DNA of 64,000 nt, from assembly GCA_041659685.1 (NCBI GenBank), contig JBAZXV010000001.1, positions 24,226-88,225 on the forward strand, in the 5' to 3' direction. Of the stretch, positions 1 to 64,000 are shown piece after piece. The notes beneath the pieces are model-generated. The model had not been told where the DNA came from. It did not search any database and was given only the letters and a program-made list of their open reading frames with translations. The translations under genes were made by a program, and so were the position numbers. The stretch comes from Parcubacteria group bacterium. Lineage in GTDB: Bacteria > Patescibacteriota > Minisyncoccia > Moranbacterales > UBA11712. Numbering within the stretch: the first letter of the stretch is position 1; each line of letters begins with the position of its first letter.

Positions 1-72
1 ATAACGAAATTTCATGTCGAAGAAATAATTTTATATATCGCGGAATAATCATGTAAATGACCATTGAAGATA

Positions 73-1161
73 ATGAAAAAAAATGAATGTATCAATGTCA
101 CAAAGACATTTCTCCCGCCGATTAGGAAGTATCAAAAATATATAAAAAAAATATGGGAGAGTAATCAGCTCACGAATCAGGGTCCAATATTGAAACAACT
201 CGAATCAAATTTAAAAAAATACTTAGAAGTTAAGTATTTGCATTTTGTTACTAATGGAACCGTTGCTTTGCAACTATCACTCAAGGCTTTGGATATAGAA
301 GATGGAGAGATAATAACGACTCCCTTTTCTTATGTGGCGACAACATCATCCATTTTATGGGAAAGGTGCGAGCCAATTTTCGTGGATATAGAGAAAAACG
401 GATTTTCCATTGATCCCGATAAAATAGAGAAAGCGATAACGAAAAAAACTAAGGCAATCTTGGCAGTTCATGTCTTCGGATTTCCTTGTGATATTGAGAA
501 AATCGCAAAAATAGCCAAGAAGTATGATTTGAAAGTTATTTATGATAGTGCGCACGCTTTTGGGTCTTTGTATAAGGGAAGGCCATTGCCAATGTATGGG
601 GACATTTCGATCTGCAGTTTCCATTCTACCAAACTGTTCCATACAATCGAAGGCGGATGTGTTATTTCAAAGAGTAAGAAGGTTAGCGAAAAATTAAAAC
701 TAATGAAAAGGTTTGGTCACACCGGGGATATCCATTACAGCCTTGGAATAAACGCCAAGGCTTCCGAATTTCAAGCGGCAATGGGACTGTGCAATTTGGA
801 GTATGTCGATAAAATTATTAAAGCAAGAAAAAGGATTTGCTGCCTGTATGATAAATTTCTTAATAATATATTTACGAAACCAAAAGCCAGGAAAGGACTG
901 TCATATAACTACGCATATTATCCCATAGTTTTTAAAAGCGAAAAAGAACTTCGGAATGTTTTTAAATCATTAAAAAAAGAGAATATTTATCCCAGGCGTT
1001 ATTTCTATCCATCTCTTAATACTTTGCCATATTTAAGAAAAGAACAGAATTGTCCGGTTTCAGAAAGTGTTTCTAAAAGAATTGCGTGTCTGCCCTTATA
1101 TCCGGGAATAAAAACCGAAATCGTCAAAAAAATAAGCGCTATTATTAAATCGAGCTTATGA
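73..1161 (+). CDS. DegT/DnrJ/EryC1/StrS-family PLP-dependent sugar aminotransferase
   Basis: ORF track 64..1161 starts at TTG; first ATG is at 73 (MKKNECINV). Family-typical motifs 'DSAHAFGS' and 'SFHSTKLFHTIEGG' (PLP-Lys region). Length ~360 aa fits family. Confidence 0.8.
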   Translation: MKKNECINVTKTFLPPIRKYQKYIKKIWESNQLTNQGPILKQLESNLKKYLEVKYLHFVTNGTVALQLSLKALDIEDGEIITTPFSYVATTSSILWERCEPIFVDIEKNGFSIDPDKIEKAITKKTKAILAVHVFGFPCDIEKIAKIAKKYDLKVIYDSAHAFGSLYKGRPLPMYGDISICSFHSTKLFHTIEGGCVISKSKKVSEKLKLMKRFGHTGDIHYSLGINAKASEFQAAMGLCNLEYVDKIIKARKRICCLYDKFLNNIFTKPKARKGLSYNYAYYPIVFKSEKELRNVFKSLKKENIYPRRYFYPSLNTLPYLRKEQNCPVSESVSKRIACLPLYPGIKTEIVKKISAIIKSSL

Positions 1162-1197
1162 AAATAATTATCGGAAAATTAAAAATGACAAAATAGT

Positions 1198-2493
1198 ATG
1201 AAAAATATCTTATTAACGGGCCAATGCACTCTTCATAAGGGCAGGATGGAATCCGGCAATATCGGAAATTACTATATTCTGGAGCCGCTAATACAGCAGA
1301 TAAAAAAAACGTTTCCAGGAGTCGATTTGCAAACAACATTCCAACTGACCGCGTCGTTTTGCAAAAGGGAGAAGGTTATATCTTTGCCGATGAACCTATA
1401 TTATTCTTGGTCCGAAAATGATTTAGATCTGGCCCTCAAAGAGTTGGGTATTGCTCTGATATTCCACAAAACAAATAAATTGATTTCCAAAACGCCCTTT
1501 ATAAGTGCAGTCATGGATAGTGATATGGTAATCGACTTTAGCGGAGATATTTGGGGCGACAATGCGGATTTGGTCGGAGATAACAGATTTTTGATCGGCT
1601 CAATAAAAGACAGAGTTGCTCAACTTTTAAAAAAGAAAACCGTTATGTTGGCTGGTTCCCCTGGTCCTTTCAAGGATGAGAATATCCTGAAGTTTGCTAA
1701 AGAAGTATATTCAGGTTTCGATTTAGTGACAAACAGAGAGTCAATCAGTAAAAAACTTTTAAGAAAGCAATCGTTTGACGTTTCCCGGACGAAGGACTAT
1801 GCCTGCCCGGCTTTTCTTTTCGAGTCCAAAAAAAATATCGAGAAAATTCTTGAGAAAGAAGGCTTGAACAATAGAAGCGAAACAAAGCTAGGCTTTATAT
1901 TATGCGGATGGAACTTCACAAAGGGTCCCTATAATAAGCCAAGAAGAAAAGATGCGGATTTTCTTCCGTTTGTGAAATTGATAGAGCACATATCCCGAAA
2001 TTATAGCCCCTCGATATATCTTCTTTCTCATTCAAACGGATTTGATGTCGTTAAAGACAAGTTTAAACTGAAACACGGACGAGACTATCCGATAATCAAA
2101 CAATTGGAAAACATTTTGAGGAAAAGGAAAGTTGCGAAAAAAATTCATTCCCTGAACGGTATTTATGATCCTTGGACAACCAAAGCCTTGATTGGAAATT
2201 TCGATATGCTTGTCAGTGGAAGAATTCACGGATCTGTGGCCGGTCTTTCCCAAATGATCCCTACGGTTATGATCGACTACGGCCATGAACCGAAAGCCCA
2301 CAAAATAAAAGGGTTCGCCGAAGTTGTTGGAGTAGGGAAATACGTCGCTGATCCGGTGCGGAAAAATGATCTGATAAATAAATTTGATAAATGTTGGAGT
2401 AAAAAAGATGAAATAAAAAAACTTCTGAAGAAAAGAATACCAAGGGTTAAGAAGCTAGCTTTACAAAATTTTAGCGACTTAAGAAATATATAG
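1198..2493 (+). CDS. polysaccharide pyruvyl transferase family protein (CsaB/WcaK-like)
   Basis: 431 aa. C-terminal 'LVSGRIHGSVAGLSQMIPTVMIDYGHEPK' resembles the conserved R-H block of the PS_pyruv_trans family. ATG start 37 nt after previous stop. Confidence 0.6.
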   Translation: MKNILLTGQCTLHKGRMESGNIGNYYILEPLIQQIKKTFPGVDLQTTFQLTASFCKREKVISLPMNLYYSWSENDLDLALKELGIALIFHKTNKLISKTPFISAVMDSDMVIDFSGDIWGDNADLVGDNRFLIGSIKDRVAQLLKKKTVMLAGSPGPFKDENILKFAKEVYSGFDLVTNRESISKKLLRKQSFDVSRTKDYACPAFLFESKKNIEKILEKEGLNNRSETKLGFILCGWNFTKGPYNKPRRKDADFLPFVKLIEHISRNYSPSIYLLSHSNGFDVVKDKFKLKHGRDYPIIKQLENILRKRKVAKKIHSLNGIYDPWTTKALIGNFDMLVSGRIHGSVAGLSQMIPTVMIDYGHEPKAHKIKGFAEVVGVGKYVADPVRKNDLINKFDKCWSKKDEIKKLLKKRIPRVKKLALQNFSDLRNI

Positions 2494-2495
2494 AC

Positions 2496-3197
2496 ATGAA
2501 AATAGGCATCATGCAGCCTTATTTATTCCCTTACATCGGATATTTTCAATTAATTAAAGCAGTTGATATTTTTGTTGTTCATGACGATGTTCAATGGATA
2601 AAAGGGGGCTGGATTAATAGGAACAGAATATTATTCGATAATCAGGTAAAAACGTTGACTTTGGCAGTCAAAAAAAGAAGTAACTACGACAAAATAAACC
2701 AATTTGAGGTATCGGAAGATCACAATAATAGAAATCTATACCTCAACAGAATAGCAAGCGCTTATGCGAAAGCCCCTTTTTTCAAACAAGTATATCCGAT
2801 TATTGAAGGGATTATACTGATGCGCACTTGTAATCTGAGCGATCTGATTGTCTATTCTCTTGAAACGGTAAAACGCTATCTTGAGATTGATACGAAGATA
2901 ATATTGTCGTCAGATATCGAGAAGAATAATTCACTGTGCGCCCAGGAGCGAGTCATAAACATATGCAAATCGCTGAACTCCGCAACTTATACTAATCCAA
3001 TTGGCGGAATGGAACTATATAAAAAAGAGGACTTCGCTGAACATAATTTGAAGCTGTATTTTATAAAGCCGGATGAAATTAGATATGAACAATTTGGCCA
3101 AGGTAGCATAGCCAACTTATCGATCATCGACGTTCTTATGTTCAATAACCAACAAACAATAAGGAGTATGCTAAACGACTATATCCTAATTGAATAA
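2496..3197 (+). CDS. WbqC-like family protein (aminosugar O-antigen pathway accessory)
   Basis: N-terminus 'MKIGIMQPYLFPYIGYFQLI' is the hallmark start of WbqC-like proteins. 233 aa. Starts 3 nt after upstream stop. Confidence 0.65.
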   Translation: MKIGIMQPYLFPYIGYFQLIKAVDIFVVHDDVQWIKGGWINRNRILFDNQVKTLTLAVKKRSNYDKINQFEVSEDHNNRNLYLNRIASAYAKAPFFKQVYPIIEGIILMRTCNLSDLIVYSLETVKRYLEIDTKIILSSDIEKNNSLCAQERVINICKSLNSATYTNPIGGMELYKKEDFAEHNLKLYFIKPDEIRYEQFGQGSIANLSIIDVLMFNNQQTIRSMLNDYILIE

Positions 3198-3213
3198 TAA
3201 TATTGACAAGGTC

Positions 3214-3642
3214 ATGAAATATAAGGAAAATGCCGCCGTCTTTAAAGATATTATTGATCATATTGATAACTGTGATATCAAGGTGATCCTTGAAAAGGAT
3301 GTGAACATAAAAGAATACGTAAATAAATTATTGCATTACGCCGAGCGTTTTGAAGCTTGGCAGGGAAATAAATTAGTCGGATTAGTAGCCGCTTATCTGA
3401 ATGATTATCAATCGAAACAGGCTTTTATCACGTATGTTGGTGTAAGGAAAAGCTCTATCGGCCGAGGAATCGCGAGCTCGCTGTTAGAGCAAGTTTTAAG
3501 TAAAGCAAAAGAACTTCAATTTTTAAAAATTAATCTTGAAGTAAATAGTGACAATGTTCCAGCAATCAAACTATATGAAAAATTTGGCTTCAGCGCCACA
3601 GATACAAGTTTATCAAAAATAACTATGTCAAAATTGCTGTGA
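3214..3642 (+). CDS. GNAT-family N-acetyltransferase
   Basis: Track ORF 3190..3642 starts at TTG; first ATG at 3214 (MKYKENAAV). GNAT motif A 'VRKSSIGRGIASSLLEQVL' (R-x-x-G-x-G/A) and C-terminal 'YEKFGF'. Confidence 0.65.
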   Translation: MKYKENAAVFKDIIDHIDNCDIKVILEKDVNIKEYVNKLLHYAERFEAWQGNKLVGLVAAYLNDYQSKQAFITYVGVRKSSIGRGIASSLLEQVLSKAKELQFLKINLEVNSDNVPAIKLYEKFGFSATDTSLSKITMSKLL

Positions 3643-4550
3643 TAAATACTCCCAAAATCTCAATTCTTTGCTCAACATACAATCATGAGAAATACATAAG
3701 GCAGACCCTTGAGACTTTTGTGATGCAAAAAACCAATTTCAATTTCGAGGTGCTGGTACATGATGATGCTTCAACAGACGGTACCCAGTCGGTTATTAAG
3801 GAGTTTGAGGAAAAATATCCGGGCATAGTGAAGTCAGTTTTTCAAATAGAAAATCAATATTCGAAGGGAATTCGAAGGGCTATAACGAAATTTCTTTTGC
3901 CTATAGCAGAAGGGGAATATATTCTGCTTTGCAACGGAGATGATTATTTTACCGATGAAAATAAGCTACAAATCCAAGCTGATTTTCTGGATAAAAATCC
4001 GGAATATTCGATGTGTTTTCACCCGACAAGATGGTTTTTTGAAAACAACGAGGAACCAGATTCCATTTTTCCTGAATATAAGGAGGGCGCCAAATTTACA
4101 ACGGAAAAGTTGCTGGAAGGCAATTTTATGAACACGAACGCCGTGATGTATCGGCGCCAAGATTATTCAAGGATTACCAAAAAAAATATTGTTCCAGGAG
4201 ACTGGTATCTGCACTTATATCATGCAAGATTTGGTAGAATCGGATTTATTAATAAAGTGATGGCTGCTTATCGCAGACACGAAAACGGAATCTGGTGGAG
4301 TTCTTATAAAAATCCGGACATGATACTTAAAACTCATGGATCCGCACATCTGACTATGTATTTTGAACTACTAAAATTATATCCCGAAAAAAAATATAGG
4401 GACATAATTTTCGGCAACGTAAGCGGATTATTTCGGCAGCTTGAGAGAATTGACAAAAAAGGGGGAGTCAAAATACTCGAAAGAATAGCTTCAGAATTTC
4501 CAGGCGAGATATTTGATTTTTTGATGTATAATATGAATAATAGGAAATGA
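3639..4550 (+). CDS. family-2 glycosyltransferase (GT-A fold)
   Basis: 'ISILCSTYNHEKYIRQTLETFVMQKTNFNFEVLVHDDASTDGT' is a canonical GT2 N-terminal block; 'LCNGDDYF' DxD-like. GTG start overlapping upstream stop by 4 nt. Confidence 0.8.
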   Translation: MINTPKISILCSTYNHEKYIRQTLETFVMQKTNFNFEVLVHDDASTDGTQSVIKEFEEKYPGIVKSVFQIENQYSKGIRRAITKFLLPIAEGEYILLCNGDDYFTDENKLQIQADFLDKNPEYSMCFHPTRWFFENNEEPDSIFPEYKEGAKFTTEKLLEGNFMNTNAVMYRRQDYSRITKKNIVPGDWYLHLYHARFGRIGFINKVMAAYRRHENGIWWSSYKNPDMILKTHGSAHLTMYFELLKLYPEKKYRDIIFGNVSGLFRQLERIDKKGGVKILERIASEFPGEIFDFLMYNMNNRK

Positions 4551-4614
4551 CATATTTTCTACAAATTTATTGAGTTAAATTAGGTTAATATCAAGATATA
4601 ACAGTGCTAAGTTT

Positions 4615-7590
4615 ATGAAATTTACAGGAGAAAGAATGATGCCGGAAATAAACAAAGACGGGGAAATATATCTGGAGCATATGAACCGGTATTTTTTCGC
4701 ATCCCAATTTGTCAAAGGAAAAAATGTTCTGGATATAGCCTGTGGCACCGGTTACGGATCGTTTCATCTCTCCAAAGCCGGTGCGGAGAGCGTCATAGGC
4801 GTGGATATATCGGAGGAAGCAATAGATTACTGCAAAGAAAAATATTCGTCGCCGAACGTGAAATATCTTGTTGGAACCGTTGAAAGTATTCCATTGGAAG
4901 ATGATTCTGTCGACGTAGTCGTATCAATGGAAACCATCGAGCACGTGAGGGAACCTGCGCAGAAACGATTCATGCAGGAAGTCAAGAGAGTATTAAGAAA
5001 GGGCGGTTTATTCATTGTTTCAACTCCGAACAATTTGATTCATCCGAAAGGCAATCCTTACCACAAGAAAGAATTTAGACCCGACGAATTTGAAAAATTC
5101 TTGAAAAACTATTTCTCGCACTCAGTTGCAATGTATCAAGACCACATCGAATGCAATTTTATTTTTTCCAAAGATTATATCAATTCGGAAATTATCAGTA
5201 GCGACAGCAAAGAAATTCAATTGAGGAAAATCGGTGATATGAATTATTTAGATAGTGAGTTCGTAGTGGCTGTTTGTTCTAATCAGAAAATAAATAAGAA
5301 AAAATTGGAAGGTTATGTAACGCTATTCAATAAAAGGACAAAATTTATCTATGAAGAATACGCAAAAGAATTCAACAAATTGAGAGAAGCTGAATTAGCC
5401 GATCTTCTCAGAATTGCGGATGACCGAGGAAAAGAGATAGGAAGACTCAACAATCTAATTAAATTGAAAGATGAAAAAATAAGAGTGGAAGAAAAAACAA
5501 TTGTGCGGGAGAAAAAAATGTTTGAGATGGAAAGATCAGAAATACAAAAAAAAGACCAGGAAATTAATAGCCTTGACCGAACAATCCAGCAAAAAAATCA
5601 AATGATCCAGCAGAAAGACCAAGCAATTCAGAAAAGAGATCAGGAAATTCAGAAAAGAGACCAAGCAATTCAGAAAAAAGATCAGGAAATTGACTTCATT
5701 AAATCATCAAAATTCTGGAAGGCAAGGAAACTTTATGTGAGGATAAAATATTTTCGGCCAGGCAATGTCGCGGAATTGCTTTCAAGGGCAATGGATGTTT
5801 TGAAAAAAGACGGAGCCAGGAAATTTTTGTGGTCATTATATAAGTATATTCTTCATGGCAGGGGATATTTCAGGAAAACGGAAGAGAAAGCGGATAAAAT
5901 CGGCGATGATATATTTTTTTCCGACTACGAGATTTGGATTCAAAAAAATGAAATATGGAATGAAGGAGAGATAGAGAAAGAGATAGGGAAATTCACATAT
6001 AATCCCAAAATATCCATTGTTTTGCCGGTTCTTGATGCCGATGAAATTTTTCTCAGGAAAGCAATTTTTTCGGTCATTTATCAGGATTACCAAAATTGGG
6101 AACTTTGTGTTGCCGATAACGCATCGACGAAAAAAATCATAAGAAAGATATTGCAGGATTTTGAGAAAAAAGATTCCAGAATAAAAGTCTTGTTTTTGGA
6201 CAAGCGGAAGAGTTTTTCTGCCGCAATGAACGAGGCGGCAGAAATGGCAACCGGAGATTTCATCGCTTTTCTGGGACAGCATGACGAACTATCTCCCGCC
6301 GCTTTTTTTGAAAACGTAAAATTATTGAATATCAAATCAAAATTTGATTTAATATACAGCGATGAGGACAAGGTGAATGAAAGCGGCACCAGATATGATT
6401 ATAACTTCAAGCCGGATTGGAGTCCGGAACTCCTTATAAGTAAGGATTATATCGGAAATTTTGCGCTGATAAGGAAAAAATTATTCGACAAGATAAAGGG
6501 TTTCCGGGAAGAGTTTGATGGAGCGCATGCTTACGATTTTATGTTAAGATTGTCAGAGATTTCCAGCAGGATTGCGCATATACCCCGTATCCTTTATCAT
6601 TCCATAATTTTACCTGCGCCAATTTCAGAGTTGGAAAAGATAAGACTTGTCGAAATGGGCAAGCAGGCCTTGCAAGAAGCTTTTGAAAGAAGGAAAATAA
6701 AAGGCAAAGCGATTGTGTCGGATCTGGCCGAAAAAGATCATTTGGGAATTTACAGTATCAAATTCAATCCCGCAGATTTCAAAGAGAAAGTAACGATAAT
6801 CATACCGACCAAGGACAAGATTAATTTGCTGAAAAAATGCATAGAGAGCATTAAAAAGAAAACCAACTACGATAATTATAATATTCTTGTAGTTGATAAC
6901 AATAGCGAGAAAAAAGAAACTTTTGATTTCTTGAAAAAAGAAAAAATAAATTTTGTCAGCATCCCGACTGAAAATTTTAATTATGCAAGAATTCATAATC
7001 TCGTGATGAAAAAAGTTGATACCGAACTGGTGCTGTTTTTAAATAACGATACGGAGGTTATCTCTCCTGACTGGCTGCTGAATATGGTCGGCACAATCTC
7101 GCTGAATGAAAAAATTGGAGTCGTAGGGGCGAAACTAATATACGGGGACAAGAAAGTCCAGCATTGCGGAGTCATTGTCGGACTTAGCCATTTAACTGCC
7201 GATCACGCCAATAAGTTGATTGATTATAAATCGCCCGGTTACCAGGGCTATAATTTGGCAATACGCAATTATTCGGCGGTGACGGCGGCCTGCATGCTGA
7301 CCAAAAGAAGCTTATTTGAAAAAGTCAAAGGCTTCGACGAAGAAAATCTCGCGGTCGCTTTCAACGATGTTGATTATTGTTTGAAGCTAATAGCTTCCGG
7401 ACATAGAATTGTTTGTAATCCGAACGCACTGCTTTTTCATCACGAGAGCAAAAGCCGGGGGGGGTCCGGGCATAATCTCAAAGAGCCAAAATATTTCAGC
7501 GAAAAATGGGAAAAGGTGACCCGGAAAGATCCATTTTATAACATTAATTTTTCACTCGAAGATGGTTTATTCAGGCTCAAAAAAAACTAA
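4615..7590 (+). CDS. multidomain fusion: class I SAM methyltransferase, heptad coiled coil, GT2, GT2
   Basis: N-terminal MTase motif I 'VLDIACGTGYGSFHL' and post-I 'VDISEEA'; 'LRKGGLFIVSTPN'. Residues ~250-350 are KQ/E-rich heptads ('IQKRDQE' repeated). Two GT2 cores: 'ISIVLPVLDADEIFLRKAIFSVIYQDYQNWELCVADNAS' and 'VTIIIPTKDKINLLKKCIESIKKKTNYDNYNILVVDNNS' ... 'FNDVDYCLK'. 991 aa. Confidence 0.75.
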   Translation: MKFTGERMMPEINKDGEIYLEHMNRYFFASQFVKGKNVLDIACGTGYGSFHLSKAGAESVIGVDISEEAIDYCKEKYSSPNVKYLVGTVESIPLEDDSVDVVVSMETIEHVREPAQKRFMQEVKRVLRKGGLFIVSTPNNLIHPKGNPYHKKEFRPDEFEKFLKNYFSHSVAMYQDHIECNFIFSKDYINSEIISSDSKEIQLRKIGDMNYLDSEFVVAVCSNQKINKKKLEGYVTLFNKRTKFIYEEYAKEFNKLREAELADLLRIADDRGKEIGRLNNLIKLKDEKIRVEEKTIVREKKMFEMERSEIQKKDQEINSLDRTIQQKNQMIQQKDQAIQKRDQEIQKRDQAIQKKDQEIDFIKSSKFWKARKLYVRIKYFRPGNVAELLSRAMDVLKKDGARKFLWSLYKYILHGRGYFRKTEEKADKIGDDIFFSDYEIWIQKNEIWNEGEIEKEIGKFTYNPKISIVLPVLDADEIFLRKAIFSVIYQDYQNWELCVADNASTKKIIRKILQDFEKKDSRIKVLFLDKRKSFSAAMNEAAEMATGDFIAFLGQHDELSPAAFFENVKLLNIKSKFDLIYSDEDKVNESGTRYDYNFKPDWSPELLISKDYIGNFALIRKKLFDKIKGFREEFDGAHAYDFMLRLSEISSRIAHIPRILYHSIILPAPISELEKIRLVEMGKQALQEAFERRKIKGKAIVSDLAEKDHLGIYSIKFNPADFKEKVTIIIPTKDKINLLKKCIESIKKKTNYDNYNILVVDNNSEKKETFDFLKKEKINFVSIPTENFNYARIHNLVMKKVDTELVLFLNNDTEVISPDWLLNMVGTISLNEKIGVVGAKLIYGDKKVQHCGVIVGLSHLTADHANKLIDYKSPGYQGYNLAIRNYSAVTAACMLTKRSLFEKVKGFDEENLAVAFNDVDYCLKLIASGHRIVCNPNALLFHHESKSRGGSGHNLKEPKYFSEKWEKVTRKDPFYNINFSLEDGLFRLKKN
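5536..5690 (+). repeat. tandem 21-nt repeats (about 6-7 copies) encoding IQK(K/R)DQ(E/A) heptads within the coiled-coil segment of the MT-GT fusion
   Basis: Seen directly: 'attcagaaaagagatcaggaa' / 'attcagaaaagagaccaagca' / 'attcagaaaaaagatcaggaa' in tandem, in frame. Confidence 0.8.
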
Positions 7591-10500
7591 CAGAAAGAGC
7601 ATTCTATTAGTCACTCATAATCTGAATTTGGAAGGCGCGCCGCTGTTTCTTTTTAATTTGGCCAAGGGGTTGAAAAAAATGGGATACTATGTCAATCTGC
7701 TCTCCCCTTCGGACGGACCTCTGAAAGACACTTTCCTGAGGGAAGGGATTGATGTCGACATATCTGATTTTGCGGCGAAAGAGTTTGACAGTTCCAGTTT
7801 CAAGGGAAAATATGTCGCCATTATAGTCAACACGATTGTCGGATACAAATTCCTGAGCAAAATTGATCTTAAAAAAGAAAAAACAATCTGGTGCCTGCAT
7901 GAGAGTGAAAGAGAGATATATTTCAGGGCTTTTCCCGATTTGGAAAAAAGCATATTTGCTCGGGTCGGCAAAGTCGTTTTTTCTTCCAAGGCCACGAGGG
8001 AAGTCTATGAAGATCTGAATATCAGCGGTAATTTCACGATCATAAATACCGTCGGCGACTGGAAAGAAATAGACAATTATTTGAAAAACAATTCAAAAGA
8101 AAAAGTGAGAGAAAGATATGGATTTAAGGAAAGCGATGTGCTGATTAGTCAGATTGGTACAATTTGTCCGAGAAAAGGGCAGTTTGAACTAACTGAGGCG
8201 GCGGTTTCCATCTTGAAAAAATCAAACAACCCAAATATAAAATTTCTTTTGATCGGCGGGGGAAGAGGATATGAGCTCGAAAAAACAATTCGCAAGCTGA
8301 TAAGCGCAAATGGCCTTCGGGATCGAATAATCATAGTCAATGAAACCGAACAAATATTTGATTACTATTTGATGAGCGATATTTTTATCTGTAATTCATA
8401 TATTGAAGCGTTTCCGCTAAGCATTCTCGAGGCGATGGCGTTCAGCTTGCCGATTATTTCGACGGACGTCTATGGGATTTCGGAACAGATTGAAGACGGG
8501 AAAGACGGGCTCTTGATTATGGCCGGAGACAAAAAGGAGCTTGAGAAAAAAATTCTGTATTTACTGGAAAACAAGAAAAAAGCGAAAGAGTTGGGAAAGA
8601 ATGCCAGGAAGAAAATAGATTATGAATTTGGCTTTGATGAAATGATAAACAAATACAGCCGGTTGATTTCCAGTAAGGCATCCGGCGCACATCTAAAGGT
8701 CTCTGTTGTCGTGCCAAACTATAACTACGAAAATTTTTTGGAGGAGAGATTACGGTCTATTGTTCTCCAAACCTATAAGCCATACGAGATAATATTTTTG
8801 GATGATAACTCCAAAGATGGCAGTGTTGAGCTTGCAAAGAATTTTCTGTCAAAGATCGATATTCCCCATAAAATCATAAAGAACGAATCAAATGTCGGGT
8901 GCTTCAAACAATGGGCAAGAGGTGTCCGTGAAGCAGTCGGCGATCTTATTTGGATTGCGGAGGCTGACGATTCCTGCGAACCGGACTTGCTGGAAGAGTT
9001 GGCTACTAAATTCGAAGATCCCGAGATGGGCCTTGCTTATACTCAGTCCAGAAGGATTGACGAATTTGGAAAAAAAGAAGAAACATATCTGCCTTATCTC
9101 GAATCGATTCCGGGAGCGGGCAGCCGCTGGAAAAAAGATTATATAAATTCCGGTGCAGATGAAATTTCCAAGTATTTAATAATAAAAAATACCATTGTTA
9201 ATGCCAGTGCAGTCCTGATGCGAAAGAGTCTGCTTGTGGATTTAGGGGAGAATATTGGGGAGGGATTAAGCCAGGCAGGCGACTGGATCACTTATGTTCG
9301 GATTCTTTCCAAATCGAAAATTGCGTTCGTGGCCGCTCCTTTGAATTATCATCGTCATCACAGCAAAACGATTGTTTCCCGTTCCGGCGAAAATACCGAA
9401 GCAAAAGCAAAACAATTGATCGATGAAACGCTCTACGTGCAAAAATTTATTTTATCCCGCTTCAAGGTGAATCGAAGGCGTTTGACCTTCGCTCTTGAAC
9501 ATCTGAAATTAGTTTTTAGAAATAATTTCAGAAAAGAATTAGACGCTTCTTCTGAATATTCAGATAAGCTGAAAGATTATTATGAGGCCGCAAAAAATTC
9601 GCAAAAAAGAATATTATTCTTTTCAACTAATGATGGGTGGGGAGGATCGGAAGTGGCATGCGCCAAAATGGCGCAAAGCTTTGCTGCAGCAGGATGGCGC
9701 GTTGCTCTGGTAATGAGAAAGCATGATCCGCGGCCTGATCTGCTTAATTCCATTGATTCGGGCAGTTCGATCGAATTATTCGAGAGAGAACCTGGCGACT
9801 ATTGCAACTCAGATGAAACATCTGAATTTGTAAATGAATTTGATGCCGACATAGTTTATATCTCTCAGGGACATGCGTTTGAATCGGCTGAACTTATGCG
9901 GTGGTGCAAAAAAAATGAATTCAAATATGTAAATTTTATACCGCTGGTGACGGAATACCAGCTGACATTTGTGAATGACAAAAAGGATATCGAAAAAAAT
10001 GGAGAGCTCCTTCGAGCTTCGAAAAAAATATTTCTGGACAACCAAAATGCCAAAAAAGTAATGCGTAAGATGTTCAATATCGCATTTGATAATTTTAAAA
10101 TTATTCGCAACGGGTTTGACGTCCAATATCACCAGGAATTTGTTTGGAATGAACCAAAGGGTGATGAATTTAAGCTAGCGTTTATAGGAAGACTGGAGAA
10201 CGTGCACAAGGGGCTGGATATGCTGATCGAAGTTCTTTCTATGAAAAAGTGGAAAGGAAGACCTCTTAAGGTGATGACATACGGTCATGGCCCATCTGAA
10301 GAATCCATCAGGCAAACACTGGAAAGGAATAAGATGAGTAATTTTGTTTTATGCGGATATACGAACAATCTGAAAGATTCAATTCAAGGGGTCCATGGGG
10401 TGATTTTTCCTTCCAGAATGGAGGGTACGCCTATTTCGCTTGTAGACAGTCTCCTGTGCTACCGAATGGCAATCGTAACCCCTGTGGGCGGCATGCCGGA

Positions 10501-10699
10501 AATGATAGCTGACGGATTAAACGGTTTTGTGGCAAAATCAATTTCTGCAAGAGGTATTGATGAGTGTCTGGAATGGGCATGGAAAAAAAGAAGGGAGTGG
10601 AAAAAGTTGGGCGAAAACGCAGGAAAAATAGTGCGTGATAAAGTCCCTGAATTTCCTCATAAGCAGAGCATCGAAGAAATTGAAAAACTATTAAGCTAA
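7562..10699 (+). CDS. tri-domain glycosyltransferase fusion (GT4-like, GT2, GT4-like)
   Basis: 1045 aa. N-terminal GT4 E-x7-E region 'EAFPLSILEAMAFSLPIISTDVYGISEQIEDGKDGLL'. Central GT2 'VSVVVPNYNYENFLEERLRSIVLQTYKPYEIIFLDDNSKDGS'. C-terminal GT4 'RMEGTPISLVDSLLCYRMAIVTPVGGMPEMIADGLNGFV'. Overlaps upstream gene by 29 nt. Confidence 0.75.
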   Translation: MVYSGSKKTNRKSILLVTHNLNLEGAPLFLFNLAKGLKKMGYYVNLLSPSDGPLKDTFLREGIDVDISDFAAKEFDSSSFKGKYVAIIVNTIVGYKFLSKIDLKKEKTIWCLHESEREIYFRAFPDLEKSIFARVGKVVFSSKATREVYEDLNISGNFTIINTVGDWKEIDNYLKNNSKEKVRERYGFKESDVLISQIGTICPRKGQFELTEAAVSILKKSNNPNIKFLLIGGGRGYELEKTIRKLISANGLRDRIIIVNETEQIFDYYLMSDIFICNSYIEAFPLSILEAMAFSLPIISTDVYGISEQIEDGKDGLLIMAGDKKELEKKILYLLENKKKAKELGKNARKKIDYEFGFDEMINKYSRLISSKASGAHLKVSVVVPNYNYENFLEERLRSIVLQTYKPYEIIFLDDNSKDGSVELAKNFLSKIDIPHKIIKNESNVGCFKQWARGVREAVGDLIWIAEADDSCEPDLLEELATKFEDPEMGLAYTQSRRIDEFGKKEETYLPYLESIPGAGSRWKKDYINSGADEISKYLIIKNTIVNASAVLMRKSLLVDLGENIGEGLSQAGDWITYVRILSKSKIAFVAAPLNYHRHHSKTIVSRSGENTEAKAKQLIDETLYVQKFILSRFKVNRRRLTFALEHLKLVFRNNFRKELDASSEYSDKLKDYYEAAKNSQKRILFFSTNDGWGGSEVACAKMAQSFAAAGWRVALVMRKHDPRPDLLNSIDSGSSIELFEREPGDYCNSDETSEFVNEFDADIVYISQGHAFESAELMRWCKKNEFKYVNFIPLVTEYQLTFVNDKKDIEKNGELLRASKKIFLDNQNAKKVMRKMFNIAFDNFKIIRNGFDVQYHQEFVWNEPKGDEFKLAFIGRLENVHKGLDMLIEVLSMKKWKGRPLKVMTYGHGPSEESIRQTLERNKMSNFVLCGYTNNLKDSIQGVHGVIFPSRMEGTPISLVDSLLCYRMAIVTPVGGMPEMIADGLNGFVAKSISARGIDECLEWAWKKRREWKKLGENAGKIVRDKVPEFPHKQSIEEIEKLLS

Positions 10700-10704
10700 A
10701 TATA

Positions 10705-11646
10705 ATGCAAAAAAAGAAAATATTGATTCTCGGCGCGGACGGTTTTCTTGGCAGCAACCTTGCCAAATCTTTGCTGGCGGACGGAAAATATGAGATCAGA
10801 GCGTTCGATCTTTTTAGGGACGGAATCAGCCGGAATCTGGCAGGGCTTGAGAAAAAACTTGAAATATTCCCGGGTAATTTTCTCAACCGGGAAGACATCA
10901 GGAGGGCTCTCAGGGGAATCGATTTTGTTTTTCACTATATCTCCCTTACAACGCCCGGATCATCAATGAGTGAGCCTCTTATTGACGTTGACACGAATAT
11001 CCGGGGCACAGTTGTTTTGCTTGAAGAGTGCGCCAGGGCGAAAGTGAAAAGGATAATATTTTCTTCCTCCGGAGGCGCGATATACGGAAACCAGGAAAAG
11101 AAAAAATTGAACGAAGACGATCCGCAAAATCCAATTTCCCCCTATGCGATATCAAAACTTACAATCGAAAAATATCTGGAATATTTCAGGCTTAACCATG
11201 GCCTTGATTATTTGATTCTGCGCTACTCCAATCCGTACGGGCCGGGACAGAATATCGTCGGAAGCCAGGGAATCATTCCCATATTCCTAAATTTGGTCAA
11301 GCAAAATAAACCAATTACGGTTTTTGGAGACGGAGAGAACACGAGGGATTATATTTTTATTGATGATGCGATTGAAAACACGAAAAAAATAGCGTTCAAG
11401 CGAGGGGTGGGACATTACATATATAATTTGGGAAAAGGCGAGGGAGAGACAATCAATGATGTGATTGATGTTATAAAAAAAGTGACGGGAGAAAAAATAA
11501 AAATTAAAAAAATGCCCGCAAGGAGCGTTGATGTGAGGAGAATTGTGCTTGGCACAGAGAGAATAAAAAAGGAAATTAATTATTCTCTTAACACTAATTT
11601 AGAAAGGGGAATCAAAAAGACCCTGGACTGGATCAGGAGCAGATAA
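10705..11646 (+). CDS. NAD-dependent epimerase/dehydratase (extended SDR)
   Basis: 'ILILGADGFLGSNL' Rossmann GxxGxxG; 'YAISKLTIE' Y-x3-K catalytic motif; 313 aa. Confidence 0.8.
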   Translation: MQKKKILILGADGFLGSNLAKSLLADGKYEIRAFDLFRDGISRNLAGLEKKLEIFPGNFLNREDIRRALRGIDFVFHYISLTTPGSSMSEPLIDVDTNIRGTVVLLEECARAKVKRIIFSSSGGAIYGNQEKKKLNEDDPQNPISPYAISKLTIEKYLEYFRLNHGLDYLILRYSNPYGPGQNIVGSQGIIPIFLNLVKQNKPITVFGDGENTRDYIFIDDAIENTKKIAFKRGVGHYIYNLGKGEGETINDVIDVIKKVTGEKIKIKKMPARSVDVRRIVLGTERIKKEINYSLNTNLERGIKKTLDWIRSR

Positions 11647-11703
11647 TTATCAGCTAATTCGCATACTTTAATTAATCTTATAAGAAGGGCGGGAATATAA
11701 GCC

Positions 11704-13404
11704 TCAATTTTCGTGTTTGCGGTTTTTGCTGATAATTTTGTCCTCTATCCAAAGAGTGGTCGGAATAAGACTTAAGGATATAAAGAGAAAAATAAGGGGA
11801 TATATGGGACTCAAATAGAGAATGATGATTGAGTGAAATGCTGATACATTAATAATTGATAACAGGATAATTCTGGCAAATATTGCTCCTAAAAGTGAAA
11901 GGGCAATAATCCAGGGAATGTTTTGTATAATTTTTCCTTTCAGGAAGGTTATAAAAAAAATAATGGCGGATAAAAACAGAATGAAAGGCATAATAATTCG
12001 ATACAACTTTGTAATAAAATTCAATATTTCCAATTTGAAATGGCTGTTTTCCTTTGATGCCACATCAGCATAAGTTATGTGGCCGAACAATTGGAGAGAT
12101 TCGTTGTCGCCCACGCTTTCTGATGGCGTTGCAGTGAATCCTTCTAGCCCGGATATAAATACTACCGATTCGCGGACTGAATCTAGCATGGGCTTATTAT
12201 AATTGCTATTCCAGGGCGATGTCATGGATGCTCTTTTTGGGTAACAATCCAATTTTTTCTGGTCGCAGGCTGAATTTACTTCGTCAGCTAATCTCTGATA
12301 GTATTCAATGGCTTTTTTCCCGTTAGAATAATATCCGGCTTGGGCGACTGCATCCCGAAAGGTCCACATAAACCAACCCCCCTTAATCTCGTTCACTCCG
12401 TCTTTTTCCGAGTTCGTGATTGATGTGGCTGTCCATCCTTTTCCAAGATCACCTTCAAGAAACGGCTTTAATTCAGAAAAAGCCGGACTGAACGGATAAA
12501 TCTCAAGGCGTTTTTGGGTAGAAACCGGAACATCTTTTATCCACTGGCCGTCCTTCACCCTGGTCAGTGATCCGTAGGCGCTCAAAAATTGAGGAGCTTT
12601 GAACTCCACAACATTATAAATTCCATATTCGTAATAATTTATTGCCGAAACAAGATTGATCGAAAATAATAAAATTATAAATGGCAGAAAAATCAGGAAT
12701 ATTTTCGTTTTCAGCTGTTGCATTTTTTCTTTCCAAACCGTGTAAATAGAATAAACTGTCATGATCGCCAAAAGGGGGGACAGCCAGACGCCTTCCTCTC
12801 TTGTGAGCCAAAAGGCGGAAAGCGCGAAGCCAGCGATCAGGGACCATAAAAATATTCTTTGAGGCTTTTCTTTCATGCGCAGAGCCAAGCCGATAAAAAG
12901 AGCAGCCATTAAAAGTGTCAGAGGCTGATATATTCCTTCGCGAATAACTCTGGTGGCGGGATCATTTGCGAAACTTACAGGGTTAAATAAGACAATAATG
13001 TAGATCGCCATAAGAGGCCAGCGGCGTTTCTCGAAGACAGGTTTTAATCCGAGAACTAAAACGACAGAGGCTGCGATATAAAGCAAATGCTCTGAAACTA
13101 ACAAGGGAATATGAAGCGCATGATTAAGCGCAATCCACATCGGGTAAAACGGGCCCTTTGCCAGCGTCATGTTACTATATTCCCCAAGCCAATCCAGATG
13201 CATCAAATTCAAAGCCTGATTGATAAATAACCTGTCATCGTGTACCGCAAATCCTATGGCGTATTCATGCTGGCCGCCAACCAAAAACAGCTTAACGCCG
13301 GCCAGGGTAATGATGATAAGCCAAACCCAAAAAGAAAATCCACTCTTTTGATTCAAGAATTTGTTGACGCGATTCAGCTTGTTGATGATATTATTATTTT
13401 CCAT
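11704..13404 (-). CDS. polytopic membrane protein, putative GT-C-fold glycosyltransferase
   Basis: 566 aa, >10 predicted TM segments, first extracytoplasmic loop 'AVHDDRLFINQALN' (acidic motif as in GT-C enzymes). Start codon abuts stop of upstream GT2 (13406). Confidence 0.45.
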   Translation of the reverse strand: MENNNIINKLNRVNKFLNQKSGFSFWVWLIIITLAGVKLFLVGGQHEYAIGFAVHDDRLFINQALNLMHLDWLGEYSNMTLAKGPFYPMWIALNHALHIPLLVSEHLLYIAASVVLVLGLKPVFEKRRWPLMAIYIIVLFNPVSFANDPATRVIREGIYQPLTLLMAALFIGLALRMKEKPQRIFLWSLIAGFALSAFWLTREEGVWLSPLLAIMTVYSIYTVWKEKMQQLKTKIFLIFLPFIILLFSINLVSAINYYEYGIYNVVEFKAPQFLSAYGSLTRVKDGQWIKDVPVSTQKRLEIYPFSPAFSELKPFLEGDLGKGWTATSITNSEKDGVNEIKGGWFMWTFRDAVAQAGYYSNGKKAIEYYQRLADEVNSACDQKKLDCYPKRASMTSPWNSNYNKPMLDSVRESVVFISGLEGFTATPSESVGDNESLQLFGHITYADVASKENSHFKLEILNFITKLYRIIMPFILFLSAIIFFITFLKGKIIQNIPWIIALSLLGAIFARIILLSIINVSAFHSIIILYLSPIYPLIFLFISLSLIPTTLWIEDKIISKNRKHEN

Positions 13405-13405
13405 A

Positions 13406-14533
13406 TTACTCTTTTTCCATTACTGCTCTTAAAAAAGAAAAGGAAATGAAAGAAACTCCCATGAAGATGAAATAAAGGCCGAATATCGCAAGCCGGGAAA
13501 GATTGATGTCATGAAAACCGTTCTTTGCCCAATCCACGAAAATGACGGCGTCGGCCAGAATGCCCAGAAATAGGACAATTCCTCCGGTAACAAGGCTCTT
13601 TTCGAGAGTCACTTTTTTCATCCAGGTGACGATTTTATCCTTTGTATAATAATTATTCAAGTGAGAATAAAGCTTAATAATCATTCCCATTTCAAAAACC
13701 GATATGCCGACAATGCTCAGGGTGAGGCCGATAATCATGGAATGGACATCCATATAAATGTCGCCGAAAACGAAAGGGCCGCGAATTTGAAGAAGGAGTA
13801 AAATTGATCCAATGACAAAAGCAGTCAGAGCCGGCCAGATGAAAACGAAATTCGGGGCATAGAGGAGCATGAATTTCAGATGGCGCCAGCCGTCCCGCCA
13901 GGTGTTGAGATGCGGAGCTTTGTCTCTTTTGTCCCTGTAGAGAGTAATCGGAATTTCTTTGATTCGAAGCTTAAGGATGCCAGTTTTTATGATCATTTCG
14001 GAAGCAAACTCCATTCCGGCGGAAGAAAGGCGAAGTTTTTCAAAAGCCTTTTTTGTGAGGCCGCGCATGCCGCAGTTGCAATCCGATATTTTCGTGCCAA
14101 AAAACAGGTTTAAAACAAAAGTAAGGACAGGCGTTCCCAGATAGCGATGCAGAAAGGGCATAGCTCCGTCTTCGATCTTTCCCTTGAGTCTCGTTCCCAT
14201 CACGATATCATATCCTTCCCGGAGATATTTTACGAATTCATCAATCTCCTCGAAATTATAGGAATCATCGGCATCGCCCATGATTAAGAATTTTCCTCCG
14301 GCGTTTTCAAATCCGCATCGCAGGGCGTTTCCATAGCCCTTTTGGGGGCAATGAACAACTCTGGCACCGAGTGATTCGGCGACAGACACTGAATTATCGG
14401 TGGAGCCATTATCCGAAACAATTACCTCTCCGTCGATATTTAACCTTTTCAAGCTTTCCAACGCCTTTCTGATTACAATGGGAAGGGTTTTCTCCTCATT
14501 GAGACAGGGGATAATTATTGATAATTCAAGCAT
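13406..14533 (-). CDS. GT2 polyprenol-phosphate sugar synthase (ArnC/GtrB/Dpm1-like) with C-terminal TM helices
   Basis: 'LSIIIPCLNEEKTLP', 'VIVSDNGSTDNS', 'GYGNALRCGF', 'MGDADDSY', 'CGMRGLTKKAF'. Hydrophobic C-terminus (~4 TM). Confidence 0.8.
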   Translation of the reverse strand: MLELSIIIPCLNEEKTLPIVIRKALESLKRLNIDGEVIVSDNGSTDNSVSVAESLGARVVHCPQKGYGNALRCGFENAGGKFLIMGDADDSYNFEEIDEFVKYLREGYDIVMGTRLKGKIEDGAMPFLHRYLGTPVLTFVLNLFFGTKISDCNCGMRGLTKKAFEKLRLSSAGMEFASEMIIKTGILKLRIKEIPITLYRDKRDKAPHLNTWRDGWRHLKFMLLYAPNFVFIWPALTAFVIGSILLLLQIRGPFVFGDIYMDVHSMIIGLTLSIVGISVFEMGMIIKLYSHLNNYYTKDKIVTWMKKVTLEKSLVTGGIVLFLGILADAVIFVDWAKNGFHDINLSRLAIFGLYFIFMGVSFISFSFLRAVMEKE

Positions 14534-14647
14534 ATTTATTATTCTTTCTGCTATTATGTGATTATTATTCTAATCCTATTATCACTTATTTACAGTAAAT
14601 TGAAAAGAGAAATATCTTATATGCAACAAAATAAAGCAAATATTTTG

Positions 14648-16483
14648 TTACTTGAACACTTTTATGTTGGTTGAGTCGAATTTTTGGTCTATGTCGGATG
14701 ATTCTATCCGGAGGCTTATTAATCTTCTATGATAAACTTTTTCTAATTGATTAATATTTAAAGAAACAAGATTTGAGTTCGTAGTATCTGAGTTTTCTTC
14801 ACTAAATTCGCTGTCGCCTTCAAACAGATAGTATAACTTATCAGTTTCGCCCTCGTTCGGATTGAATAATATTACCGACAGATTATTCGTATCAATAATA
14901 AATCGATTATTATCAGAAGTGGCCGAGTATTCTGATTCAGATATCTCCTTGAGATCGTTCAATCCAATCATCGCATCAGAAGCATTAGCGGGGGTGGTTT
15001 CGCCTTCAATTTTTGTGTTTATGTATGTGTTGACTGCCTCTTTCTTTTGAAGTAATTTGATAAACTCAGAGTGGCCTTGATTGAGTTGGTATATGTACTC
15101 TAAATTTAAGGTAAGCGGAACCAGCGCCAAGGCTATGCCCAGTATTGAAAAAACAATCCTGGATTTTATTCCGGAAATCAAATAAAAAAGATAGCTAAAA
15201 AATATTGCGATCAAAACAATTATTGGGTGAAGGTGCCTCCCCATCATTGCATGCCAGTTTCCATAAAACGAAGCGGCTATTATTTGAAAAATTCCTCCGA
15301 TTGTACCCGCGCTCAAAATTAAAAAAAACAGAAATAATTTATAGCCTCTTTTTTTTCCAATAAAGTAAAGGCTAACGGCCAGCATCATGATTGCGCCAAT
15401 AATCCAAAGATAATTTAAATATCGCGCCAATTGGAAAAAATTCAGATTCCAATGCGGAAGAAAATTGATATTGGTTTCTTCGGGCACCCAGATTTGTTTC
15501 ATAAAAGTAGGAAATGATGATCGGACATAATTCAAATCAATATCTTTATGTCTCGGATTGTCAAATCCAAATTCTGCTTGCTGTACCGTTGCCTGTTTAT
15601 TGGCGGTAAAAGTTCCGTAGTGATTCTTATTGAAGAGAAGCCACGGAAAAATGATGAGAACTGCAACAAAGGAATAGATTAACGAATTAACTATAAAATT
15701 CTTTCTTTTTATCAGGAAAAATAAAAAAACCAATGGAACCACAAATAATACCGCAAATCTTGATAAAATAGCCAAGGCGGTAAAGATACCCATTATGGCC
15801 GCATCATTCGGGGATGCTTGCCGCTCAGGGCTGGCAATAAACTTGCTCATCCACCAAAAAATTAATGAAACAAAGACAACTGGCAGTATGGAATTACCGA
15901 TAGTGACTGCGCGAACGACGATCGAGGGGGTAAATCCGACTATTATTAAGGCCGCAAGAGCGATTAAAAGCTTTTTCCGGACGAATAAGTGATTAATATT
16001 TTCAAATATCTTATAAGCAACGAAAACCAGTGCAAGCAGCTGTATTACTCCCAGAAATCTTAAGAAAAAAGTTTTATAAACAAAACTTGCTCCCGCTGCC
16101 TTATAGAAAGGCAATGCGAGCAGATAATATAAGGGTGGCTGGAAGGCTTCGTATTGCATGCCGGCTAAGCCGTTAGTTTTTGGATCAACCTTAAAAATAT
16201 TACTATCAACGTGCCACTGAAAATTTATGATTTTACCATCAGTGTAATCTGTGAGCAACGGCAATCGCCCATAATCATCCATGAATGTAATGTAAGCAAA
16301 ATGTGCCGACTCATCTACCGGATTGAAATACGGCATTAAAAACATATACATTATTCCGTTAACCAGAAGGATTGCCAAAATAATCCAAATGAAGTATTTC
16401 TTAAAGGGAACAGGGTCGTAAAAAAGAGCAGCGCAAAAAAGGCCAAAAATTAAAATAGTAGGAATATAGAACAATAAAGGCAT
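14648..16483 (-). CDS. GT-C membrane glycosyltransferase (PMT_2/ArnT-like)
   Basis: 611 aa polytopic. Loop-1 'FNPVDESAHFAYI' (DE motif) and 'YEAFQPPLYYLL' resembling the HPPL block of PMT/ArnT-family enzymes. Confidence 0.6.
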   Translation of the reverse strand: MPLLFYIPTILIFGLFCAALFYDPVPFKKYFIWIILAILLVNGIMYMFLMPYFNPVDESAHFAYITFMDDYGRLPLLTDYTDGKIINFQWHVDSNIFKVDPKTNGLAGMQYEAFQPPLYYLLALPFYKAAGASFVYKTFFLRFLGVIQLLALVFVAYKIFENINHLFVRKKLLIALAALIIVGFTPSIVVRAVTIGNSILPVVFVSLIFWWMSKFIASPERQASPNDAAIMGIFTALAILSRFAVLFVVPLVFLFFLIKRKNFIVNSLIYSFVAVLIIFPWLLFNKNHYGTFTANKQATVQQAEFGFDNPRHKDIDLNYVRSSFPTFMKQIWVPEETNINFLPHWNLNFFQLARYLNYLWIIGAIMMLAVSLYFIGKKRGYKLFLFFLILSAGTIGGIFQIIAASFYGNWHAMMGRHLHPIIVLIAIFFSYLFYLISGIKSRIVFSILGIALALVPLTLNLEYIYQLNQGHSEFIKLLQKKEAVNTYINTKIEGETTPANASDAMIGLNDLKEISESEYSATSDNNRFIIDTNNLSVILFNPNEGETDKLYYLFEGDSEFSEENSDTTNSNLVSLNINQLEKVYHRRLISLRIESSDIDQKFDSTNIKVFK

Positions 16484-16504
16484 TCCGCTCGAGATTAAGA
16501 TTAA

Positions 16505-17926
16505 TTATTTTTGCTCTTCATGATATTCCTGATCAGCGTTTACTTTCCAGATATCATGTTTCATTCCTAAGATATTTTCAGCGGCGTATACTCCTGTCAG
16601 AATGGAATGATCCATGTTGTTATACTTAAACATTCCATATCTTCCAATCGGCTGGAGATTTTCAAACTGATTCAGGTAATCTTTAATTAATTGGATATTC
16701 TCCGGGTAAGTGGAGTCATAAACCGGATATGCTTTTGGAGTGCGGGCGATGAATCCGTCGACAAAGCTGGATTTTTTGCCCAAACCAATCTTTTCCAGTT
16801 CGTCCAATCCGATTTCATTCAATTTTCCGTCCGGGGTCTGCCAAAAATCATCTCCTTCGGTGCAAAAATATTCAAGGCCTAAAGCGGTCTTGTTTTTATC
16901 CGCCAGCATATAAGGGCTCCAGTTTCCGAAATTCTGGATGCGTCCCATTTTTACTTCCGGAGCGTGGATATAAATCCACGTATCCGGAAAGGGGCTGGGG
17001 GAATCCAGGATCACGTTGATGGTCAGGAGGCTCCGGTATGTCAGTTTATCAGCGGCCTTCGCAACTTCAGACGGGACTGCAGGAGACATCCGCTTTATTA
17101 GTTCCGTGATAGGCATGCTGGAAAGAAAATGATCAGCAGTGTATTCATTCTCGCTTCCGTCATGGTCTTTGACGACAACACTTTCAACCTTGAAATTATT
17201 GTGATTTATCTTAATAATTTCCTTTTCCATAAGGATCTGACTAGCAGTCTTGTTTATATTTTCGGCCATTTTTTCATACATCATTCCCGGACCGTATTTC
17301 GGATATTTAAATTCGTCAATCAGGGTTTTCGGAGTTCCTTTTCTGTTGGGGAAGAGAGCGTTTTTTATGACTGTCCTGAAGGAGAGTCCTTTGATGCGCT
17401 GAGCCACCCATTCGGCCTGCATTTCTGTGCAGGGTATGCCCCATAATTTTTCGTTATAGGTCTTGAAAAAAGTCAGATATAGTTTTTTCCCGAAGCGGTT
17501 GGTGACCCATTGCTCGTAATTATTTTCTTCTTTATAGGGAAATAATTTGGATTGAAAATAACTCGCTAGAATTAAAAACGATTCCAAAATTCCTAGTTTT
17601 GATAGCGCATCAAAAGGTTTGACGGGGTAGGCAAAAAACTTTTTGCGATAATACATCCTGGAAAGCCGGGGGCGGATAAGAAAATCTTCGCCCAAAGTTT
17701 CATTCCAGAGTTCGTTGACTTCTTTGGATTTAGTGAAGAAGCGATGGCCGCCGAGATCAAATCTGTATCCTTTATATTGGAGGGTTTTGCTTATGCCTCC
17801 AACTTGCTTGTCTTTTTCGAATATCAATGCCCTTTTTCCATTTTTTGCCAATTTAATGGCTGCTGCGAGACCTGCAGGGCCTGCCCCGAAAGCGATTACA
17901 TCAGTTGTTTTGTCAATCTCCGTCAT
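16505..17926 (-). CDS. UDP-galactopyranose mutase-like FAD-dependent oxidoreductase
   Basis: 'VIAFGAGPAGLAAAIKLA' dinucleotide fold; 'RFGKKLYLTFFKTYNEKLWGIP' aligns with Glf '[21 protein letters not shown]'; 'GRYGMFKYNNMDHSI' aligns with Glf 'GRLGTYRYLDMDVTI'. 473 aa (longer than E. coli Glf). Confidence 0.6.
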   Translation of the reverse strand: MTEIDKTTDVIAFGAGPAGLAAAIKLAKNGKRALIFEKDKQVGGISKTLQYKGYRFDLGGHRFFTKSKEVNELWNETLGEDFLIRPRLSRMYYRKKFFAYPVKPFDALSKLGILESFLILASYFQSKLFPYKEENNYEQWVTNRFGKKLYLTFFKTYNEKLWGIPCTEMQAEWVAQRIKGLSFRTVIKNALFPNRKGTPKTLIDEFKYPKYGPGMMYEKMAENINKTASQILMEKEIIKINHNNFKVESVVVKDHDGSENEYTADHFLSSMPITELIKRMSPAVPSEVAKAADKLTYRSLLTINVILDSPSPFPDTWIYIHAPEVKMGRIQNFGNWSPYMLADKNKTALGLEYFCTEGDDFWQTPDGKLNEIGLDELEKIGLGKKSSFVDGFIARTPKAYPVYDSTYPENIQLIKDYLNQFENLQPIGRYGMFKYNNMDHSILTGVYAAENILGMKHDIWKVNADQEYHEEQK

Positions 17927-17947
17927 TTTATGCTTTTTTATATTAAA

Positions 17948-18991
17948 TTATGATATCCATTTTAGAATTTTTATTATGCCCATTTTGGCAGCCTGTTTAT
18001 GAGCTGAGACATCCTTTCGATTCCTGATCTCATTTAGGTGATCATGGTAGTATTGATAGGATTTCCAGAGCATTTCTTCATTTGTCAGAGTTGGTTTCCA
18101 GCTTAATTCAGTTTTTATTTTATTTGTGTCAAAAACAAAATCTTCGGCTATCATCTTATATTGATATGGTCCAAGGGGAGAGAGTTTCAGCGCGTAAGCC
18201 ATTTTCATAAGCAAGATAGTTAATTTTCTGGGCAGGGCGGCTATTCGCGCTCCAGTTCCGGCCTTATCAATTACATATTGGTAAACTTCTTTGAAACTTT
18301 TGACATTATCTGATCCAATATTAAAAATTTCGGTTTTGTTATAGTTAAGCGACCTGACGCAGGCATCTATCATATCCTGGGCATAAATGAATTGATATTG
18401 ATTATTTCCGCCTCCCACAACCCATACTTTGCGGCCTTCATCTATGAACTCAAAAAGAATAGCCAGCAAGCCGAGTCTGCCGGCATCAATAATAGTCGGG
18501 CTGCGAAAAATAATGCTGTGGAAATATTTTTCATACTCAAGCAGTATTTTTTCTCCTTCCAGTTTTGATTTTCCATATATTTCAACCGGATTGGGTTTAT
18601 CATCCTCTCTTACGGGTCTTTTGAGATTCTCAGCCCAAAGACAATTGGAAGAAATAAAAATGACTCTCGGAACATGATATTTTTTAGCAAATTCGGCGAT
18701 GTTTTTCGTTCCGTTTACGTTGCTTTCCCAAAGAAAATTTTTGTCTTTAACGGCGTGAGCTAAAATTGCCGCACAGTGAAAAACAGCGTCGAACTCATGT
18801 TCGGAAAATATTCTTTCCAGGGTTTCAATTTTTCTTATATCTCCCTGGATTGACACTAAATTTGGATGTGCGCAATTGTCTCTTTCTAAATCAACGTTGA
18901 CGCATAAAAATCCTTTTTTAAGCAGTTCTTCTTTCAGTAATCCTCCAAAAAAACCGGATCCGCCGGTGATCAACAATTTATTCATAGACAT
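17948..18991 (-). CDS. NAD-dependent epimerase/dehydratase
   Basis: 'LLITGGSGFFGG'; 'YGKSKLEGE' Y-x3-K; 347 aa. Confidence 0.75.
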   Translation of the reverse strand: MSMNKLLITGGSGFFGGLLKEELLKKGFLCVNVDLERDNCAHPNLVSIQGDIRKIETLERIFSEHEFDAVFHCAAILAHAVKDKNFLWESNVNGTKNIAEFAKKYHVPRVIFISSNCLWAENLKRPVREDDKPNPVEIYGKSKLEGEKILLEYEKYFHSIIFRSPTIIDAGRLGLLAILFEFIDEGRKVWVVGGGNNQYQFIYAQDMIDACVRSLNYNKTEIFNIGSDNVKSFKEVYQYVIDKAGTGARIAALPRKLTILLMKMAYALKLSPLGPYQYKMIAEDFVFDTNKIKTELSWKPTLTNEEMLWKSYQYYHDHLNEIRNRKDVSAHKQAAKMGIIKILKWIS

Positions 18992-19433
18992 TTTGTTTAA
19001 TTATTTTGATATTGCTGTTAAAAGCAAAATATTTTATAAGAGTGAAATTGACTAAGACCGCTGCTCCAGTGGCGATAATTTTTGAAAAAAATAAACTATC
19101 AAATTTTGCTGTTCCGATCAAAAATATCAAAACTGCTTCATTGGTTGCCAGCCCTCCAATACTCGAAGCATAATGCCGAAAAATAGCTGTCCAAAGAGAC
19201 AGTGTTTTGCGATCGAAAATGAATGCATTTGAGAGAATAAAATTAGTTATAGTTCCAAGCGTGAAACTCAGAAATACGGCGATTCTGTAGTCTATTGAAA
19301 ATGATTTTGCGAGAATCATAAAAAATCCGACATCAACAATTGCGGCAAATCCTCCTGCGAAGATATAGCGAAAAAATTGTATATGAACAGAATCGGTCTT
19401 ATTTTTAAAATATTTGTTTATTAGTTTTTGCAT
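18978..19433 (-). CDS. GtrA-family small membrane protein (polyprenol-P-sugar flippase-like)
   Basis: 151 aa, 4 TM, 'FFRYIFAGGFAAIVDVGFFMIL' typical GtrA N-terminus. 14-nt overlap with downstream epimerase. Confidence 0.6.
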   Translation of the reverse strand: MQKLINKYFKNKTDSVHIQFFRYIFAGGFAAIVDVGFFMILAKSFSIDYRIAVFLSFTLGTITNFILSNAFIFDRKTLSLWTAIFRHYASSIGGLATNEAVLIFLIGTAKFDSLFFSKIIATGAAVLVNFTLIKYFAFNSNIKIIKQNVYE

Positions 19434-19637
19434 TAAGCTTGATTATTTCCTTCTGAAGTTATTATTTTTTATATCTCAATAATTCCCTTATATATTAGCA
19501 AATTTATCAAAAAAGCAATAATCGAGAGCCTTATTCCTGTCGATTTTTTCCTCCTGAAATCTTAATGAAATATTTCTACCTATTCGATATTTATTGAGAC
19601 TTTAATTTCTGTTGTTGAATATATCCGGGATATTAGT

Positions 19638-20354
19638 TTACTGGAATAAATTAAATTTCACAATACACCAAATGGCTTCCACGCCGTCTTTCCATCCGAT
19701 TTTTTTCCCTTCGGCGTAGGTTCGCCCGGAATAGGAAATTCCCACTTCATAGATCCGGCAGGCGTTAATCTTGCTGAGTTTTGCGACTTTCGCCACGAGC
19801 TCCGGCTCTATTCCGAATCTTTTTGATTTCAGTCCCGGGGCGATTTTTTCGAGAACCTCTTTCGTGAAGGCTTTATAACAGGATTCCATATCGGTGAGAT
19901 TGAGGTTCGTCAGCATATTCGAGAGTCCGGTCAGGAATTTGTTTCCGAGAAAATGCCAGTAATAAAGCACGCGGTGCGGCCGGTGGCTGAGAAACCGGGA
20001 ACTAAAAACCGCGTCCGCTTTTCCTTCCAGTATGGGCCCGATAATGTCGGCGTATTCGTCCGGATTATATTCGAGATCGGCGTCCTGAACGATAATAATA
20101 TCGCCGGTGGCGTTTTTGAAGCCGGTTCTGAGCGCGGCGCCCTTGCCCTGGTTTTTTTCGTGGTGAGAAACTTTGTGCTTTTCTTCGTATTTTTCAAGGA
20201 TTTCTTTTGATTTGTCGCGGCTATGGTCGTTGACCAATATGATTTCCTTTTGCAGACCCAAAACATTTGCGTTTTCAACCGCCGAAATTATTTTCTCGAG
20301 GGTCCTTTCCTCGTTATAGACCGGTATGACAACTGATATTTTTTCGTATCTTTT
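19638..20354 (-). CDS. GT2 polyprenol-phosphate glycosyltransferase, soluble Dpm1-like
   Basis: Track ORF (to 20564) is over-extended across the upstream gene. Start re-set to ATG 'MKRYEKISVVIPVYNEE'. 'IVQDADLEYNP', 'DMESCYKAF'. Confidence 0.8.
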   Translation of the reverse strand, partial: KRYEKISVVIPVYNEERTLEKIISAVENANVLGLQKEIILVNDHSRDKSKEILEKYEEKHKVSHHEKNQGKGAALRTGFKNATGDIIIVQDADLEYNPDEYADIIGPILEGKADAVFSSRFLSHRPHRVLYYWHFLGNKFLTGLSNMLTNLNLTDMESCYKAFTKEVLEKIAPGLKSKRFGIEPELVAKVAKLSKINACRIYEVGISYSGRTYAEGKKIGWKDGVEAIWCIVKFNLFQ

Positions 20355-20395
20355 CATAATCCCTTGGGCGTCCCTTGTGAAATATAAAACTCCTA

Positions 20396-21772
20396 TTATC
20401 TGCTCATAAGCCTTTTTTGGAAAAACCTCCAGGTGTATTTGGCGGTGGTTGCGATTCCGTTTTTGCGAAGAGAATTGAAAAATTCTCCGGCGATATTTTT
20501 TGAGGTGACCGCGAGGGGAGCGAATTTTCCGCTGTCGGGTGATTTTTTCGGGTTCTTCAGCCATTCGCGGAAAATTTTTGTCGTCACTTCGGGGGTAAAA
20601 TTTTCCATGGCGTAATCATGGGATTTTTCCGCCATTTCCCTGATTGCTTCGCGATTTTCATAGGCGAAAATTATTTTTTTCACAAGGTCTTCGGCGTTGG
20701 ATACTTCATAGGAAAGGCCGAGACCGTTTTTTGCCACAATTTCGCTTATCTCCGAAAGCCTTGAGGTCAGGATCGGCATATTGAAATGCATCATGTCGTT
20801 TATCCGGTTTCGTCCGCCGATAAGCGTTTCATAATTATTTTTATCGCACACGATTCCCAGATCGCAATTTTGGTAATAATACGGAACATCATGGCTCGGC
20901 AGCCAGCCAAGGAAAATAAAATTATCCTTGAATTTGCTTTGATCCGCCATTTTCTTGAATCTGAGGAAGGTTTGATCATCGTGTCCCTTGATGATGCCGC
21001 CCGTCGAAATATATCGGATATCAGGATATATTTCCATGGCTTCTTCGAGACCCTGAAACAAGATATCGACATCTGCCCAGGTGTTATAGCCGCTGCTCCA
21101 AAAAATATTGAATTTTTCCTTGTCTATGGGGAATTTGGGGGATGAGCCTTTTCTTTCGGCGTTGCGGTCTTCCCGGAATACGGGATTGGGGATATATTCA
21201 ACGAAGTCATATCCGTTTGTGAGGCGGTTGAGCCTTCCGGTGACCGCCAGTTCCCCGATGACGGCGTATTTTTGGGGAAGGGAGATGGCGGAAATTTTGT
21301 CGGCCTGCATCACGATTTCCGACTCGTGGCGCCAGGACATTCGAATTATCTGATCGCTTTTTTCAATTGCGGCCCGCGACTGGGCTTCGGCCATGATATA
21401 CCCGTTAAGATCCGCCCAAAAAGGAATTTTCGGCTTCGCGAGCGCCGCGGCATAGGCCGGGAAGGTGTTGATTCCGGCAATCGCCGAGTATTCTTCCCCG
21501 AGTCTCTTTTTCTGCAGTACTTTATTCGAAATTATCTCTTTTTCCGTATAGTAAAAAAAGTTAACGTTTCCCCGGCTGAAATTTGCGGGTTTTTTTTCAT
21601 AGACATTCGGAAGCATCATCAAATAAACGTCGACTTTGAAGTCCGATTGTTTTGTCAGGGGTTCGGCGAACTGCCAGGTCCTTGTTCCGGCCGCGAAATT
21701 TTTGGAGGTGTTTTCGAAGGGCAGGGGAGCGTTTCCGACAATTAGTATTTTTTTGTTTGCATGGCTAGGCAT
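20396..21772 (-). CDS. GT1-like (GT-B fold) glycosyltransferase
   Basis: 458 aa, no TM. C-terminal 'NFIFLGWLPSHDVPYYYQNCDLGIVCDKNNYETLIGGRNRINDMMHFNMPILTS' resembles GT-B donor-binding half. Overlaps next gene by 8 nt. Confidence 0.55.
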   Translation of the reverse strand: MPSHANKKILIVGNAPLPFENTSKNFAAGTRTWQFAEPLTKQSDFKVDVYLMMLPNVYEKKPANFSRGNVNFFYYTEKEIISNKVLQKKRLGEEYSAIAGINTFPAYAAALAKPKIPFWADLNGYIMAEAQSRAAIEKSDQIIRMSWRHESEIVMQADKISAISLPQKYAVIGELAVTGRLNRLTNGYDFVEYIPNPVFREDRNAERKGSSPKFPIDKEKFNIFWSSGYNTWADVDILFQGLEEAMEIYPDIRYISTGGIIKGHDDQTFLRFKKMADQSKFKDNFIFLGWLPSHDVPYYYQNCDLGIVCDKNNYETLIGGRNRINDMMHFNMPILTSRLSEISEIVAKNGLGLSYEVSNAEDLVKKIIFAYENREAIREMAEKSHDYAMENFTPEVTTKIFREWLKNPKKSPDSGKFAPLAVTSKNIAGEFFNSLRKNGIATTAKYTWRFFQKRLMSR

Positions 21773-22751
21773 AATATTTGAAATACCGATAATATAGTAT
21801 GTTGGGCAATTTGAATAAAGTCAAAAAATAAGCTTTGAGCAGGGCTTTTAATTCGCGATTGTCTTTTTTCTTTGATTCGAGGATGTTTTTCCCGGCGGCA
21901 GTTTCTTTTTGGCGCGGCAGCAAATTAACTTTTTTGACAAAATTATTCAGGAGCCATTTTATCTCAAACGGAATGGCCGAAAAAAATATTCGGCCGGCCG
22001 GAAAGTTTTTCAGGACATATCTCCAGCGGTGCTTATGGAACCAATGGTAATAATTATATGAAAAAAGGCCGATGACCCGGCTTTCCAGATGAATGATGGA
22101 AGATTCCGGAAAATAAATCACCCTGTATCCCAAATTTTTTGTTTTGAGGCAAAGTTCCGTTTCTTCGTAATAACCGGGAAAATAATTTTCGTCGAATCCA
22201 AGGCATTTTTCGTATATTTTTTTCCTTATGGCGAGACAGGCGCCGGTCACATAATCAACTTCTTTTTCTTCATCCCATTGTCCGTTGTCCTCTTCTCCGT
22301 ATCCGAAGTGGTGGGCGAATCCGGCTCCTTCCACCCAGCCGCCGGCGGCTTGGATTGTTTTTTCGTCTTCATATAGGATCTTGGGGCCTAATACGCCCGT
22401 TTTATCGTCTTTTTCAAATTTTGAAACAATCGGGGCCAGCCAACCGGGCCGGGTGAGCGTGTCAGGATTGAGAAATATTAAAAGCTCTCCTTCGGCCTGA
22501 GCGGTCCCCAGATTGCAGCCTCCGCCAAATCCGAGATTCTTGTTCGATTTTATAAGCTTTATTTTTAATCTTAGGTTATCGTCCGGGCTTTGCAGATATT
22601 TTTCAATGACTTCGAGCGTTTTGTCCGTGCTTTTATTTTCAACCAAAATAATTTCCCAATTATCTCCGGGGGTGGTTTCAAAGACCGAGTCCAGCGCGCG
22701 GACAATGTCTTTCTCGGAGTTGTAAGCAACAATGATAATGGATGTCTTCAT
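21765..22751 (-). CDS. family-2 glycosyltransferase
   Basis: 'TSIIIVAYNSEKDIVRALDSVFETTP...WEIILVENKSTDKT', 'FLNPDT'. Confidence 0.8.
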   Translation of the reverse strand: MKTSIIIVAYNSEKDIVRALDSVFETTPGDNWEIILVENKSTDKTLEVIEKYLQSPDDNLRLKIKLIKSNKNLGFGGGCNLGTAQAEGELLIFLNPDTLTRPGWLAPIVSKFEKDDKTGVLGPKILYEDEKTIQAAGGWVEGAGFAHHFGYGEEDNGQWDEEKEVDYVTGACLAIRKKIYEKCLGFDENYFPGYYEETELCLKTKNLGYRVIYFPESSIIHLESRVIGLFSYNYYHWFHKHRWRYVLKNFPAGRIFFSAIPFEIKWLLNNFVKKVNLLPRQKETAAGKNILESKKKDNRELKALLKAYFLTLFKLPNILYYRYFKYYA

Positions 22752-22850
22752 TTCTTGGGAGTCTCCCTGTTATTTTTAATATGCGCGATTTTGATTCCCT
22801 CGCTGTCCGGAAAATTTAATTTTTAAACTTAAGCCTTGGAAATATCCGCC

Positions 22851-23825
22851 TTATTCGTCAATTTTCTGCTCCCACTGCCAGGCGTCGCGGATAATTTCTT
22901 CAAGGCTGCGCGTGGCCTTCCAGCCCAAAATGTTCCGGATTTTTTGGCTGCTGGCGACAAGAGAAGTTGGATCTCCCGGACGCCGGTCAGCTTCTTCTGT
23001 CCTGAAATCAATGCCGGAGATTTCTTTGCATTTCGTGATTACTTCCCTGACCGAATATCCGTTTTCGCTTCCCAGATTGAATCTTTCGGAACCGTTTCCT
23101 TTTTCGAGGTAATCAAGCGCCATCAGGTGGGCGTCAATCAGGTCTTCCACGTGGATATAATCCCGGATGCAGGTTCCGTCCGGAGTCGCGTAATCCGTGC
23201 CGAAAATCCGAATTGATTCGCGCGAGCCTTTGGCGGCTTTGAGCGCGAGCGGGATGAGATGGGTTTCCGGACTATGCATTTCTCCGAAATTTCCTTCCGG
23301 ATCCGCTCCGGCCGCGTTAAAATAGCGAAGGCAGACTGACCTCAGTCCGTAAGCCCGGTCATAGGTATCCAGGATATTTTCGACGGCTAGTTTCGACCGG
23401 CCGTAGGGATTGGTTGGATTTTTCGGATCACTTTCTTCTATCGGGGTCTTTTCCGGTTCTCCGAAGATGGCGGCAGTCGAACTGAAGACGATCTTTTTTA
23501 CGTTGCTTGCGAGCATGGCCCGGAAAAGTCCGAGACTGCCGCAGATATTGTTTGTGAAATATTTTTGCGGATTTTCCACCGATTCTCCGACAAGAGAGAA
23601 AGCCGCAAAATGAATCGCGGCATCTATTTTCCTGTCCGCAAAAACCGCTTCGATGTCCCTGGGATTCAGAAGATCGCCTCTCACAAATTCGGCGCCTTTA
23701 TTGATCAATCTTTCAAATCCGGTGGAAAGATTATCGAATATGACCACTTCGTGATTCTTGGCCAAAAGTTTTTTGACAGCGATCGAACCGATGAATCCGG
23801 CTCCCCCTGTGACGAGGATTTTCAT
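22851..23825 (-). CDS. galE: UDP-glucose 4-epimerase
   Basis: Track start is TTG (23843); ATG 'MKILVTGGAGFIGS' at 23825. 'YGRSKLAVE' Y-x3-K; 'YFNAAGADPEGNFGEMHSPETHLIPLALKAAKG' is GalE-characteristic. Confidence 0.8.
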   Translation of the reverse strand: MKILVTGGAGFIGSIAVKKLLAKNHEVVIFDNLSTGFERLINKGAEFVRGDLLNPRDIEAVFADRKIDAAIHFAAFSLVGESVENPQKYFTNNICGSLGLFRAMLASNVKKIVFSSTAAIFGEPEKTPIEESDPKNPTNPYGRSKLAVENILDTYDRAYGLRSVCLRYFNAAGADPEGNFGEMHSPETHLIPLALKAAKGSRESIRIFGTDYATPDGTCIRDYIHVEDLIDAHLMALDYLEKGNGSERFNLGSENGYSVREVITKCKEISGIDFRTEEADRRPGDPTSLVASSQKIRNILGWKATRSLEEIIRDAWQWEQKIDE

Positions 23826-23889
23826 AAAATTAGTCTTAAGCAATAAAATAACAAAGAGGAGTTTTTATCCTTTCAGCGCTAATTTGATA

Positions 23890-24165
23890 TTAGCCTTTTT
23901 TTTCGAAAATTTCAAATAAAATCATCCTCAGCTTTTTAAAAAAGATAACCATCTTCCGGGACAAAAGCGATTGGGCGTCAAAAAACCGGCCCGTGGCCGG
24001 AATTCCTCGCGGTTTTCGGGCGATTTTTTTCTCCAGATTTGCGATGCGATATTTGAGATTATTGCAGGCGGTTCTGTTGACTTTTTCGTTCAGTCCGGCA
24101 TCAATTTCCTTCTGCAATCGGAAAAGAAACCGTAAATCTTGAACCGACCCCCTCGATGCTTTCAA
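23890..24165 (-). CDS. small hypothetical ORF (91 aa), doubtful
   Basis: Only an ORF; overlaps the 3' end of the kinase gene by 64 nt; no recognisable motif. Confidence 0.2.
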   Translation of the reverse strand: MKASRGSVQDLRFLFRLQKEIDAGLNEKVNRTACNNLKYRIANLEKKIARKPRGIPATGRFFDAQSLLSRKMVIFFKKLRMILFEIFEKKG

Positions 24166-25474
24166 GCCCGATTGTCCCGTTCATTTTCTCAATCAGCTCT
24201 TTTGTTATCCATAATCCGAGGCCGGTGCCGGGGATGGCAGAAGTTTCTTTTGTCCGGGCCCGATAAAATTTCTGGAATAATTTTTTCTGGTTTTCGGCGG
24301 AAATTCCCAGTCCCGTATCGGAAATGATAATGTCGATTTGCTTCCGTTTTGTTTTTGCTGTTATTTCTATTTTTCCCTTCGGCGTATATTTGATGGCGTT
24401 ACTGATGAGATTTATGAAAACCTGCTTCAGGCGTTCCTGATCGGCCCGGACGCGCGGAAGCGGCGCTTCGCTGTAGGTAATTTCCAGATTTTTTTCCTGC
24501 GCCTTGGGTTCCATTTCGGTGATGCCGGATTTGATTGCCGAAGCGAGGTCGATAATTTTCATCTCAAACGGGATCCGGTTTTGCTCAAGACGGGAAACTT
24601 CCAAAAGATCACTGACGAGATTATCGAGACGGTCTACTGATGTTTCAAGATTGTCGATATAATGTTTTCCTTCTTCGGTAACGTGCGCAACCTCTTTTTC
24701 CTTAAGGAATTCCAGGTATCCCCGCATGGCAGTGAGGGGGGAACGGAGTTCATGGCTGGCGATCGAAATAAAATTATCCTTCATTTCGTCCACTTCCTTG
24801 AGTTTTGCGAGCCGTACGGCGTATCGGAACATCCGGGCGTGATTGATGACAAAAACCAAAACCAGAAGAATTGTGACAAAAAGAATGAGATATGATCTCA
24901 GGAAAGCCTGGGATATCATGTTGTCGGTTTTCTGCATGGAAAAACTCAGAGAAAGAAGCCCGATCCGGCTGTTCAGGTCGTCATGGAAAACCTTTTCAAT
25001 TTTCAGGACTCTTGCGCCGCCAATATCCTCAAAATGGGAAGTCCCCTCCGGCTGGCTCCAGGCGACGGTTTTATAGAAATCCTCGGAAACTTTTTGGCCG
25101 ACCTGATCCGGAGCAAAAGAGGCGATTACGTCATATGTTTCGCGTTTTTCGTCGCTTGGCATCAGGATTTCCAGGTCCGCAATTTCGTCTTCCCGCTCCT
25201 TTATTTCATTGATTTTTTTCTCCAGCGATTCGGGGTTGTTCAGAAGATCGCCGTCTATCATGGCATCGAGTGTGTTTTCCACCATAGCCGCCTTTCTCAT
25301 GAATTCTATTCCCGCATTTTTCTCGTAAGTATTGAGGAGAATATACGTATTGAAATACAGAGCTAACGGCATAAAAACCATCAGCGCGAGAGAGAGGATT
25401 ATGGAAGGATTTTTTCTGATAAAATTCAGGGCAACGAAAAAAAATGAAGAGGATTTTTGCGGAGCGTTATCCAT
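24101..25474 (-). CDS. sensor histidine kinase (two TM, extracytoplasmic sensor, HisKA + HATPase_c)
   Basis: H-box 'ISIASHELRSPLTAMRGYLEFL'; N/G boxes 'NLISNAIKYT', 'ISDTGLGIS', 'GTGLGLWITKELIE'. No response regulator adjacent. Confidence 0.85.
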   Translation of the reverse strand: MDNAPQKSSSFFFVALNFIRKNPSIILSLALMVFMPLALYFNTYILLNTYEKNAGIEFMRKAAMVENTLDAMIDGDLLNNPESLEKKINEIKEREDEIADLEILMPSDEKRETYDVIASFAPDQVGQKVSEDFYKTVAWSQPEGTSHFEDIGGARVLKIEKVFHDDLNSRIGLLSLSFSMQKTDNMISQAFLRSYLILFVTILLVLVFVINHARMFRYAVRLAKLKEVDEMKDNFISIASHELRSPLTAMRGYLEFLKEKEVAHVTEEGKHYIDNLETSVDRLDNLVSDLLEVSRLEQNRIPFEMKIIDLASAIKSGITEMEPKAQEKNLEITYSEAPLPRVRADQERLKQVFINLISNAIKYTPKGKIEITAKTKRKQIDIIISDTGLGISAENQKKLFQKFYRARTKETSAIPGTGLGLWITKELIEKMNGTIGLESIEGVGSRFTVSFPIAEGN

Positions 25475-25504
25475 ACGTGAAATCGATTTATTTATTGAGC
25501 CGGA

Positions 25505-27307
25505 CTATTTATCAATCAGATAGTCCTTTTTTGTAACCGGTTCTGCTTTTGTCTGATGGTGATGATAGATCAGGTAAAGCCCGATTGACGCAACGGCTGT
25601 GAACAGGGAAATAATAATCAAGATGCCGATTGCGGCTGTCCTTCTTGTTTTTGAGGCTGCCATCGGCGACTGAGTTGCAAGCGTGTTTTGGGCGGCAAGA
25701 TCCTGTTCGGCCGCTTTTGTGGCTGCCTGGGCGGTCTTAACAAAGATAAAGGGTTCGCTTTTGGCCGTAATGTGCCCTTCGTTGTCAGTAATGGCGACAT
25801 AGGCCTCATGCGTTCCGTTTTCGAAATCTTTGTCCATTGAATAAGTCCAGTTGCCGTTCTTATCCGTCATTACGGTTACGATAGTCGGCGTTTCGCTATA
25901 AATATAAATCGTGACAAAGCTGTTCGGAAGGCCCTTTCCCTTGAGTCGGATTGCTTTGCCGGCGCCGCCTGATGCTTCATCGGCGTTGTCCGAAGATTTT
26001 GAAATCATTCCGACCGATTCTATTTTCACGAGGTCTTTCTTCACCTCGCCTTTTTCCTTCGGACTTTCAAAGACGATCTTATCTTCGTCATCTTCGGAAG
26101 CCTTTGCGGGATTGAATCCTTTTTTGATCTCATCGCCGTCCAGATAGCCGTCTTTGTCGGTGTCGGCGGAATTTGGATTAGTGCTGATTCTCTCTTCTTC
26201 GTCGTTTGAAACGCCGTCCTGGTCGTTATCGAGGCTCTGGGGGAGGGCTCCGGCGACAGTCGCGTTTTCCGAAACGCCGCCGGTGATATTTTTCCTGCTT
26301 TCCTGTTCCCGGCTTCTCGTTTCGATTGTCTCCTTCACTTTTTCCGCTTCTTGAGAAGCAACTTTGGCGGACTGTTTTTTGTCTGCGCTGTTTGGCGCCG
26401 CCGCGTTATCTTTCGAGGCGGAAGCCGGGGCAGACTCTTTTGAGGAATCGGAGGAGGAAGTTATTTTGGCGGCTTCATTGCTGATCTTTACGGAAACCCC
26501 CGAGCTTTCATAGGAGCCGTAATTATTGCTTATTTTTGCGGTTAATTCATATTCTCCGTTGGGGATGTCCGATGTTTGAATTTCGCATTTCCAGCTGTCT
26601 CCGCTGGAATTTTTTGCCTTGCAAAGGAATTGGCTGGTCAGTGATCCGCTTTTGACGAGATAAAACTCCACTCCGAGGGCATTTTCAACTGAAGCGGCGA
26701 ATGTCTGTTTTCCTTTCAAGCTGACGCCTTTACTGGGAATTGAAAATTTCAAATTCGGAGATATGTTTGTCACTTTGCTTTCGCTTGCGGTGACGGTTGC
26801 GCTGGCGGCGCTGCTGCTGCCTGTGCCGGTGTCCTCATTTGTCCGGACGGCTTCATCAGGGACTGGCGATTCGGCCGGACTTTTGACGCTTGAAGAGTTT
26901 ATTGAAGCCGCGTCCACTTTTGTTTCTGTTGTTTCCGCGGCCGGCGCGCTTTCTTTTTTAAGAATAGTTTCTTCGGCAGCCGGGGGCGAGAGAGTCTCTT
27001 TGCTTACGCCGACAGAGGACACGCCGGCGTCGGTGTTGATAACGCTTGGGCTCAGTGACGCCCTGGTCAGGTTTTCGGCATAAGAACTGGGAACGCTGAA
27101 GAGATCCGGATAGACGCGAATAATGGCAAGAAGGCTGATTAAATAAAAAACAGTCAATGCGGCCATGGCCCATGGGATCAGTCTCAAATGCTGGCGGCTG
27201 GCTGTTTCCTTTTTTCGATTCACCGGCTTTAGAGCCGATTTTCTAATGGTTTTCTTTTTCATTTTTGTGTCTGCCCGCCGGCCTTTTGAGGGAAATTCGG
27301 CCGTCAT
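25505..27307 (-). CDS. membrane-anchored Ser/Thr/Ala-rich surface protein with acidic D-x-D-x-DG calcium-binding-like repeats and two Ig-like beta-sandwich modules
   Basis: N-terminal hydrophobic anchor or signal; ~230-aa S/T/A/P-rich low-complexity region; 'DNDQDGVSNDEEERISTNPNSADTDKDGYLDGDEIKKGFNP' (thrombospondin-type-3/calcium-binding-like); C-terminal TM then 'YHHHQTKAEP' tail. Start may be at M16 (MKKKTIRK). Confidence 0.7.
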   Translation of the reverse strand: MTAEFPSKGRRADTKMKKKTIRKSALKPVNRKKETASRQHLRLIPWAMAALTVFYLISLLAIIRVYPDLFSVPSSYAENLTRASLSPSVINTDAGVSSVGVSKETLSPPAAEETILKKESAPAAETTETKVDAASINSSSVKSPAESPVPDEAVRTNEDTGTGSSSAASATVTASESKVTNISPNLKFSIPSKGVSLKGKQTFAASVENALGVEFYLVKSGSLTSQFLCKAKNSSGDSWKCEIQTSDIPNGEYELTAKISNNYGSYESSGVSVKISNEAAKITSSSDSSKESAPASASKDNAAAPNSADKKQSAKVASQEAEKVKETIETRSREQESRKNITGGVSENATVAGALPQSLDNDQDGVSNDEEERISTNPNSADTDKDGYLDGDEIKKGFNPAKASEDDEDKIVFESPKEKGEVKKDLVKIESVGMISKSSDNADEASGGAGKAIRLKGKGLPNSFVTIYIYSETPTIVTVMTDKNGNWTYSMDKDFENGTHEAYVAITDNEGHITAKSEPFIFVKTAQAATKAAEQDLAAQNTLATQSPMAASKTRRTAAIGILIIISLFTAVASIGLYLIYHHHQTKAEPVTKKDYLIDK

Positions 27308-27365
27308 GGATTTTAAAAGGCGGCGGGAAATTGGTTAAGCTATTTTTTGCAATTATAACATATTT

Positions 27366-29120
27366 TTATTTAATTTTCCAAATGCCTGCAAGAGAAGTTG
27401 ACTTGATATTCATCGCCAGATCCAAAAAACCTTTCGACGGTTCGTAATAGTTGTTTTCAATAGTGACCGTGTCAAAAGATTTTTTTGCGATCAGGTTATA
27501 ATACCAGGATTTTCTCTCCGCCGGCGGAGCGATGAGATAAATATGCTCGTAGCGCGATTGGTCGATGGTTTCAAGGTCGTCAGCGTTAAAGAAATAAACG
27601 GCGTTCTTTCCATATATCGACGACAGGGGTTCGCTCATAAGGGACCAGCCGCTGTCTGTTGCCATCCGGTCGACCAGGACAAGATCTCGGGAGCCGAATC
27701 TTTCGGATATTTTTTCAATTTGAGGAAGAAGCTCCTTGTTTTCCGGTCTTGTTATGAAGGCGCAGCTCAAAAAGGCATTGGCGGCGGCCAGGGTCAAAAA
27801 AGCGCAGTAAAGAAGCTTTTTATTATGGAAAAACCTGTTCAAGAAATATATCGAGTAAAATATCAGGGCGGGAAAAGCGGCGAAAGCGAAGCGGCGCAGC
27901 ATCCACGGATCGTCGAGAGAAATCATAGGGGAGATGAAATAAAAAAAAGTCGGGAAAGTGATAAATATTGGAATAAATTCCGGTTTTAACCGGCTCTTCT
28001 TAGCGTCCTTTAGGAGCCAGATAATTCCGGCAAAGCCCAGGAAAAGATACGCTAAAATATTATAATTAAAAAATATTCTTATGAGGTGCGGATATGAATT
28101 TGAGGACAGGGCGGAGTCCTGGGCGGAGTTTGGAAGGAACGCTTTAATAATATTTTTGGCGCTGTCGAAAAGGGCGGGGAAATCGAGGAATACGTATACT
28201 ATCAATAGCAGTAAAGCCGAAAAAAAGGTATATTTGAAGAAATTTTTTGGAAGCGAGATTATCTTTTTTTTGCTGAAAATAAACAGGCAGCCGATTGCCA
28301 GCAGGAAAAAGGCGATTCCTTCAATGCGGACAAGGGCGGAAAGGCCGAAAGCGGACAGGGCGACAATAATTTTCAGGGATGAATTTTTTGAGGCCGGATC
28401 CCTGAGGGAAGCAATGAGGAAATAAACTCCTGTCCAGATGAGGAAAAGAGAAGAAATTTCCGTGAGGGTATATTTTGTAAACCAGAGAAACGGGAAAAAG
28501 GCCGCGGCAAGAAGGAATCCGAGGAAAGAGATTTTTTTCGGGAAAAATTCTTCAAGGATGAGCCAAAAGACAGCCAAAAAAAGAAAGAGAAAAGGCAGGT
28601 TGGAATATTGTATTCCCGGCAGTCCGAAGACAGCATAGGCCGCGGCAAGGTATGACGTGTATCCGACTGGAAAACGGGACAGCAGCTGGCCGTTCTTTGT
28701 ATAATCGAATCCCGGATAATTGAGCGATTTGCCGGCTCCGTATTTTTGAAAAAGATCGCGGGAAAGAGGAGTTTCGAATTTCAATTCATGATTTTTGGAG
28801 AGGTTTATGGCCGCGGTGGAAATTGCCCCCTGATCGCGTCCGCCAAAAACAGTGGGAACGGAAAAATAGCCGGTTATGAGACTTGCCGCAAAAGCGGTAA
28901 AAAGAACCAAAATAATCATTTTTCCGGATTCTTTCGCTTTTTTGATTATTAGATTATGGCTTATATAAAGCGAAATAATAACCCCTATGACGATTGACAA
29001 AATGACTGTTTCACGGTAAAATAAACCGATTGCTGAAAACAGCAGGATGAGCCAGCCAAAGGCTAAAAAGAAGATAATGATGCGAAAAAATATGTTTCTG
29101 ATTACGGATTCAAAATTCAT
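27366..29120 (-). CDS. ArnT-like GT-C membrane glycosyltransferase (third paralog of 35381 and 37124)
   Basis: 584 aa polytopic; loop-1 'GGRDQGAIS' corresponds to the 'DQARDA' motif of the tandem paralogs (cf. ArnT 'DEARYA'). Confidence 0.55.
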   Translation of the reverse strand: MNFESVIRNIFFRIIIFFLAFGWLILLFSAIGLFYRETVILSIVIGVIISLYISHNLIIKKAKESGKMIILVLFTAFAASLITGYFSVPTVFGGRDQGAISTAAINLSKNHELKFETPLSRDLFQKYGAGKSLNYPGFDYTKNGQLLSRFPVGYTSYLAAAYAVFGLPGIQYSNLPFLFLFLAVFWLILEEFFPKKISFLGFLLAAAFFPFLWFTKYTLTEISSLFLIWTGVYFLIASLRDPASKNSSLKIIVALSAFGLSALVRIEGIAFFLLAIGCLFIFSKKKIISLPKNFFKYTFFSALLLLIVYVFLDFPALFDSAKNIIKAFLPNSAQDSALSSNSYPHLIRIFFNYNILAYLFLGFAGIIWLLKDAKKSRLKPEFIPIFITFPTFFYFISPMISLDDPWMLRRFAFAAFPALIFYSIYFLNRFFHNKKLLYCAFLTLAAANAFLSCAFITRPENKELLPQIEKISERFGSRDLVLVDRMATDSGWSLMSEPLSSIYGKNAVYFFNADDLETIDQSRYEHIYLIAPPAERKSWYYNLIAKKSFDTVTIENNYYEPSKGFLDLAMNIKSTSLAGIWKIK

Positions 29121-29162
29121 AACTATTTTGCTAAAAACTTATTTTTAGATTACCATAAAAAT

Positions 29163-30176
29163 ATGAGCGACGCCACACAACCCAGCGCGGAAAAAACAGA
29201 TTCCTGCGGCCAAAAATCAGGACCTGGCGCTTTTATGCCGGGCGGCAAGCCGCATCTTTCAGTTATTGTTCCGCTTTATAACGAAGAGGGGAATGTTGGG
29301 GAATTGCACAAAAAAACCGTCGAAGCGCTGAATGATTTGGGCGAGCCTTTTGAAATTTTATTTATCGATGATGGAAGCACGGACAAAACCAATGAGCTCT
29401 GCCGCGTGTTAAATCCGCTGAAACTCATCACCTTTCGCAAAAATTTTGGACAGACAGCGGCCTTCGATGCGGGAATAAAAAATTCCGGCGGGGAAATAAT
29501 CGTCACTATGGACGGCGATCTTCAGAATGATCCGGCGGACATAAAGCTGCTGCTTGAAAAAATGAATGAGGGATATGACGTTGTTTCCGGCTGGAGAAAG
29601 AAAAGGAAAGATCCTGTCATGAAAAACATTTCTTCCCGCGCCGCCAATTTGGCCAGGAAATTTTTAATTGACGACGGAATCCATGACAGCGGATGCAGTC
29701 TGAAAGCCTACCGCCGGGAATGCTTTGAGGATGTGGATCTTTTTGGAGAGATGCATCGCTTTATACCCGCAACACTGAAAGTTCAGGGGTTCAGACTCGC
29801 TGAGGTTCCCGTAAGCCACCATCCGCGTAAATTCGGGGTCACGAAATATAACTGGAGGCGGGGAGTCAAGGGTTTCGTTGACATGATTTCCGTTTGGTTC
29901 TGGAAAAAATATGCCAACCGGCCCCTGCATCTTTTCGGAGCGGGCGGATTGGGGATTTTTTTCTTAGGCATCCTGTCCGGATTGGCTCTTGTTGTTGCTC
30001 GGGTTTTTTATGCCGTGCCGATGTCAAACAAGATTTGGCCTCTTATTGCCATCTTTTTGGTCCTTATGGGCATCCAACTTTTCATTTTCGGGCTTCTGGC
30101 CGATATCGCCGTCAAAAATTATTACAAGGCGCAGGGAAAGATGAATTATAAAATAAAAAATATCATTGAACATTGA
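29163..30176 (+). CDS. GT2 polyprenol-phosphate glycosyltransferase (GtrB/ArnC/Dpm-like) with C-terminal TM helices
   Basis: 'LSVIVPLYNEEGNV', 'ILFIDDGSTDKT', 'TMDGDLQNDP', 'SGCSLKAYRRE'; hydrophobic C-terminus. True start could be the internal ATG at 29235 (MPGGKPHLSVIVP). Confidence 0.85.
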   Translation: MSDATQPSAEKTDSCGQKSGPGAFMPGGKPHLSVIVPLYNEEGNVGELHKKTVEALNDLGEPFEILFIDDGSTDKTNELCRVLNPLKLITFRKNFGQTAAFDAGIKNSGGEIIVTMDGDLQNDPADIKLLLEKMNEGYDVVSGWRKKRKDPVMKNISSRAANLARKFLIDDGIHDSGCSLKAYRRECFEDVDLFGEMHRFIPATLKVQGFRLAEVPVSHHPRKFGVTKYNWRRGVKGFVDMISVWFWKKYANRPLHLFGAGGLGIFFLGILSGLALVVARVFYAVPMSNKIWPLIAIFLVLMGIQLFIFGLLADIAVKNYYKAQGKMNYKIKNIIEH

Positions 30177-30214
30177 CCATCAGTCATTGATCAATGTTTA
30201 ATATTTGATGATTA

Positions 30215-31348
30215 ATGAAGATATTAACCATCGCCGCCACGCCTTTTTTTTCGAATCGGGGCGGACATATGCGGATTTATAACGAAGCGAAATATCTCAA
30301 GAAACTGGGCGCTGATGTGCGCCTTTCGACTTATCATATAGGCGAGGATGTTCCCGGATTTGAAGTCGTGCGCATCCGGGGTCCGAAAAAATATAAAAAA
30401 AATTCTCCCGGCTTTTCTTGGGGAAAGATTTGGCTTGACTGGAAGCTTCTTTTTCTGGTCCGCCGGGAAATAAGGAAATTTCGTCCGGATGCAATCCATG
30501 CGCATTTATATGAAGGATTGGCGGTCGGATATTTGGCGAAAAGATTATCTTTTTCAAAGGTTCCGATTGTTTTTGATCTCCAGGGGAATATCGACGAAGA
30601 GTTCAGGAGTTATAGCCGGAAAAATTCCTTTGCCCGCAAAATTTTTGTTTGGCTTTCGAAAATCGTCATTAAATGGGCCGATAAAATTGTCATCAGCAGT
30701 GAAAATGTTATCTGTAGACGTCCGACGTCTACAATCATTATAAAAGACGGGATCGATTTGGATTTGTTTGAAAATCTTCAGGATTTGTCGGAGGAGGAGC
30801 GAGATAAGATTGAAGAAATAAAAAATTGGTCCGGAGACAAGAAAATATTGGCTTACATCGGCGGATTGAGCGATAATAAGGGGGTCGGGGAATTGCTCGA
30901 GGCGCTTCCGAAGGTCGAACCTTCGGAAAGAAATTCCTGGAAGCTTTTGCTCGGCGGGTATGGAAGCGACGAAGTGAAATATAAAGAGTTTATCGAGGAA
31001 AATAACTTAGAAGAGCGCGTGTATTTTTCAGGACCGATAAGCTATTTCTCACTGCCGCATTATCTGGCGCTTGCCGATGCGGGAATTGATCCAAAAAAAG
31101 GTTCGGCTGAATCAAGCGGAAAAATAGCCAATTTAATGGCCGCGGGATTGCCGATTATCTGTTTTGAAAATGAGTTTAACCGCTCGCGGATTGGTGAAAA
31201 AGGGATATACTTGAAAGATATGAGTGAATTAGGCGAGAAGCTAGATAATATTCAAGATACCGGGAAAATAAAATATAACATAGATGATTTGAGCGAAGAA
31301 AAAGAAGTCCGGAAATTGTTAGAAATATTCCAATCGTTAACAAAATAA
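30215..31348 (+). CDS. GT4-like (GT-B) glycosyltransferase
   Basis: 377 aa; 'KILTIAATPFFSNRGGHMRIYNEAKYL'; C-terminal 'LPHYLALADAGIDPKKGSAESSGKIANLMAAGLPIICFE'. Confidence 0.7.
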   Translation: MKILTIAATPFFSNRGGHMRIYNEAKYLKKLGADVRLSTYHIGEDVPGFEVVRIRGPKKYKKNSPGFSWGKIWLDWKLLFLVRREIRKFRPDAIHAHLYEGLAVGYLAKRLSFSKVPIVFDLQGNIDEEFRSYSRKNSFARKIFVWLSKIVIKWADKIVISSENVICRRPTSTIIIKDGIDLDLFENLQDLSEEERDKIEEIKNWSGDKKILAYIGGLSDNKGVGELLEALPKVEPSERNSWKLLLGGYGSDEVKYKEFIEENNLEERVYFSGPISYFSLPHYLALADAGIDPKKGSAESSGKIANLMAAGLPIICFENEFNRSRIGEKGIYLKDMSELGEKLDNIQDTGKIKYNIDDLSEEKEVRKLLEIFQSLTK

Positions 31349-31394
31349 ATTTTCATCAGTAAATTAGCTTACTGATTCAGAAATAATATAAAAA

Positions 31395-31625
31395 ATGACA
31401 AAGAAGATTACCTGCAAAACGGGGCTCAAGAAGAACGTAATCAATAAAAAAGTTTTCGATCGGGAAGCGGCCCTTTGCCGAATGCTTTCAAAGAAAAACA
31501 AGAGTAAATGCGGTTGGGGAAAATGCAAAGATTGCGGAGTTGTTCCATTGCTAATAAAGTTACACGAAGGGAAATTGATTGAAGGAAAAAACAACATCAA
31601 TTCAGCGCGAAAAAAATATTTGTAA
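31395..31625 (+). CDS. small basic Cys-rich protein (76 aa), possible zinc ribbon
   Basis: Lys-rich; Cys at 7, 28, 39, 44, 47 including 'CGWGKCKDCG'. ATG start; stops 10 nt before next ATG. The opposite-strand ORF 31364..31600 looks like junk. Confidence 0.35.
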   Translation: MTKKITCKTGLKKNVINKKVFDREAALCRMLSKKNKSKCGWGKCKDCGVVPLLIKLHEGKLIEGKNNINSARKKYL

Positions 31626-31635
31626 TATCAAATTC

Positions 31636-32430
31636 ATGGAAGGAGAAAACCATATTTTTGACTGGACAGATAAAATTGACCCGAAACTCTTTTCGAAAAA
31701 TTATCCGGATAAAAGCGAAAGGAAACATGAGCTGAAGATACTGGGACTGCCGACATACAAAGAAATTATCGTAAATTTGGAGGAGTTCAACTCGGATCCG
31801 GATGTTTTTTTGAACCAGGTTGCTTTTGCAGGCCGCCCAGCTGAGAATTATTATTTTACTATATTTCCAAATTCAATTGCGCAGAATGAAGGCGGACTAA
31901 GCACAGGCAGGCAGGGATTTAGCAAGGATCAGTTGATTAACTTCGTAGGGGAGCAAAAAATTAATTTAGCGAACCACACAATAATGATAGAACCCCACCA
32001 CAAGAAAGAATATTCGGGAACAATTCATGTAGGCTCGAACGGGGAAATATGCGGCGAATTTATCTCGGGAAAGGAACAAAGCGCTATTTCACGGGGAGAA
32101 GTTAATCCCGAATTCAGAATTGAGGGAAGATTAGAAAACCTTGAGGCTCTTCATTCTCGCTCTCCAGAAAATCCCGAAAATACAACTAACATGCAAAATA
32201 TTTTCGAAGGATCAGTCAGAAGAGTTGGGGAGGCAGTCAAGAAAAAATTTGGAAGGAGAGTGCCAACTGATCTGGACTTAGATTTCGAATTATTTTACAT
32301 TTCACCCGGAGAGAATCAGGAATTGCAGCCGATATTTTTTGATATCCTTGATCATTCGGCTGCCAAAAAAGATATTGCGATGAGAAGCAGGTTTAACGTG
32401 GCTGATTGGAGAAATCGAACTTCCGAATAA
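31636..32430 (+). CDS. hypothetical protein (264 aa), no recognisable domain
   Basis: Track ORF starts at TTG 31579; first ATG at 31636 (MEGENHIFDW). Soluble, no TM. Confidence 0.55.
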   Translation: MEGENHIFDWTDKIDPKLFSKNYPDKSERKHELKILGLPTYKEIIVNLEEFNSDPDVFLNQVAFAGRPAENYYFTIFPNSIAQNEGGLSTGRQGFSKDQLINFVGEQKINLANHTIMIEPHHKKEYSGTIHVGSNGEICGEFISGKEQSAISRGEVNPEFRIEGRLENLEALHSRSPENPENTTNMQNIFEGSVRRVGEAVKKKFGRRVPTDLDLDFELFYISPGENQELQPIFFDILDHSAAKKDIAMRSRFNVADWRNRTSE

Positions 32431-32450
32431 AATGTTGATTATAGAAATAT

Positions 32451-33038
32451 ATGCAAATCGAATACGAGGCGACGTTTGAAAATATAGACAAAGGTGAAAT
32501 AAAGGAGCGGCTTGAAAAGGCGGGAGCAAAGCTTGTCCGGCCGGAATTTATGCAAAAAAGAGTAACGCTTCAGCTTCCGAAGGGGCAGGATGCTCCGAAT
32601 AAATGGCTTCGAGTCAGGGATGAGGGCGACAGGATAACCATGACCTTCAAGCATTTCGACGGAGACAATATCGATAATCAAAAAGAGTTGTTAATCGTTG
32701 TGGACAGTTTTGAGAAAACGGTGGAATTCTTATTGCATATCGGCTGCATTGAAAAATCTTATCAGGAATCGAGGAGAGAACTCTGGACGCTGGACGGCGC
32801 GGAGATTACGATCGACGAGTGGCCTTTTCTTGATCCGTTTGTGGAGGTTGAGGGAAAAAACGAGAAAGAGGTGAGGGATATTTCCGAAAAATTGGGGTTC
32901 AATTGGGAAAACGCGCTTTTTTGCGCGGTTGGGCATCAATATGAGAGAAAATACGGCGTAGCGGAGGATTATTTCAACAGTAAAATTTCGAAGGTTACGT
33001 TCGATATGGAGAACCCGTTTACGGATATAAAGGCCTAG
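32451..33038 (+). CDS. CYTH-domain protein (CyaB / triphosphate-tunnel metalloenzyme-like)
   Basis: 195 aa; N-terminal 'MQIEYEATFE' matches the E-x-E-x-(K) start of CYTH/CyaB ('YEVEFKF' in Aeromonas CyaB); size fits. Confidence 0.5.
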   Translation: MQIEYEATFENIDKGEIKERLEKAGAKLVRPEFMQKRVTLQLPKGQDAPNKWLRVRDEGDRITMTFKHFDGDNIDNQKELLIVVDSFEKTVEFLLHIGCIEKSYQESRRELWTLDGAEITIDEWPFLDPFVEVEGKNEKEVRDISEKLGFNWENALFCAVGHQYERKYGVAEDYFNSKISKVTFDMENPFTDIKA

Positions 33039-33087
33039 AAAATTCAGTGCGGTAAGGCGGCATACCGCGCTGATAAATATATCATTT

Positions 33088-34272
33088 ATGAAATCGTGGG
33101 CTGTAAAACTGGGAAAAGGAATCGGCGCAATGAAGCGCGACGGAATATGGCGGGGCGGAAAACGCTCAGTCCGGTCTTTTTTAAAATTATTCCGACGGGT
33201 CGGGTCGGGAGATATTCTTTTTATTTCCAGCGGAGTGGGAGACAGCGCCAAATACCGCTCCAATCGGCAAGCGGAAGAACTTTCTCTTCATGGGTTCAAA
33301 TGTTCGGTTACTGTCCAGGATAATCCGCTTCTTCCGAAATATGCGGATCGCTTCAACATCTTCATCTTTCAAAAAACAATATATTCAAAAACAGTCGCGA
33401 GATTAATTGAAAAAATAAAAAAACAGGAAAAGGAAATTATTTTTGAAACTGATGATTTGGTTTTTGATCCGGAATATGTCCGCCAAATGGATTTTTTCGA
33501 AAAACTCAATACCCTTGAAAAGAAACAGTATGAAACAGGAGTGGGGAGTGAAATACTTCGGGACGATTATGTCAAAAATTGCGTGACAACGACTTCTTTT
33601 CTGGCCGAAAAGCTCAAAAAATACGGAAAGCGGGTTTATATCTCGAAAAACAAGCTTTCAAATTATGATTCTGGAATAGCGGAAGAATTATACAACAAGA
33701 AGATCGATAATACCGGCAAAAATCCGGCTTTGGTCAAAATCGGATATTTTTCCGGAACGGCCAGTCATGATAAAGATTTTGAGGCGGCGCGGGAGGCGCT
33801 GGTCCGTATTCTTGAGAAATTTCCGGATGTCGAACTGAATCTTTTCGGGCCGCTTGAAGCAAGCGGCATTTATAAAAGATTCGGCCATCGGATCAAAAAG
33901 CACCCGTTTGTTTCCTGGGAGAAACATCTTGAAAATATCTCAAAAGTTGACATAAATATCGCTCCGCTTGAGATTGGGAACCCTTTTTGCGAGTCGAAGT
34001 CAGAGCTGAAATTCATTGAAGCTGGAATAGTCGGCGTGCCGACGGTTGCTTCGACGACAGGAACGTTTCGGGAGACGATTGAAGACGGAATTGATGGTTT
34101 TGTCGCTTTTAACGAAAATGAGTGGGTTGAAAAACTTGAACGGCTGATCGGCGATAAAAAATTCAGGGAAGAAATGGGAAGCAAGGCAAGGGAGAAAGTG
34201 CTGAAAAATTATACGAATAAAATCAGCTGCAACGAAGAATATTATGATTTTCTGCGATCAAAAAATAGATAG
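33088..34272 (+). CDS. GT1/GT4-like (GT-B) glycosyltransferase
   Basis: C-terminal 'ESKSELKFIEAGIVGVPTVASTTGTFRETIEDGIDGFV' = E-x7-E donor-binding motif; 394 aa. Confidence 0.7.
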   Translation: MKSWAVKLGKGIGAMKRDGIWRGGKRSVRSFLKLFRRVGSGDILFISSGVGDSAKYRSNRQAEELSLHGFKCSVTVQDNPLLPKYADRFNIFIFQKTIYSKTVARLIEKIKKQEKEIIFETDDLVFDPEYVRQMDFFEKLNTLEKKQYETGVGSEILRDDYVKNCVTTTSFLAEKLKKYGKRVYISKNKLSNYDSGIAEELYNKKIDNTGKNPALVKIGYFSGTASHDKDFEAAREALVRILEKFPDVELNLFGPLEASGIYKRFGHRIKKHPFVSWEKHLENISKVDINIAPLEIGNPFCESKSELKFIEAGIVGVPTVASTTGTFRETIEDGIDGFVAFNENEWVEKLERLIGDKKFREEMGSKAREKVLKNYTNKISCNEEYYDFLRSKNR

Positions 34273-34273
34273 T

Positions 34274-34319
34274 CAAATACTTCCACCATTGTAATGGTGG
34301 AAGTATTTGGCCGTTTTTA
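34274..34319 (+). terminator. rho-independent terminator (17-bp perfect stem plus T-tract)
   Basis: 'caaatacttccaccatt gt aatggtggaagtatttg' followed by 'gccgttttt'; begins 2 nt after the stop codon at 34272. Confidence 0.75.
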
Positions 34320-34338
34320 ACTTTTGTGGGTTTGGTTT

Positions 34339-35334
34339 ATGAGAAAAGTTGCCATTGTTATCGTGAATTGGAACGGGAAGAAATATCTTAAGGATTGTTT
34401 TGAATCGCTAAAGGTGCAAACGGAAAAAAACTTCAGGGTGATTTTTGTCGACAACGGATCGGAGGACGGTTCGGTTGATTTTTTGAAAAATAATTATTCG
34501 AGCTTCGGAGGCCCGGATGCGGACATTATCCGGCTGGGGAAAAATACAGGTTTTTGTTTCGGCTTCAACGCCGGAATCAAGAAGGCGCTTGGATATGAAA
34601 ATATCAGGCATGTGATTGTCCTTAATAACGACACGAAGCTTGATGAAAAATATATTGAAGAAATATCAGCCTGCGCCGAAAGGCATCCGGATGCCGGTTC
34701 GGTCCAGCCGAAAGTGATAAATTTCTTCGATAAAGATAAGATCGACTGCGCCGGGATTTATATAAGCCGAGACGGAACTGCGCATAACAGAGGATACGGC
34801 GAAGATGAGAAAAAATATTCGGAAGAAAAAGAGATTTTCGGGGCAAACGGGACGGCCTCGCTCTTTACCCGCCAGGCACTTGAAAAAACATCCCTTTCGG
34901 AGCATAATTACTTCGACAATGGCTATTTCGCGTTTTATGAAGATGTAGATTTGGCCTGGCGATTAAAAACTGCCGGTTTTAAATCTTATTATTGCCCGGG
35001 CGCGGTCGTGTCGCATGTCCACAGCGGAACGGCAGGGAAGGCTTCTCTTATGAAGGCGTATTATCTGCATCGGAATTATTTTTTTACGGTCATCAAGAAC
35101 TATCCCTGCGGAAAAGTAGTAAAAACGCTTGTTTGGCGTTTTTTGAGTTATGTTCAGCTCATTTTCAATGTTTTCCGAAGAGAGAAAAGGGAAGCGGAGT
35201 TCGTAAAGGGGCACAGCAAAGGAGAGGTGGCGGTCGTGATTCTGGAGGCCTGGGGGAGTGTTATTTATAATCTTCCGGAACTGATAAGGAAAAGAAGGTT
35301 AATCAAAAAGCAAAGAGAAAAAGGCGATTTGTAA
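34339..35334 (+). CDS. family-2 glycosyltransferase
   Basis: Track start is TTG (34324); ATG at 34339 'MRKVAIVIVNWNGKKYLKDCFESL...FRVIFVDNGSEDGS'; 'YEDVDLAWR'. Confidence 0.8.
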   Translation: MRKVAIVIVNWNGKKYLKDCFESLKVQTEKNFRVIFVDNGSEDGSVDFLKNNYSSFGGPDADIIRLGKNTGFCFGFNAGIKKALGYENIRHVIVLNNDTKLDEKYIEEISACAERHPDAGSVQPKVINFFDKDKIDCAGIYISRDGTAHNRGYGEDEKKYSEEKEIFGANGTASLFTRQALEKTSLSEHNYFDNGYFAFYEDVDLAWRLKTAGFKSYYCPGAVVSHVHSGTAGKASLMKAYYLHRNYFFTVIKNYPCGKVVKTLVWRFLSYVQLIFNVFRREKREAEFVKGHSKGEVAVVILEAWGSVIYNLPELIRKRRLIKKQREKGDL

Positions 35335-35380
35335 TTTGGGTTTTTCAAGTTACTGATTGATAACAACGAAATGAATACTC

Positions 35381-37039
35381 TTGAAATTTAAGCCGGACTG
35401 GAAAATAGCATTATTTTTATTTATAATCGCTCTTGCGGTCTTTTTGCGCGTCTATCATTTTTCCGACTGGCTCTTTTTCAAAATGGATCAGGCGCGGGAT
35501 GCATCGACGATACAGCAGGCCTTTGAATTCGGTCCGGGATGGCTTCCCCTGCTCGGCCCGAAAGCGGGCGGAACGGAGCTTAATCTTGGGCCGGCTTTTT
35601 ATTATTTTCAATATATTTCCGCCGTTCTTTTTCAGAATGCGAATCCGGCCACCCTGGCCTTTCCGGATCTTTTATTCGGAATTCTCTCGATCCCGCTTTT
35701 TTATTTTTTTCTCAGGAAATATTTTTCCCGCGATTGGTCGATGGTGCTGGCAAGCCTATATGCCGTTTGTTTTCTCGGGATCCAGTATTCGAGGTTTTCC
35801 TGGAATCCGAACGGGCTCGTTTTCTTCAATCTCCTGTTCTTTTTGTCGCTTCTCAATGTTTTCGACGAAAAGATAAAATATCGGCTCCGCTGGATAATTT
35901 CAGCAGGGGTTTCATTCGCCGTCTCGACACAGCTTCATTTTCTCTCTTTTCTGACACTGCCGGTGATAACATTGGTGTTTATCGCCCTCAACTGGAAAGA
36001 GGCGAGGAAAGTTTTGAACTGGAAGCATGCCGCTTTGTTTATTTCAATCGTGGCTGTGGTTTATCTTCCGGTAATCCTGAATGAGATTGTTTCGAAAGGG
36101 GAAAATACAACCGAATTCATTAAAGCCGTCAGAGAAAAACCCTCAGCGCACAGTTTTTTGAAAAACGTTAACCGGGATCTGCGTTATTGGGGGCAAAACT
36201 GGTTTTTAATTCTTACCAGCTGGATAAGCCGGAAAGGGGGAACGAACGGAATGATTTTGGCTTGGCTCGGCGCGATTATTCCGGCTCTTTTCATCGGCTT
36301 CAATTTTTTCCGAAGGGAAGAAAACCGGGTAAAGAAAAAATTTATTTTAATAACGCTGCTCTGGTTTATAATTTATCTTCTGGCTTATATTCCGATCGCT
36401 TATCAAATTCGGCCGAGATTTTTTCTCCCCTTACTTTCTCTTCCGTTCATATATATTGGATATACCGCCTTGTTTTTCTGGGAAAAAAAGAAAGTATACT
36501 GGAAAATTATTGTTGCTGCCGGCCTGCTGATAATCTTTTTTGGAAACATAGCGGGAACCTTTGCCTGGTTTAAAGAGATTGAGGGCGCTCAGAAAAAAGG
36601 GATATATCCCTGGCGGACAATTATTTTAAAAGCAAAAGACGGAATTGTTCTTTGGCATCTCGAAAAGGCGGCCGATTACATGCAGTCCAATTGCGCAGGA
36701 AACAAAATATATTATGACGTATCCTCCGAATACAAACGCCCGGTGAAATATTTGCTTGGTTTGCGGGGCATCGACGCCGAACCGATCGGAAGCCTTGAGT
36801 CCGGAAACAGGGAATCCTGCGCGTATGATCTTAAATTAACCCGATCTAAAAATAAATCTCCCGGAAAAGAACTGGAGGCGGAATTTCAGGCAGGGGAGGC
36901 GGAAAAAATAGGCGCTTTAAGCGTGTATAAGCTGAATGTGAGGGAAGAATTTTTCGGACAAGCGCTTTCAACTCATAAGAAAGGATCGGAAGAAAATGAA
37001 AAAACAAATCGCATATTTTGGAAAGATATCGTAAGATAG
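35381..37039 (+). CDS. ArnT-like GT-C membrane glycosyltransferase, tandem paralog A
   Basis: 552 aa polytopic; 'VYHFSDWLFFKMDQARDA' (cf. ArnT 'DEARYA'); TTG start with no in-frame ATG upstream. Confidence 0.6.
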   Translation: MKFKPDWKIALFLFIIALAVFLRVYHFSDWLFFKMDQARDASTIQQAFEFGPGWLPLLGPKAGGTELNLGPAFYYFQYISAVLFQNANPATLAFPDLLFGILSIPLFYFFLRKYFSRDWSMVLASLYAVCFLGIQYSRFSWNPNGLVFFNLLFFLSLLNVFDEKIKYRLRWIISAGVSFAVSTQLHFLSFLTLPVITLVFIALNWKEARKVLNWKHAALFISIVAVVYLPVILNEIVSKGENTTEFIKAVREKPSAHSFLKNVNRDLRYWGQNWFLILTSWISRKGGTNGMILAWLGAIIPALFIGFNFFRREENRVKKKFILITLLWFIIYLLAYIPIAYQIRPRFFLPLLSLPFIYIGYTALFFWEKKKVYWKIIVAAGLLIIFFGNIAGTFAWFKEIEGAQKKGIYPWRTIILKAKDGIVLWHLEKAADYMQSNCAGNKIYYDVSSEYKRPVKYLLGLRGIDAEPIGSLESGNRESCAYDLKLTRSKNKSPGKELEAEFQAGEAEKIGALSVYKLNVREEFFGQALSTHKKGSEENEKTNRIFWKDIVR

Positions 37040-37123
37040 TATAATATTTCTGTGTTTATGGGAAATGGCGTCTTCCGATGTTTTGACAGTTGAATCGGGG
37101 CTAAGAATGAATTTCCGGTTTTT

Positions 37124-38815
37124 GTGAAAAATAAATTTGGAAAAATAAAATACGATTGGAAATTTGCCTTGTTCCTACTTGCTTTTGCAGCCGGTATTTT
37201 TCTTCGCATCTATCATTTTTCCGACTGGCTTTACTTCAAGCTTGACCAGGCCCGCGACGCCTTTATCGCGCTTCAGGCTTTTGAAAAAGGGCCTGGCTAT
37301 CTGCCTCTCCTGGGAGCGAGGGCAGGCGGGACATATCTTCTTTTGGGTCCTGTATATTATTATTTCCAATATTTGGCTCTCCTTATCACAAGAAACGCTT
37401 ACCCGGCGACCTATGCGCTGCCGGATCTTTTTTTTGCCATTCTGTCCGTTCCCATGTTTTATATTTTTATTAAGAGGTACTTTGGCCGTAATTGGGCCCT
37501 TTATCTTGCTTCCGTGCTTGCCCTGTGTTTCTTTGCCATTGAATATTCGAGGTTTTCCTGGAACACCAATCCGCTTCCATTTTTCACTCTCCTTTATTTT
37601 TTTTCTCTCTTAAAATCTCTTGAAAGCGAGGGCAGGAAAGCTCTTTGGTGGGCGCTGATTTCTGGAGTGGCCCTTTCAGTAACGAGCCAGCTTCATTTTC
37701 TGGCCTTTCTCGGGTTTCCGGTCGTGACATTTCTGCTCATCATCATTGATCGGAAGAATTTAAGGGGAAAAACGGGCTGGCGGATAATTTTGGTCTTCCT
37801 GTCGGGTTTTCTCATTCTTTATGTTCCGTGGATACTGAGCGATCTGGGGAATAACTGGAAAAACACCCTTCATTTTTGGGATGCGGTGCTTACGAAACTT
37901 TTCAGCGCCACGCTTTGGCAGGATGTGGTGCTGGGATTTGCTTATTTTGCTCAGGACTGGATAATCATACTCACCGGATATGTGGCAACGATGAAAGAGC
38001 ATCTCTTGTTCCTTTTGGCCTGGATTGTGTTTATTCTCCCGTCGATCTTCCTGAACTGGAAATTTTATCGGAGCGAACAGGACGCAAAGAAAAGGAGATT
38101 TCTTCTTTTGACGCTTCTTTGGTTTCTTATTTTTCTTATAGTGTATATTCCCATCGGGCATCAGCTTAGGGCCCGGTACTTTCTTGTAATGGAGGCGTTG
38201 CCCCTTATATATCTCGGTTACATATTGAAATACATAAATTCTCTTCGGCGGCGGGGAAAGAATGTCGCGGTCGCGGCGGTCGCGGCGGCGGTAATTATCG
38301 GCAATCTGGCCGGAACATATCTTTGGTTCAATCAGCTTGCGCTTGCGGAAAAACAGACTTCGGTTGATTCAAAAAGGACATTTGTGTTCAAGGAAGAGGA
38401 TGATGTGACTCTCTGGCATATCGATCAGGCGGCGAAATATATCACCGATAACTGCACAGGCAAAGAAGTGCGCTTTGCCGCTCCGCCCGTCCATTTGAAA
38501 GCGGTTGACTATATGCTTCGGTATTACGCGGCAAAAAAAACGGCAGAACAAAAATCCAAGTCGGGGGAATATTGTTTTTATGCCGTCGGATCTTCAAAGA
38601 GTGATATGGGATATGTCGACGCGAATGTTAAGAATAATTTCCATGTGGCCGAAAGAAAGATTTTCGGCCTGGTCGGAGTTTATAAAATTGAACCAAATGA
38701 TCCGAAAAATATCTCATTTAAACGGCTTTACGACATAAACAGCGACGAAATAACCGAGGAGACAAAGGCTAACAGGATTTATTGGAAAGATTTATTTTCT
38801 CCCGGCAAAAATTAA
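37124..38815 (+). CDS. ArnT-like GT-C membrane glycosyltransferase, tandem paralog B
   Basis: 563 aa; 'IYHFSDWLYFKLDQARDA'; collinear with paralog A along its length; GTG start. A 22-nt DNA segment 'tctatcatttttccgactggct' is shared by both. Confidence 0.6.
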   Translation: MKNKFGKIKYDWKFALFLLAFAAGIFLRIYHFSDWLYFKLDQARDAFIALQAFEKGPGYLPLLGARAGGTYLLLGPVYYYFQYLALLITRNAYPATYALPDLFFAILSVPMFYIFIKRYFGRNWALYLASVLALCFFAIEYSRFSWNTNPLPFFTLLYFFSLLKSLESEGRKALWWALISGVALSVTSQLHFLAFLGFPVVTFLLIIIDRKNLRGKTGWRIILVFLSGFLILYVPWILSDLGNNWKNTLHFWDAVLTKLFSATLWQDVVLGFAYFAQDWIIILTGYVATMKEHLLFLLAWIVFILPSIFLNWKFYRSEQDAKKRRFLLLTLLWFLIFLIVYIPIGHQLRARYFLVMEALPLIYLGYILKYINSLRRRGKNVAVAAVAAAVIIGNLAGTYLWFNQLALAEKQTSVDSKRTFVFKEEDDVTLWHIDQAAKYITDNCTGKEVRFAAPPVHLKAVDYMLRYYAAKKTAEQKSKSGEYCFYAVGSSKSDMGYVDANVKNNFHVAERKIFGLVGVYKIEPNDPKNISFKRLYDINSDEITEETKANRIYWKDLFSPGKN

Positions 38816-38972
38816 TTGGAACATAAGCGCCGTTCGCCCCGGATGAAAATAAATTTTCACTTGCGAGCTCGCTAGCAATTATAATTTTTTCGTGTTTGCG
38901 GGAAGACGGGCGGGGGGTGGAAAAAATAATTTTGATATATTAAAATGGGATTAGTGAATTAAAATACCTACT

Positions 38973-39701
38973 ATGAAAAACGGACAAATATCCGTAGTGG
39001 TTCCTTGTTTTAACGAAGAAGAAACTATTTATCGGAACATAAAAAGAATTGCCGATTATCTGAATTCGAAATTTGATGATTTCGAGATAATTGCCGTGAA
39101 CGACGGCAGTACGGACGGCACGATCAAAAAACTCAGGGAAATAGAAAAAGAATTGCCGATCCGGATTATAGATAACGGGGAAAACAAGGGGAAGGGAAAA
39201 GTTGTTCGAGACGGCATAGCAGCCAGTCAAAAAGAAATTGTTATGTTTCTGGACGCCGATCTCGGGATCCCCATTGAAGAGCTGGAAAAATTTGTGGCTG
39301 AGATCGATAACGGTTTCGATATGGTTATAGCTTCAAGATTTGTTCCGGGGCTGAAAGTTATCCGGCCGGTCCGTCTGCATAGAAGAGCAATGGAAAAAAT
39401 TTTCAGGATTATGAGGATGGCCATCATTAACGACTGGCAGGTAAAAGACACTCAATGCGGATTCAAGGTGTTCCGCCGGGAAACGGCGCTGAATATTTTT
39501 CCGAGGCTCAAAGTGGAACGGTTCGCCTTTGACGCCGAAGTGATATTCGTTGCCAACAAATTCGGCCACAGGATCAAGGAATTGCCCATTTCTCTCCAAA
39601 ATCCCCCCAATAGCCACGTGCGTTTTTTCAGGGATCCGATAAACATGACGCTGGATCTTTTGAAAATAAGGATAAACGATTGGAAGGGGAAATATAATTA
39701 G
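38973..39701 (+). CDS. GT2 polyprenol-phosphate glycosyltransferase, soluble Dpm1-like
   Basis: 'ISVVVPCFNEEETI', 'IIAVNDGSTDGT', 'FLDADLGIP', 'DTQCGFKVFRRE', 'FAFDAEV'. Confidence 0.8.
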   Translation: MKNGQISVVVPCFNEEETIYRNIKRIADYLNSKFDDFEIIAVNDGSTDGTIKKLREIEKELPIRIIDNGENKGKGKVVRDGIAASQKEIVMFLDADLGIPIEELEKFVAEIDNGFDMVIASRFVPGLKVIRPVRLHRRAMEKIFRIMRMAIINDWQVKDTQCGFKVFRRETALNIFPRLKVERFAFDAEVIFVANKFGHRIKELPISLQNPPNSHVRFFRDPINMTLDLLKIRINDWKGKYN

Positions 39702-39744
39702 AATTTCCAATTCCCAATTTTCAATGTACAATGAATTTTAATGC

Positions 39745-42081
39745 ATGATTAATTGTCAATTATTCCGCCAAGCAATGTTTAATTTGAGGAAAGAAAAATT
39801 ATATATAATATTATTCTACGCCGTACTGACGATAGTTCTTACCTGGCCTTTTGCTTCACGTTTCTTTTCATCGGTTCCAAGTCTCGGTTCGGACACGATG
39901 CAGGTTATCGGAGTGGCGGGGGAAAGGGCAAATGTCATCAAGGACCTTGGTTTTTGGAAAGGCACATTCGAACTGCTGAAGCGTTCGGAATTCAACGTCG
40001 TCACGCTTTATTCTTATTTTGAGCTTATTTTCGGCCGTATAGCCGGTTATAATCTGCTTTTTTTCGCCTCTTTTGTCCTTTCCGGATTCGGAATGTATCT
40101 TTTGGCTTTTTATTTTACGAAAAACAAGCCGGCATCACTTATTGCCGGAATTATTTTCGCCTTTTCTCCGTTCCACGTGCATAATTCCTTGAGCACGAAT
40201 GTCGGGACGATGCATCAGGAATGGCTGCCTTTTTTTGCGCTGTACCTTTTTAAATTTTTTGATTCCGCGAAAGGAAGCGATAGCGGCTCGAAAGAAACAG
40301 ATAATAGCCTCCCCGGCGGCCAAGCTCTCCCCGGCGGAAATGGCAGTTTGAGGCTCAAAAACTTCCTGCTGGCAGGCTTGTTTTTGGGACTCATCGCTTT
40401 CACCGAGCATCAGCTCCTTGCCTTCACTTTGATCTTTATTTTATTTTTTCTTGTTTATAAGATTTTTACGCAACCGAAAATATTCATTAAAGGAAAACTA
40501 TGGCTCTATGTGATTGTGAGCGTTGCGATTCTTTCGGCGGTGTCCTTTCTTATGTTCCGTTCGCTTTTTGAAATCGCCTTTTCAGGAAATAATTATCTCG
40601 ATCCGGGATTCAAGGCGGCGGTCAAATACTCAAATGACGCGCTGGCAATTATTATTCCCCCCAGTTTTCATTCCTTTTGGCCGGATGCCTTTTCTCACAT
40701 CCGGGAAACTTTCAGGAGGCGAACCGACAGCTCATTTTCAATCTATGCCGGATTTTCGGTGCTTTTGTTGTCCATCCTTGGCATGGCGGGAATGCGATCC
40801 CTTCGAAAGCGTCGGATTCCAACGAGGGGGATATGGTTTTGGTTTGCAACGGCACTCGGTTTTTATATCCTTTCGCTTGGGCCGCATCTCAACTATATGG
40901 GGGAAATCAATCCGCCGGTTAAGATGCCGTATCTTCTTGCCTATAACTATCTTCCGTTCTTCAATAATATCCGGACAGTGGGGAGGCTGTTTATATATTC
41001 GATACTCTCGTTTTCAATCCTTGCGGCATGGGGAAGCGCGTATCTGATTTCAAAAGCCTCGCCTAAAAATGAAGAGGAGAAGGAAAAATTGGCGAAGGAT
41101 GATAACGCAAAAGAAAGGCGAACTGATCTTTTTGGCGTCAATCTCAAGCAACAAATCATTGTGTCTTTGATCAGCCTCGTTGTTATTGTCGAGTATCTTG
41201 CCGTCCCATTCAAGACGAATACCCTTTTGCACTCGTCTTTTTACGATAAATTGGGGCAGGACAAGGAGAATTACAGCGTCCTTGAAATTCCGGGAAGCAC
41301 GAATTATGATTTTGCTTCGCGCGATCTGGTCTGGAAGAGCATTCACAGGAAAAATACGGTCAACAGCTATGACTTTGCCCGGGAAATCGACGAAAACGAC
41401 GTCTTTCAAAAAGGGACTCCCATCGTACGGACTCTTCTGTATGATATTTCCAATGAGGACAGCGGAAACGACCGTGACATTATGAAAAATTCGTACTATA
41501 ACATTTCAAGCGAAATATTAAATTACTACAGCATTCGCTACGTGATTCTCGACAAGGAGGGCCTTAAGGGCAATCCGGAAAAGGGCGATCTGAATATGCT
41601 TTATCCCGCCAAAGCCTATATAAGCAATGTGATAAAATGCGCTGATGAATATGAAGATGAATATCTTTATGCCTGCCGGATTGATCAAACCGACGTTCCC
41701 GATCACATGTTTCTCGCGATGGATTACAGCAACAAGCATTGGGTTGGGAAAAGCAAATCTAAAAACGGAATTCAAAGATGGGCGGAAAACGGGGCCGGAG
41801 TAAAACTTGTCAACATGACGAATCAAATTCAAAGCAGCAAGCTTAATTTTGATGCGAAAATATCAAAGCCGCTTCGGCTCAAAGTGTTTTTTAACGGAGC
41901 GGAGATATATAATCAGTACCTGACGTATCTTGGAAAAAAGCAAACGATTTCCGCAGATCTTCCAAGCATCAATCCGGGAGAAAACGATGTCACTTTTGGC
42001 GTTTATGCGGCTGACGGGACCGAGATTAAAACGGATAAAAAATCAGACTCCGTGGTTATTTATCAGGTGGAAGTAGAATAG
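39745..42081 (+). CDS. large polytopic membrane protein (778 aa) with extracytoplasmic C-terminal domain; possibly YfhO/GT-C-like, family uncertain
   Basis: About 10 TM in the first ~450 aa, then a soluble ~330-aa tail. No diagnostic motif recognised. Confidence 0.5.
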   Translation: MINCQLFRQAMFNLRKEKLYIILFYAVLTIVLTWPFASRFFSSVPSLGSDTMQVIGVAGERANVIKDLGFWKGTFELLKRSEFNVVTLYSYFELIFGRIAGYNLLFFASFVLSGFGMYLLAFYFTKNKPASLIAGIIFAFSPFHVHNSLSTNVGTMHQEWLPFFALYLFKFFDSAKGSDSGSKETDNSLPGGQALPGGNGSLRLKNFLLAGLFLGLIAFTEHQLLAFTLIFILFFLVYKIFTQPKIFIKGKLWLYVIVSVAILSAVSFLMFRSLFEIAFSGNNYLDPGFKAAVKYSNDALAIIIPPSFHSFWPDAFSHIRETFRRRTDSSFSIYAGFSVLLLSILGMAGMRSLRKRRIPTRGIWFWFATALGFYILSLGPHLNYMGEINPPVKMPYLLAYNYLPFFNNIRTVGRLFIYSILSFSILAAWGSAYLISKASPKNEEEKEKLAKDDNAKERRTDLFGVNLKQQIIVSLISLVVIVEYLAVPFKTNTLLHSSFYDKLGQDKENYSVLEIPGSTNYDFASRDLVWKSIHRKNTVNSYDFAREIDENDVFQKGTPIVRTLLYDISNEDSGNDRDIMKNSYYNISSEILNYYSIRYVILDKEGLKGNPEKGDLNMLYPAKAYISNVIKCADEYEDEYLYACRIDQTDVPDHMFLAMDYSNKHWVGKSKSKNGIQRWAENGAGVKLVNMTNQIQSSKLNFDAKISKPLRLKVFFNGAEIYNQYLTYLGKKQTISADLPSINPGENDVTFGVYAADGTEIKTDKKSDSVVIYQVEVE

Positions 42082-42126
42082 GCAGAACTCATTTTCTTTG
42101 GGATTTCATTTCCCCCGGTGTTAGAT

Positions 42127-42169
42127 CAGGCGCGATTTGGCGAAAATGCTTTTGGCGTTTTTTTTTGTT
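42127..42169 (+). terminator. weak hairpin followed by T9 tract, putative terminator of 39745..42081
   Basis: 'ggcgaaaatgcttttggcg' imperfect stem then 'ttttttttt'. Confidence 0.35.
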
Positions 42170-42197
42170 TGCCGGAAACATTCGAAATTGGTATAAT
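42169..42197 (+). promoter_or_regulatory. sigma-70-like promoter TTGCCG-N17-TATAAT placed for a leaderless ligT transcript
   Basis: -35 'ttgccg' 42169-42174; 17-nt spacer; -10 'tataat' 42192-42197. The ATG at 42204 lies 7 nt downstream of the -10, at the expected transcription start site. Confidence 0.45.
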
Positions 42198-42203
42198 GTG
42201 ATT

Positions 42204-42758
42204 ATGCAAAAACGCTTATTTCTTGGCATTTCTGTTCCGGAGAACGTAAAAAAGCGACTTTTTAGGCTGGTTGAAAATAAATTTCAGAGCTTGCCGGTAA
42301 AATGGGCGCGGCCTGAAAATATGCATATTACCTTAAGTTTTCTGGGGCATATTCAGGAAGAAAACATTCCGGCAATATGCGACTCAATAAGGGAATCTCT
42401 GGGAAATATCGGCGTGTTCGAGTTGGATTTTGAGAAAATTGAATATGGACCCGGCCAAGATTCCAAGAGGATGATATGGGCAACCGGAAAGCGGAGCGAG
42501 GAGTTGGAAGAGTTGAAATTCCGCCTGGAATCTGCTTTGGGCGATCTCAGGAAAGAAAAGAAAAAATTCACACCTCACATAACCCTGGGGAGAATAAGAA
42601 GAGGCGAGTGGCTGAGACTGGAAAAGGAGCCGGATATTTTTGAAGAATATAAATTTAATGTTCCAGTTTCATCGGTTGAGCTTCTCGAAAGTAAATCTGA
42701 AAAAGGGAAACGGGTTTATTACACTCTCGAATCATTTCCGCTAAACATTAAAAATTGA
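42204..42758 (+). CDS. 2H phosphoesterase (LigT/ThpR-like, 2'-5' RNA ligase family)
   Basis: Two H-x-T/S-x motifs 'HITLSFLG' and 'HITLGRI' at the expected spacing; 184 aa from ATG at 42204 (track starts at an upstream ATG, 42165). Confidence 0.75.
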   Translation: MQKRLFLGISVPENVKKRLFRLVENKFQSLPVKWARPENMHITLSFLGHIQEENIPAICDSIRESLGNIGVFELDFEKIEYGPGQDSKRMIWATGKRSEELEELKFRLESALGDLRKEKKKFTPHITLGRIRRGEWLRLEKEPDIFEEYKFNVPVSSVELLESKSEKGKRVYYTLESFPLNIKN

Positions 42759-43501
42759 TGGAAGCGAACTGCGGAAAAAATAAACATAGTCCTAAAGTTC
42801 TGGGCATTAAATTGAATAATCTCTCCGGAGAGGAAATCAACCGGTGGCTCTGTGATATTCTGAGCGGTCCGCCCCGGCAAAAATTTGTCGTAACGCTTAA
42901 TCCGGAAATAATTCTCGAAGGGCGCCGAGATGAGGTTTACGGAAATATTTTGAATAATGCCGATCTCTGCGTATGTGACGGCATAGGCGTAAAATTAATT
43001 TCTCTCCTTAAAGGAGTGAAAGTGAAGGCCAGAAAGACGGGAGTCGAAATAACTGAATTCTTGCTGGCTGCCGCCAAAAAAGAGGGCAGGAGCGTGCTGA
43101 TTATTGCCAAGAAGAACGGCTTGAGCGATCCGGAAGAGATAAGGAAAGCGGTGGAGGAGAGGTATGGTGTCAGAGCGGAAGCTGCCTGCTTTGATGACAA
43201 TTTGCTAAACAGCCAAAAAGCGAAAAATTCGGAAATAATCCTTGTTAATTTTGGCGCGCCCCAGCAGGAAAAATTTATTATCAAATACCGCTCAAATTTT
43301 CCAAACGCCAAAATCCTTGTCGGAGTGGGTGGAGCGATCGATTTTTTGACCGGGAAAACGGTACGGGCGCCGCACTGGATGAGAAAGGCGGGACTTGAGT
43401 GGTTTTGGAGATTTATGAAGCAGCCAAGGAGGATAAAGAGGATTGCGAGCGCCGTTCTGGTGTTTCCAGCAAAGGCATTAATCAATTTCAGAGAAAAATA
43501 A
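42758..43501 (+). CDS. WecB/TagA/CpsF-family (GT26) glycosyltransferase
   Basis: 'NFGAPQQEKFI', 'VGVGGAIDFLTGKTVRAPHWMRKAGLEWFWRFMKQPRRIKR' are GT26 hallmarks. ATG overlaps the ligT stop (TGATG). Confidence 0.8.
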   Translation: MEANCGKNKHSPKVLGIKLNNLSGEEINRWLCDILSGPPRQKFVVTLNPEIILEGRRDEVYGNILNNADLCVCDGIGVKLISLLKGVKVKARKTGVEITEFLLAAAKKEGRSVLIIAKKNGLSDPEEIRKAVEERYGVRAEAACFDDNLLNSQKAKNSEIILVNFGAPQQEKFIIKYRSNFPNAKILVGVGGAIDFLTGKTVRAPHWMRKAGLEWFWRFMKQPRRIKRIASAVLVFPAKALINFREK

Positions 43502-43504
43502 TCG

Positions 43505-44254
43505 ATGGTAAAAATACTGCTTAATAAAAGAGTTCTTCTTCTTGCGGCTTCTCTGTTTTTCGGATTATTGGTGGTTTGGACGGGAGCGTTTTTGGGTTGG
43601 TCTCCTTTTTCGGCCAACCTAACATTTGTTGTTTTGCTTATTTTTTTTCTGGGAATTATGGTCTCGAGCCAGCAATATGAAGAGGATGCAATATCGAAGG
43701 TCGAAAGAATAATCAGCTCTTTCCTTTTTTCATATATTTTATTTTTTCGTTTGCTTTACGCTCCTTTGAGCAAATTCTTCTTCGGGTATCTCATAAGAGA
43801 AACATCATTTCTGGCGGACACACTGGCTCTTATTTTGTTTCTCTTGTTCTTTTTTCTTTTCGGGACGGCTTTTTTGGTGCTCAACAGCTATTCGCGCCTT
43901 GGATTTTTGGGTCATTGGAAATTTTTCAATAATCCGGCCGCTTTTTTTATTCTCAGATTTTTCTTTGTGGCTTTTTTGGGAATATTTGCTATGATTTATA
44001 TAAGAAATTCATTTTTTTCACTCAAAAATTCATATTATATAAACAAAATTATCCCTCCATCGACTTGCGGCTGGACCTATAGCCGCTTCTCCGGCGTTTT
44101 GTCGCTGGATCGCAGTGTCAGCGGCGAAAATATCTGCCTCCTTCTTTTTGCGAAGGATCGGAATGATCTGAAATATTGCAGTCTCATCCTGGATGAAGAA
44201 GTGAAAAGCAAATGCATTGAAAATGTTTCTTCGGGATCAAAAAAAACGGACTAG
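43505..44254 (+). CDS. hypothetical polytopic membrane protein
   Basis: 249 aa, about 6 TM, Cys-containing C-terminal tail; no motif recognised. Confidence 0.5.
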   Translation: MVKILLNKRVLLLAASLFFGLLVVWTGAFLGWSPFSANLTFVVLLIFFLGIMVSSQQYEEDAISKVERIISSFLFSYILFFRLLYAPLSKFFFGYLIRETSFLADTLALILFLLFFFLFGTAFLVLNSYSRLGFLGHWKFFNNPAAFFILRFFFVAFLGIFAMIYIRNSFFSLKNSYYINKIIPPSTCGWTYSRFSGVLSLDRSVSGENICLLLFAKDRNDLKYCSLILDEEVKSKCIENVSSGSKKTD

Positions 44255-44305
44255 GGGATAAAAATCTAATTATGTTCAGGCAAGGAGTAAATACTAATTT
44301 ATTTT

Positions 44306-45778
44306 ATGGAAAAACAAGAACGGGTGCGTTTCGCACCGAGTCCGACAGGGTATCTGCATATCGGAGGGCTCAGGACAGCGCTTTATAATTTTCTCTATGC
44401 CCGCAAAAGACAGGGAATATTTTTTCTCAGGATCGAGGATACCGATCAAAAAAGAATCATTGAAGGCGCTGTGCCTAAATTGATCGACTCTCTTGCTTGG
44501 GCGAATATTCTGCCGGAAGAAGGCGTCGTTTCCTGCGAGAATGGAGAGATGATTGAAAAGGGGAATTACGGTCCATATGTCCAGTCAAAAAGGCTCGATA
44601 TTTATAAAAAATATGCCCATGAGCTGGTTGAGAGAGGCAAGGCTTATTATTGCTTTTGTTCGCCGGAAAGACTTGAAAATCTCAGAAAGAAACAGGAGGA
44701 GGAAAAAATTGCGCCGGCTTACGATAAATGCTGTCTCAGGGAAGTTTCTCCGGAGGAAGCCAAAAAAAGAATTCAGAACGGAGAAAAATACGTCATCCGT
44801 TTCGATGTCCCTGAAACGGGGGAGACGGAGTTTGAAGACATTGTCCGGGGCAGAGTTAAATTTGCCAACAAAAACATTGACGATCCCGTGATTTTGAAAT
44901 CGGACGGATATCCGACCTATCACCTGGCGCATGTCGTTGACGATTTTCTTATGAAAACAACCGTTGTTTTTCGGGGCGAAGAGTGGCTTCCTAGCGCTCC
45001 CAAGCATATTCTCATGTTCAAAGCTTTCGGATGGGATCCGCCAAAGTATGCCCATCTTTGCACAATACTCAATAAAACCAGCAAAAAAAAGCTTTCCAAA
45101 AGGGACGGAGATGTCAGTGTTGAGGATTTCAGGAAGAAGGGATATCTTCCGGAAGCCGTAATCAACTTCATTGCGCTTCTGGGATGGAATCCTAAAACAG
45201 AGCAGGAAATGTTTACCCTCGAGCAACTGGCTGAGCAATTTGACGAAAAGAAGCTCAATAGGGCCGGCGCTATTTTTGATACGGAAAAACTCGACTGGAT
45301 GAACGGAATTTATATCAGAAAAAAGAGTGTTGACGAACTCATGGAGCTTTGCCGGCCCTATCTGGAAAAATATATAATAGACGATGATTATCTCAAAAAA
45401 ATCGTCACTGTGGAACAGGAAAGGATGAAGACGCTTTCGGATATCGAGAATATGGCGGAGGTGTATTTGGAAACTCCGGACTATAAAAAAGAACTGCTGC
45501 TCTGGAAAAAAATGAGCGGAAAAGAATTGCTTTCTTCCCTTCAAAAATCTTCTGAACTGATAGGCGGCATTGAAAAAGGGGAGTGGGAGATTGAAAAAAT
45601 AAAAGACAAGCTTATGGAGGCGGCTGATCAAAAAAACAGAGGGGCGCTTCTTTGGCCTCTTCGTGTTGCACTTACCGGAAAGGAAAAAAGCTCTTCTCCG
45701 TTTGAAGTTGCTTGGGTATTGGGAAGAGAAGAGAGTGTCAAAAGAATTAATCAGGCAATAACTCTAATAAACGACTGA
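44306..45778 (+). CDS. gltX: glutamyl-tRNA synthetase
   Basis: 'RFAPSPTGYLHIGGLRTALYNF' (HIGH), 'KLSKRDG' (KMSKS-like), class-I catalytic core; 490 aa. Confidence 0.9.
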   Translation: MEKQERVRFAPSPTGYLHIGGLRTALYNFLYARKRQGIFFLRIEDTDQKRIIEGAVPKLIDSLAWANILPEEGVVSCENGEMIEKGNYGPYVQSKRLDIYKKYAHELVERGKAYYCFCSPERLENLRKKQEEEKIAPAYDKCCLREVSPEEAKKRIQNGEKYVIRFDVPETGETEFEDIVRGRVKFANKNIDDPVILKSDGYPTYHLAHVVDDFLMKTTVVFRGEEWLPSAPKHILMFKAFGWDPPKYAHLCTILNKTSKKKLSKRDGDVSVEDFRKKGYLPEAVINFIALLGWNPKTEQEMFTLEQLAEQFDEKKLNRAGAIFDTEKLDWMNGIYIRKKSVDELMELCRPYLEKYIIDDDYLKKIVTVEQERMKTLSDIENMAEVYLETPDYKKELLLWKKMSGKELLSSLQKSSELIGGIEKGEWEIEKIKDKLMEAADQKNRGALLWPLRVALTGKEKSSSPFEVAWVLGREESVKRINQAITLIND

Positions 45779-45784
45779 TTGGTG

Positions 45785-47176
45785 ATGATTAAAATAAAGT
45801 CGAAAACAAAAAATATGTCCGAAATGATTCGTGTTATACCGAAAAAGATTGGCCAAAAATCAACAATTTTTCGTTACCGCGCGACGGCCATTCTTTATAT
45901 TTTCTTAATATTAACGCTGCTGTATTATTATAAGCAGGATGTATTTGCCCAGAGCGCCGCGACCGCTACGGATAACTCTAATCAGCAGATCATCGAGGAC
46001 AAGCAGGATCAGATTGAGGATCTCCAGAAAAAGGCGGAAAATTATCGCCAGATGATCGAGATGAAGCAGGACAAGGCCCAGACCCTTGAAAACCAGCTGA
46101 AGCTTATGGAAGGAGAAATATCATCGCTGGAAAATGACATCAGCGGTCTTCAAAAAGAAATCGATCAGACATCGAGCGATATCGATCAGCTAAATGATCA
46201 GATAAAGAGCAAAGAGGAGGATATCAGCCAAAAAAAGAAAGTTTTATCCGGCATTATTCAAAACTACTATGAAAACAGCCAGGGATCGCTGACGGATTTT
46301 ATGCTGAGAGGAACAAATCTTTCTGATTTTTTGAGCCAGCCGGATTATATTTCGCAGACAGGAACAAAGGTTGACGAAGTTCTTACGTCGGTCACTTCAG
46401 CCCGGGACGAGCTGGAAGGCGACAAAAAAAGCCTTGAAATAAAAAATAACAAGCAGAAAGAAAATCAAGGCAAGGTTCTTGAGAAAAAAAGATATTTGGA
46501 CGGCGAGCAAGATTCAAAGCAGCAGCTTTTGGAGCAGACGAACGGGGAAGAGGAAAAATATCAGCAGCTTCTGGCCAGAGTGGAAGAACAGAAACAGGAG
46601 CTTCTTGGCGACATTTCATCCCTCAGCGAAGAGAAAAGTTCTGACCTTGCCGCAGTTGAAGCGACAATTGAAAAGCCGAAATCAGGACTTGCATCCACCA
46701 GCTGGTATTTCTCACAGCGTGATTCGCGCTGGGGAAACCAGCATATCGGCCTTTCGAACACACTCATGAAAAATTACGGTTGCGCCGTTACTGCAGTCGC
46801 GATGGTGCTTCGCTATCATGGAGCAGATATTGATCCGGGGTCCCTTGCTCAGCAGCAGATTTTTTCACACGATCTTATCGTTTGGCCAAAGCAATGGAAA
46901 GGAATTGAGCTTGCTTCCTCCACGGGCCATGGAAACATCGACTGGGATGTCGTGGACCGGGAACTAAAAAATAAAAATCCGGTCATAGTTTTTGTGAAAT
47001 CCACCAAAAGGGGAGCGGGGCATTATGTTGTTGTCCACGGGAAAGACAAAAACGGAGACTATATCGTTCACGACCCTTATTGGGGAAGCAATCTTTTCCT
47101 AAGTTCGACAAAGGCGTATGTTGGCGCTTTGTACGGAAGCGGAACGGTAGTAGATCAGATGATAATTTATCATTAA
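45785..47176 (+). CDS. membrane-anchored coiled-coil protein with C-terminal C39-like/CHAP-like cysteine peptidase domain (PcsB/CwlO-like architecture)
   Basis: N-terminal TM 'AILYIFLILTLLYYY'; ~250 aa of Q/E/K-rich heptads; C-terminal 'NYGCAVTAVAMVLRYHG' resembles the Peptidase_C39_2 catalytic Cys block, followed by 'HYVVVHG' with His. Track start is TTG 45779; ATG at 45785. Confidence 0.55.
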   Translation: MIKIKSKTKNMSEMIRVIPKKIGQKSTIFRYRATAILYIFLILTLLYYYKQDVFAQSAATATDNSNQQIIEDKQDQIEDLQKKAENYRQMIEMKQDKAQTLENQLKLMEGEISSLENDISGLQKEIDQTSSDIDQLNDQIKSKEEDISQKKKVLSGIIQNYYENSQGSLTDFMLRGTNLSDFLSQPDYISQTGTKVDEVLTSVTSARDELEGDKKSLEIKNNKQKENQGKVLEKKRYLDGEQDSKQQLLEQTNGEEEKYQQLLARVEEQKQELLGDISSLSEEKSSDLAAVEATIEKPKSGLASTSWYFSQRDSRWGNQHIGLSNTLMKNYGCAVTAVAMVLRYHGADIDPGSLAQQQIFSHDLIVWPKQWKGIELASSTGHGNIDWDVVDRELKNKNPVIVFVKSTKRGAGHYVVVHGKDKNGDYIVHDPYWGSNLFLSSTKAYVGALYGSGTVVDQMIIYH

Positions 47177-47195
47177 TTTTGGAGAAATAATTATC

Positions 47196-47750
47196 GTGAA
47201 AAAAATATATAAAATTTTGTCGAGCAAAAATATTTACATCAACCCGTGGATAAAAGTCAGAGAGGACAAAGTTATTCAGCCGGGAGGAAAGGAAGGAATT
47301 TTTGGGGTTGTGGAAATGAAAGCCGGCTCGACTGTTTTGGCTCTGAATTCGAAAAACGAAGCTTATCTTATCAAAGAATATAAATATGCAATCGAAAGAG
47401 AATCGATTGAGCTGGTGAGCGGAGGCCTTGATGGAAACGAGACCGCTCTTGATGCCGCAAAGCGCGAGCTCAAAGAGGAAACCGGCATAGACGCCGGGAG
47501 ATGGATTGATCTGGGCGTTGTCGACCCGTTTACCACCGTCATTAAATCTCCCAATCATATGTTTCTTGCGCTGGACATAAAAGAAGGGAGGCAATTTTTG
47601 GAAGAAGGAGAAAGATTGAAAGTGATGAAGCATCCCTTTGAAGAAGTGATCAGAATGGTTATGGACAGCGAAATCACTCATTCCGCGAGCTGTGCGTGCA
47701 TTCTGAAAGCTGCAAGGTATCTGGAGGAGAATGGCCATAATGTCGCATAA
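47196..47750 (+). CDS. NUDIX hydrolase
   Basis: Nudix box 'GGLDGNETALDAAKRELKEETGI'; GTG start with GGAG 13 nt upstream. Confidence 0.8.
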   Translation: MKKIYKILSSKNIYINPWIKVREDKVIQPGGKEGIFGVVEMKAGSTVLALNSKNEAYLIKEYKYAIERESIELVSGGLDGNETALDAAKRELKEETGIDAGRWIDLGVVDPFTTVIKSPNHMFLALDIKEGRQFLEEGERLKVMKHPFEEVIRMVMDSEITHSASCACILKAARYLEENGHNVA

Positions 47751-47855
47751 GGTACATTGTGCGACATAGTATATCAATCCGGAACCCTGCTTCCCCGCCG
47801 TTATATTCAGGAAAGATAAATATCTAAAAAATAAAAAATATTTATTTTTGAAAAG

Positions 47856-47890
47856 AAAGCCCCCGCTCCATCCCGCGGGGGTTCAGTCTT
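47856..47890. terminator. GC-rich hairpin with T-tracts on both strands between convergent NUDIX and iscU
   Basis: 'agcccccgc tccatcc gcgggggtt' then 'cagtcttttct'; the reverse strand has an 'ttttcaaaaataaatatttttt' tail. Confidence 0.5.
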
Positions 47891-47915
47891 TTCTGAGGCG
47901 TATATATAGAAGTTA

Positions 47916-48338
47916 TTATTTTTCTCTTTTCTTTAATGCAACTGTTTTTTTGGTTTCTTCCGGGCTCTTGCCCCTATAATCTTCAATCGCCCTTTTCAAG
48001 GCGTCGGCTGCAAGGTTCGAACAATGCATTTTGAGCGGCGGAAGCCCTTCGAGATTTTCGGCGATGTCTCCGCGGGAAATTTTTCGCGCCGCTTCCAAAT
48101 CTCTGCCTTTGGCAAGCTGGGTAACCATTGAAGATGTTGCGATCGCGGCGGCGCATCCCAATGTCTCAAATTTGATGTCGGAAATAATTTCAGCGCCCTT
48201 AACTTTTTTCACTTTAATATAAACAGTCATTATATCGCCGCAGGAGGGGTTTCCAACGGTACCGACTCCGTCTGGATTATTTAGCCGGCCTTGATTTTTT
48301 GGATTTGTAAAATGTTGCATTACTAACTTTGAATACAT
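47916..48338 (-). CDS. iscU: Fe-S cluster scaffold (IscU/NifU N-terminal domain)
   Basis: ATG re-set to 'MYSKLVMQHFTNPKNQG'; 'GNPSCGDIM', 'ETLGCAAAIATSS', 'HCSNLAADAL' = three conserved Cys regions. Confidence 0.85.
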   Translation of the reverse strand: MYSKLVMQHFTNPKNQGRLNNPDGVGTVGNPSCGDIMTVYIKVKKVKGAEIISDIKFETLGCAAAIATSSMVTQLAKGRDLEAARKISRGDIAENLEGLPPLKMHCSNLAADALKRAIEDYRGKSPEETKKTVALKKREK

Positions 48339-48372
48339 AATTTTATAAAAATTGTAAATTGTAAGAGACAGC

Positions 48373-49566
48373 TTATTTTCCTGCAATCTTTCTTAATCGC
48401 GATACCGTATTTTTCAACGCGTTTATGAAATATTCTATTTCTTGCTTCGTGGTGTATTTTCCAAGGGTTATCCGCATACTGCCGTGGCTTTCTTCGTCGC
48501 TTAATCCGATGGCTGCAAGAACATGCGACGGACGGAGATCCCCGGATGAGCAGGCGCTTCCGGTTGATACAGCAACTCCTTCAAGATCGAGTCCCAACAG
48601 CAATCCTTCCCCCTCGACATCCTTAAACGCGAAATTGGCGTTATTGGGAGAGCGTTTGATCTTTGATCCATTGAGCTTAACTCCGGAAACCTCCTTCATT
48701 ATTCTGGAAATCATATAATCCCGCAGTTTCTCAACCATTTTATAAACTTTTTTTCTTTCCGTCTCGACAAGCTCCAGGGCCTTTCCGAGTCCGGCGATAG
48801 CCGGAACGTTATGGGTTCCGCTCCGAAAATTAAACTCCTGTCCGCCTCCGTCTTGGATCCTTTTTATCGGCGTGCCTTTTTTAATGAACAGGCAGCCGAT
48901 TCCTTTCGGGCCATATATCTTATGAGCTGACATGGAAAGCAAGTCGACTCCCAGGTTTTCTATCCGGCAGTCCAGATAGCTGATAGCTTGAGTGGCGTCA
49001 GTATGGAAAATAATTTTTCGATCGCGATTTTTGTTGGCCTTTTCGATTATTTTTCCAACTTCCCTGATCGGCTGAATTGTGCCGATTTCGTTGTTGACAT
49101 ACATTATGCTGACAAGCAGCGTGTTCGGCTTCAGGGATTTTTCTATGTCGATTGCCCGCACTAAACCGTCGCTTCCGACCGGGAGATATGTAATTTCAGC
49201 CATTCCCCGGTCCGCCAGGGCCTGGCAGGCGCTGAGAATGCAGGAATGCTCAATAGACGTAGTAATAATGTGCGGCCTGGGGCTTCCTTTTGTTCGCAAA
49301 GAGTCGGCTATCGCAGTTCCTTTAACGGCAAGATTATTGCTCTCTGTAGCGCCGGAAGTGAAAATAATTTCATCTTTTTCGCACCCAAAAAAATCAGCCG
49401 CTTGTTTTCGGGCAGTTTCAATTGCCTCGTCCGCCTCTCTTCCGAAGGAATGAAGAGACATTGGATTTCCAAATTTCTGAAAAAAATATTTTTTCATGTA
49501 ATCAAAAACCCTCGGATCGACAGGGGTTGTTGAGGCGTAATCGAGATAAATTCTTTTCTTTTTCAT
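48373..49566 (-). CDS. nifS: cysteine desulfurase (NifS/IscS class)
   Basis: 'SGATESNNLAVKG', PLP-Lys 'SMSAHKIYGPKGIG', active-site loop 'GSACSSGDLRPSHVL'; 397 aa. Confidence 0.9.
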   Translation of the reverse strand: MKKKRIYLDYASTTPVDPRVFDYMKKYFFQKFGNPMSLHSFGREADEAIETARKQAADFFGCEKDEIIFTSGATESNNLAVKGTAIADSLRTKGSPRPHIITTSIEHSCILSACQALADRGMAEITYLPVGSDGLVRAIDIEKSLKPNTLLVSIMYVNNEIGTIQPIREVGKIIEKANKNRDRKIIFHTDATQAISYLDCRIENLGVDLLSMSAHKIYGPKGIGCLFIKKGTPIKRIQDGGGQEFNFRSGTHNVPAIAGLGKALELVETERKKVYKMVEKLRDYMISRIMKEVSGVKLNGSKIKRSPNNANFAFKDVEGEGLLLGLDLEGVAVSTGSACSSGDLRPSHVLAAIGLSDEESHGSMRITLGKYTTKQEIEYFINALKNTVSRLRKIAGK

Positions 49567-49675
49567 ATATCATAATACTAGCCGTTTGAAAGATTTCTTG
49601 CAAGAACGGTTGTTTACCTTTTATGATTTTTGATTTATGATTCAATTTAGGACAAAATAATCTTTATCAACACCA

Positions 49676-50833
49676 ATGAATACTTCATATAGCGCGCTCG
49701 ACACATTTCTGACGTGTCCCAGAAAATATAAGCACCAGGTCATCGACAGAATAAAAACTCCCAAATCCAAGGAACAATTTTTCGGCACGCTCCTCCACAG
49801 CACGCTTAAGGTGGTGCATACGCCCGGGATACTTTCCCCCACCCTTGAGCAGGCTCTCGACTTTTATTCCAAGAATTGGAACGCGGAAGTATTCTCCGAT
49901 GAAACTGAAGAGAGGGCGGCGTTCGCCCAGGGAGTTTCGATGCTGCAGGATTATTATAAGAAAAACGATCCTTCTAAAATCAACATCGTCGATCTGGAGT
50001 CCCGTTTTCAGGTAGAAGTAGGATCCACTGGATCCGGAAAAGAGAAAGAAAGCGAAGTAAAGGAAGAAAAGCACATAATTACCGGCATAATCGACCGGAT
50101 TGACCGAACCGAAGACGGATTCGAAATAATCGACTACAAGACCACCCGCAAATTGCCCAGCCAGGAAAAAGTGGATAATGATCTTCAGCTTTCAATCTAC
50201 CTTGCCGGTTTTTTGAAACGATATCCCAATGAAATCGAAAATCTCGGAAAGATTAAAGTTTCTCTGTATTATCTTAAGCACGGCGTGAAATTGTCCTCGC
50301 AAAGAACCCTTGAGCAGGTGAAAAAGAGCGAGGAACTGGTGCTTGATCTCATCGGACAAATACAGAAATCTGATTTCGAACCGACAATTTCCGGGCTTTG
50401 CGACTGGTGCGGATTCCAGGATATCTGTCCGATGTGGAAACACAAATTCAAAGAGAAGGAACCAATAGATATTGATACCGCAAAAATAATTGAGGAATAC
50501 ATATTTCTTAAGGATGATGTAAAATCGAAATCCGACCGGATCGGAGAATTGCAGGAAACTCTCAGCAGTTATATGGATAAGGAAAAAGTCGACCAGGTTT
50601 TTTCGGACGCCGGAAGGATATTGCGCTCGATACGCAAGACATACAAATATGAAAAGGAAAAATTGCGCTCGATTCTTGAACCGCTCGACAAGTGGGATGA
50701 TGTTCTTAAAGTCGACGGAATTGCGCTAAAGAATATTCTTGGCGTTCTTCCTTATGAAACGAAAAAAGATGTTGAAAAAGCTAAAATTTTGGATAAGGAG
50801 TCGAAAAGTTTTGTAGTGAAAAAGGGGAAGTAA
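49676..50833 (+). CDS. PD-(D/E)XK nuclease with Cas4/AddB-type 4-Cys cluster (RecB-family exonuclease-like)
   Basis: N-terminal 'YSALDTFLTCPRKYK' (first Cys); 'GIIDRIDR' (motif II D); 'EIIDYKTT' (E-x-K); C-terminal 'CDWCGFQDIC'. Confidence 0.7.
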   Translation: MNTSYSALDTFLTCPRKYKHQVIDRIKTPKSKEQFFGTLLHSTLKVVHTPGILSPTLEQALDFYSKNWNAEVFSDETEERAAFAQGVSMLQDYYKKNDPSKINIVDLESRFQVEVGSTGSGKEKESEVKEEKHIITGIIDRIDRTEDGFEIIDYKTTRKLPSQEKVDNDLQLSIYLAGFLKRYPNEIENLGKIKVSLYYLKHGVKLSSQRTLEQVKKSEELVLDLIGQIQKSDFEPTISGLCDWCGFQDICPMWKHKFKEKEPIDIDTAKIIEEYIFLKDDVKSKSDRIGELQETLSSYMDKEKVDQVFSDAGRILRSIRKTYKYEKEKLRSILEPLDKWDDVLKVDGIALKNILGVLPYETKKDVEKAKILDKESKSFVVKKGK

Positions 50834-50860
50834 TATAATATGTGATCACTCTTTTTTCGT

Positions 50861-51358
50861 ATGTCTTTTTTAAAATCAAAATTTGCCGGATGGATAAAGC
50901 AATTCTTCCTGATTGACGACACTCCGCATAAGATTGCCGGAGGGGCGGCACTCGGCGTTTTTATGGGAATCACTCCAGGTGAAGGCGTCTTGATAACTAT
51001 CTTTTTTTCTTACATTCTTAGACTCAACCGTCTTGCCGCTCTGGCGGGAGTATTGGCTGTGAATATGTGGACCACTCTGATCGCATTGCCGTTTGCCGCT
51101 GCCATAGGCGGATTTATCTTCCGGGTAAATCCTGAAAAACTCTCGAGTGATTTCAAAAGGACATTTTCTTTAGGCTTTCGATATTTTTTCAACTGGAACA
51201 TTCTGCGCGAAACGGCAATCCCGCTGATTATCGGGTATGTTATCGTCGCTGCCGTAGTCGCAGCTGCAGTATATTTTAGCCTGCTGTTCTTTTTGATTAA
51301 GAAAAAGAGAGTGAAAAAAGGAGAGAATATTTTAACAAAAAACAAACTTGAGATATAG
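50861..51358 (+). CDS. DUF2062-like small membrane protein
   Basis: 'DDTPHKIAGGAALGVFMGITPGEGVLITIFFSYILRLNRLAALAGVLAVN' matches the DUF2062 signature block; 165 aa, 3-4 TM. Confidence 0.5.
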   Translation: MSFLKSKFAGWIKQFFLIDDTPHKIAGGAALGVFMGITPGEGVLITIFFSYILRLNRLAALAGVLAVNMWTTLIALPFAAAIGGFIFRVNPEKLSSDFKRTFSLGFRYFFNWNILRETAIPLIIGYVIVAAVVAAAVYFSLLFFLIKKKRVKKGENILTKNKLEI

Positions 51359-51387
51359 AAATCCTAGCATCAGGATTGGCGCCGGGT

Positions 51388-51894
51388 CTATTTGATGCAG
51401 CATTTGGCTCCCTGGTATCCCCTGCTTTCGGCTTCTTCCTTTGAAGAAAAACAAATTCGGTTTTCGGCCTTGATCTTTTGGGCGAATTGGCAGGTGGAAA
51501 GATGATATTTATTTGAATTTTTACTGGCGACAAACGCGCATTTTTTATTTTCCGAAGTCAGTTTATTCTTGACTTCGCTGGCTGTTTTTGAAACTGATGC
51601 GGTACTATTTTTACCGGATTCTTCCGAAGGATCGTCTTTTGGACAAGGAGCGCAGGCAATTTGGCTGACTTCGACCGTTCCTTTTTGGTTATTTTTTCCT
51701 TTAAGGAAGCCGGCTTCGAACGAAATGCCTGCAATAAGAAGAATACCTATGAAAAGAATAATTTTCTCTCCGTATTTTTGCCAGTGGTTTTTTAATTTTG
51801 TCTTTGCAGGCTGTTTTTCGCTCTCAATACTGGCTTTGTATAAGCCTTTTTCTTCGTCAAGGACTTCAACTTCGAAGCTGTCTGAGGTTGACAT
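51388..51894 (-). CDS. N-terminally membrane-anchored protein with C-terminal Ada-like Zn-binding domain
   Basis: TM 'IILFIGILLIAGISFEAGF'; C-terminus 'KCAFVASKNSNKYHLSTCQFAQKIKAENRICFSSKEEAESRGYQGAKCC' aligns with Ada N-terminal 'FVFAVRTTGIFCRPSC...RENVSFYANASEALAAGFRPCKRC'. Confidence 0.45.
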   Translation of the reverse strand: MSTSDSFEVEVLDEEKGLYKASIESEKQPAKTKLKNHWQKYGEKIILFIGILLIAGISFEAGFLKGKNNQKGTVEVSQIACAPCPKDDPSEESGKNSTASVSKTASEVKNKLTSENKKCAFVASKNSNKYHLSTCQFAQKIKAENRICFSSKEEAESRGYQGAKCCIK

Positions 51895-51961
51895 TGGCAG
51901 CGCTATGAGATAAAATCTTATAGTGATTAAGAATTAGCTACTAAAATTTCACTTTTTCATT

Positions 51962-52234
51962 ATGGCACATAGAAAAGCAGGCGGTTCCACTCAACTCGGC
52001 CGGGATTCTATTTCGAAAAGACTCGGCGTGAAGAAATTCGGTGGAGAAAAGGTTCAGGTTGGCAATATCATTATCCGTCAGCGAGGAACAAAATTCAGGC
52101 CCGGAAGGAATGTTCAGCGCGGATCAGACGATACTCTTTTTGCGCTGGCTGCCGGTGTTGTCAAATTTTCAGCTAAAAAAGTCAAAAAATTTACAGGCAA
52201 ACTGGCGAGAGTGAAGTTTGTGAGTGTTGAATAA
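51962..52234 (+). CDS. rpmA: 50S ribosomal protein L27
   Basis: '[51 protein letters not shown]' is near-universal L27 sequence. Confidence 0.92.
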
Positions 52235-52256
52235 CAGCCCGCCTGCATCACTTTTT

Positions 52257-52292
52257 CAAAAAATAGAAGCATAAAGCTTCTATTTTTTGTTT
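52257..52292. terminator. bidirectional rho-independent terminator between convergent rpmA and pyrG
   Basis: 'aaaaatagaagc ataaa gcttctattttt' is a perfect 12-bp stem, flanked by A-run on the left and 'ttttttg' on the right; overlaps the pyrG stop codon. Confidence 0.6.
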
Positions 52293-53914
52293 ATTGCAGA
52301 TTTTACGAAACGGCAAAAAAGAGGATGAGGTTTCAGGGGAGAGGATTTGAATTCTGGGTGAAATTGCGTGCCCAGGAAGAAGGGGTGTTGGTCTTTCGGG
52401 AGTTCTGCAATTTCCATAAGGCGTCCGTTCGGGGACACTCCCGAAAAAACTAATCCTTTTTCTTCGATTCTTTCGATATACTCCGGATTAACTTCCCATC
52501 GATGGCGATGTCTTTCTGATACGGAAACATTTTTATATGCTTCGTAGGCAATGGTGCTTTTCTTTATTTTTGCGGGATATGCGCCAAGTCTCATAGAGGC
52601 GCCGTAATTTTTGTCGGCCAAATTCTTTTTTTGCTCGGGCATGATGTCGATTACCGGAAACTTTGTTTCCCGGTTTATTTCGGTCGTGTTCGCTCCCTTG
52701 AGGCCCAAAATATTGCGCGCAAATTCAATCACGAGCAGCTGCATTCCATAGCAAAGTCCAAAATACGGGATTTTATTTTTTCGGCAAAATTCGATTGCTT
52801 TTAGTTTTCCTTCTACTCCCCTTTCTCCGAATCCGCCCGGCACAATAATTCCCGAATATTTCTTTAGCTCCTGAACCTTTTTTGGATCCTTTTCATATTC
52901 TTCGGCGTTGAGCCAGTCGATTTCAGGTTTTCGTTTGAAGGAATAGCAGGCGTGTTTTATGGCTTCGATAACGGAAATATATGCATCGGAAAGGACAAAA
53001 TCGCCTGTGCCGAAATATTTTCCCACAATACCGATTTTCAGAGTTTTTTGGGAATCTTTGATGTTTTGCGCCATGGCTTTCCATTTCACGAGGTCCTTTT
53101 TTTTCGGCTTCAGGCTGAGTTTTTTCAGGATAATTTGGCTAATATGGTCTTTTTCGAAATTAAGAGGGACTTCATAAACTGAATCAATATCCGGCGCGCT
53201 GATGACATCTTCCTCGCTGAGATTGCAGTGATCGGCCAGTTTCTCTTTTCGTTTTTTATCAAGTCTTATCTCTGACCGGGCGATAATCATATCCGGCTGG
53301 ATGCCGGCGGCATTCAGGGACCTGACCGCGTATTGGGTCGGCTTTGTTTTCATTTCCCCGATCATCGGCGGTACGGGAAGATAGCTTACTAATACAAAAA
53401 TAACATCGCCGCGATTTTGAAGCCGAAGCATCCTGCCGGCTTCAAGAAAAAGAAGGCCTTGGTATTCTCCGAGCGTGCCGCCTATCTCAATCAGCATGAT
53501 TTCGGCATTGGAATCCTGCCGGGCTTTTTGTATTCGGTGAATAATCTCTTTAGGAACATCCGGAACAACATCGACGCATCGTCCGCCGTAACCCATGGAG
53601 CGCTCCCGGTCTATTATGGATTTATATACCATGCCATTGGTAAGGTAATTGGCGCTTGGCAAGGTTATATTCATAAATCGCTCGTAGTGTCCCATGTCCT
53701 GATCGGTTTCCAATCCGCTGTCCAGAACAAAAACCTCTCCGTGTTCGGTCGGATTCATTGTTCCTGCGTCGACATTAAGGTACATATCCGTTTTCATTGC
53801 CGTAACCCTGAATCCTTTCGATTGTAAAATATTTCCAATCGAAGCGGTTGTTATGCCTTTTCCGACTCCGCTCATTACTCCTCCGACGACAAAAATGTAT
53901 TTTGGCTTTTGCAT
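52280..53914 (-). CDS. pyrG: CTP synthase
   Basis: ATG re-set to 'MQKPKYIFVVGGVMSGVGKGITTAS'; glutamine amidotransferase 'GLCYGMQ', 'HRHRWEVN'; 544 aa. Confidence 0.9.
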   Translation of the reverse strand: MQKPKYIFVVGGVMSGVGKGITTASIGNILQSKGFRVTAMKTDMYLNVDAGTMNPTEHGEVFVLDSGLETDQDMGHYERFMNITLPSANYLTNGMVYKSIIDRERSMGYGGRCVDVVPDVPKEIIHRIQKARQDSNAEIMLIEIGGTLGEYQGLLFLEAGRMLRLQNRGDVIFVLVSYLPVPPMIGEMKTKPTQYAVRSLNAAGIQPDMIIARSEIRLDKKRKEKLADHCNLSEEDVISAPDIDSVYEVPLNFEKDHISQIILKKLSLKPKKKDLVKWKAMAQNIKDSQKTLKIGIVGKYFGTGDFVLSDAYISVIEAIKHACYSFKRKPEIDWLNAEEYEKDPKKVQELKKYSGIIVPGGFGERGVEGKLKAIEFCRKNKIPYFGLCYGMQLLVIEFARNILGLKGANTTEINRETKFPVIDIMPEQKKNLADKNYGASMRLGAYPAKIKKSTIAYEAYKNVSVSERHRHRWEVNPEYIERIEEKGLVFSGVSPNGRLMEIAELPKDQHPFFLGTQFHPEFKSSPLKPHPLFCRFVKSAINKK

Positions 53915-54012
53915 CCTTTTAAACAATTAAGAATTATAAAATATTTTTTAAGAAAATTATTTTTCCATCCAATTATGCGAAGCAGGCAGCTGCAGAAAAT
54001 TTCCTCTTCACT

Positions 54013-54040
54013 GAAAAAGGGGCTCCGAAAGAACCCCCGG
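54013..54040 (-). terminator. hairpin plus T5 tract downstream of rplI (minus strand)
   Basis: Minus strand reads 'gggggttctttcggagcccc ttttt'; the 7-bp stem includes one G-U pair. Confidence 0.45.
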
Positions 54041-54069
54041 CGAAAAGTTATTAAGGATTGGAAATGTAA

Positions 54070-54516
54070 TTATATTTCTTCGCTGACTAAAATTATTCGC
54101 AAATTTGCTTCCAGTCCATGCTCCAGGCCTACGGAAACATCATATTCCCCAACTTCCTTGACCGGATCGGAGAGTTTTATGCTCGACGGATCGATCTTTA
54201 TCCCTTCTTCCTTCAATGTTTTGGCAATGGTTTTCTCATTTACGGAACCAAAGAGTTTTCCATTTTTCTCTTTAACTTTAATATAAACTTCTCTTCCTTC
54301 AAGCAATTCGGCTAATTTTTGAGCTTCCTCAAGTTCCATTCGGGCGCTTTCGGCTATTTTCACTTTTTCGGATTCAACTCTTTTTACGGACTCTTCGGTG
54401 GCAGCTTCGGCCAGTTTTTTTGGAATCAAAAAATTTCGAGCATATCCGTTGCTCACCTCTCTTACTTCGCCCTCCTTGCCTAGATCGGCCACATTTTGTA
54501 ATAAAATTACTTTCAT
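54070..54516 (-). CDS. rplI: 50S ribosomal protein L9
   Basis: 'MKVILLQNVADLGKEGEVREVSNGYARNFLIPKKLA' is the canonical L9 N-domain. Confidence 0.9.
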   Translation of the reverse strand: MKVILLQNVADLGKEGEVREVSNGYARNFLIPKKLAEAATEESVKRVESEKVKIAESARMELEEAQKLAELLEGREVYIKVKEKNGKLFGSVNEKTIAKTLKEEGIKIDPSSIKLSDPVKEVGEYDVSVGLEHGLEANLRIILVSEEI

Positions 54517-54536
54517 CGTTTTGGTTCTTTCTTGTT

Positions 54537-54564
54537 ATTATACTTCAAAATTTAAATGTGGCAA
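54537..54564 (-). promoter_or_regulatory. sigma-70-like promoter for rplI (TTGCCA-N16-TATAAT on minus strand)
   Basis: Minus strand: 'ttgcca catttaaattttgaag tataat aacaagaaagaaccaaaacg ATG'. Confidence 0.45.
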
Positions 54565-54588
54565 ATACCCTCCTATTTTTTTCGGTCG

Positions 54589-55902
54589 CTATCGCTTCTC
54601 CATTTTTTCCTTCAGCACCTCGGTTGCTTTGTCCATCTGGGGATCGCGGTCATTATTGTAATCTTCTTCGCTAAGATCGATATCGATGTTCGGGTCGATT
54701 CCTTTCTCCATTATATAATCTCCGTTCGGAGTTAGCCAGCGGGCAATCGTGACTCTAAGGGTTGATCCTCCGGAAAGTTTTTCCAGCTGTTGGACAGAAC
54801 CTTTTCCAAAGGTCTTTTTTCCGATGAGAGGCGCGTCCAGCTCGTCTCGCAGGGCTCCGGCGGTAATTTCAGAGGCGCTGGCGCTCCCGCTGTTTACCAG
54901 AACCACAACGGGGATTCCTTCAAGAATACTGCCTCCCCTGGCCGGGTAATCATCTTTATCGCCGTCTCGATTTTCTTCGGATACGACCAATTTTCCTTCG
55001 GGAATGAATTTTGAGGATATATCGATGGCTGATTCAAGGTAGCCCCCCGGATTGTTTCTGAGATCCAGGATTATTCCTTTACTGCCGGCAGATAATATTT
55101 GGTTTGCGGCTTTATTCATCTCTGATGTCGTGTCATCGCCAAACTTAGTGATTTTGACAACCGCGATTCCGTTTTCTTTAAATTCAAGTTTTACGCTTTT
55201 CACATTGATTGTGCCGCGCGTTATCTTGATTTCTTTTGGGTTATTGTCCTTTTCTCTCAATATCGTAATGGAAACCTCGGTTCCTTTTGGTCCGCGAATT
55301 TTTGTTACTGCTTCATCCACCGACATATCTGATGTCAAGGTGTCTCCTATTTTGATAATTTTGTCACCGGCGCGCAATCCTGCCTCCGCCGCCGGGGTTC
55401 CTTCGAGGGGAGAAATAACGGTCAATATATCATTTTTCATGCCGATTTCAATTCCAATTCCATCGAAAGTGCCCTGCATGTCGTCTGAAAATTGCTGGCT
55501 TTCCTCCGGATTCATAAAGCTTGAAAATGGATCACCAAGGGACTTTATCATTCCGGAAATCGCCCCATACATCATTTTTGTCTGGTCAACTTTGCTTTTA
55601 TCGACATATTTTTCGTTTATCGTATTCCAGGCTTCCCAAAAAAGGCTGGCATCAACATTTTGAGGCTGTTCACTGCTGTGGCTGTTAGCCAAAATATTTT
55701 CGAGGATTTTTCTGTTCGAATTTTTCGAAGATTTATATTGTGAATAGGAAAAACCGCCATAGAAGCTGACGCAGATTAGTATGATGACAATAAAAATTTT
55801 AAAATGCTTGCGAAAGGCCGGCTCTTTTTCGGTTATTTCCCTGTTTTGGGTAAAAATCTGAGTCTCGTTTTTTTCGCCGGCGGGGATATTGCTTTTCTCC
55901 AT
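54589..55902 (-). CDS. ctpA: carboxyl-terminal processing (S41) peptidase with PDZ domain
   Basis: N-terminal TM; PDZ 'GLRAGDKIIKIGD'; catalytic 'ILDLRNNPGGYL', 'GSASASEI', 'TFGKGSVQ'. Confidence 0.85.
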   Translation of the reverse strand: MEKSNIPAGEKNETQIFTQNREITEKEPAFRKHFKIFIVIILICVSFYGGFSYSQYKSSKNSNRKILENILANSHSSEQPQNVDASLFWEAWNTINEKYVDKSKVDQTKMMYGAISGMIKSLGDPFSSFMNPEESQQFSDDMQGTFDGIGIEIGMKNDILTVISPLEGTPAAEAGLRAGDKIIKIGDTLTSDMSVDEAVTKIRGPKGTEVSITILREKDNNPKEIKITRGTINVKSVKLEFKENGIAVVKITKFGDDTTSEMNKAANQILSAGSKGIILDLRNNPGGYLESAIDISSKFIPEGKLVVSEENRDGDKDDYPARGGSILEGIPVVVLVNSGSASASEITAGALRDELDAPLIGKKTFGKGSVQQLEKLSGGSTLRVTIARWLTPNGDYIMEKGIDPNIDIDLSEEDYNNDRDPQMDKATEVLKEKMEKR

Positions 55903-55922
55903 GCGGATTGATTATTATCAAT

Positions 55923-56756
55923 TTAACGCTTATTAATTTTTTCACGATGAGGGTTTGTTTTTCTGCAATACTTCCAAAAATATTTTATGGCGCTCTTAAT
56001 ATGCTCCCTTGTCAGCCGATTCAGGAGAACGGCTTTAAACGCGCCTCTGCCCACCGAACCCTTTCCGTGATAATGAAACATTTTAACGCCCGGGAAATAA
56101 ACGATCCTATGATTTCTTTCCCAAAATCTTCGGCACCAGTCCACATCCTCAAAATACATAAATCCGAAATTTTCTTCCATTGGACCGACTTCGTCAATAA
56201 CTTTTCGCGGCGCCATTATCGCCGATCCCATTATCCAGTCGACTTCTTGCGGTTTCTCTAAATCCTTATCCTTATACAAAAAATTGTCTATCCTTTTTCT
56301 CGCAAATCCGAATTTTCCAAGGGATGTTCGCCGATATAATATGATAAATGGAGAGTAAAAACGGAAGCAGGATGGTTGCGTTTTTCCGTCAAAGTTTAGC
56401 AGTTTCGGACCGATAATGCCAATCGACGGATCTTTTTTCAGCTGTTCGAGCAGAATGTCAGCGGACCTTTTTTCGATTATGATATCCGAATTTAATATCA
56501 GGACGTATCTTCCTTTTGCATTCTTAAGTCCTCTGTTGACGAGCTTGGCAAATCCCAGATTGTTCTTATGCGAAAAAAATATAATCTCGGAAAATTCCTC
56601 TCTCATCATCATTTCCGTATCCTCCTCCGTGGAGCTGTCGAGAACCATAATTTCGCAGTTCTCGTTCAGCACGTTCTTTTTGAGTGACTCCAGACAAAGC
56701 CGAAGAACCGATGGATTTTTATAACTCGTCACAATAATGGACAGGTCCGTATTCAT
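55923..56756 (-). CDS. family-2 glycosyltransferase
   Basis: 'LSIIVTSYKNPSVLRLCLESL', 'EIMVLDSSTEEDT', 'ILNSDIII'. Confidence 0.75.
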   Translation of the reverse strand: MNTDLSIIVTSYKNPSVLRLCLESLKKNVLNENCEIMVLDSSTEEDTEMMMREEFSEIIFFSHKNNLGFAKLVNRGLKNAKGRYVLILNSDIIIEKRSADILLEQLKKDPSIGIIGPKLLNFDGKTQPSCFRFYSPFIILYRRTSLGKFGFARKRIDNFLYKDKDLEKPQEVDWIMGSAIMAPRKVIDEVGPMEENFGFMYFEDVDWCRRFWERNHRIVYFPGVKMFHYHGKGSVGRGAFKAVLLNRLTREHIKSAIKYFWKYCRKTNPHREKINKR

Positions 56757-56789
56757 TTTTCGTTTCTGATGCTAAATTTGTTAACCGCT

Positions 56790-57848
56790 TTATTGAAATA
56801 CATTCTTTATGGCCTCATGTATTTTGTCGTAGTTCCCTCCGACGGGAAGCAGGATATATGTTTTCCCTTCGGGAGTGTCGGCTTTTGAAGAATAAAGGAG
56901 CCCTTCTTCCGATGTGTCAAAAACCTTTTGTTTTATTTGAGGGTCATGCATTTGGCTGGCGAGATCAAAAGCCTTTTTCATTTCGGAAATATCCATATCA
57001 GCTCGCACATCATCGCCGAGGATGTTCATGACGCTGCTTGCTTTGTTGAAATCAGCCAGTGTTCCCAGACTGAGCAGTTTGTCTTTCAGGGCGATAAGAA
57101 CCTGCTGCTGTCTTTTTGCTCTCTCAAAATCAGATGATGCATATCTGGCCCGGACGAAAAAAAGCGCTTTCTGGCCGTCGAGATGATTTTTTCCGGCAGG
57201 AAGGGAGAAATTTAGCGCATCTTCGCCTTCGAATTGGGTCGGCTCGGAAAAAGGCTTTTCGATATAAATGTCAACGCCTCCAACCGTATCGACGAGTTCC
57301 TTAAAGCCCTTGAAGTCGATTCTGACCACATAGTGGATTGGAAGCCCTGTGACTTCACTGATAACTTGCTTCATCATCTCCATTCCGTCACCTTCTCCTT
57401 TTTCCTCATATAAGGCATGAACAGCGTTGATTTTGCTGTGATTCGTTGTTCCCGGATCCTGAACATACAGGTCGCGAGGAATCGAAATCAGGGCTACTTT
57501 GTTTTCCTGAGGCCTTACGGACGCCACCATTATCGTGTCAGCCAAAAGTCCTCCTCCGGGCATATCGTTTCCCCGCATGCCAAGAAGAAGGATATTTATC
57601 TGTCCCTCTTTTTGTCCCTGGAGCTGATCGGCTCCAATGCCGGGAATTGACTTCCAGAGGCTTTTCATGAAACCGTCCTTCGTGGATATTTTACTCAGTG
57701 TTGTGCCGGCCCTGAACATTGCATATCCTCCAGTGGCAACCAAGAGGAGGATTATCACCAGCAGTATCTTGAACCATCTTTTTTTGTAAGATTTTTTCTT
57801 TTTTGGCTCATAAGCCTCCCGACTGTTTCGCCTTGAAAAAAACCCCAT
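56790..57848 (-). CDS. LytR-CpsA-Psr (LCP) family cell-envelope glycopolymer transferase
   Basis: 'INILLLGMRGNDMPGGGLLADTIMVASV', 'ALISIPRDLYV', 'KINAVHA'. The track ORF extends to 57968; ATG 'MGFFSRRN' at 57848 is preferred (N-terminal TM follows). Confidence 0.7.
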   Translation of the reverse strand: MGFFSRRNSREAYEPKKKKSYKKRWFKILLVIILLLVATGGYAMFRAGTTLSKISTKDGFMKSLWKSIPGIGADQLQGQKEGQINILLLGMRGNDMPGGGLLADTIMVASVRPQENKVALISIPRDLYVQDPGTTNHSKINAVHALYEEKGEGDGMEMMKQVISEVTGLPIHYVVRIDFKGFKELVDTVGGVDIYIEKPFSEPTQFEGEDALNFSLPAGKNHLDGQKALFFVRARYASSDFERAKRQQQVLIALKDKLLSLGTLADFNKASSVMNILGDDVRADMDISEMKKAFDLASQMHDPQIKQKVFDTSEEGLLYSSKADTPEGKTYILLPVGGNYDKIHEAIKNVFQ

Positions 57849-57960
57849 ATTTTTAAGATTATGCTTCAAAATAAAAAACAAACAGCCTCGCGGCATCTTT
57901 TGTGAGTATATTATAAATCTTCCGAAATGGCAATGCAAATAATAGTTTTTTAAATTGAAA

Positions 57961-57984
57961 GACGGCAATCCGAAAATTGCCGTC
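57961..57984 (-). terminator. perfect 9-bp hairpin (gacggcaat/attgccgtc) followed on the minus strand by a T/A-rich tract; lies 155 nt downstream of the sigma gene
   Basis: Seen directly. Minus strand: 'gacggcaattttcggattgccgtc tttcaatttaaaaaac'. Confidence 0.45.
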
Positions 57985-58139
57985 AGTTTAAGAAAATATC
58001 GTTAATTTTTCGGCACCCGCCTGAATATTCATTGGGTGCTGAAGACTATCTCTCCGCGTTCCTCCGCAACTTGCAGAGAGGTTTCCCCTTTGATCTTTGA
58101 GTAAGACAGAAAACAAAACGAACTCATTAATTCAATTCG

Positions 58140-61100
58140 TCAGCTTTCTTCCAAGACGGGAACCAAATACAACCGAAGCTTCTCCAGGGCATTTTTGCGC
58201 AGCTTTGTGAAAGCATGCATTGTAAGTTGCATATCCCGAAGAGCGTCGTCCCATTTTTGGATCTTGCATCCGTTAAATTCATAGAGCCGGGAGATCAGCT
58301 CTTTTTCATCATCGTGCAGGAACAATAATACTGTTTCCGGGTTACTGCCGGGCAGGATATTGATTCCGAGATCTTTTAACAGCTTTACGGGCCATTTGCT
58401 TCTCCGGGCTTTTATTATCCCGGCCAAAACGGGAAAGGCGGCCAGTATGCGTTCTTTTGCGTTATCTGCGAGATGCTGGGCTACCAACGCTCTTTTTCCC
58501 CAACGCTCCCCGATAGTTTTTGGATTTATTTCCCACCTGGAATGAAGAGCCAGGAAACACCTCGCCTGATCCGTGGTTGGAAGACGAAAGCCCCTTCCCT
58601 GAAGAAAAAAATAAGCAATATCTTTCGGGGAAAGTCGTTTGACGCCATTTCCGAGCGTTTGCTGGAGTTTTTCCGTCGAAACGCCTTCCTGGAGCAATGT
58701 TTTAATTGTTGCTGCATCATTGAAGGTTTCCTTGGAAAGTGCCTCGAACCAACGAAGCGCTTCCGGCCATAAACCATGGTAAGACATTTTTACGGAAGAA
58801 ACCTGAAGACGAGAAATGTCGGATTGGCCGTCCGGCAGGTTTCTTCTCAAGAATTCCTCAAGCTTATCCAGGGTTGCTCTCTTTACATCTCTGACCCTCT
58901 GCGGGCGGATTTTCTGGCGAGAGGCGATTTCCTGGGGCTCAAAGAATTCTTCAGAGAAAGAAAGGCGGAAAATTTCCAATTCATGAGGATGGAAATTTCG
59001 AAACGCGTTTGCTATTTGCATGGGATTGCAAAGCAGAGCAATCTTACTTTTCATCCGCTTGAATAGCGCATAAAATAATTCGCTCGTCCAGCATTCCTGG
59101 GCTATAGTCAAGCGTTCGGAATCCAGTTGAAGGAAATTTCCCAGAGCTTCCTCATAGGCTTCGTTTTTCAGGTACGGCTTAACGTTAAGGCCGAGAAATC
59201 CTCTGATAGCCTCGAGAGCATCCCGCTTGGAACTGCATACCGTCTCGCGGACAACGTTTAATCGGCAGCTTGTGTCAATGCCGCATAATTTCTCTTCGTA
59301 AAGAAGCCTCAAATATTCTCCTATGCGCCAACTTCTGCGAAGAGAGTAAAGAGCATAGGCGAGATCTTGAGGACCTCTCAATAAGCATCCGCTTTCCCCG
59401 ATATCCAAAAGAAGCTTTTCTGACCAGATGGAACTGGCCAGATCGGAAGTTTTCCTGCTCGGCGGACCTAGATTTTTCCGTATCTCCTCCCAGACCTGTG
59501 AAAGAGTGCTTTTCTTTGGCAAAAGAGGAATCCCGGAGACGGCGCTGTGTTTTTCTTTGCGGGGTTCCGTCTTGAGAAGATAAGGAATCGGCCTTGTGTC
59601 CTGAGAGCAGCCGAAAAAACTCTTAAATTCTGCCGCTCCCTTTTGGCAGTCAAGATTTTGGAAGAGAAAAGCCTCTACCGCTTGAATAATTTGCCGTCGT
59701 ATATGGGCAAAGAACTCCTCGCTTTTTCCGGAGTACTCACAAACGCCTTTGGTGAGGGCGATATTGCCTTCCCCCGTGAGGTCGAGAAAATCGTCTGCAT
59801 CCATTTCGAAATCGCAACCACTTGATATAATCGCTTCCAACGCGATATTGACAACTGTTGAGAGGTTAGCTTCAATCAGTGCTTCATCTGCCAGAGGATT
59901 TTCCCGAAATTCCAATGCAATTTTTTGTTCTCTTTCGGAAAGAGTTTCGATTGCAAAGATTTTTTCGAGATATTCCCTAAAGGCAGGATTGTCGGCGGAT
60001 GGGTTCAATATTCCGATTACCCGATCAACCTTCGTTTTTGGAAAATACAGATTTTTCTCAACTCGGTTAACGGATTGCGGCGCTTGATGCGCCGGTTGGA
60101 TGCCGGGGATCTTATTTTCACCCAAAACCGAACTCATTATCCCCGCTTTTTTGAAAACATCCAGCACTTTTTTGGACGGATTTTTGTTCAATCCCTGGAG
60201 ATATTCAAGATATGGACGGATTTTTCGAAAAGCGCGCGCTTCAATTTGCCGGATTCTTTCGCGAGTTACCCGCCGCTGGTTCTTGCAGAGAGCAATTACT
60301 TCCGGAACGGCAGCAATTGCGTCCAGGGCTAAGGGAATTGCGCCTTCGAAGCCGCATCGAAACTTAATGACTTGCCAGTCGACGGGACTTCTTTCAAGTG
60401 CAATCCTGCAAATGAGAGCAATTTGCTCTGAATGCATTTTCCCTTCGCAAATTTCAAGCGCTGATTCTTGCGAATTGTCTGTCGTGAAATCTTCCAGACT
60501 GTCCCCGTCGTCTCCGACAGGAGATTCGAGGGATAACGGTTCCTTCATTATCGCCGTTAGTTTCCGCACTTTCTCTACGGAGCATTCCATCTTTTCGGCT
60601 ATCTCGCTCTCAGTAGGTTCTCTGCCAAGATCCCGGGTCAGATAATTGGAAACACCGCGAAGTTTGTTGATAGTCTCGACCATATACGTGGGAATGCGAA
60701 CCGTGCGGGACTGATCGGCGATGGCCCGGGTGATTCTTTGGCGAATCCACCATGAAGCGTAGGTGCTGAACTTGTAGCCGCGTTCATATTCAAATTTTTT
60801 AACGGCTCGCATGAGACCAATAGCGCCTTCTTGGATCAGGTCAATGAGTTGTAATCCGCGGTTGGTATATTTCTTGGCAATACTGACAACCAGGCGCAGA
60901 TTGCGAACTACAAATTCCTTTTCCGTTTCTGCGGGGTCTCCGGGCTCAGATCCACGCATAATGCGGGCAATTTTCCGCTCTTCTTCTCTCGACAGGTTGG
61001 GCGATTTATTTCTCTTCAGGATGCGAAGGAAAATGGCCAAAGGATCATCTGAAGAAGAGGAAGCTTCCTGTTCGTCGTCGCTGATTAGAGATTCCGTTGG

Positions 61101-61199
61101 CGGATGTTCTTCAAGCTCGGCCAGTTCTTTGTCGAGCGGTTCCCTGTCTTCTTGCCCCACGTCAGGGACAAGATCAAAAAACTCGTCTCCCCCGTTCAT
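58140..61199 (-). CDS. rpoD: primary (group 1-like) sigma-70 factor with ~690-aa C-terminal extension containing a second region-4-like HTH
   Basis: RpoD box '[27 protein letters not shown]'; region 2 '[31 protein letters not shown]'; region 4.2 '[20 protein letters not shown]'. Start re-set from GTG (61250) to ATG 'MNGGDEF', preceded by AAGGAG at -7. Second sigma-4-like segment '[41 protein letters not shown]' lies about 430 aa further C-terminal. Confidence 0.8.
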
Positions 61200-61241
61200 G
61201 GGTTTCTCCTTTATTTTATTTTTTAAAAGAGCAGAAGAAAA

Positions 61242-61263
61242 AAAGAGCACCCTCCTGCTCTTT
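61242..61263 (-). terminator. hairpin (aaagagca/tgctcttt) plus T7 tract between the upstream GT4 gene and the sigma start; terminator or leader attenuator
   Basis: Minus strand: 'aaagagcaggagggtgctcttt ttttcttctgctctttt', ending about 40 nt before the sigma ATG. Confidence 0.4.
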
Positions 61264-61306
61264 ATTCAGTCTATAATAAAAAGCTTAAAATATCAAATAT
61301 TGCCTT

Positions 61307-62434
61307 TTATATGATGTTTTTATATATAGCGAGAGTTTTTTGCGCCATATTTTGCCACTCGAATTTTTTGGCGGATTCGATGCCGGATTTGATTAATTTT
61401 TCCTTCAAGGATTGGTCGCTTAGTATTTTTGAAATATTTCCCGTGAATTCCCCGCTGCTTTCGGGGTCGCAAAAGAGAGCCGCATCTCCTGATATCTCCC
61501 GAAAAATCGGGATGTCAGAGCAAACTATCGGGGTGCCGGCGGCTATTGCTTCAATAATAGGAATGCCGAATCCCTCGTAAAGGGATGGTAAAACAAAACA
61601 ATCAGCCATTTGAAGCAGGACCGGTTTATCTTTTTCTTCGATCCAACCGGGGAAAATAACTCTTTCTCCAAGATTGTTTTTTGAAACAGTCTCGTCTATT
61701 TTTTTGTCGAAATTATGCGCTTTTCTGTTGCCGGCAATGACCAGTTTTATATTAAGACCCTTAATCGCTTTAATAATAACTGGAATATTTTTTCGCGGCT
61801 GAAGCGTGCCGATATAAAGCAAATAATTTTCCGGAAGGTTATATTTTTTCCTGACGTTTTCTTTTTCTTCGCCGGAAAAATTATGACCGTATTTTTCGGC
61901 CTCAACTCCGTTATAAGCAAAATCCACTTTTGCGGGAGAAATTTTGTAAAAATCGGCGATGCTATTTTTCTCGCTTTCGGAAACAGTGATTACTTTGTCC
62001 GCTCGCCGGATGCTTCTCGGGATTAGTGCTCTAAGGAAAAGCAAATCGGAATATTTTATATATTGAGGAAAATAATTAAACGAAATATCATGAATTGTAA
62101 GCATTAATTTGATGTTTTTTGGCAGCCAAAAAGGAGCAATATACTGAGTATGGAAAATGTTGACCGGATTCTTCTTGAGATAATTCGGAAGCGCCCAAAG
62201 ATTCCACCAAAAACGACTCGGCGAGTTCAGGTAAATTATTTTAAAGTTGGATCCAAGCTTTAACGATTCTATTTCTCTGGCCAGAAGCCTGTCTCTTGCC
62301 GGGTCGCGGTCGATAAAAAGAAGATAATGATTCTCTTTATCAATCCGCGCCAAATATTTAACCAGGTTGAAAAAATAAACCTCGCCCCCGGTCTGTTTTT
62401 TTCCTATTAATCTGATGTCTATTCCTATTCTCAT
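61307..62434 (-). CDS. GT4-family (GT-B) glycosyltransferase
   Basis: 'MRIGIDIRLIGKKQTGG' (typical GT4 start); 'VLPSLYEGFGIPIIEAIAAGTPIVCSDIPIFREISGDAALF' E-x7-E. Confidence 0.8.
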   Translation of the reverse strand: MRIGIDIRLIGKKQTGGEVYFFNLVKYLARIDKENHYLLFIDRDPARDRLLAREIESLKLGSNFKIIYLNSPSRFWWNLWALPNYLKKNPVNIFHTQYIAPFWLPKNIKLMLTIHDISFNYFPQYIKYSDLLFLRALIPRSIRRADKVITVSESEKNSIADFYKISPAKVDFAYNGVEAEKYGHNFSGEEKENVRKKYNLPENYLLYIGTLQPRKNIPVIIKAIKGLNIKLVIAGNRKAHNFDKKIDETVSKNNLGERVIFPGWIEEKDKPVLLQMADCFVLPSLYEGFGIPIIEAIAAGTPIVCSDIPIFREISGDAALFCDPESSGEFTGNISKILSDQSLKEKLIKSGIESAKKFEWQNMAQKTLAIYKNII

Positions 62435-62460
62435 TATATTTTGCCTGTCATGAGTCCGAA

Positions 62461-64000
62461 TTATTTCGAACTGGAGACGACAACTTTCTCAATGCTTATG
62501 ATTAATGCCAGTCCGATCCAGAAAATTCCCATAAAAAGTCCCGCGTTGAATAAATTTGGGACCAACAGGGCCAGAATTCCCAACACCGAAAATAAATAAA
62601 ATGTTTTCCTGGTATCTTCCCTCACGACCGGGCAGCCGATTATTCTATTGAGCGGGCATACGGGCGAAATGCGGCGAAAAGAATAGATGAAAAGAAATCC
62701 AAAAACCGCAATGAAAGCCGCCATTCCTAAGATTCCGCACCCTGCCCAGACCTGAAGAAATATATTGCTTTCATTGAGCCCCGCTCCCCGTTCGTCATCT
62801 CCCAAATTTTGCGTAATGGTCCCGAAACCGACTCCGAGGACGGGATGCGTTTTTATTATCTCCCAGCTTTTTCGGTAAATCATGCCTCGGGTCATTACAT
62901 TCGGGTCCTTTCGGTAAATTTCGACCACGTTTTCCCCTCGCGATTTGAAGGATTCTATATCCTCAAGATTGATATGCTGGCAATTGTGTTTTGCGAGCTC
63001 GTCAATACTGGAGACAACCGGCGGAACATCCGAATCTTTATTGCAGGCAATCGTTATTTTTTGCTCATTGGTCGCTGTCGAGCGGGCGCGATCAAAAATG
63101 TCGAATTTCGAAAGATTCCCGAAGTGAATCGCGGAAAGAGAAATTCCAACTACAACAAGAACTGCCGCGAGATTATTTCTGAAATCTCGTACTGAGAAGG
63201 TTATTTCTGCGCCTGTTTTTCTAAAAAAACTAAGGAGCAGAAAAACAGCCAGCAGCAGCGCGGAGCCAATCCAGGCCGAGCGGGAAAGCGTAAGCACCAA
63301 GAGAGTTATGTCTAAGAAGACGAGCAAGCCGAGTATTGCCAGAAAATAGTTTTTAATAGCCGCCAGCTTTGGCTCTTTGTGCGTTAAGTAGTGGACGCAA
63401 GACAGAAGAACAGCCAGAGCAAAGCAAAGGTATATCCCCAGCCAATCGGGCTCGGCAAAAGTGGAATTAGGCCGCCCGAACATGATTTCAAAAGATTTGG
63501 CGCCGAATTTTTCGGCAAAAACCTGGTAAAATCCGTAAGCATTAACCGCGATATATGAACCGATAAAAAAGAGAGCGGTCTTGATTGCGTCATCCCGGTT
63601 TCTTGTGAAATTGCGAATCAGATAATAAAGAACAATAAAAGAAATTAAGATCAAGTTATTTTTTAAAATCGCGCTCTTGCTGGAAGAAGCGAGCAGCGGA
63701 AGAAAACTGAGAGGCGCCAAAGAAAAAACAAGCCAATCAATCCAACTCGGTTTAAGGAATTGGCAATTTAGTTTTTTGGATGTGCCGAGAATTGCCATAG
63801 CGGCAACCAATATTCCTCCCAGAAACTGATAGGGCCGGATTTGAATCGGTAAAAATCCCGAAGCTAAAATAATATTTTCGAACGGAACAAGGCTTATAAA
63901 AAGGAAAAAAATCCAGCGGGGACGGTAAAGCGCGACAAGAAGTGATAAAAGAGAAATGAAGACAAAATCCCCTGTCTCAAGAGGCAGTCTGCCTTTGTTC
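62461..64000 (-). CDS. O-antigen ligase/polymerase-like (Wzy_C) polytopic membrane protein; reading frame remains open to the window edge (5' end possibly outside)
   Basis: 'ESNIFLQVWAGCGILGMAAFIAV' resembles the Wzy_C 'H-N-x-y-L-e-x-l-x-e-x-G-i-x-G' block; >10 TM. Hand translation of the minus strand from 63811 to 63999 shows no stop. In-window starts are TTG at 63810 or ATG at 63798. Confidence 0.6.
   Translation of the reverse strand, partial: NKGRLPLETGDFVFISLLSLLVALYRPRWIFFLFISLVPFENIILASGFLPIQIRPYQFLGGILVAAMAILGTSKKLNCQFLKPSWIDWLVFSLAPLSFLPLLASSSKSAILKNNLILISFIVLYYLIRNFTRNRDDAIKTALFFIGSYIAVNAYGFYQVFAEKFGAKSFEIMFGRPNSTFAEPDWLGIYLCFALAVLLSCVHYLTHKEPKLAAIKNYFLAILGLLVFLDITLLVLTLSRSAWIGSALLLAVFLLLSFFRKTGAEITFSVRDFRNNLAAVLVVVGISLSAIHFGNLSKFDIFDRARSTATNEQKITIACNKDSDVPPVVSSIDELAKHNCQHINLEDIESFKSRGENVVEIYRKDPNVMTRGMIYRKSWEIIKTHPVLGVGFGTITQNLGDDERGAGLNESNIFLQVWAGCGILGMAAFIAVFGFLFIYSFRRISPVCPLNRIIGCPVVREDTRKTFYLFSVLGILALLVPNLFNAGLFMGIFWIGLALIISIEKVVVSSSK

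Follow-up and report, generated by a model that had tools for sequence, protein, structure and literature searches.

A methyltransferase, heptad-helix and tandem GT2 protein in a Parcubacteria genome: a possible chain-terminating and length-ruler enzyme

In an uncultured member of Parcubacteria, which belongs to the Moranbacteria lineage of the candidate phyla radiation, one gene encodes a single polypeptide of 991 residues where a class I SAM methyltransferase is followed by a long heptad-periodic helix, a helical linker and two GT2 modules. Judging from the sequence, this protein is probably a cytoplasmic, membrane-peripheral trifunctional enzyme, combining methyl cap, ruler and polymerase, of ABC-transporter-dependent polysaccharide assembly. 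A sequence-only reading of the window (that is, the whole 64-kb stretch of DNA analysed) had cautiously called it a possible chain-terminating or length-ruler enzyme of the WbdD or WbbB kind, and this suggestion is supported by the subfamily of its methyltransferase, by the spacers of that subfamily and by the Wzt_C-bearing neighbours in homologous loci.

As a proposed mechanism, a lipid-linked glycan would be elongated at the cytoplasmic membrane face by the C-terminal pair of GT2 modules and by neighbouring glycosyltransferase (GT) modules, and the heptad helix, with about 90-125 residues (about 13-18 nm), would keep the N-terminal methyltransferase away from the polymerase. Once grown to a length that reaches the methyltransferase, the chain would be methylated by it on its non-reducing terminal sugar, and such terminal methylation would stop elongation and make a cap recognised by a Wzt-type exporter.

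Architecture of the 991-residue protein

The gene forms one open reading frame with an ATG start, and its features are listed in Table 1. Another assembly of the same gene uses an alternative start at 4636, however the start at 4615 is favoured since the N-terminal MKFTGER..PE motif is kept in homologues in our alignment. The AlphaFold2 model of the whole protein has a pLDDT of 87, and no transmembrane segment was found in the 991 residues. In fact, the combination of methyltransferase, heptad coil segment and two GT2 domains in one polypeptide, as described by the sequence-only reading, is borne out by Pfam, AlphaFold2 and the periodicity analysis.

Table 1. Features of the focal gene and its neighbours (window positions; residues of the focal protein)
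Feature	Residues	Position	Strand	Remarks and basis
Sugar-modification cassette (DegT-type aminotransferase, pyruvyl transferase, WbqC-like, GNAT acetyltransferase)		64..3642	+	Family scans
Single-domain GT2, upstream, 303 aa		3639..4550	+	Pfam
Focal gene	1-991	4615..7590	+	Soluble, 991 aa; methyltransferase, heptad helix and two GT2 modules; labelled 'glycosyltransferase' in NCBI record MFA5925320.1
Class I SAM methyltransferase domain	1-235	4615..5319	+	Pfam; SAM motif VLDIACGTGYGS from D40
Single long helix (124 residues)	240-363	5332..5703	+	AlphaFold2, pLDDT 47-75
13 unbroken heptads, Ile/Phe at position a	275-363	5437..5703	+	Periodicity analysis
21-bp tandem DNA repeat, 3.2 copies		5625..5691	+	TRF; encodes IQKRDQE/IQKRDQA/IQKKDQE
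Helical linker bundle	366-457	5710..5985	+	AlphaFold2 and alignment
GT2 module 1	462-715	5998..6759	+	Pfam, PDB phmmer, alignment
GT2 module 2	716-991	6760..7587	+	Pfam, alignments; motifs NND 810-812 and DVD 918-920 conserved
GT4-GT2-GT4 protein, downstream, 1045 aa		7562..10699	+	Pfam; overlaps focal gene by 29 nt
NAD-dependent sugar epimerase/dehydratase		10705..11646	+	Ends the plus-strand block; its counterpart in locus L002 shares 75% identity

The heptad segment of about 100 residues noticed in the sequence-only reading is recovered as a continuous helix carrying 13 heptads, whose length as a fully extended coiled coil would be about 18 nm. Its 3.5-residue hydrophobic periodicity was equalled in 2 of 5000 shuffles, and the stretch from residue 230 to 381 is free of proline. 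The segment is therefore coiled-coil-like, and the lack of any such segment, which the sequence-only reading had named as a finding that would speak against it, is not what is observed. However, alongside the Ile and Phe at the a positions, the d positions are mostly K, R or E, i.e. polar, and this, with the moderate pLDDT of the helix, counts against the ruler function; such moderate values are to be expected when a coiled coil is modelled from a single chain. The linker opens with a family-conserved S-x-x-W-K motif (SSKFWKARKLY), and the same motif closes the standalone methyltransferase-coil proteins described below. The basic and aromatic residues 364-381 after the coil were considered as a WbdD-like amphipathic membrane helix, which is not supported, the hydrophobic moment being about 0.1.

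As for the polymerase part, Pfam places Glycos_transf_2 at residues 467-627 of module 1 (E 1.7e-38, in two stretches) and Glyco_tranf_2_2 and 2_3 at residues 726-947 of module 2, and a phmmer search of PDB matches module 1 with the chondroitin polymerase K4CP (E 2e-16). The fold check proposed along with the sequence-only reading leads to the same kind of enzymes, as Foldseek matches the tandem GT2 region with heparosan synthase 2 (E 1e-22) and K4CP (E 5e-20); the region resembles the two-site GT-A polymerases of solved structures. The DXD equivalent of module 1 is H556-D557-E558, of which D557 is invariant in the family, and where the family consensus has D-x-D-D-E, the query and its two closest homologues have G-Q-H-D-E. 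This altered region counts against the trifunctional reading, and it could mean that one catalytic module, with module 1 as the candidate, is degenerate and that the protein carries out fewer reactions than its domain count implies. Such decay is very improbable, since D557 and the remaining family-invariant residues of module 1 are kept and the domain is modelled at pLDDT >95; moreover, the variant is common to the homologues P0002 and P0004 and the query, and this conservation suggests selection rather than decay.

A methyltransferase subfamily with heptad spacers

Pfam matches the methyltransferase at residues about 30-145 (Methyltransf_25, E 8.5e-27; Methyltransf_11, E 1.3e-26), and its SAM motif is intact together with the subfamily-invariant residues, among them H22, R25, Y26, E106, E109, H110, H150 and E153. 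The sequence-only reading had named a non-sugar family, for example the ubiquinone or rRNA methyltransferases, as the assignment that would speak against it. All of the curated scores lie below their cut-offs, in that none was reached among the models of ubiquinone/menaquinone, biotin, lipid and RNA methyltransferases: in bits, 65.2 against 103 for UbiG, 55.6 against 158 for UbiE/MenG, 68.9 against 185 for BioC, and 50.7 against 275 for CmoB. Instead, the nearest relatives, with 36-58% identity, are the N-terminal domains of more than 100 methyltransferase-spacer-GT proteins whose spacers span 96-788 residues, and in 89 of 109 such relatives the spacer is heptad-periodic, lacks proline and has 56 residues or more.

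This layout extends over a large subfamily, as the N-terminal 460 residues are matched by 2,297 cluster representatives (50%-identity clusters, E<=1e-30). The signature motifs of the subfamily are FTGER, EH..RY and N.FH.KE, followed by the heptad spacer and S-x-x-W-K. The methyltransferase almost always precedes a heptad spacer, after which come either GT domains or a stop codon; many of the proteins have fewer than 450 residues and end right after the coil at the S-K-F-W-K motif, which is the WbdD-like standalone layout. From the other side, close kin of the GT2-GT2 module carry at the N-terminus a GT4, a GT2 or a different methyltransferase instead of the focal type. Such a swappable N-terminal module matches the terminators known from Klebsiella, which are either methyltransferases or glycosyltransferases.

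No kinase family was found in the Pfam and NCBIfam scans of the focal protein. In the AlphaFold2 model the last methyltransferase strand (216-222) and the start of the helix at residue 240 are about 17 residues apart, and a gap of fewer than 20 residues leaves no room for a kinase or a CBM-like domain. Because of the missing kinase domain, the cap is predicted to be a plain methyl as in WsaE, and not a methylphosphate. A plain methyl cap is known from E. coli O8.

It should be considered, however, that the methyltransferase fold is generic and silent on the acceptor. The domain might then decorate sugars within the repeat unit by a non-terminating O-methylation, the helix serving only for oligomerisation or as a scaffold and the chain length being set otherwise. 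The polar d positions, which weaken the coiled-coil call, are consistent with this, and so are the additional methyltransferase genes: a second, standalone one lies in the 780 nt just upstream of the window (obtained from a 10-kb Logan contig), which also counts against the capping role, and four further ones are found in the homologous locus L004, so that methylation in such clusters is not limited to the cap. Nevertheless we regard in-repeat decoration as rather unlikely, since the layout of methyltransferase, heptad spacer and S-x-x-W-K is kept across thousands of clusters and occurs also standalone without any GT, a form that would be hard to understand if the enzyme simply decorated sugars. 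Moreover, it co-occurs with Wzt bearing the cap-binding Wzt_C domain, and glycosyltransferases can take the place of its N-terminal module, as expected of terminators.

Gene neighbourhood, homologous loci and the question of export

The next gene encodes a GT4-GT2-GT4 protein, and here Pfam agrees with the sequence-only reading; likewise the absence of Wzm and Wzt noticed in that reading is confirmed by Pfam scans and tblastn, and it extends to any ABC ATPase in the 64-kb window plus the 780 nt that precede it, which covers 5.4 kb on the upstream side of the gene. The window encodes an LCP-family ligase, two Wzy_C-like proteins, GtrA and GT-C-like proteins, as well as a large number of polytopic membrane proteins that could be placed in no family, among which no flippase or ABC-2 permease was found at permissive thresholds; their only matches at these thresholds are weak ones with Wzy_C and GT-C-like (LA_3751/3752) families. 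In addition, no nucleotidyltransferase or RmlC family, hence neither rmlA nor rmlC, is present in any ORF scanned in the window, which has only SDR epimerases/dehydratases. Promoter and terminator consensus scans at 1-12.5 kb gave counts equal to the shuffled expectation.

The homologous loci give a different view on the exporter. The closest full-length homologue, P0002 in locus L002, is 52-53% identical to the focal protein, and the gene just before it is a wzt with the Wzt_C glycan-binding domain (E 3.5e-24); its downstream genes are syntenic, where a separate GT4 is 66% identical to the first GT4 of our downstream protein and the epimerase follows with 75%. For more distant homologues, wzm-wzt precede P0011, P0023 and those in L016 and L011, and wzm/wzt genes are found near the homologues in L004, L005, L011 and L016. 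In particular, L011 belongs to Peregrinibacteria, another genome of the candidate phyla radiation, and there wzm-wzt adjoin the homologue. On a broader scale, both Wzm and Wzt are encoded within 10 kb in about 45 of 80 GTDB loci with the GT2-GT2 module.

The missing wzm, wzt and ABC ATPase in the 64 kb and 780 nt count against an ABC-dependent assembly. Taken with the unassigned polytopic proteins, the two Wzy_C-like proteins, GtrA and the GT-C-like proteins, they would fit a pathway with no ABC transporter, where a short lipid-linked oligosaccharide is flipped by a different membrane protein and transferred to protein or wall, the fusion being no more than a multi-GT assembly enzyme. We hold this for improbable: in L002, which is orthologous and syntenic, a wzt with Wzt_C immediately precedes the gene, the Peregrinibacteria locus has wzm-wzt beside the homologue, no unassigned membrane protein matches a flippase family, and the upstream sequence inspected spans only 5.4 kb from the gene. 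Under ABC-transporter-dependent assembly, which we prefer, wzm and wzt are probably located outside the window, most likely upstream, and the exported polymer would be transferred either to the wall or to a surface protein; the window encodes a candidate ligase for each, one of the LCP family for the wall and one of the Wzy_C type for the protein.

Known fusions and meaning for the envelope of Parcubacteria

The fusion of methyltransferase, coil and GTs pointed out in the sequence-only reading is thus present, but it is not new, as precedents exist in ORF6 of the Klebsiella pneumoniae O7 system (PMC11231755), in WsaE (PMC2943079) and in WbbB of K. pneumoniae O12. ORF6, which was biochemically characterised in 2024, has a methyltransferase(-kinase), a coiled coil and two GT2 modules; of its 1414 residues, a 223-residue kinase and a CBM-like domain lie between the methyltransferase and the coil (PMC11231755). 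The focal protein has neither of these two domains, and while ORF6 is encoded in the O-antigen cluster, with wzm/wzt, of a Gram-negative host, the focal gene is found in Parcubacteria with no wzm/wzt locally.

WsaE acts on the S-layer glycan of Geobacillus stearothermophilus NRS 2004/3a, where its product is a plain O-methyl cap that has been proposed to terminate the chain (PMC2943079). By description it is like the focal protein, a single soluble polypeptide with an N-terminal methyltransferase and two GT domains; a further likeness is that its host is a monoderm and its glycan goes to a surface structure and not to LPS, and the gene order wzm-wzt-wsaE matches that of L016, L005 and L002. 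However, WsaE uses dTDP-rhamnose, and the focal window lacks rmlA and rmlC. In WbbB of K. pneumoniae O12 and Raoultella terrigena, one polypeptide unites a terminator with a coiled-coil ruler and two GT modules for polymerisation (PMC11231755), the terminator occupying the distal N-terminus as in the focal protein; yet this terminator is a GT99 beta-Kdo transferase in place of a methyltransferase, and WbbB is not among the top Foldseek matches. As for WbdD of E. coli O9a/O8 (K. pneumoniae O3/O5), the O9a type differs by its kinase domain, its separate polymerase and its C-terminal coil, which bears an amphipathic helix for membrane binding, whereas in the focal protein the polymerase is fused and no such helix is detected.

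The focal protein shares with the fusion class a terminator-type module distal to the GTs, two GT2 modules C-terminal to the helix and no membrane span; the feature absent here is wzm/wzt in the same cluster, which is present in L002, L004, L005, L011 and L016. In short, the fused layout is already known, and the focal protein differs by having no kinase, by its Parcubacteria/Moranbacteria host and by the lack of a local exporter gene.

A more far-reaching scenario, which we consider a doubtful one, is that a tiny-genome cell without outer membrane makes a length-defined, methyl-capped wall or S-layer glycan exported without cluster-encoded Wzm/Wzt, the ruler being an 'a-only isoleucine' helix encoded in part by the 21-bp repeats. 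If this were true, slippage of the repeats could lengthen or shorten the ruler and quickly re-set the glycan chain length.

To sum up, the current understanding of the mechanism is unchanged by these findings. They would rather extend the coiled-coil terminator strategy for polysaccharide length, as worked out in the O antigens of Klebsiella and E. coli and in the Geobacillus S-layer glycan, to Parcubacteria/Moranbacteria, whose envelope is essentially uncharacterised. Moreover, the family survey is useful for annotation, since the subfamily motifs mark thousands of likely glycan terminators that are labelled in databases only as 'glycosyltransferase' or 'UbiE-like methylase'.

Layout of the fusion protein

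The focal protein (NCBI MFA5925320.1), which bears in the database just the label 'glycosyltransferase', joins a class I SAM methyltransferase, a long heptad helix and two GT2 domains in a single polypeptide. Every element described in the sequence-only reading, namely the ORF, the methyltransferase, the heptad segment, the two GT2 domains, the GT4-GT2-GT4 neighbour and the lack of an ABC transporter, was recovered in our analysis. In the full-length AlphaFold2 model (alignment of 66 sequences, mean pLDDT 87.1), the alpha/beta core of the methyltransferase ends at a strand at 216-222, residues 240-363 form a single unbroken helix, and a helical bundle (366-457) precedes two GT-A domains; a hydrophobic segment long enough for membrane crossing was looked for in the protein and none was found.

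Features of the focal gene and protein and of other genes of the window (window positions, unless residues are stated)
Feature	Position	Strand	Details
Focal ORF	4615..7590	+	ATG start, 991 aa, single ORF
Class I SAM methyltransferase	residues ~30-145		Pfam Methyltransf_25, E 8.5e-27; Methyltransf_11, E 1.3e-26
GT2 domain 1	residues 467-627		Pfam Glycos_transf_2, E 1.7e-38, two stretches
GT2-type domain 2	residues 726-947		Pfam Glyco_tranf_2_2 and 2_3
21-bp tandem DNA repeat	5625-5691		encodes last three heptads IQKRDQE, IQKRDQA, IQKKDQE
Next gene, GT4-GT2-GT4	7562..10699		29-nt overlap with focal gene
Polysaccharide pyruvyl transferase	1198-2493
8-TM protein without family	11704-13404	-
AglJ/GtrB-like GT2	13406-14533	-	four C-terminal TM segments
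12-TM protein	14648-16483	-	weak Wzy_C match
FAD oxidoreductase	16505-17926	-	PRK07208 family (688 bits)
SDR	17948-18991	-
GtrA	18978-19433	-
GT2	19638-20564	-
PMT_2-type GT-C pair	35381-37039, 37124-38815		9 and 8 predicted TM segments
WecG/TagA-family transferase	42755-43501
C39-like peptidase protein	45779-47176		peptidase domain at residues 312-436
LCP-family ligase	56790-57968
Sigma-70 ORF	58140-61250	-	1036 aa; sigma regions 2, 3, 4 at residues 114-345

Both GT2 domains keep the acidic residues that are invariant in the family (D557, D583-E-D, N810-N-D and D918-V-D), and their top PDB matches by Foldseek are two-site GT-A polymerases (heparosan synthase 2, E 1e-22; K4CP chondroitin polymerase, E 5e-20), with GlfT2 and single-domain GT2 enzymes ranking after them. 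Module 1 reads G-Q-H-D-E at the place where most relatives read D-x-D-D-E; that one of the GT modules is degenerate seems highly improbable.

As for the helix, 13 consecutive heptads lie at residues 275-363, with Ile and once Phe in the first column. Of 5000 shuffled sequences, 2 attained its hydrophobic periodicity at 3.5 residues and 24 that at 7 residues. Residues of the fourth column ('d') are for the most part K, R or E, which leaves the helix with one clear hydrophobic stripe and not the canonical a/d pair; the region is likely, though not certain, to form a coiled coil. In the alignment of full-length homologues, three of them (P0004, P0023 and P0029) have gaps of exactly seven residues in the coil region, as would be expected of a coil that grows or shrinks in whole heptads.

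The methyltransferase subfamily and its partners

Among 5.8 billion proteins searched by word index, 394 relatives turned up, the best 120 of which were compared segment by segment. In more than 100 of these best 120, the N-terminal domain is 36-58% identical to the focal methyltransferase domain (residues 1-235); behind it come a spacer of 96-788 residues and GT2 domains, in many cases along with GT4; in 89 of the 109 relatives with a methyltransferase-spacer-GT layout, the spacer has at least 56 proline-free residues and significant heptad periodicity. When residues 1-460 were run exhaustively with HMMER against 1.84 billion cluster representatives, 2,297 of these matched at E<=1e-30 and 12,361 at the looser limit of E<=1e-10. 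Among the best 150, 35 are fusions of at least 800 aa and 92 are shorter than 450 aa, some of which may be contig-end fragments. The short matches inspected consist of the methyltransferase and the heptad region and end just past a conserved Q/N-S-K-F-W-K motif, which also stands directly after the helix in the focal protein. These short proteins and long fusions show that the N-terminal module occurs in two forms, as a standalone terminator-like protein of WbdD-like layout or as a polymerase fusion in the style of WbbB and O7 ORF6. The same pattern is known for orthologues of the N-terminal part of ORF6, which are joined to GT modules or stop after the coiled coil (PMC11231755).

In the proteins whose GT2-GT2 module is nearest to the focal one (43-64% identity), other modules stand before the coil, namely GT4 (P0009, P0010), GT2 (P0008, P0012) and Methyltransf_24 (P0013). 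Judged from these domain orders, the putative terminator has apparently been swapped, the coil, linker and GT2-GT2 forming a cassette with exchanged N-terminal modules.

Outside the SAM-binding motif, 50 subfamily members have in common the invariant residues H22, R25, Y26, E106, E109, H110, H150 and E153. The focal methyltransferase falls below every curated cut-off of the NCBIfam equivalogs for quinone, biotin, lipid and tRNA methylation, and its fold comparison values (3l8d, 19.7, 1; RebM (3bus), 18.3, 7; CgnL (7pd7), 18.0, 15; WbdD (4ax8), 16.7, 50) neither support nor contradict a sugar acceptor. Because the fold carries no acceptor information and methylation by WsaE in vitro does not depend on length, the most serious rival to chain termination is that the methyltransferase decorates the glycan, which we regard as rather unlikely.

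Exporter genes and the surrounding window

No ORF of at least 120 aa in the window matches ABC transporter families, and tblastn with two Wzm and two Wzt queries (E<=1e-5) gave no hit, either in the window or in the 780 nt of contig upstream. Among 80 GTDB loci with the GT2-GT2 module, about 45 have Wzm-like and Wzt-like genes both within 10 kb, mostly upstream. P0011 (36% identity) and P0023 (32%) are each directly preceded by an ABC2_membrane (wzm) and an ABC_tran+Wzt_C (wzt) gene; in a Clostridiaceae locus (L016) the order is wzm, wzt (with Wzt_C) and methyltransferase-coil-GT2-GT2 gene; and a locus of Peregrinibacteria, also of the candidate phyla radiation (L011), has wzm, wzt and a homologue. 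P0002 (52-53% identity), the closest homologue over the full length, is syntenic with the window on its downstream side (GT4 66% and epimerase 75% identical), and its immediate upstream neighbour encodes the C-terminal portion of a Wzt that carries ABC_tran and Wzt_C domains (Wzt_C E 3.5e-24). In the window this wzt position is held by a GT2 gene and a sugar-modification cassette (aminotransferase, pyruvyl transferase, WbqC, GNAT), before which comes another methyltransferase. The simplest reading is that wzm and wzt of the focal system sit further upstream of the stretch examined; a route without an ABC transporter in this organism has, in our judgement, little chance. The further methyltransferase, a standalone class I enzyme (partial, 260 aa; L001, 3-785), lies directly upstream of the window start, in front of the aminotransferase gene, and may act on the same glycan as a second methylating enzyme.

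The host is a bacterium of the candidate phyla radiation (Patescibacteria), and the window CTP synthase matches a protein of a 'Parcubacteria group bacterium' MAG, encoded on the contig of the focal protein, at 100% identity and proteins of Candidatus Moranbacteria at 85-86%. Envelope-glycan genes crowd the window (about 20 GT domains, an LCP-family ligase, WecG/TagA, two Wzy_C-like proteins, GtrA and several GT-C-like membrane proteins). The PMT_2-type pair consists of tandem paralogous GT-C membrane glycosyltransferases. The GC content is 0.36-0.40 in the first 12 kb (the glycan operon) and 0.44-0.475 at 20-28 kb; such a lower value is typical of polysaccharide gene clusters and may be a sign of lateral transfer. 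The block at 11704-20564 (-) resembles an extracytoplasmic glycosylation system of several components, and the orthologous P0002 locus has YfhO and GtrA at the matching place. Pyruvyl transferase, WecG/TagA and LCP ligase make up the gene set with which Gram-positive bacteria build pyruvylated secondary cell-wall polymers, and here they are found together in a Parcubacteria genome. Elsewhere in the window, the C39-like peptidase protein matches tropomyosin and RNase Y N-terminal coiled-coil models at residues 36-157, and the sigma-70 ORF has an extension, unusually long for a sigma factor, of about 690 C-terminal residues without a Pfam match.

Comparison with known systems and a proposed mechanism

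In vitro, the N-terminal part of K. pneumoniae O7 ORF6 ends the chain with methylphosphate and its two GT2 modules add rhamnose (PMC11231755). WsaE of Geobacillus stearothermophilus, a soluble enzyme with three functions, combines an N-terminal 2-O-methyltransferase with two rhamnosyltransferase domains; its gene comes directly after wzm-wzt, and its methyl cap has been proposed as the S-layer glycan terminator (PMC2943079). In its order of domains, the focal protein has the described layout of ORF6 minus kinase and CBM. Having no kinase and a fused polymerase, the protein falls outside WbdD, a standalone methyltransferase(-kinase) with a coil, and having no GT99 it falls outside WbbB, a fusion of Kdo-transferase terminator, coil and two GTs (PMC11231755).

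By analogy, the focal protein probably works like these enzymes. A polyprenol-linked glycan would be polymerised at the cytoplasmic membrane face by the two GT2 modules and neighbouring GT modules, and the helix of ~13-18 nm would space the methyltransferase off, so that only sufficiently long chains are methylated at the non-reducing end. As methyltransferase and helix leave no space between them for a kinase, a plain methyl cap is predicted, which would halt elongation and be recognised for export by the C-terminal domain of Wzt; joining the polymer to its acceptor would then fall to one of the ligases encoded in the window, of the LCP or the Wzy_C type. The earlier hedged proposal of a possible chain-terminating or length-ruler enzyme finds support in architecture, motif integrity, family and homologue context, with every catalytic and length-control step drawn from the analogy.

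The fusion type is already characterised, and the focal protein adds to it a member from Parcubacteria; the points of some interest are limited to the host lineage, the missing local exporter and the 'a-only' isoleucine heptads, which derive partly from the 21-bp repeat.

Follow-up and report, generated by a model that had tools for sequence, protein, structure and literature searches.

The three genes at 31395–33038 are, on balance and with moderate confidence, a conserved module of the CPR (Patescibacteria) that handles nucleotide or other phosphoanhydride compounds, and not a regulator of the glycan genes among which they lie. The trio, carried by a Parcubacteria (CPR) MAG, recurs in distant relatives beside nucleotide-cleaning enzymes, and so looks like a nucleotide- or phosphate-handling unit rather than a switch for sugar genes. 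The features of the locus within the window, that is, the whole stretch of 64,000 nt that was analysed, are the following:

29163–30176, GT2 glycosyltransferase, in the flank of the trio
30215–31348, GT4 glycosyltransferase, in the flank of the trio
31337–31365, + strand, weak sigma-70-like promoter match (TTAACA-17-TAAATT, 9 of 12 positions matching), 30 nt upstream of the small gene
31395–31625, + strand, small basic Cys4 protein of 76 aa, of a CPR-wide family without a curated model
31636–32430, + strand, orphan protein of predicted ATP-grasp fold (the middle protein), 264 aa from ATG
32451–33038, + strand, putative CYTH/triphosphate-tunnel-type phosphohydrolase of 195 aa (Pfam CYTH), of a CPR subfamily with ExExT for ExExK
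33088–34272, GT1 glycosyltransferase, in the flank of the trio
34272–34311, + strand, strong hairpin with an 18-bp stem and a 4-nt loop, then CGTTTTTAAC, 3' of the GT1 gene
34324–35334, GT2 glycosyltransferase, in the flank of the trio
35381–37039, PMT_2, in the flank of the trio

All three ORFs are genuine genes under purifying selection; relative to L001, dN/dS is 0.07 in the small gene and 0.16 in the middle one. They are closely spaced on one strand, as an earlier note on this DNA had described, the trio genes being separated by 10 and 20 nt from one another and by 46 and 49 nt from the glycosyltransferase genes on both sides. An alternative TTG start at 31579 would extend the middle protein to 283 aa and overlap the small gene. 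The glycosyltransferase run is less uniform than it had been taken to be, as a LigT-like phosphoesterase at 42165–42758 also interrupts it. The + strand from 31348 to 33088 showed no terminator-like site, and the hairpin 3' of the GT1 gene may mark the end of a transcription unit comprising the small, middle, CYTH and GT1 genes. The sigma-70-like match might act as a promoter, although it carries little weight because 21 such sites were found in the scanned region, against 13.8 expected. An Rfam scan of 29000–36000 gave no match. There are no flanking repeats around the trio that point to a mobile insertion, tblastn against phage genomes found no homologues of it, the PADLOC anti-phage defence profiles do not match it, and its sole PHROGs match is not significant (E 0.08).

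The trio stays linked across deep divergence while its order changes. In addition to the window's lineage, where the order is small-middle-CYTH, all three families occur together in two other deep lineages, each with a different order, and HMM searches confirmed all three in these loci. The first of these has DCD-CYTH-middle-small-MazG-SHMT in L043 and ThyX-like-HD-NUDIX-DCD-CYTH-HD-middle-small-MazG-SHMT in L042, with middle proteins 37–38% identical to that of the window; the second (L044 and L045) has NUDIX-middle-CYTH-small, with a middle protein 26% identical. Wherever both the middle and the small gene are seen, which is in three lineages, they adjoin or have a single gene between them, and the trio genes appear to be single-copy wherever the trio occurs. 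Adjacent small and CYTH genes recur in five further independent contig lineages; where the two occur as a pair without the middle gene they are separated by 9–21 nt or overlap by 10 nt. The small gene and the CYTH gene are therefore genuinely paired, as the earlier note supposed, and its suggestion that the trio be sought as a unit in other genomes has been borne out.

The same comparisons bear on the position of the trio in the window. Pair-only loci include GT4-small-CYTH-GT1-GT2 in L051/L052, syntenic with the window at 57–75% identity, and small-CYTH-GT1 with the 10-nt overlap in L055, as well as small-CYTH-GluRS in L053/L054. Small-CYTH thus occupies this slot in the window's nearest relatives too, where the middle gene is missing, and we take the location in the glycosyltransferase array to be an inherited synteny of one lineage. 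In L024, from the Moranbacteria, the small gene is again preceded by GT4 and GT1 orthologues (GT1 at 51% identity).

Outside the window's clade, the surroundings are of another kind. House-cleaning neighbourhoods (NUDIX, MazG, HD, HIT, Ham1/ITPase, dCTP deaminase/dUTPase) are recurrent beside all three families, although none of the three trio proteins belongs to a house-cleaning family and no such hydrolase adjoins the trio within the window itself. In the two other deep lineages, the neighbours of the trio are NUDIX, HD, MazG, dCTP deaminase, ThyX and SHMT. Further members of the middle family lie directly 3' of a NUDIX gene (L046, L047 and L049) or a HIT gene (L050), and the L047 member, which has ample flanks, has neither a CYTH nor a small gene nearby; a narrower alignment of the middle family, used as the query for the locus search, returned two loci. 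The CYTH gene of L056 is surrounded by Ham1, NUDIX, a pyrophosphatase-like gene, HIT and HAD, while that of L058 lies inside a heat-shock operon. At 38 GTDB loci, the two positions on either side of the small gene hold 133 genes in all, and the Pfam families most often represented there are NUDIX (ten), HD (four, plus two YfbR-like), HIT (three), Ham1 (two) and pyrimidine 5'-nucleotidase (two). NUDIX genes are, however, not significantly enriched beside the small gene relative to genes further off in the same loci (6/141 versus 5/265, p=0.14), and our argument accordingly does not rest on NUDIX enrichment. As a counterpoint to a module, CPR genomes may merely bundle small housekeeping genes.

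The CYTH protein matches Pfam CYTH (PF01928; E 6.8e-7, 29.7 bits against a gathering cut-off of 23.2), has weak sequence matches in the PDB (1yem and SaTTM, 7ns8) and belongs to a large CPR subfamily, with homologues in more than 2,160 clusters. One of these (P0137) looks like a fusion of CYTH with part of a thymidylate kinase. The signature start that the earlier note recognized is present only in part: the N-terminus reads I-E-Y-E-A-T (E4-Y-E6-A-T8), so that the two Glu residues are kept and Thr stands in the Lys position of ExExK. T8 is retained in 118 of 120 close relatives (98%), whereas the more distant L042/L043 orthologues carry EYEVK; K14, close by, shows 99% conservation. No fewer than 90% of the 120 relatives keep W52-L-R54-V-R56, and the same holds for E132-V-E134; W52 is also present in L042/L043, and E4, E6 and the stretch IDEWPFLEP are conserved as well. 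The protein thus has in common with the triphosphate tunnel metalloenzymes (TTM triphosphatases of bacteria and archaea, and thiamine triphosphatase, ThTPase) the N-terminal E-x-E, the basic WxRxR strand and the C-terminal ExE, but differs from them in the hallmark Lys, and, as judged by eye without a structural alignment, in having no clear DxY upstream of W52. Since the canonical Lys is absent, the chemistry may differ. The recurrent pairing with a small Cys4 protein was not found in the CYTH literature searched.

Our motif classification follows Vogt et al. 2021 (PMC8233210), in whose scheme C-terminal ExE is the signature of two-metal hydrolases and an aromatic residue before RxR, the stacking motif W/YxRxR, is assigned to ThTPases and plant TTM1/2. 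Class IV adenylyl cyclases (CyaB, TIGR00318), which share the superfamily and a similar length, are discriminated by an HF motif four residues before ExExK, a small residue for the first Arg of xRxR, and ExA in place of ExE (PMC8233210). In the window's protein there is no room for HF, because just M-Q-I precede E4; R54, the Arg whose presence prevents binding in the cyclase orientation, is kept, and E134 makes the C-terminal motif ExE. By these published rules the motifs indicate a two-metal phosphohydrolase, and not a class IV cyclase.

For the middle protein, structure prediction indicates a two-lobed ATP-grasp fold that most resembles the ATP-binding component of split dikinases, and identity to the structural matches is 10–14%. 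Sequence searches are silent: the single protein gave nothing significant against Pfam, NCBIfam, PADLOC, PHROGs or PDB, the family profile found nothing among PDB sequences, and none of 38 family members matched a curated ATP-grasp family (PPDK_N, RimK, ATP-grasp_x and others), even at E<=5. G128 is invariant and E141 at least 90% conserved, as are E218 and D236 on the adjacent predicted strands 215–222 and 231–239. These residues are candidates for the ATP/Mg2+ ligands of the superfamily, an acidic pair on neighbouring C-lobe strands and a Gly-rich loop. Like HpeI (PMC12167813), the protein stands alone as a polypeptide and consists of little more than the ATP-grasp lobes. However, it is shorter than its counterparts in two-component dikinases of the HpeHI/PpsAB type (264 versus about 330 aa) and differs from them in lacking a PPDK_N Pfam match. 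A swivel phospho-His domain partner was not seen in any of the middle-gene neighbourhoods inspected, and its neighbours are nucleotide hydrolases rather than genes of aromatic catabolism.

The small protein is lysine-rich (18 Lys in 76 residues, pI 10.1), as had been noted, with five Cys including the CGWGKCKDCG cluster, and its family comprises 62 homologue clusters across the CPR. Four Cys are invariant (Cx10Cx4Cx2C), a pattern with a single CxxC knuckle. The earlier comparison with a zinc ribbon is not upheld, as the two CxxC knuckles on beta-hairpins are absent; the predicted structure is predominantly helical and matches no solved fold, which argues against a classical zinc ribbon. Searches against Pfam, NCBIfam, PADLOC, PHROGs and PDB, the last with both the single sequence and the profile, gave nothing significant. 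No His is invariant, relatives having Tyr, Phe or Gly in place of H57, and we reject a role as a phospho-His carrier on that ground. At 40 GTDB loci found through the small gene there is neither a CYTH nor a middle gene within 6 kb, so that the small protein is independent of either, and at one locus it forms an uninterrupted ORF with NUDIX.

Several other explanations of the trio deserve consideration. The small-CYTH pair or the whole trio could be accessory to the neighbouring glycosyltransferases, with the ATP-grasp protein acting, for example, as an amide ligase on a sugar or lipid-linked intermediate, or with phosphate by-products being removed. ATP-grasp amide ligases that act on capsule sugars do exist; the trio shares its strand and its close spacing with the glycosyltransferase genes on both sides, no terminator precedes the GT1 stop codon, and the slot between GT4 and GT1 is kept in L051/L052 and L055, with a similar arrangement in L024. 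Gene order at 57–75% identity can, however, persist without a functional tie. The middle gene lies among glycosyltransferases in the window's lineage and in none of the six other lineages of its family, glycosyltransferase neighbours were found at just one of the 40 GTDB small-gene loci, and the CYTH gene elsewhere is set among nucleotide hydrolases or chaperones. We consider such a role distinctly unlikely. Control of the glycan genes, one of the possibilities that the earlier note offered, is not supported, since nucleotide-hydrolase and dTMP-pathway genes adjoin the trio and its parts outside the window's clade. That note had also allowed that the small ORF might not be conserved and that the 264-aa protein might be a sugar-modifying enzyme, but the former is strongly conserved and the latter has no link to sugar enzymes outside the window's lineage. 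Even less can be said for a cyclic-nucleotide signalling cassette with the small protein as the regulator of a class IV cyclase, a reading to which we assign very little probability: some sources label close homologues 'adenylate cyclase class 2' and there is a weak match to TIGR00318 (cyaB), yet at 38.7 bits it falls below the equivalog cut-off of 57.95, all three discriminators of these cyclases fail, and none of the loci inspected has a cNMP-binding or effector gene adjoining the trio. It is also unlikely that the trio is no functional unit at all, but three unrelated housekeeping genes brought together by the frequent reshuffling of CPR genomes. The highly variable contexts of the small and CYTH genes would fit this, as would the non-significant NUDIX control; on the other hand, co-occurrence in three lineages and three orders, together with the tight spacing of small and CYTH, points to selection for linkage and not to drift.

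Finally, the trio could be a protein-modification system, in which the small Cys4 protein serves as substrate for ligation or phosphorylation by the ATP-grasp enzyme, as in RimK-S6, LysX-LysW or the graspetide ligases, and the CYTH protein acts on the phosphate products. The target might then be TCKTGLKKN, an N-terminal segment of the small protein that is at least 90% conserved yet modelled with low confidence (pLDDT 55). The constant proximity of the middle and small genes is consistent with such a system, as is a family member (P0081) fused to a RimJ-type GNAT domain. However, unlike the targets of LysX/ArgX, RimK and graspetide ligases, the small protein is no zinc ribbon and has no acidic C-terminal acceptor tail (EDWGE-like), its C-terminus (...SARKKYL) being basic and variable, unlike that of a LysW-type carrier. 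Its full-length conservation at such low dN/dS is equally unlike a RiPP precursor. It is, moreover, kept in many genomes without a middle gene nearby and pairs with CYTH alone. The best structural matches of the middle protein are of the dikinase and acyl-CoA-synthetase type, not of the RimK type, and sequence profiles do not connect it to RimK-type enzymes (hhalign probability against RimK-like ATP-grasp, 1.2%). We therefore give this alternative a small chance. Of what the earlier note had read into the three genes, the unit and the pairing are supported, and the trio is conserved as a set; the cyclase or signalling function, the control of glycan genes and the zinc ribbon are not supported.

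In the nucleotide- or phosphoanhydride-handling module that we favour, the ATP-grasp enzyme would draw on ATP for the phosphorylation or ligation of a metabolite that is nucleotide-like or carries polyphosphate, and the CYTH protein would hydrolyse a triphosphate-bearing substrate or by-product, whose aromatic or base moiety could stack on the conserved Trp. With its four Cys the small protein would coordinate a metal, either Zn or an Fe-S cluster, and, being basic, may partner the two acidic enzymes (pI 4.9 and 5.4), primarily CYTH. A more far-reaching possibility, which we regard as improbable, is that the three proteins are the subunits of a hitherto undescribed enzyme system, specific to the CPR, with nucleotide polyphosphates as its substrates. 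This might be a split dikinase- or ligase-like machine in which the metal-bearing small protein replaces the swivel-His carrier or is indispensable as a cofactor subunit, and it would close a gap in a reduced nucleotide-salvage or dTMP pathway.

Genomes of the CPR/Patescibacteria are very small and contain many conserved genes without an assigned role, and nucleotide management in these bacteria is poorly understood. The current analysis gives a first structural and contextual handle on two families without a curated model, one with a predicted ATP-grasp fold and the other a basic protein of putative Cys4 metal-binding type. It also suggests that a common CPR CYTH protein, often labelled 'adenylate cyclase', is of hydrolase type with an altered hallmark motif. 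The linkage of the trio points towards concrete biochemical tests, and its history is a warning that in CPR genomes function should not be read from a position in a glycosyltransferase array.

The earlier note's description of three open reading frames with glycosyltransferase (GT) genes on both sides holds, the gene order being GT2, GT4, the trio, GT1, GT2 and PMT_2 (Pfam):

31395–31625, small basic Cys4 protein, 76 aa
31636–32430, middle protein, 264 aa from its ATG
32451–33038, CYTH protein, 195 aa

The genes of the trio lie 10 and 20 nt apart, with 46 and 49 nt between them and the neighbouring genes. An alternative TTG at 31579 would lengthen the middle protein to 283 aa; conservation among homologues begins at MEGE. 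The source MAG belongs to the Parcubacteria group, and identical public proteins are tagged WC831_00230 and WC831_00235. All three are real genes, as follows from dN/dS values of 0.07 (small) and 0.16 (middle) against the nearest relative, the locus L001, and from 62 homologue clusters for the small protein and more than 2,160 for CYTH.

The promoter-like site upstream of the small gene is a weak match. The first convincing plus-strand terminator-like site for the region, a perfect 18-bp palindromic hairpin at 34272–34311 that is terminator-like on both strands, lies directly 3' of the GT1 stop, thus co-transcription of the trio with GT1 is possible. Nothing suggests a mobile insertion, as no flanking repeats, defence or phage profile matches or Rfam elements were found at the trio, and GC is only slightly reduced, in the Lys-rich part. 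Elsewhere in the array, a LigT-like 2',3'-cyclic phosphodiesterase/2'-5' RNA ligase family gene (42165–42758; Pfam LigT_PEase, E = 2.5e-20), a second nucleotide/RNA-end enzyme, overlaps by 4 nt the start of a WecG-type glycosyltransferase (42755–43501). Large ORFs of the GT region at 27366–29120 (−), 39745–42081 (+) and 43505–44254 (+) have no Pfam match at the thresholds used; among these, a 584-aa protein resembles a polytopic membrane protein.

Seen from the middle gene, the trio is a unit, and the check for its conservation in other genomes that the earlier note called for comes out positive from that side. Two close middle homologues (67% and 59% identical) come from short contigs (about 1 kb). 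In L001 the gene before the middle one was verified as a small-family member (89% identical), and on the second contig a 78-aa gene, known by size only, occupies that place. More distant loci read DCD-CYTH-middle-small-MazG-SHMT (L043) and ThyX-like-HD-NUDIX-DCD-CYTH-HD-middle-small-MazG-SHMT (L042), with middle genes 37–38% identical to the window's, and NUDIX-middle-CYTH-small (L044 and L045; 26% identical). Family HMMs confirm every small, middle and CYTH assignment in the trio loci. That the linkage persists in three deep lineages, despite three different orders, is the mark of selection for co-location. Further members of the middle family directly follow NUDIX (L046, L047, L049) or HIT (L050); both CYTH and small genes are absent near that of L047 despite ample flanks. 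Two genes upstream of the L047 member, with the NUDIX gene in between, lies a fusion of an inorganic pyrophosphatase domain with a class I SAM methyltransferase (4319–5536).

In the closest relatives of the window's small gene (71–75% identical), CYTH comes directly after it and the middle gene is missing. These loci read GT4-small-CYTH-GT1-GT2 (L051/L052, syntenic with the window at 57–75% identity), small-CYTH-GT1 with a 10-nt overlap (L055) and small-CYTH-GluRS (L053/L054). Neither CYTH nor a middle gene lies within 6 kb of the small gene in any of the 40 GTDB species representatives found through it. Among the 133 genes within two positions of the small gene in GTDB loci, NUDIX is commonest (10/133), followed by HD, HIT, Ham1 and 5'-nucleotidase; since the within-locus control for NUDIX was not significant (p = 0.14), we regard this neighbourhood as suggestive only.

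The CYTH protein scores 29.7 bits with Pfam CYTH, above the cut-off of 23.2, but 38.7 bits with the cyaB equivalog, below the cut-off of 57.95. Across 120 aligned close relatives the N-terminus reads M-x-I-E-Y-E-A-T-F, so that the ExE part of the proposed CYTH signature stands (E4-Y-E6) and its Lys does not, Thr occupying that position of ExExK in 118 sequences; K14 is 99% conserved. Three motifs discriminate class IV adenylyl cyclases (AC-IV) from hydrolase-type CYTH proteins (Vogt et al. 2021, PMC8233210): AC-IV carries an HF motif and a C-terminal ExA where two-metal hydrolases have ExE, the Arg of WxRxR blocks the cyclase binding orientation, and an aromatic residue before RxR is otherwise typical of thiamine triphosphatases and plant TTM1/2. 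Here, just three residues precede E4, leaving no room for HF; W52-x-R54-x-R56 retains the blocking Arg, and E132-x-E134 has the two-metal form. These motifs class the protein as a triphosphate-tunnel enzyme of hydrolase type whose first motif is atypical, and the cyclase or signalling role suggested earlier is effectively excluded.

CYTH was also sampled on its own. In a complete Moraniibacteriota genome (L056) its surroundings are Ham1, NUDIX, HIT, HAD and a pyrophosphatase-like gene. On a Falkowbacteria contig (L058, 3219–9561) it sits inside a heat-shock operon, hrcA-grpE-hsp20-CYTH-dnaK-...-dnaJ, a context predicted by none of the explanations offered. The 289-aa cluster representative P0137, from a 1.6-kb contig, appears to join a partial thymidylate kinase (residues 7–94) to CYTH, which could be a merged gene call.

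Neither the middle protein nor any of 37 relatives matches a Pfam/NCBIfam family even at E ≤ 5, and PDB sequence and profile searches gave no match. Exhaustive HMMER searching of 1.84 billion cluster representatives yielded only 36 relatives at E ≤ 1e-3, mostly of 230–270 aa, one fused to a GNAT domain. With the predicted structure, Foldseek returned 190 matches at E ≤ 1e-3, and all 50 among the matches listed are ATP-grasp enzymes. In the family, G128 never varies and conservation reaches at least 90% at E141, E218 and D236; the last two, on adjacent predicted strands, may be placed where ATP-grasp Mg ligands sit. In HpeHI-type dikinases the ATP-grasp component requires a swivel-His partner (PMC12167813). 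None was seen near any middle-family member, and no His is invariant in the small protein, whose reading as a phospho-His carrier is rejected.

The small-protein family is widespread in Patescibacteria-type contigs. Its core shows striking conservation, with F21, E24, C28, C39, W41, G42, C44, C47 and K55 never varying, and in the N-terminal TCKTGLKKN segment conservation reaches at least 90%. The zinc ribbon proposed earlier is rejected, as the four invariant Cys surround one knuckle only; a Zn or Fe-S site is nevertheless what one would naturally expect from them. At L008, an uninterrupted 262-aa ORF (5425–6213) combines a NUDIX domain (Pfam E = 1.8e-12) with a complete small domain; the fusion, seen in one genome, could be genuine or an artefact of assembly. 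The Cys4 core is apparently joined to a weak CHAP/NlpC-P60-like C-terminal region at L038 (6052–6708) and to a membrane-like N-terminal region at L033 (5644–6210), which may be artefacts of longest-ORF choice. Two paralogues lie within a few kb at L007 (3924–4091, 5995–6249) and L012 (1721–1948, 5989–6213). Several small-gene contigs (L002–L041) are titled Gammaproteobacteria, Clostridia, Hyphomicrobium, Bdellovibrionales, Saccharibacteria or Pacearchaeota MAGs, being either mis-binned CPR contigs or evidence of a distribution wider than Parcubacteria.

CYTH and ATP-grasp proteins are known kinds. The literature searched appears to contain no description of the CPR CYTH subfamily with ExExT and WxRxR, of the ATP-grasp family that is an orphan by sequence, of the Cys4 family, which lacks a curated model, or of the repeated linkage between all three.

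A link to glycans, to which the GT genes on both sides might point, is a minor rival; the GT-array position is common only to the window's clade and one Moranbacteria locus, where the GT1 orthologue is again followed by the small gene, and we read it as inherited synteny. Modification of the small protein by its ATP-grasp neighbour is likewise a minor rival. Folds and motifs, conservation, linkage and neighbour families are observed; the interpretation with the best support is a housekeeping module for nucleotides or phosphoanhydrides, made up of a hydrolase-type CYTH, the small basic Cys4 protein that recurs as its partner and, in some lineages only, the ATP-grasp orphan. In such a module, the ATP-grasp protein would be an active enzyme that uses ATP to phosphorylate or ligate a nucleotide-like or polyphosphate substrate, CYTH would remove a triphosphate-bearing substrate or by-product, and the small protein (pI 10.1) would bind metal and associate with the acidic middle and CYTH enzymes (pI 5.4 and 4.9).

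Follow-up and report, generated by a model that had tools for sequence, protein, structure and literature searches.

A primary-type sigma factor of a Parcubacteria group bacterium with a long extension that resembles a degenerate second sigma

The stretch of DNA analyzed here, which we refer to as the window, comprises 64,000 nucleotides from a Parcubacteria group bacterium. On its minus strand it encodes a long protein, MFA5925365.1, whose NCBI label is only 'sigma-70 family RNA polymerase sigma factor'. The open reading frame (58140..61250) can be read from a GTG codon to give 1036 residues. The ATG at 61199 is a better start, since an AAGGAG ribosome-binding site lies 6 nt ahead of it; from there the product has 1019 residues. 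The annotated start varies by source, with IMG using the 1036-residue form and NCBI the 1019-residue form; residue numbers below refer to the latter. The features of the locus are as follows.

61226..61263 (-), stem-loop in the leader (GAGCAGGAGG...CUUCUGCUC), downstream of a promoter-like site and ahead of the start codon
58140..61199 (-), whole coding sequence, 1019 residues plus stop, MFA5925365.1 (NCBI)
61050..61199 (-), acidic N-terminal region, residues 1-50, net charge -15
60690..61049 (-), true sigma regions 1.2 and 2, residues 51-170, from Pfam, NCBIfam and PDB matches
60459..60677 (-), true sigma region 3, residues 175-247, from Sigma70_r3
60210..60437 (-), true sigma region 4, residues 255-330, from Pfam and a PDB alignment
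60018..60209 (-), basic linker, residues 331-394, of low conservation, with a shorter counterpart in the ortholog
59670..60017 (-), pseudo-sigma-2, resembling regions 1.2 and 2.1-2.4, residues 395-510, from hhalign, BLASTP and TIGR02937
59112..59669 (-), helical insertion where region 3 would be, residues 511-696
58839..59033 (-), pseudo-sigma-4, a second region-4-like HTH, residues 723-787
58335..58838 (-), basic helical region, residues 788-955, pI 9.9, conserved with the ortholog, no family match
58143..58334 (-), possible three-helix HTH-like unit, residues 956-1019, on weak evidence only

About 45 nt of the leader are nearly identical in the leader of the ortholog described below. Rfam contains no family for the hairpin.

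The initial annotation described a single reading frame continuing some 690 residues past a first sigma, and this is borne out by the 689 in-frame residues that follow residue 330. Such a frame might in principle be an artefact in which adjacent sigma and sigma-like genes have been joined by a frameshift or mis-assembly, although nothing was found in favor of this beyond the differing start annotations. The sequence is 100% identical over 10,310 bp in a separate Logan assembly of SRR18595301. A distant ortholog (P0002, 833 residues), found in a different sample (SRR22388057), carries an uninterrupted fusion of the same kind, and its gene neighborhood is also the same, running GT4, Wzy_C, GT4, sigma fusion, LCP, GT2, S41 peptidase, L9 and CTP synthase. 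Within the reading frame no internal start codon is preceded by a ribosome-binding site, and the codon-position GC content across the extension is gene-like. The identical independent assembly, together with the ortholog carrying the same fusion in a syntenic locus, excludes a frameshift or chimeric join; the artefact explanation is extremely improbable and already effectively refuted. The fusion is real and is one polypeptide.

Residues 51-330 look like a working sigma-70 factor of the primary type, with regions 1.2, 2, 3 and 4. Region 2 (Pfam Sigma70_r2, residues 97-166, E 9.5e-25, 86.6 bits against a gathering score of 24) has an intact RpoD-type -10 recognition and melting motif, and region 3 is also matched (Sigma70_r3, residues 175-247, E 4.5e-19, 68.8 bits against 25.3). 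The best PDB matches to this part of the protein are RpoD and SigA (E 1.6e-67), and their alignment reveals a hydrophobic insertion of ~10 residues between regions 4.1 and 4.2, with the recognition helix conserved. Pfam Sigma70_r4 matches this region only in part (residues 311-328, profile positions 32-49) at 22.4-23.3 bits, short of the threshold of 24.1, and the RpoD equivalog cut-offs are likewise missed (NF004208, 315 against 555; TIGR02393 RpoD_Cterm, 274.9 against 354). The earlier description of a complete primary sigma thus stands as regards its type and its regions 1.2 to 4, but completeness is too strong a word for a protein with an interrupted region 4 that falls below these cut-offs. 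No Sigma70_r1_1 match corresponding to region 1.1 was found in the protein, the N-terminus being just the 50 acidic residues. Within these lies a motif (MNGxDxFFDLVPDxGQE..EPL..EL.EL) that is nearly invariant between the two orthologs. There are no other sigma genes within the 64-kb window, which is part of a 291-kb contig.

The family to which the fusion belongs is very small. When 1.84 billion representatives were searched exhaustively with phmmer, two proteins fell within it, P0002 being the sole addition, so that each conservation argument made here is a single comparison between two proteins, both metagenomic. P0002 is 33% identical to the whole protein and ~30% identical in the extension, where conserved blocks are found throughout, the far C-terminus included. 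Word-indexed searches, run with the extension or a two-sequence profile as query, returned only the study protein; a scan of genome contigs matched only genuine RpoD genes of Bacilli; one scan of metagenome contigs for conserved peptides of the extension and another for the N-terminal motif, written as a degenerate DNA pattern, gave no match; and a scan of viral contigs found no family members. A further protein, P0003, outscored ordinary RpoDs in a full-length profile search. It is not a relative but an RpoD of actinobacterial type in which region 2 is duplicated internally, and it is probably from a chimeric contig. Single-sequence AF2 gave an uninformative model of the whole protein (mean pLDDT 40), and PDB sequence searches with the whole extension, or with two-sequence profiles of its three HTH-like segments, gave only noise (PI3K, cullin and L29 in the latter case).

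Profile comparison points to a second sigma-2-like domain at the start of the extension. Residues 395-510 match at 97% by hhalign (E 9e-11), align collinearly with Bacilli SigA across regions 1.2-2.4 in BLASTP (36% identity over 117 residues, E 4e-8), and are recognized by TIGR02937 (E 4.1e-5), by the PHROG_351 sigma factor family (E 0.0012) and by PADLOC MzaA (E 0.013). They also match the N-terminus of the same protein (BLASTP, E 0.014), and tblastn with the extension matches RpoD genes. All family matches to the extension in NCBIfam, PHROGs and PADLOC are sigma factors, and those in the defence-system and phage libraries are confined to this sigma-2-like part. The short piece at residues 420-435 that had been taken for a remnant of region 4.1 lies within region 1.2 of this domain, and that assignment falls. 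The resemblance to sigma-2 does not extend to the functional residues. The Trp dyad is gone, owing to a 4-residue deletion relative to FSTYATWWIRQ (P0002 reads FIATEIRQ), and region 2.2 retains only some of its core-binding residues. The insertion that follows (residues 511-696) is absent from the ortholog and gave no family match and no sigma-3 signal in profile comparison. The sigma-2-like and sigma-4-like parts are separated by this 186-residue insertion in the study protein and are nearly adjacent in P0002.

The second region-4-like HTH proposed in the initial annotation, some 430 residues past the first, is upheld as a resemblance. The string on which it was based (ELEIFRLSF...) lies at residues 740-780, within a 68-residue fragment that alone matches the NCBIfam sigma70 superfamily model TIGR02937 with E 6.7e-5. 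When applied to the extension alone, the same model gives E 1.2e-8 (34.8 bits against a cut-off of 42.9) from two stretches in the right order, with residues 727-783 aligned to profile positions 109-164 of 165; the extension of P0002 spans positions 3-164 (E 0.0018). Comparison with an RpoD region-4 profile by hhalign gives E 1e-4 to 1.8e-4 (49-58%), with a score that beats all 200 of 200 column shuffles, and the second copy has the three/four-helix HTH fold of sigma-4. Pfam Sigma70_r4 remains below its threshold on this segment (12.7-19.7 bits against 24.1). By these comparisons the resemblance to region 4 is more than chance. The idea that the segment is a functional -35 reader is not supported: P0002 has a 3-9-residue deletion across the HTH turn and the first half of the recognition helix, and the study protein itself keeps no more than two of the five positions that classically contact the -35 element.

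Residues 697-955 are basic (pI 9.4-9.9), as is the corresponding region of the ortholog. The ~230-residue basic tail of the protein may end in a further HTH-like unit, which is weakly supported: residues 956-1019 form an island in an AF2 model (pLDDT 51-75) and match the region-4 part of an rpoS model (E 0.033), with hhalign matches (E 0.008-0.011) that are not region-4-specific, and the ortholog C-terminus matches HTH_28 (E 0.0016). A third sigma-4-like unit was considered at residues 873-925, where the pattern LP..T..QAR.F..L... occurs, and was rejected since no profile method backs it. By hhalign, the three HTH-like segments show no sign of being internal repeats of one another. The basic character of the C-terminal half in both orthologs fits a DNA-binding role as well as it fits a regulatory one.

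From these comparisons the extension appears to be not a lone extra HTH but a degenerate whole second sigma, sigma-2-like and then sigma-4-like, followed by the basic tail. For the second copy, a sigma gene duplicated in tandem and fused is the most likely origin. It probably neither recognizes promoters nor binds core RNA polymerase as a sigma would, because the residues with which a sigma melts and reads the -10 element have been lost and neither the core-binding residues of region 2.2 nor the recognition helix are conserved between the orthologs. The loss of the Trp dyad and the lack of conservation of the HTH turn and recognition helix in P0002 also lead us to favor a cis-acting sigma mimic or regulatory module over a second promoter reader, a role we infer by analogy. 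The auto-inhibitory or partner-tethering fused module that the initial annotation gave as an alternative remains the more likely direction. We judge this explanation as a whole, a real fused polypeptide whose decayed sigma copy would act in cis as a mimic or regulatory module, to have a slightly better than even chance of being correct.

Such a pseudo-sigma could present sigma-2- and sigma-4-shaped surfaces to a partner, for which an anti-sigma-like protein, the protein's own acidic N-terminal peptide and its own true sigma domains are candidates. Binding of the partner would then set when the attached active sigma joins RNA polymerase, and the basic tail might contribute non-specific contacts with nucleic acid. 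Neither the window nor the locus of the ortholog yielded a partner protein, an anti-sigma gene, a receiver domain or a NepR-like candidate, and the protein itself contains no match to an anti-sigma domain (ASD) family, no receiver (Response_reg) and no transmembrane segment; its highest 19-residue hydropathy (1.9) falls in the region-4 insertion, outside the extension. A more elaborate version, which we regard as quite improbable, is an intramolecular partner-switch in which the N-terminal peptide or the mimic alternately masks the true sigma-2 and sigma-4 surfaces. If true, a single protein would combine the function of a sigma with anti-sigma-like and anti-anti-sigma-like ones, a compact form of regulation where the genome is reduced and transcription factors are few. 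On that view the conserved hairpin of the leader RNA might contribute a further layer of control.

Other roles for the extension have to be weighed against this cis-acting module. The second sigma-4-like HTH, possibly with the C-terminal HTH, might read an extra upstream promoter element and so define extended or composite promoters. The sigma-4 fold and sequence signal, the basic character of residues 697-955 in both orthologs, and two arginines in the recognition helix that match R586 and R588 of sigma-70 are in keeping with this idea. In sigma-70 these two residues, like E585 and Q589, are established -35-contacting positions; the equivalents of the latter pair are altered even in the study protein, and the Pfam region-4 scores are below threshold. 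The ortholog deletion, which takes in the turn and the first part of the recognition helix, makes a conserved sequence-specific contact unlikely, and we consider this role rather unlikely overall. Alternatively, pseudo-sigma-2 might still bind the beta-prime clamp helices, allowing the protein to bridge two RNA polymerases or either module to occupy the core. Region 2.2 of the second copy (canonical DLIQEGNIGLMKAV) does keep the equivalents of the sigma-70 core-binding residues D403, E407 and N409. In the ortholog, where region 2.2 reads FLLKQGNKTLSGVV, only G408 and N409 survive. The core-binding surface is thus not conserved, and this alternative is very improbable.

The extension could, on the other hand, be an evolutionary leftover, a duplicated sigma that fused in frame and is now decaying with no selected function. 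Its divergence between the orthologs, its large indels (the 186 residues present in only one of the two), the loss of functional residues and the extreme rarity of the family are all what would be expected of such a relic. A relic is difficult to reconcile, however, with 500-690 codons that stay open in both genomes although the two proteins are now only 33% identical. Stop codons would be expected to accumulate in the absence of selection. Conserved blocks reaching the far C-terminus and a gene-like codon-position composition likewise weigh against decay, and we consider a leftover improbable.

The preferred reading, that of a decayed sigma acting in cis on an intact one, can be set beside several known systems. 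The N-terminal 330 residues resemble RpoD/SigA (groups 1-2) in having regions 1.2, 2, 3 and 4, a nearly canonical -10 recognition/melting motif and 4.2 recognition helix, and their best PDB and NCBIfam matches. The protein differs from these in having no region 1.1 domain match, in its hydrophobic region-4 insertion and in its additional C-terminal residues. Group 1-2 sigmas, to our knowledge, end at region 4, as primary-type sigmas are expected to do, and herein lies the significance of one that carries a decayed second sigma in the same covalent chain. Should the extension gate the sigma to which it is attached, an uncultured bacterium with a reduced genome would regulate global transcription without separate anti-sigma proteins. 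The protein would also illustrate a route of domain evolution in which duplication and fusion are followed by loss of the catalytic residues and retention of the fold. Sigma factors with a fused C-terminal domain are known among the ECF groups, where the domains of ECF41, ECF42, ECF44, ECF56 and others are thought to modulate their own sigma in cis (PMC3426412, PMC8999054, PMC7671368). [quoted passage not shown] The near adjacency of the sigma-2-like and sigma-4-like parts in P0002 is also a feature of ECF sigmas.

MzaA of the MZA anti-phage system, which features in the NCBIfam and PADLOC lists, is likewise a long protein (~700 residues) with a sigma-70 module, but the match to it is through the shared sigma domain only (248 bits against a cut-off of 800), the sigma is C-terminal in MzaA, and no MZA partner genes are nearby. 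We found no paper in the literature on sigma and pseudo-sigma fusions, on C-terminal extensions of this kind or on Parcubacteria sigma factors. The only well-understood sigma mimic known to us is PhyR, a separate protein from a different lineage. In PhyR, which belongs to the alphaproteobacterial general stress response, the sigma-like (SL) domain is a degenerate sigma-2 and sigma-4 module that is no longer a sigma; PhyR structures (3t0y_C and 9by5_C) are among the fold matches, although the likeness is a functional analogy only. The PhyR mimic works by protein-protein contact, binding the anti-sigma NepR (PMC4598750). Its SL domain comes from an ECF sigma and is joined to a receiver, a domain that the study protein lacks. 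The module described here, in contrast, keeps a region 1.2 helix, which argues that the pseudo-sigma derives from a group 1-3 sigma, and shares its polypeptide with a sigma that looks active. The protein would be the first case of a sigma linked in cis to a sigma mimic of which we could find any trace.

The long reading frame described in the initial annotation is genuine. It runs uninterrupted over 58140..61250 (-) and encodes 1036 aa counted from the GTG at 61250, which IMG calls as the start, whereas NCBI starts at the ATG at 61199, which has AAAGGAGAAACCC just upstream and gives a product of 1019 aa. This product is identical to NCBI MFA5925365.1 ('MAG: sigma-70 family RNA polymerase sigma factor [Parcubacteria group bacterium]'), and database annotation goes no further than a sigma-70 family factor. 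The GTG at 61250 lies within a leader hairpin, immediately 3' of AGGAGG. In the leader of the ortholog P0002 the equivalent GTG does not share the reading frame of the sigma ORF, a difference that favours the ATG as the likely start codon. A contig of the Logan assembly of SRR18595301 shows 100% identity to the window across 10,310 bp, with the 1019-aa product unchanged, P0002 carries the same fusion, and the extension has a gene-like GC content by codon position; a scan of the extension for an internal start with a ribosome-binding site found none. The identical assembly and the syntenic ortholog from another sample exclude a frameshift or chimeric join. The probability that the fusion is an artefact is thus negligible, and a frameshift common to both orthologs is not credible.

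An exhaustive phmmer search of 1.84 billion representatives with the 689-aa extension found, apart from the query protein, a single match, P0002 (833 aa; E 4.6e-12), which comes from SRR22388057, a sample other than SRR18595301. The sigma/pseudo-sigma fusion family is rare, with two members. P0002 is 33% identical overall and matches in architecture, with the motif MNGxDxFFDLVPDxGQE, the sigma regions (r1_2, r2, r3, r4) and then a 520-aa extension. The two loci share the gene order GT4, Wzy_C, GT4, sigma fusion, LCP, GT2, S41 peptidase, L9, CTP synthase.

Features of the sigma fusion protein
aa 1-17, 61149-61199 (-): motif MNGxDxFFDLVPDxGQE, then EPL..EL.EL, in the sigma fusion and P0002
aa 97-166: Sigma70_r2 (Pfam E 9.5e-25)
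aa 175-247: Sigma70_r3 (Pfam E 4.5e-19)
aa 286-305, 60285-60344 (-): hydrophobic insertion of ~10 aa between 4.1 and 4.2 of the true region 4 (PDB alignment)
aa 311-328: Sigma70_r4, profile positions 32-49 only (22.4 bits, below the gathering score of 24.1)
aa 511-696: helical insertion with no counterpart in P0002 and no family signal
aa 788-955: basic region, conserved across both orthologs, matching no family
aa 956-1019: HTH-like C-terminal end, weak hints only

The N-terminal module matches RpoD/SigA in the PDB (phmmer, E 1.6e-67), with near-canonical regions 2-3 and an intact recognition helix in the true region 4. NCBIfam RpoD models rank top yet fall under their equivalog cut-offs (315 vs 555; RpoD_Cterm, 274.9 vs 354). 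These models and Pfam Sigma70_r4 fall short because region 4 carries the hydrophobic insertion, which has the highest 19-residue hydropathy of the whole protein (1.9). The N-terminal 50 residues have a strong acidic excess (net charge -15) and gave no match to a region 1.1 domain. The N-terminal motif is almost invariant across both orthologs and is the best-conserved stretch outside region 2; its degenerate DNA pattern found no match among JGI metagenome contigs. Judged by sequence, the module belongs to the primary-type (group 1/2-like) sigmas, and its region 4 is atypical. To call it a complete primary sigma, as the initial annotation did, goes slightly too far.

The extension contains a degenerate second sigma copy. 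NCBIfam TIGR02937, a sigma-70 superfamily model spanning sigma-2 plus sigma-4, matches the extension alone in two stretches (E 1.2e-8; 34.8 bits, under the cut-off of 42.9), and covers profile positions 3-164 of 165 on the P0002 extension (E 0.0018). The sigma-2-like segment (aa 395-510) is recognized by this model as an isolated fragment (E 4.1e-5), by SigK models in P0002 (E 5.5e-7), and by hhalign when a profile of both orthologs is compared with one of RpoD sigma-2 (probability 97%, E 9e-11); sigma-3 and sigma-4 profiles gave nothing on it. Within the protein itself, BLASTP with the N-terminal 335 aa as query pairs aa 49-160 with a stretch of the extension, aa 401-508 (26% identity, E 0.014). 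A genome-contig scan seeded with conserved extension peptides reached genuine rpoD genes, linked to dnaG, in two Bacilli MAGs; the product of one of them aligns with aa 395-515 (BLASTP; 36% identity, 117 aa, E 4e-8), collinearly from region 1.2 to 2.4. The credible PHROGs and PADLOC matches to the extension are all sigma factors, including phrog_351 'RNA polymerase sigma factor' (E 0.0012) and the sigma part of MzaA (E 0.013) on the sigma-2-like residues.

The two strings quoted in the initial annotation were located at aa 420-435 and aa 740-780. The former, read there as a '4.1 remnant', instead sits in region 1.2 of the second sigma-2 domain, since the BLASTP, hhalign, PHROGs and PADLOC sigma-2 alignments cover those residues; BLAST does show a local 4.1 resemblance (E 0.02), but it is non-collinear. 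A full-length profile search also met P0003, a 642-aa ENA metagenome protein that is an actinobacterial-type RpoD with region 2 to the start of region 3 doubled in tandem (…ANLRLVVSLAKRY… in the first copy). It scores highly solely because the query profile has two sigma-2 modules, and its doubling probably stems from a chimeric contig or from recent duplication within the gene.

The proposed second region-4-like segment (aa 723-787) is borne out. TIGR02937 aligns aa 727-783 to profile positions 109-164 of 165 and matches the isolated 68-aa fragment at E 6.7e-5; Pfam Sigma70_r4 by itself is sub-threshold on the extension. With hhalign, aa 697-800 match an RpoD region-4 profile over 62 collinear columns (E 1e-4 to 1.8e-4, probability 49-58%), two orders of magnitude better than sigma-2/sigma-3 profiles and with a score exceeding 200/200 column shuffles. 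An AF2 model of aa 691-1019 built without templates, from an alignment of the two orthologs only, is poor overall (mean pLDDT 44). Two islands, aa 733-786 and aa 956-1014, reach pLDDT 51-78, and each is predicted as helix, loop, helix, turn, long helix; the top-ranked Foldseek structures have weak E-values, the island matched not being given. The second island falls in the C-terminal end, where aa 956-1019 match the region-4 part of rpoS at E 0.033, hhalign gives E ~0.01 without singling out region 4, and the P0002 C-terminus matches HTH_28 (E 0.0016). Transmembrane segments, anti-sigma domains and receiver domains were sought in the sigma fusion and none was found.

The orthologs also share ~45 nt of nearly identical 5' leader, with proteins only 33% identical.

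Leader feature
61226-61263 (-) in the window, 8101-8133 (+) in the P0002 contig: stem-loop GAGCAGGAGG...CUUCUGCUC in the 5' leader of the sigma gene

The stem has 14 bp in the window and 11 bp in the P0002 contig, and the window stem-loop folds at -21.7 kcal/mol (z -2.96). One arm holds AGGAGG, a decoy Shine-Dalgarno sequence, and a CUUCU tract in the other could pair with the real one; a shorter alternative hairpin with a U-run looks terminator-like. No second copy of this sequence exists in the window, and an Rfam search with it found no family.

In both orthologs the sigma gene lies within a cell-envelope glycan cluster, which fills much of the window (64-10699 and 55923-63810). Its members are DegT aminotransferase, pyruvyl transferase, GT2, LCP, GT4 and Wzy_C ligase, with fusions of a methyltransferase plus 2x GT2 (4615-7590, 991 aa) and of GT4-GT2-GT4 (7562-10699, 1045 aa). 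Elsewhere lie a PD-(D/E)XK nuclease / Cas4-like protein (49676-50833 (+), 385 aa), near which no CRISPR context was seen, and four large ORFs.

Large ORFs without Pfam match (E <= 1e-5)
11704-13404 (-): 566 aa
14648-16483 (-): 611 aa
27366-29120 (-): 584 aa
39745-42081 (+): 778 aa

In the alignment of pseudo-sigma-2 with SigA, a 4-residue deletion takes out the WW dyad of region 2.3, where P0002 has FIATEIRQ. Region 2.2 in the window protein still has the D, E, G and N found in DLIQEGNIGL, and only G and N remain in the P0002 equivalent, FLLKQGNKTL; the sigma-4-like HTH of P0002 is 3-9 residues shorter across the turn and the beginning of its recognition helix. At the level of alignment, these changes indicate that the -10 melting determinants are gone from the second copy and that the core-binding and -35-reading determinants are not conserved between the only two members. 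That pseudo-sigma-2 bridges RNAP we regard as very unlikely. The second HTH might be a real second DNA reader, as the basic C-terminal half would allow, but the HTH is not conserved and we consider this unlikely. Decay of the extension into a relic is a distinctly improbable reading, given a frame of 500-690 codons that stays open in two lineages at 33% identity. We propose instead, by analogy, that the extension may be a cis-acting sigma-mimic or regulatory module. It would bind the true sigma domains, the acidic peptide conserved at the N-terminus, or a partner of the anti-sigma kind, and in this way might gate the attached sigma.

C-terminal regulatory extensions are known in ECF sigmas. 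ECF sigmas belong to group 4 and their extensions are not sigma modules, whereas here a primary-type sigma is joined to a pseudo-sigma, a combination for which our literature search found no report. To our knowledge, PhyR is the one well-studied precedent for a sigma-derived module that keeps the fold and loses the working residues. There the sigma-like domain works as a mimic to which the anti-sigma NepR binds (PMC4598750). Against this likeness, the sigma fusion has neither a receiver domain nor a known partner, and the resemblance to PhyR is one of function only, not of membership.
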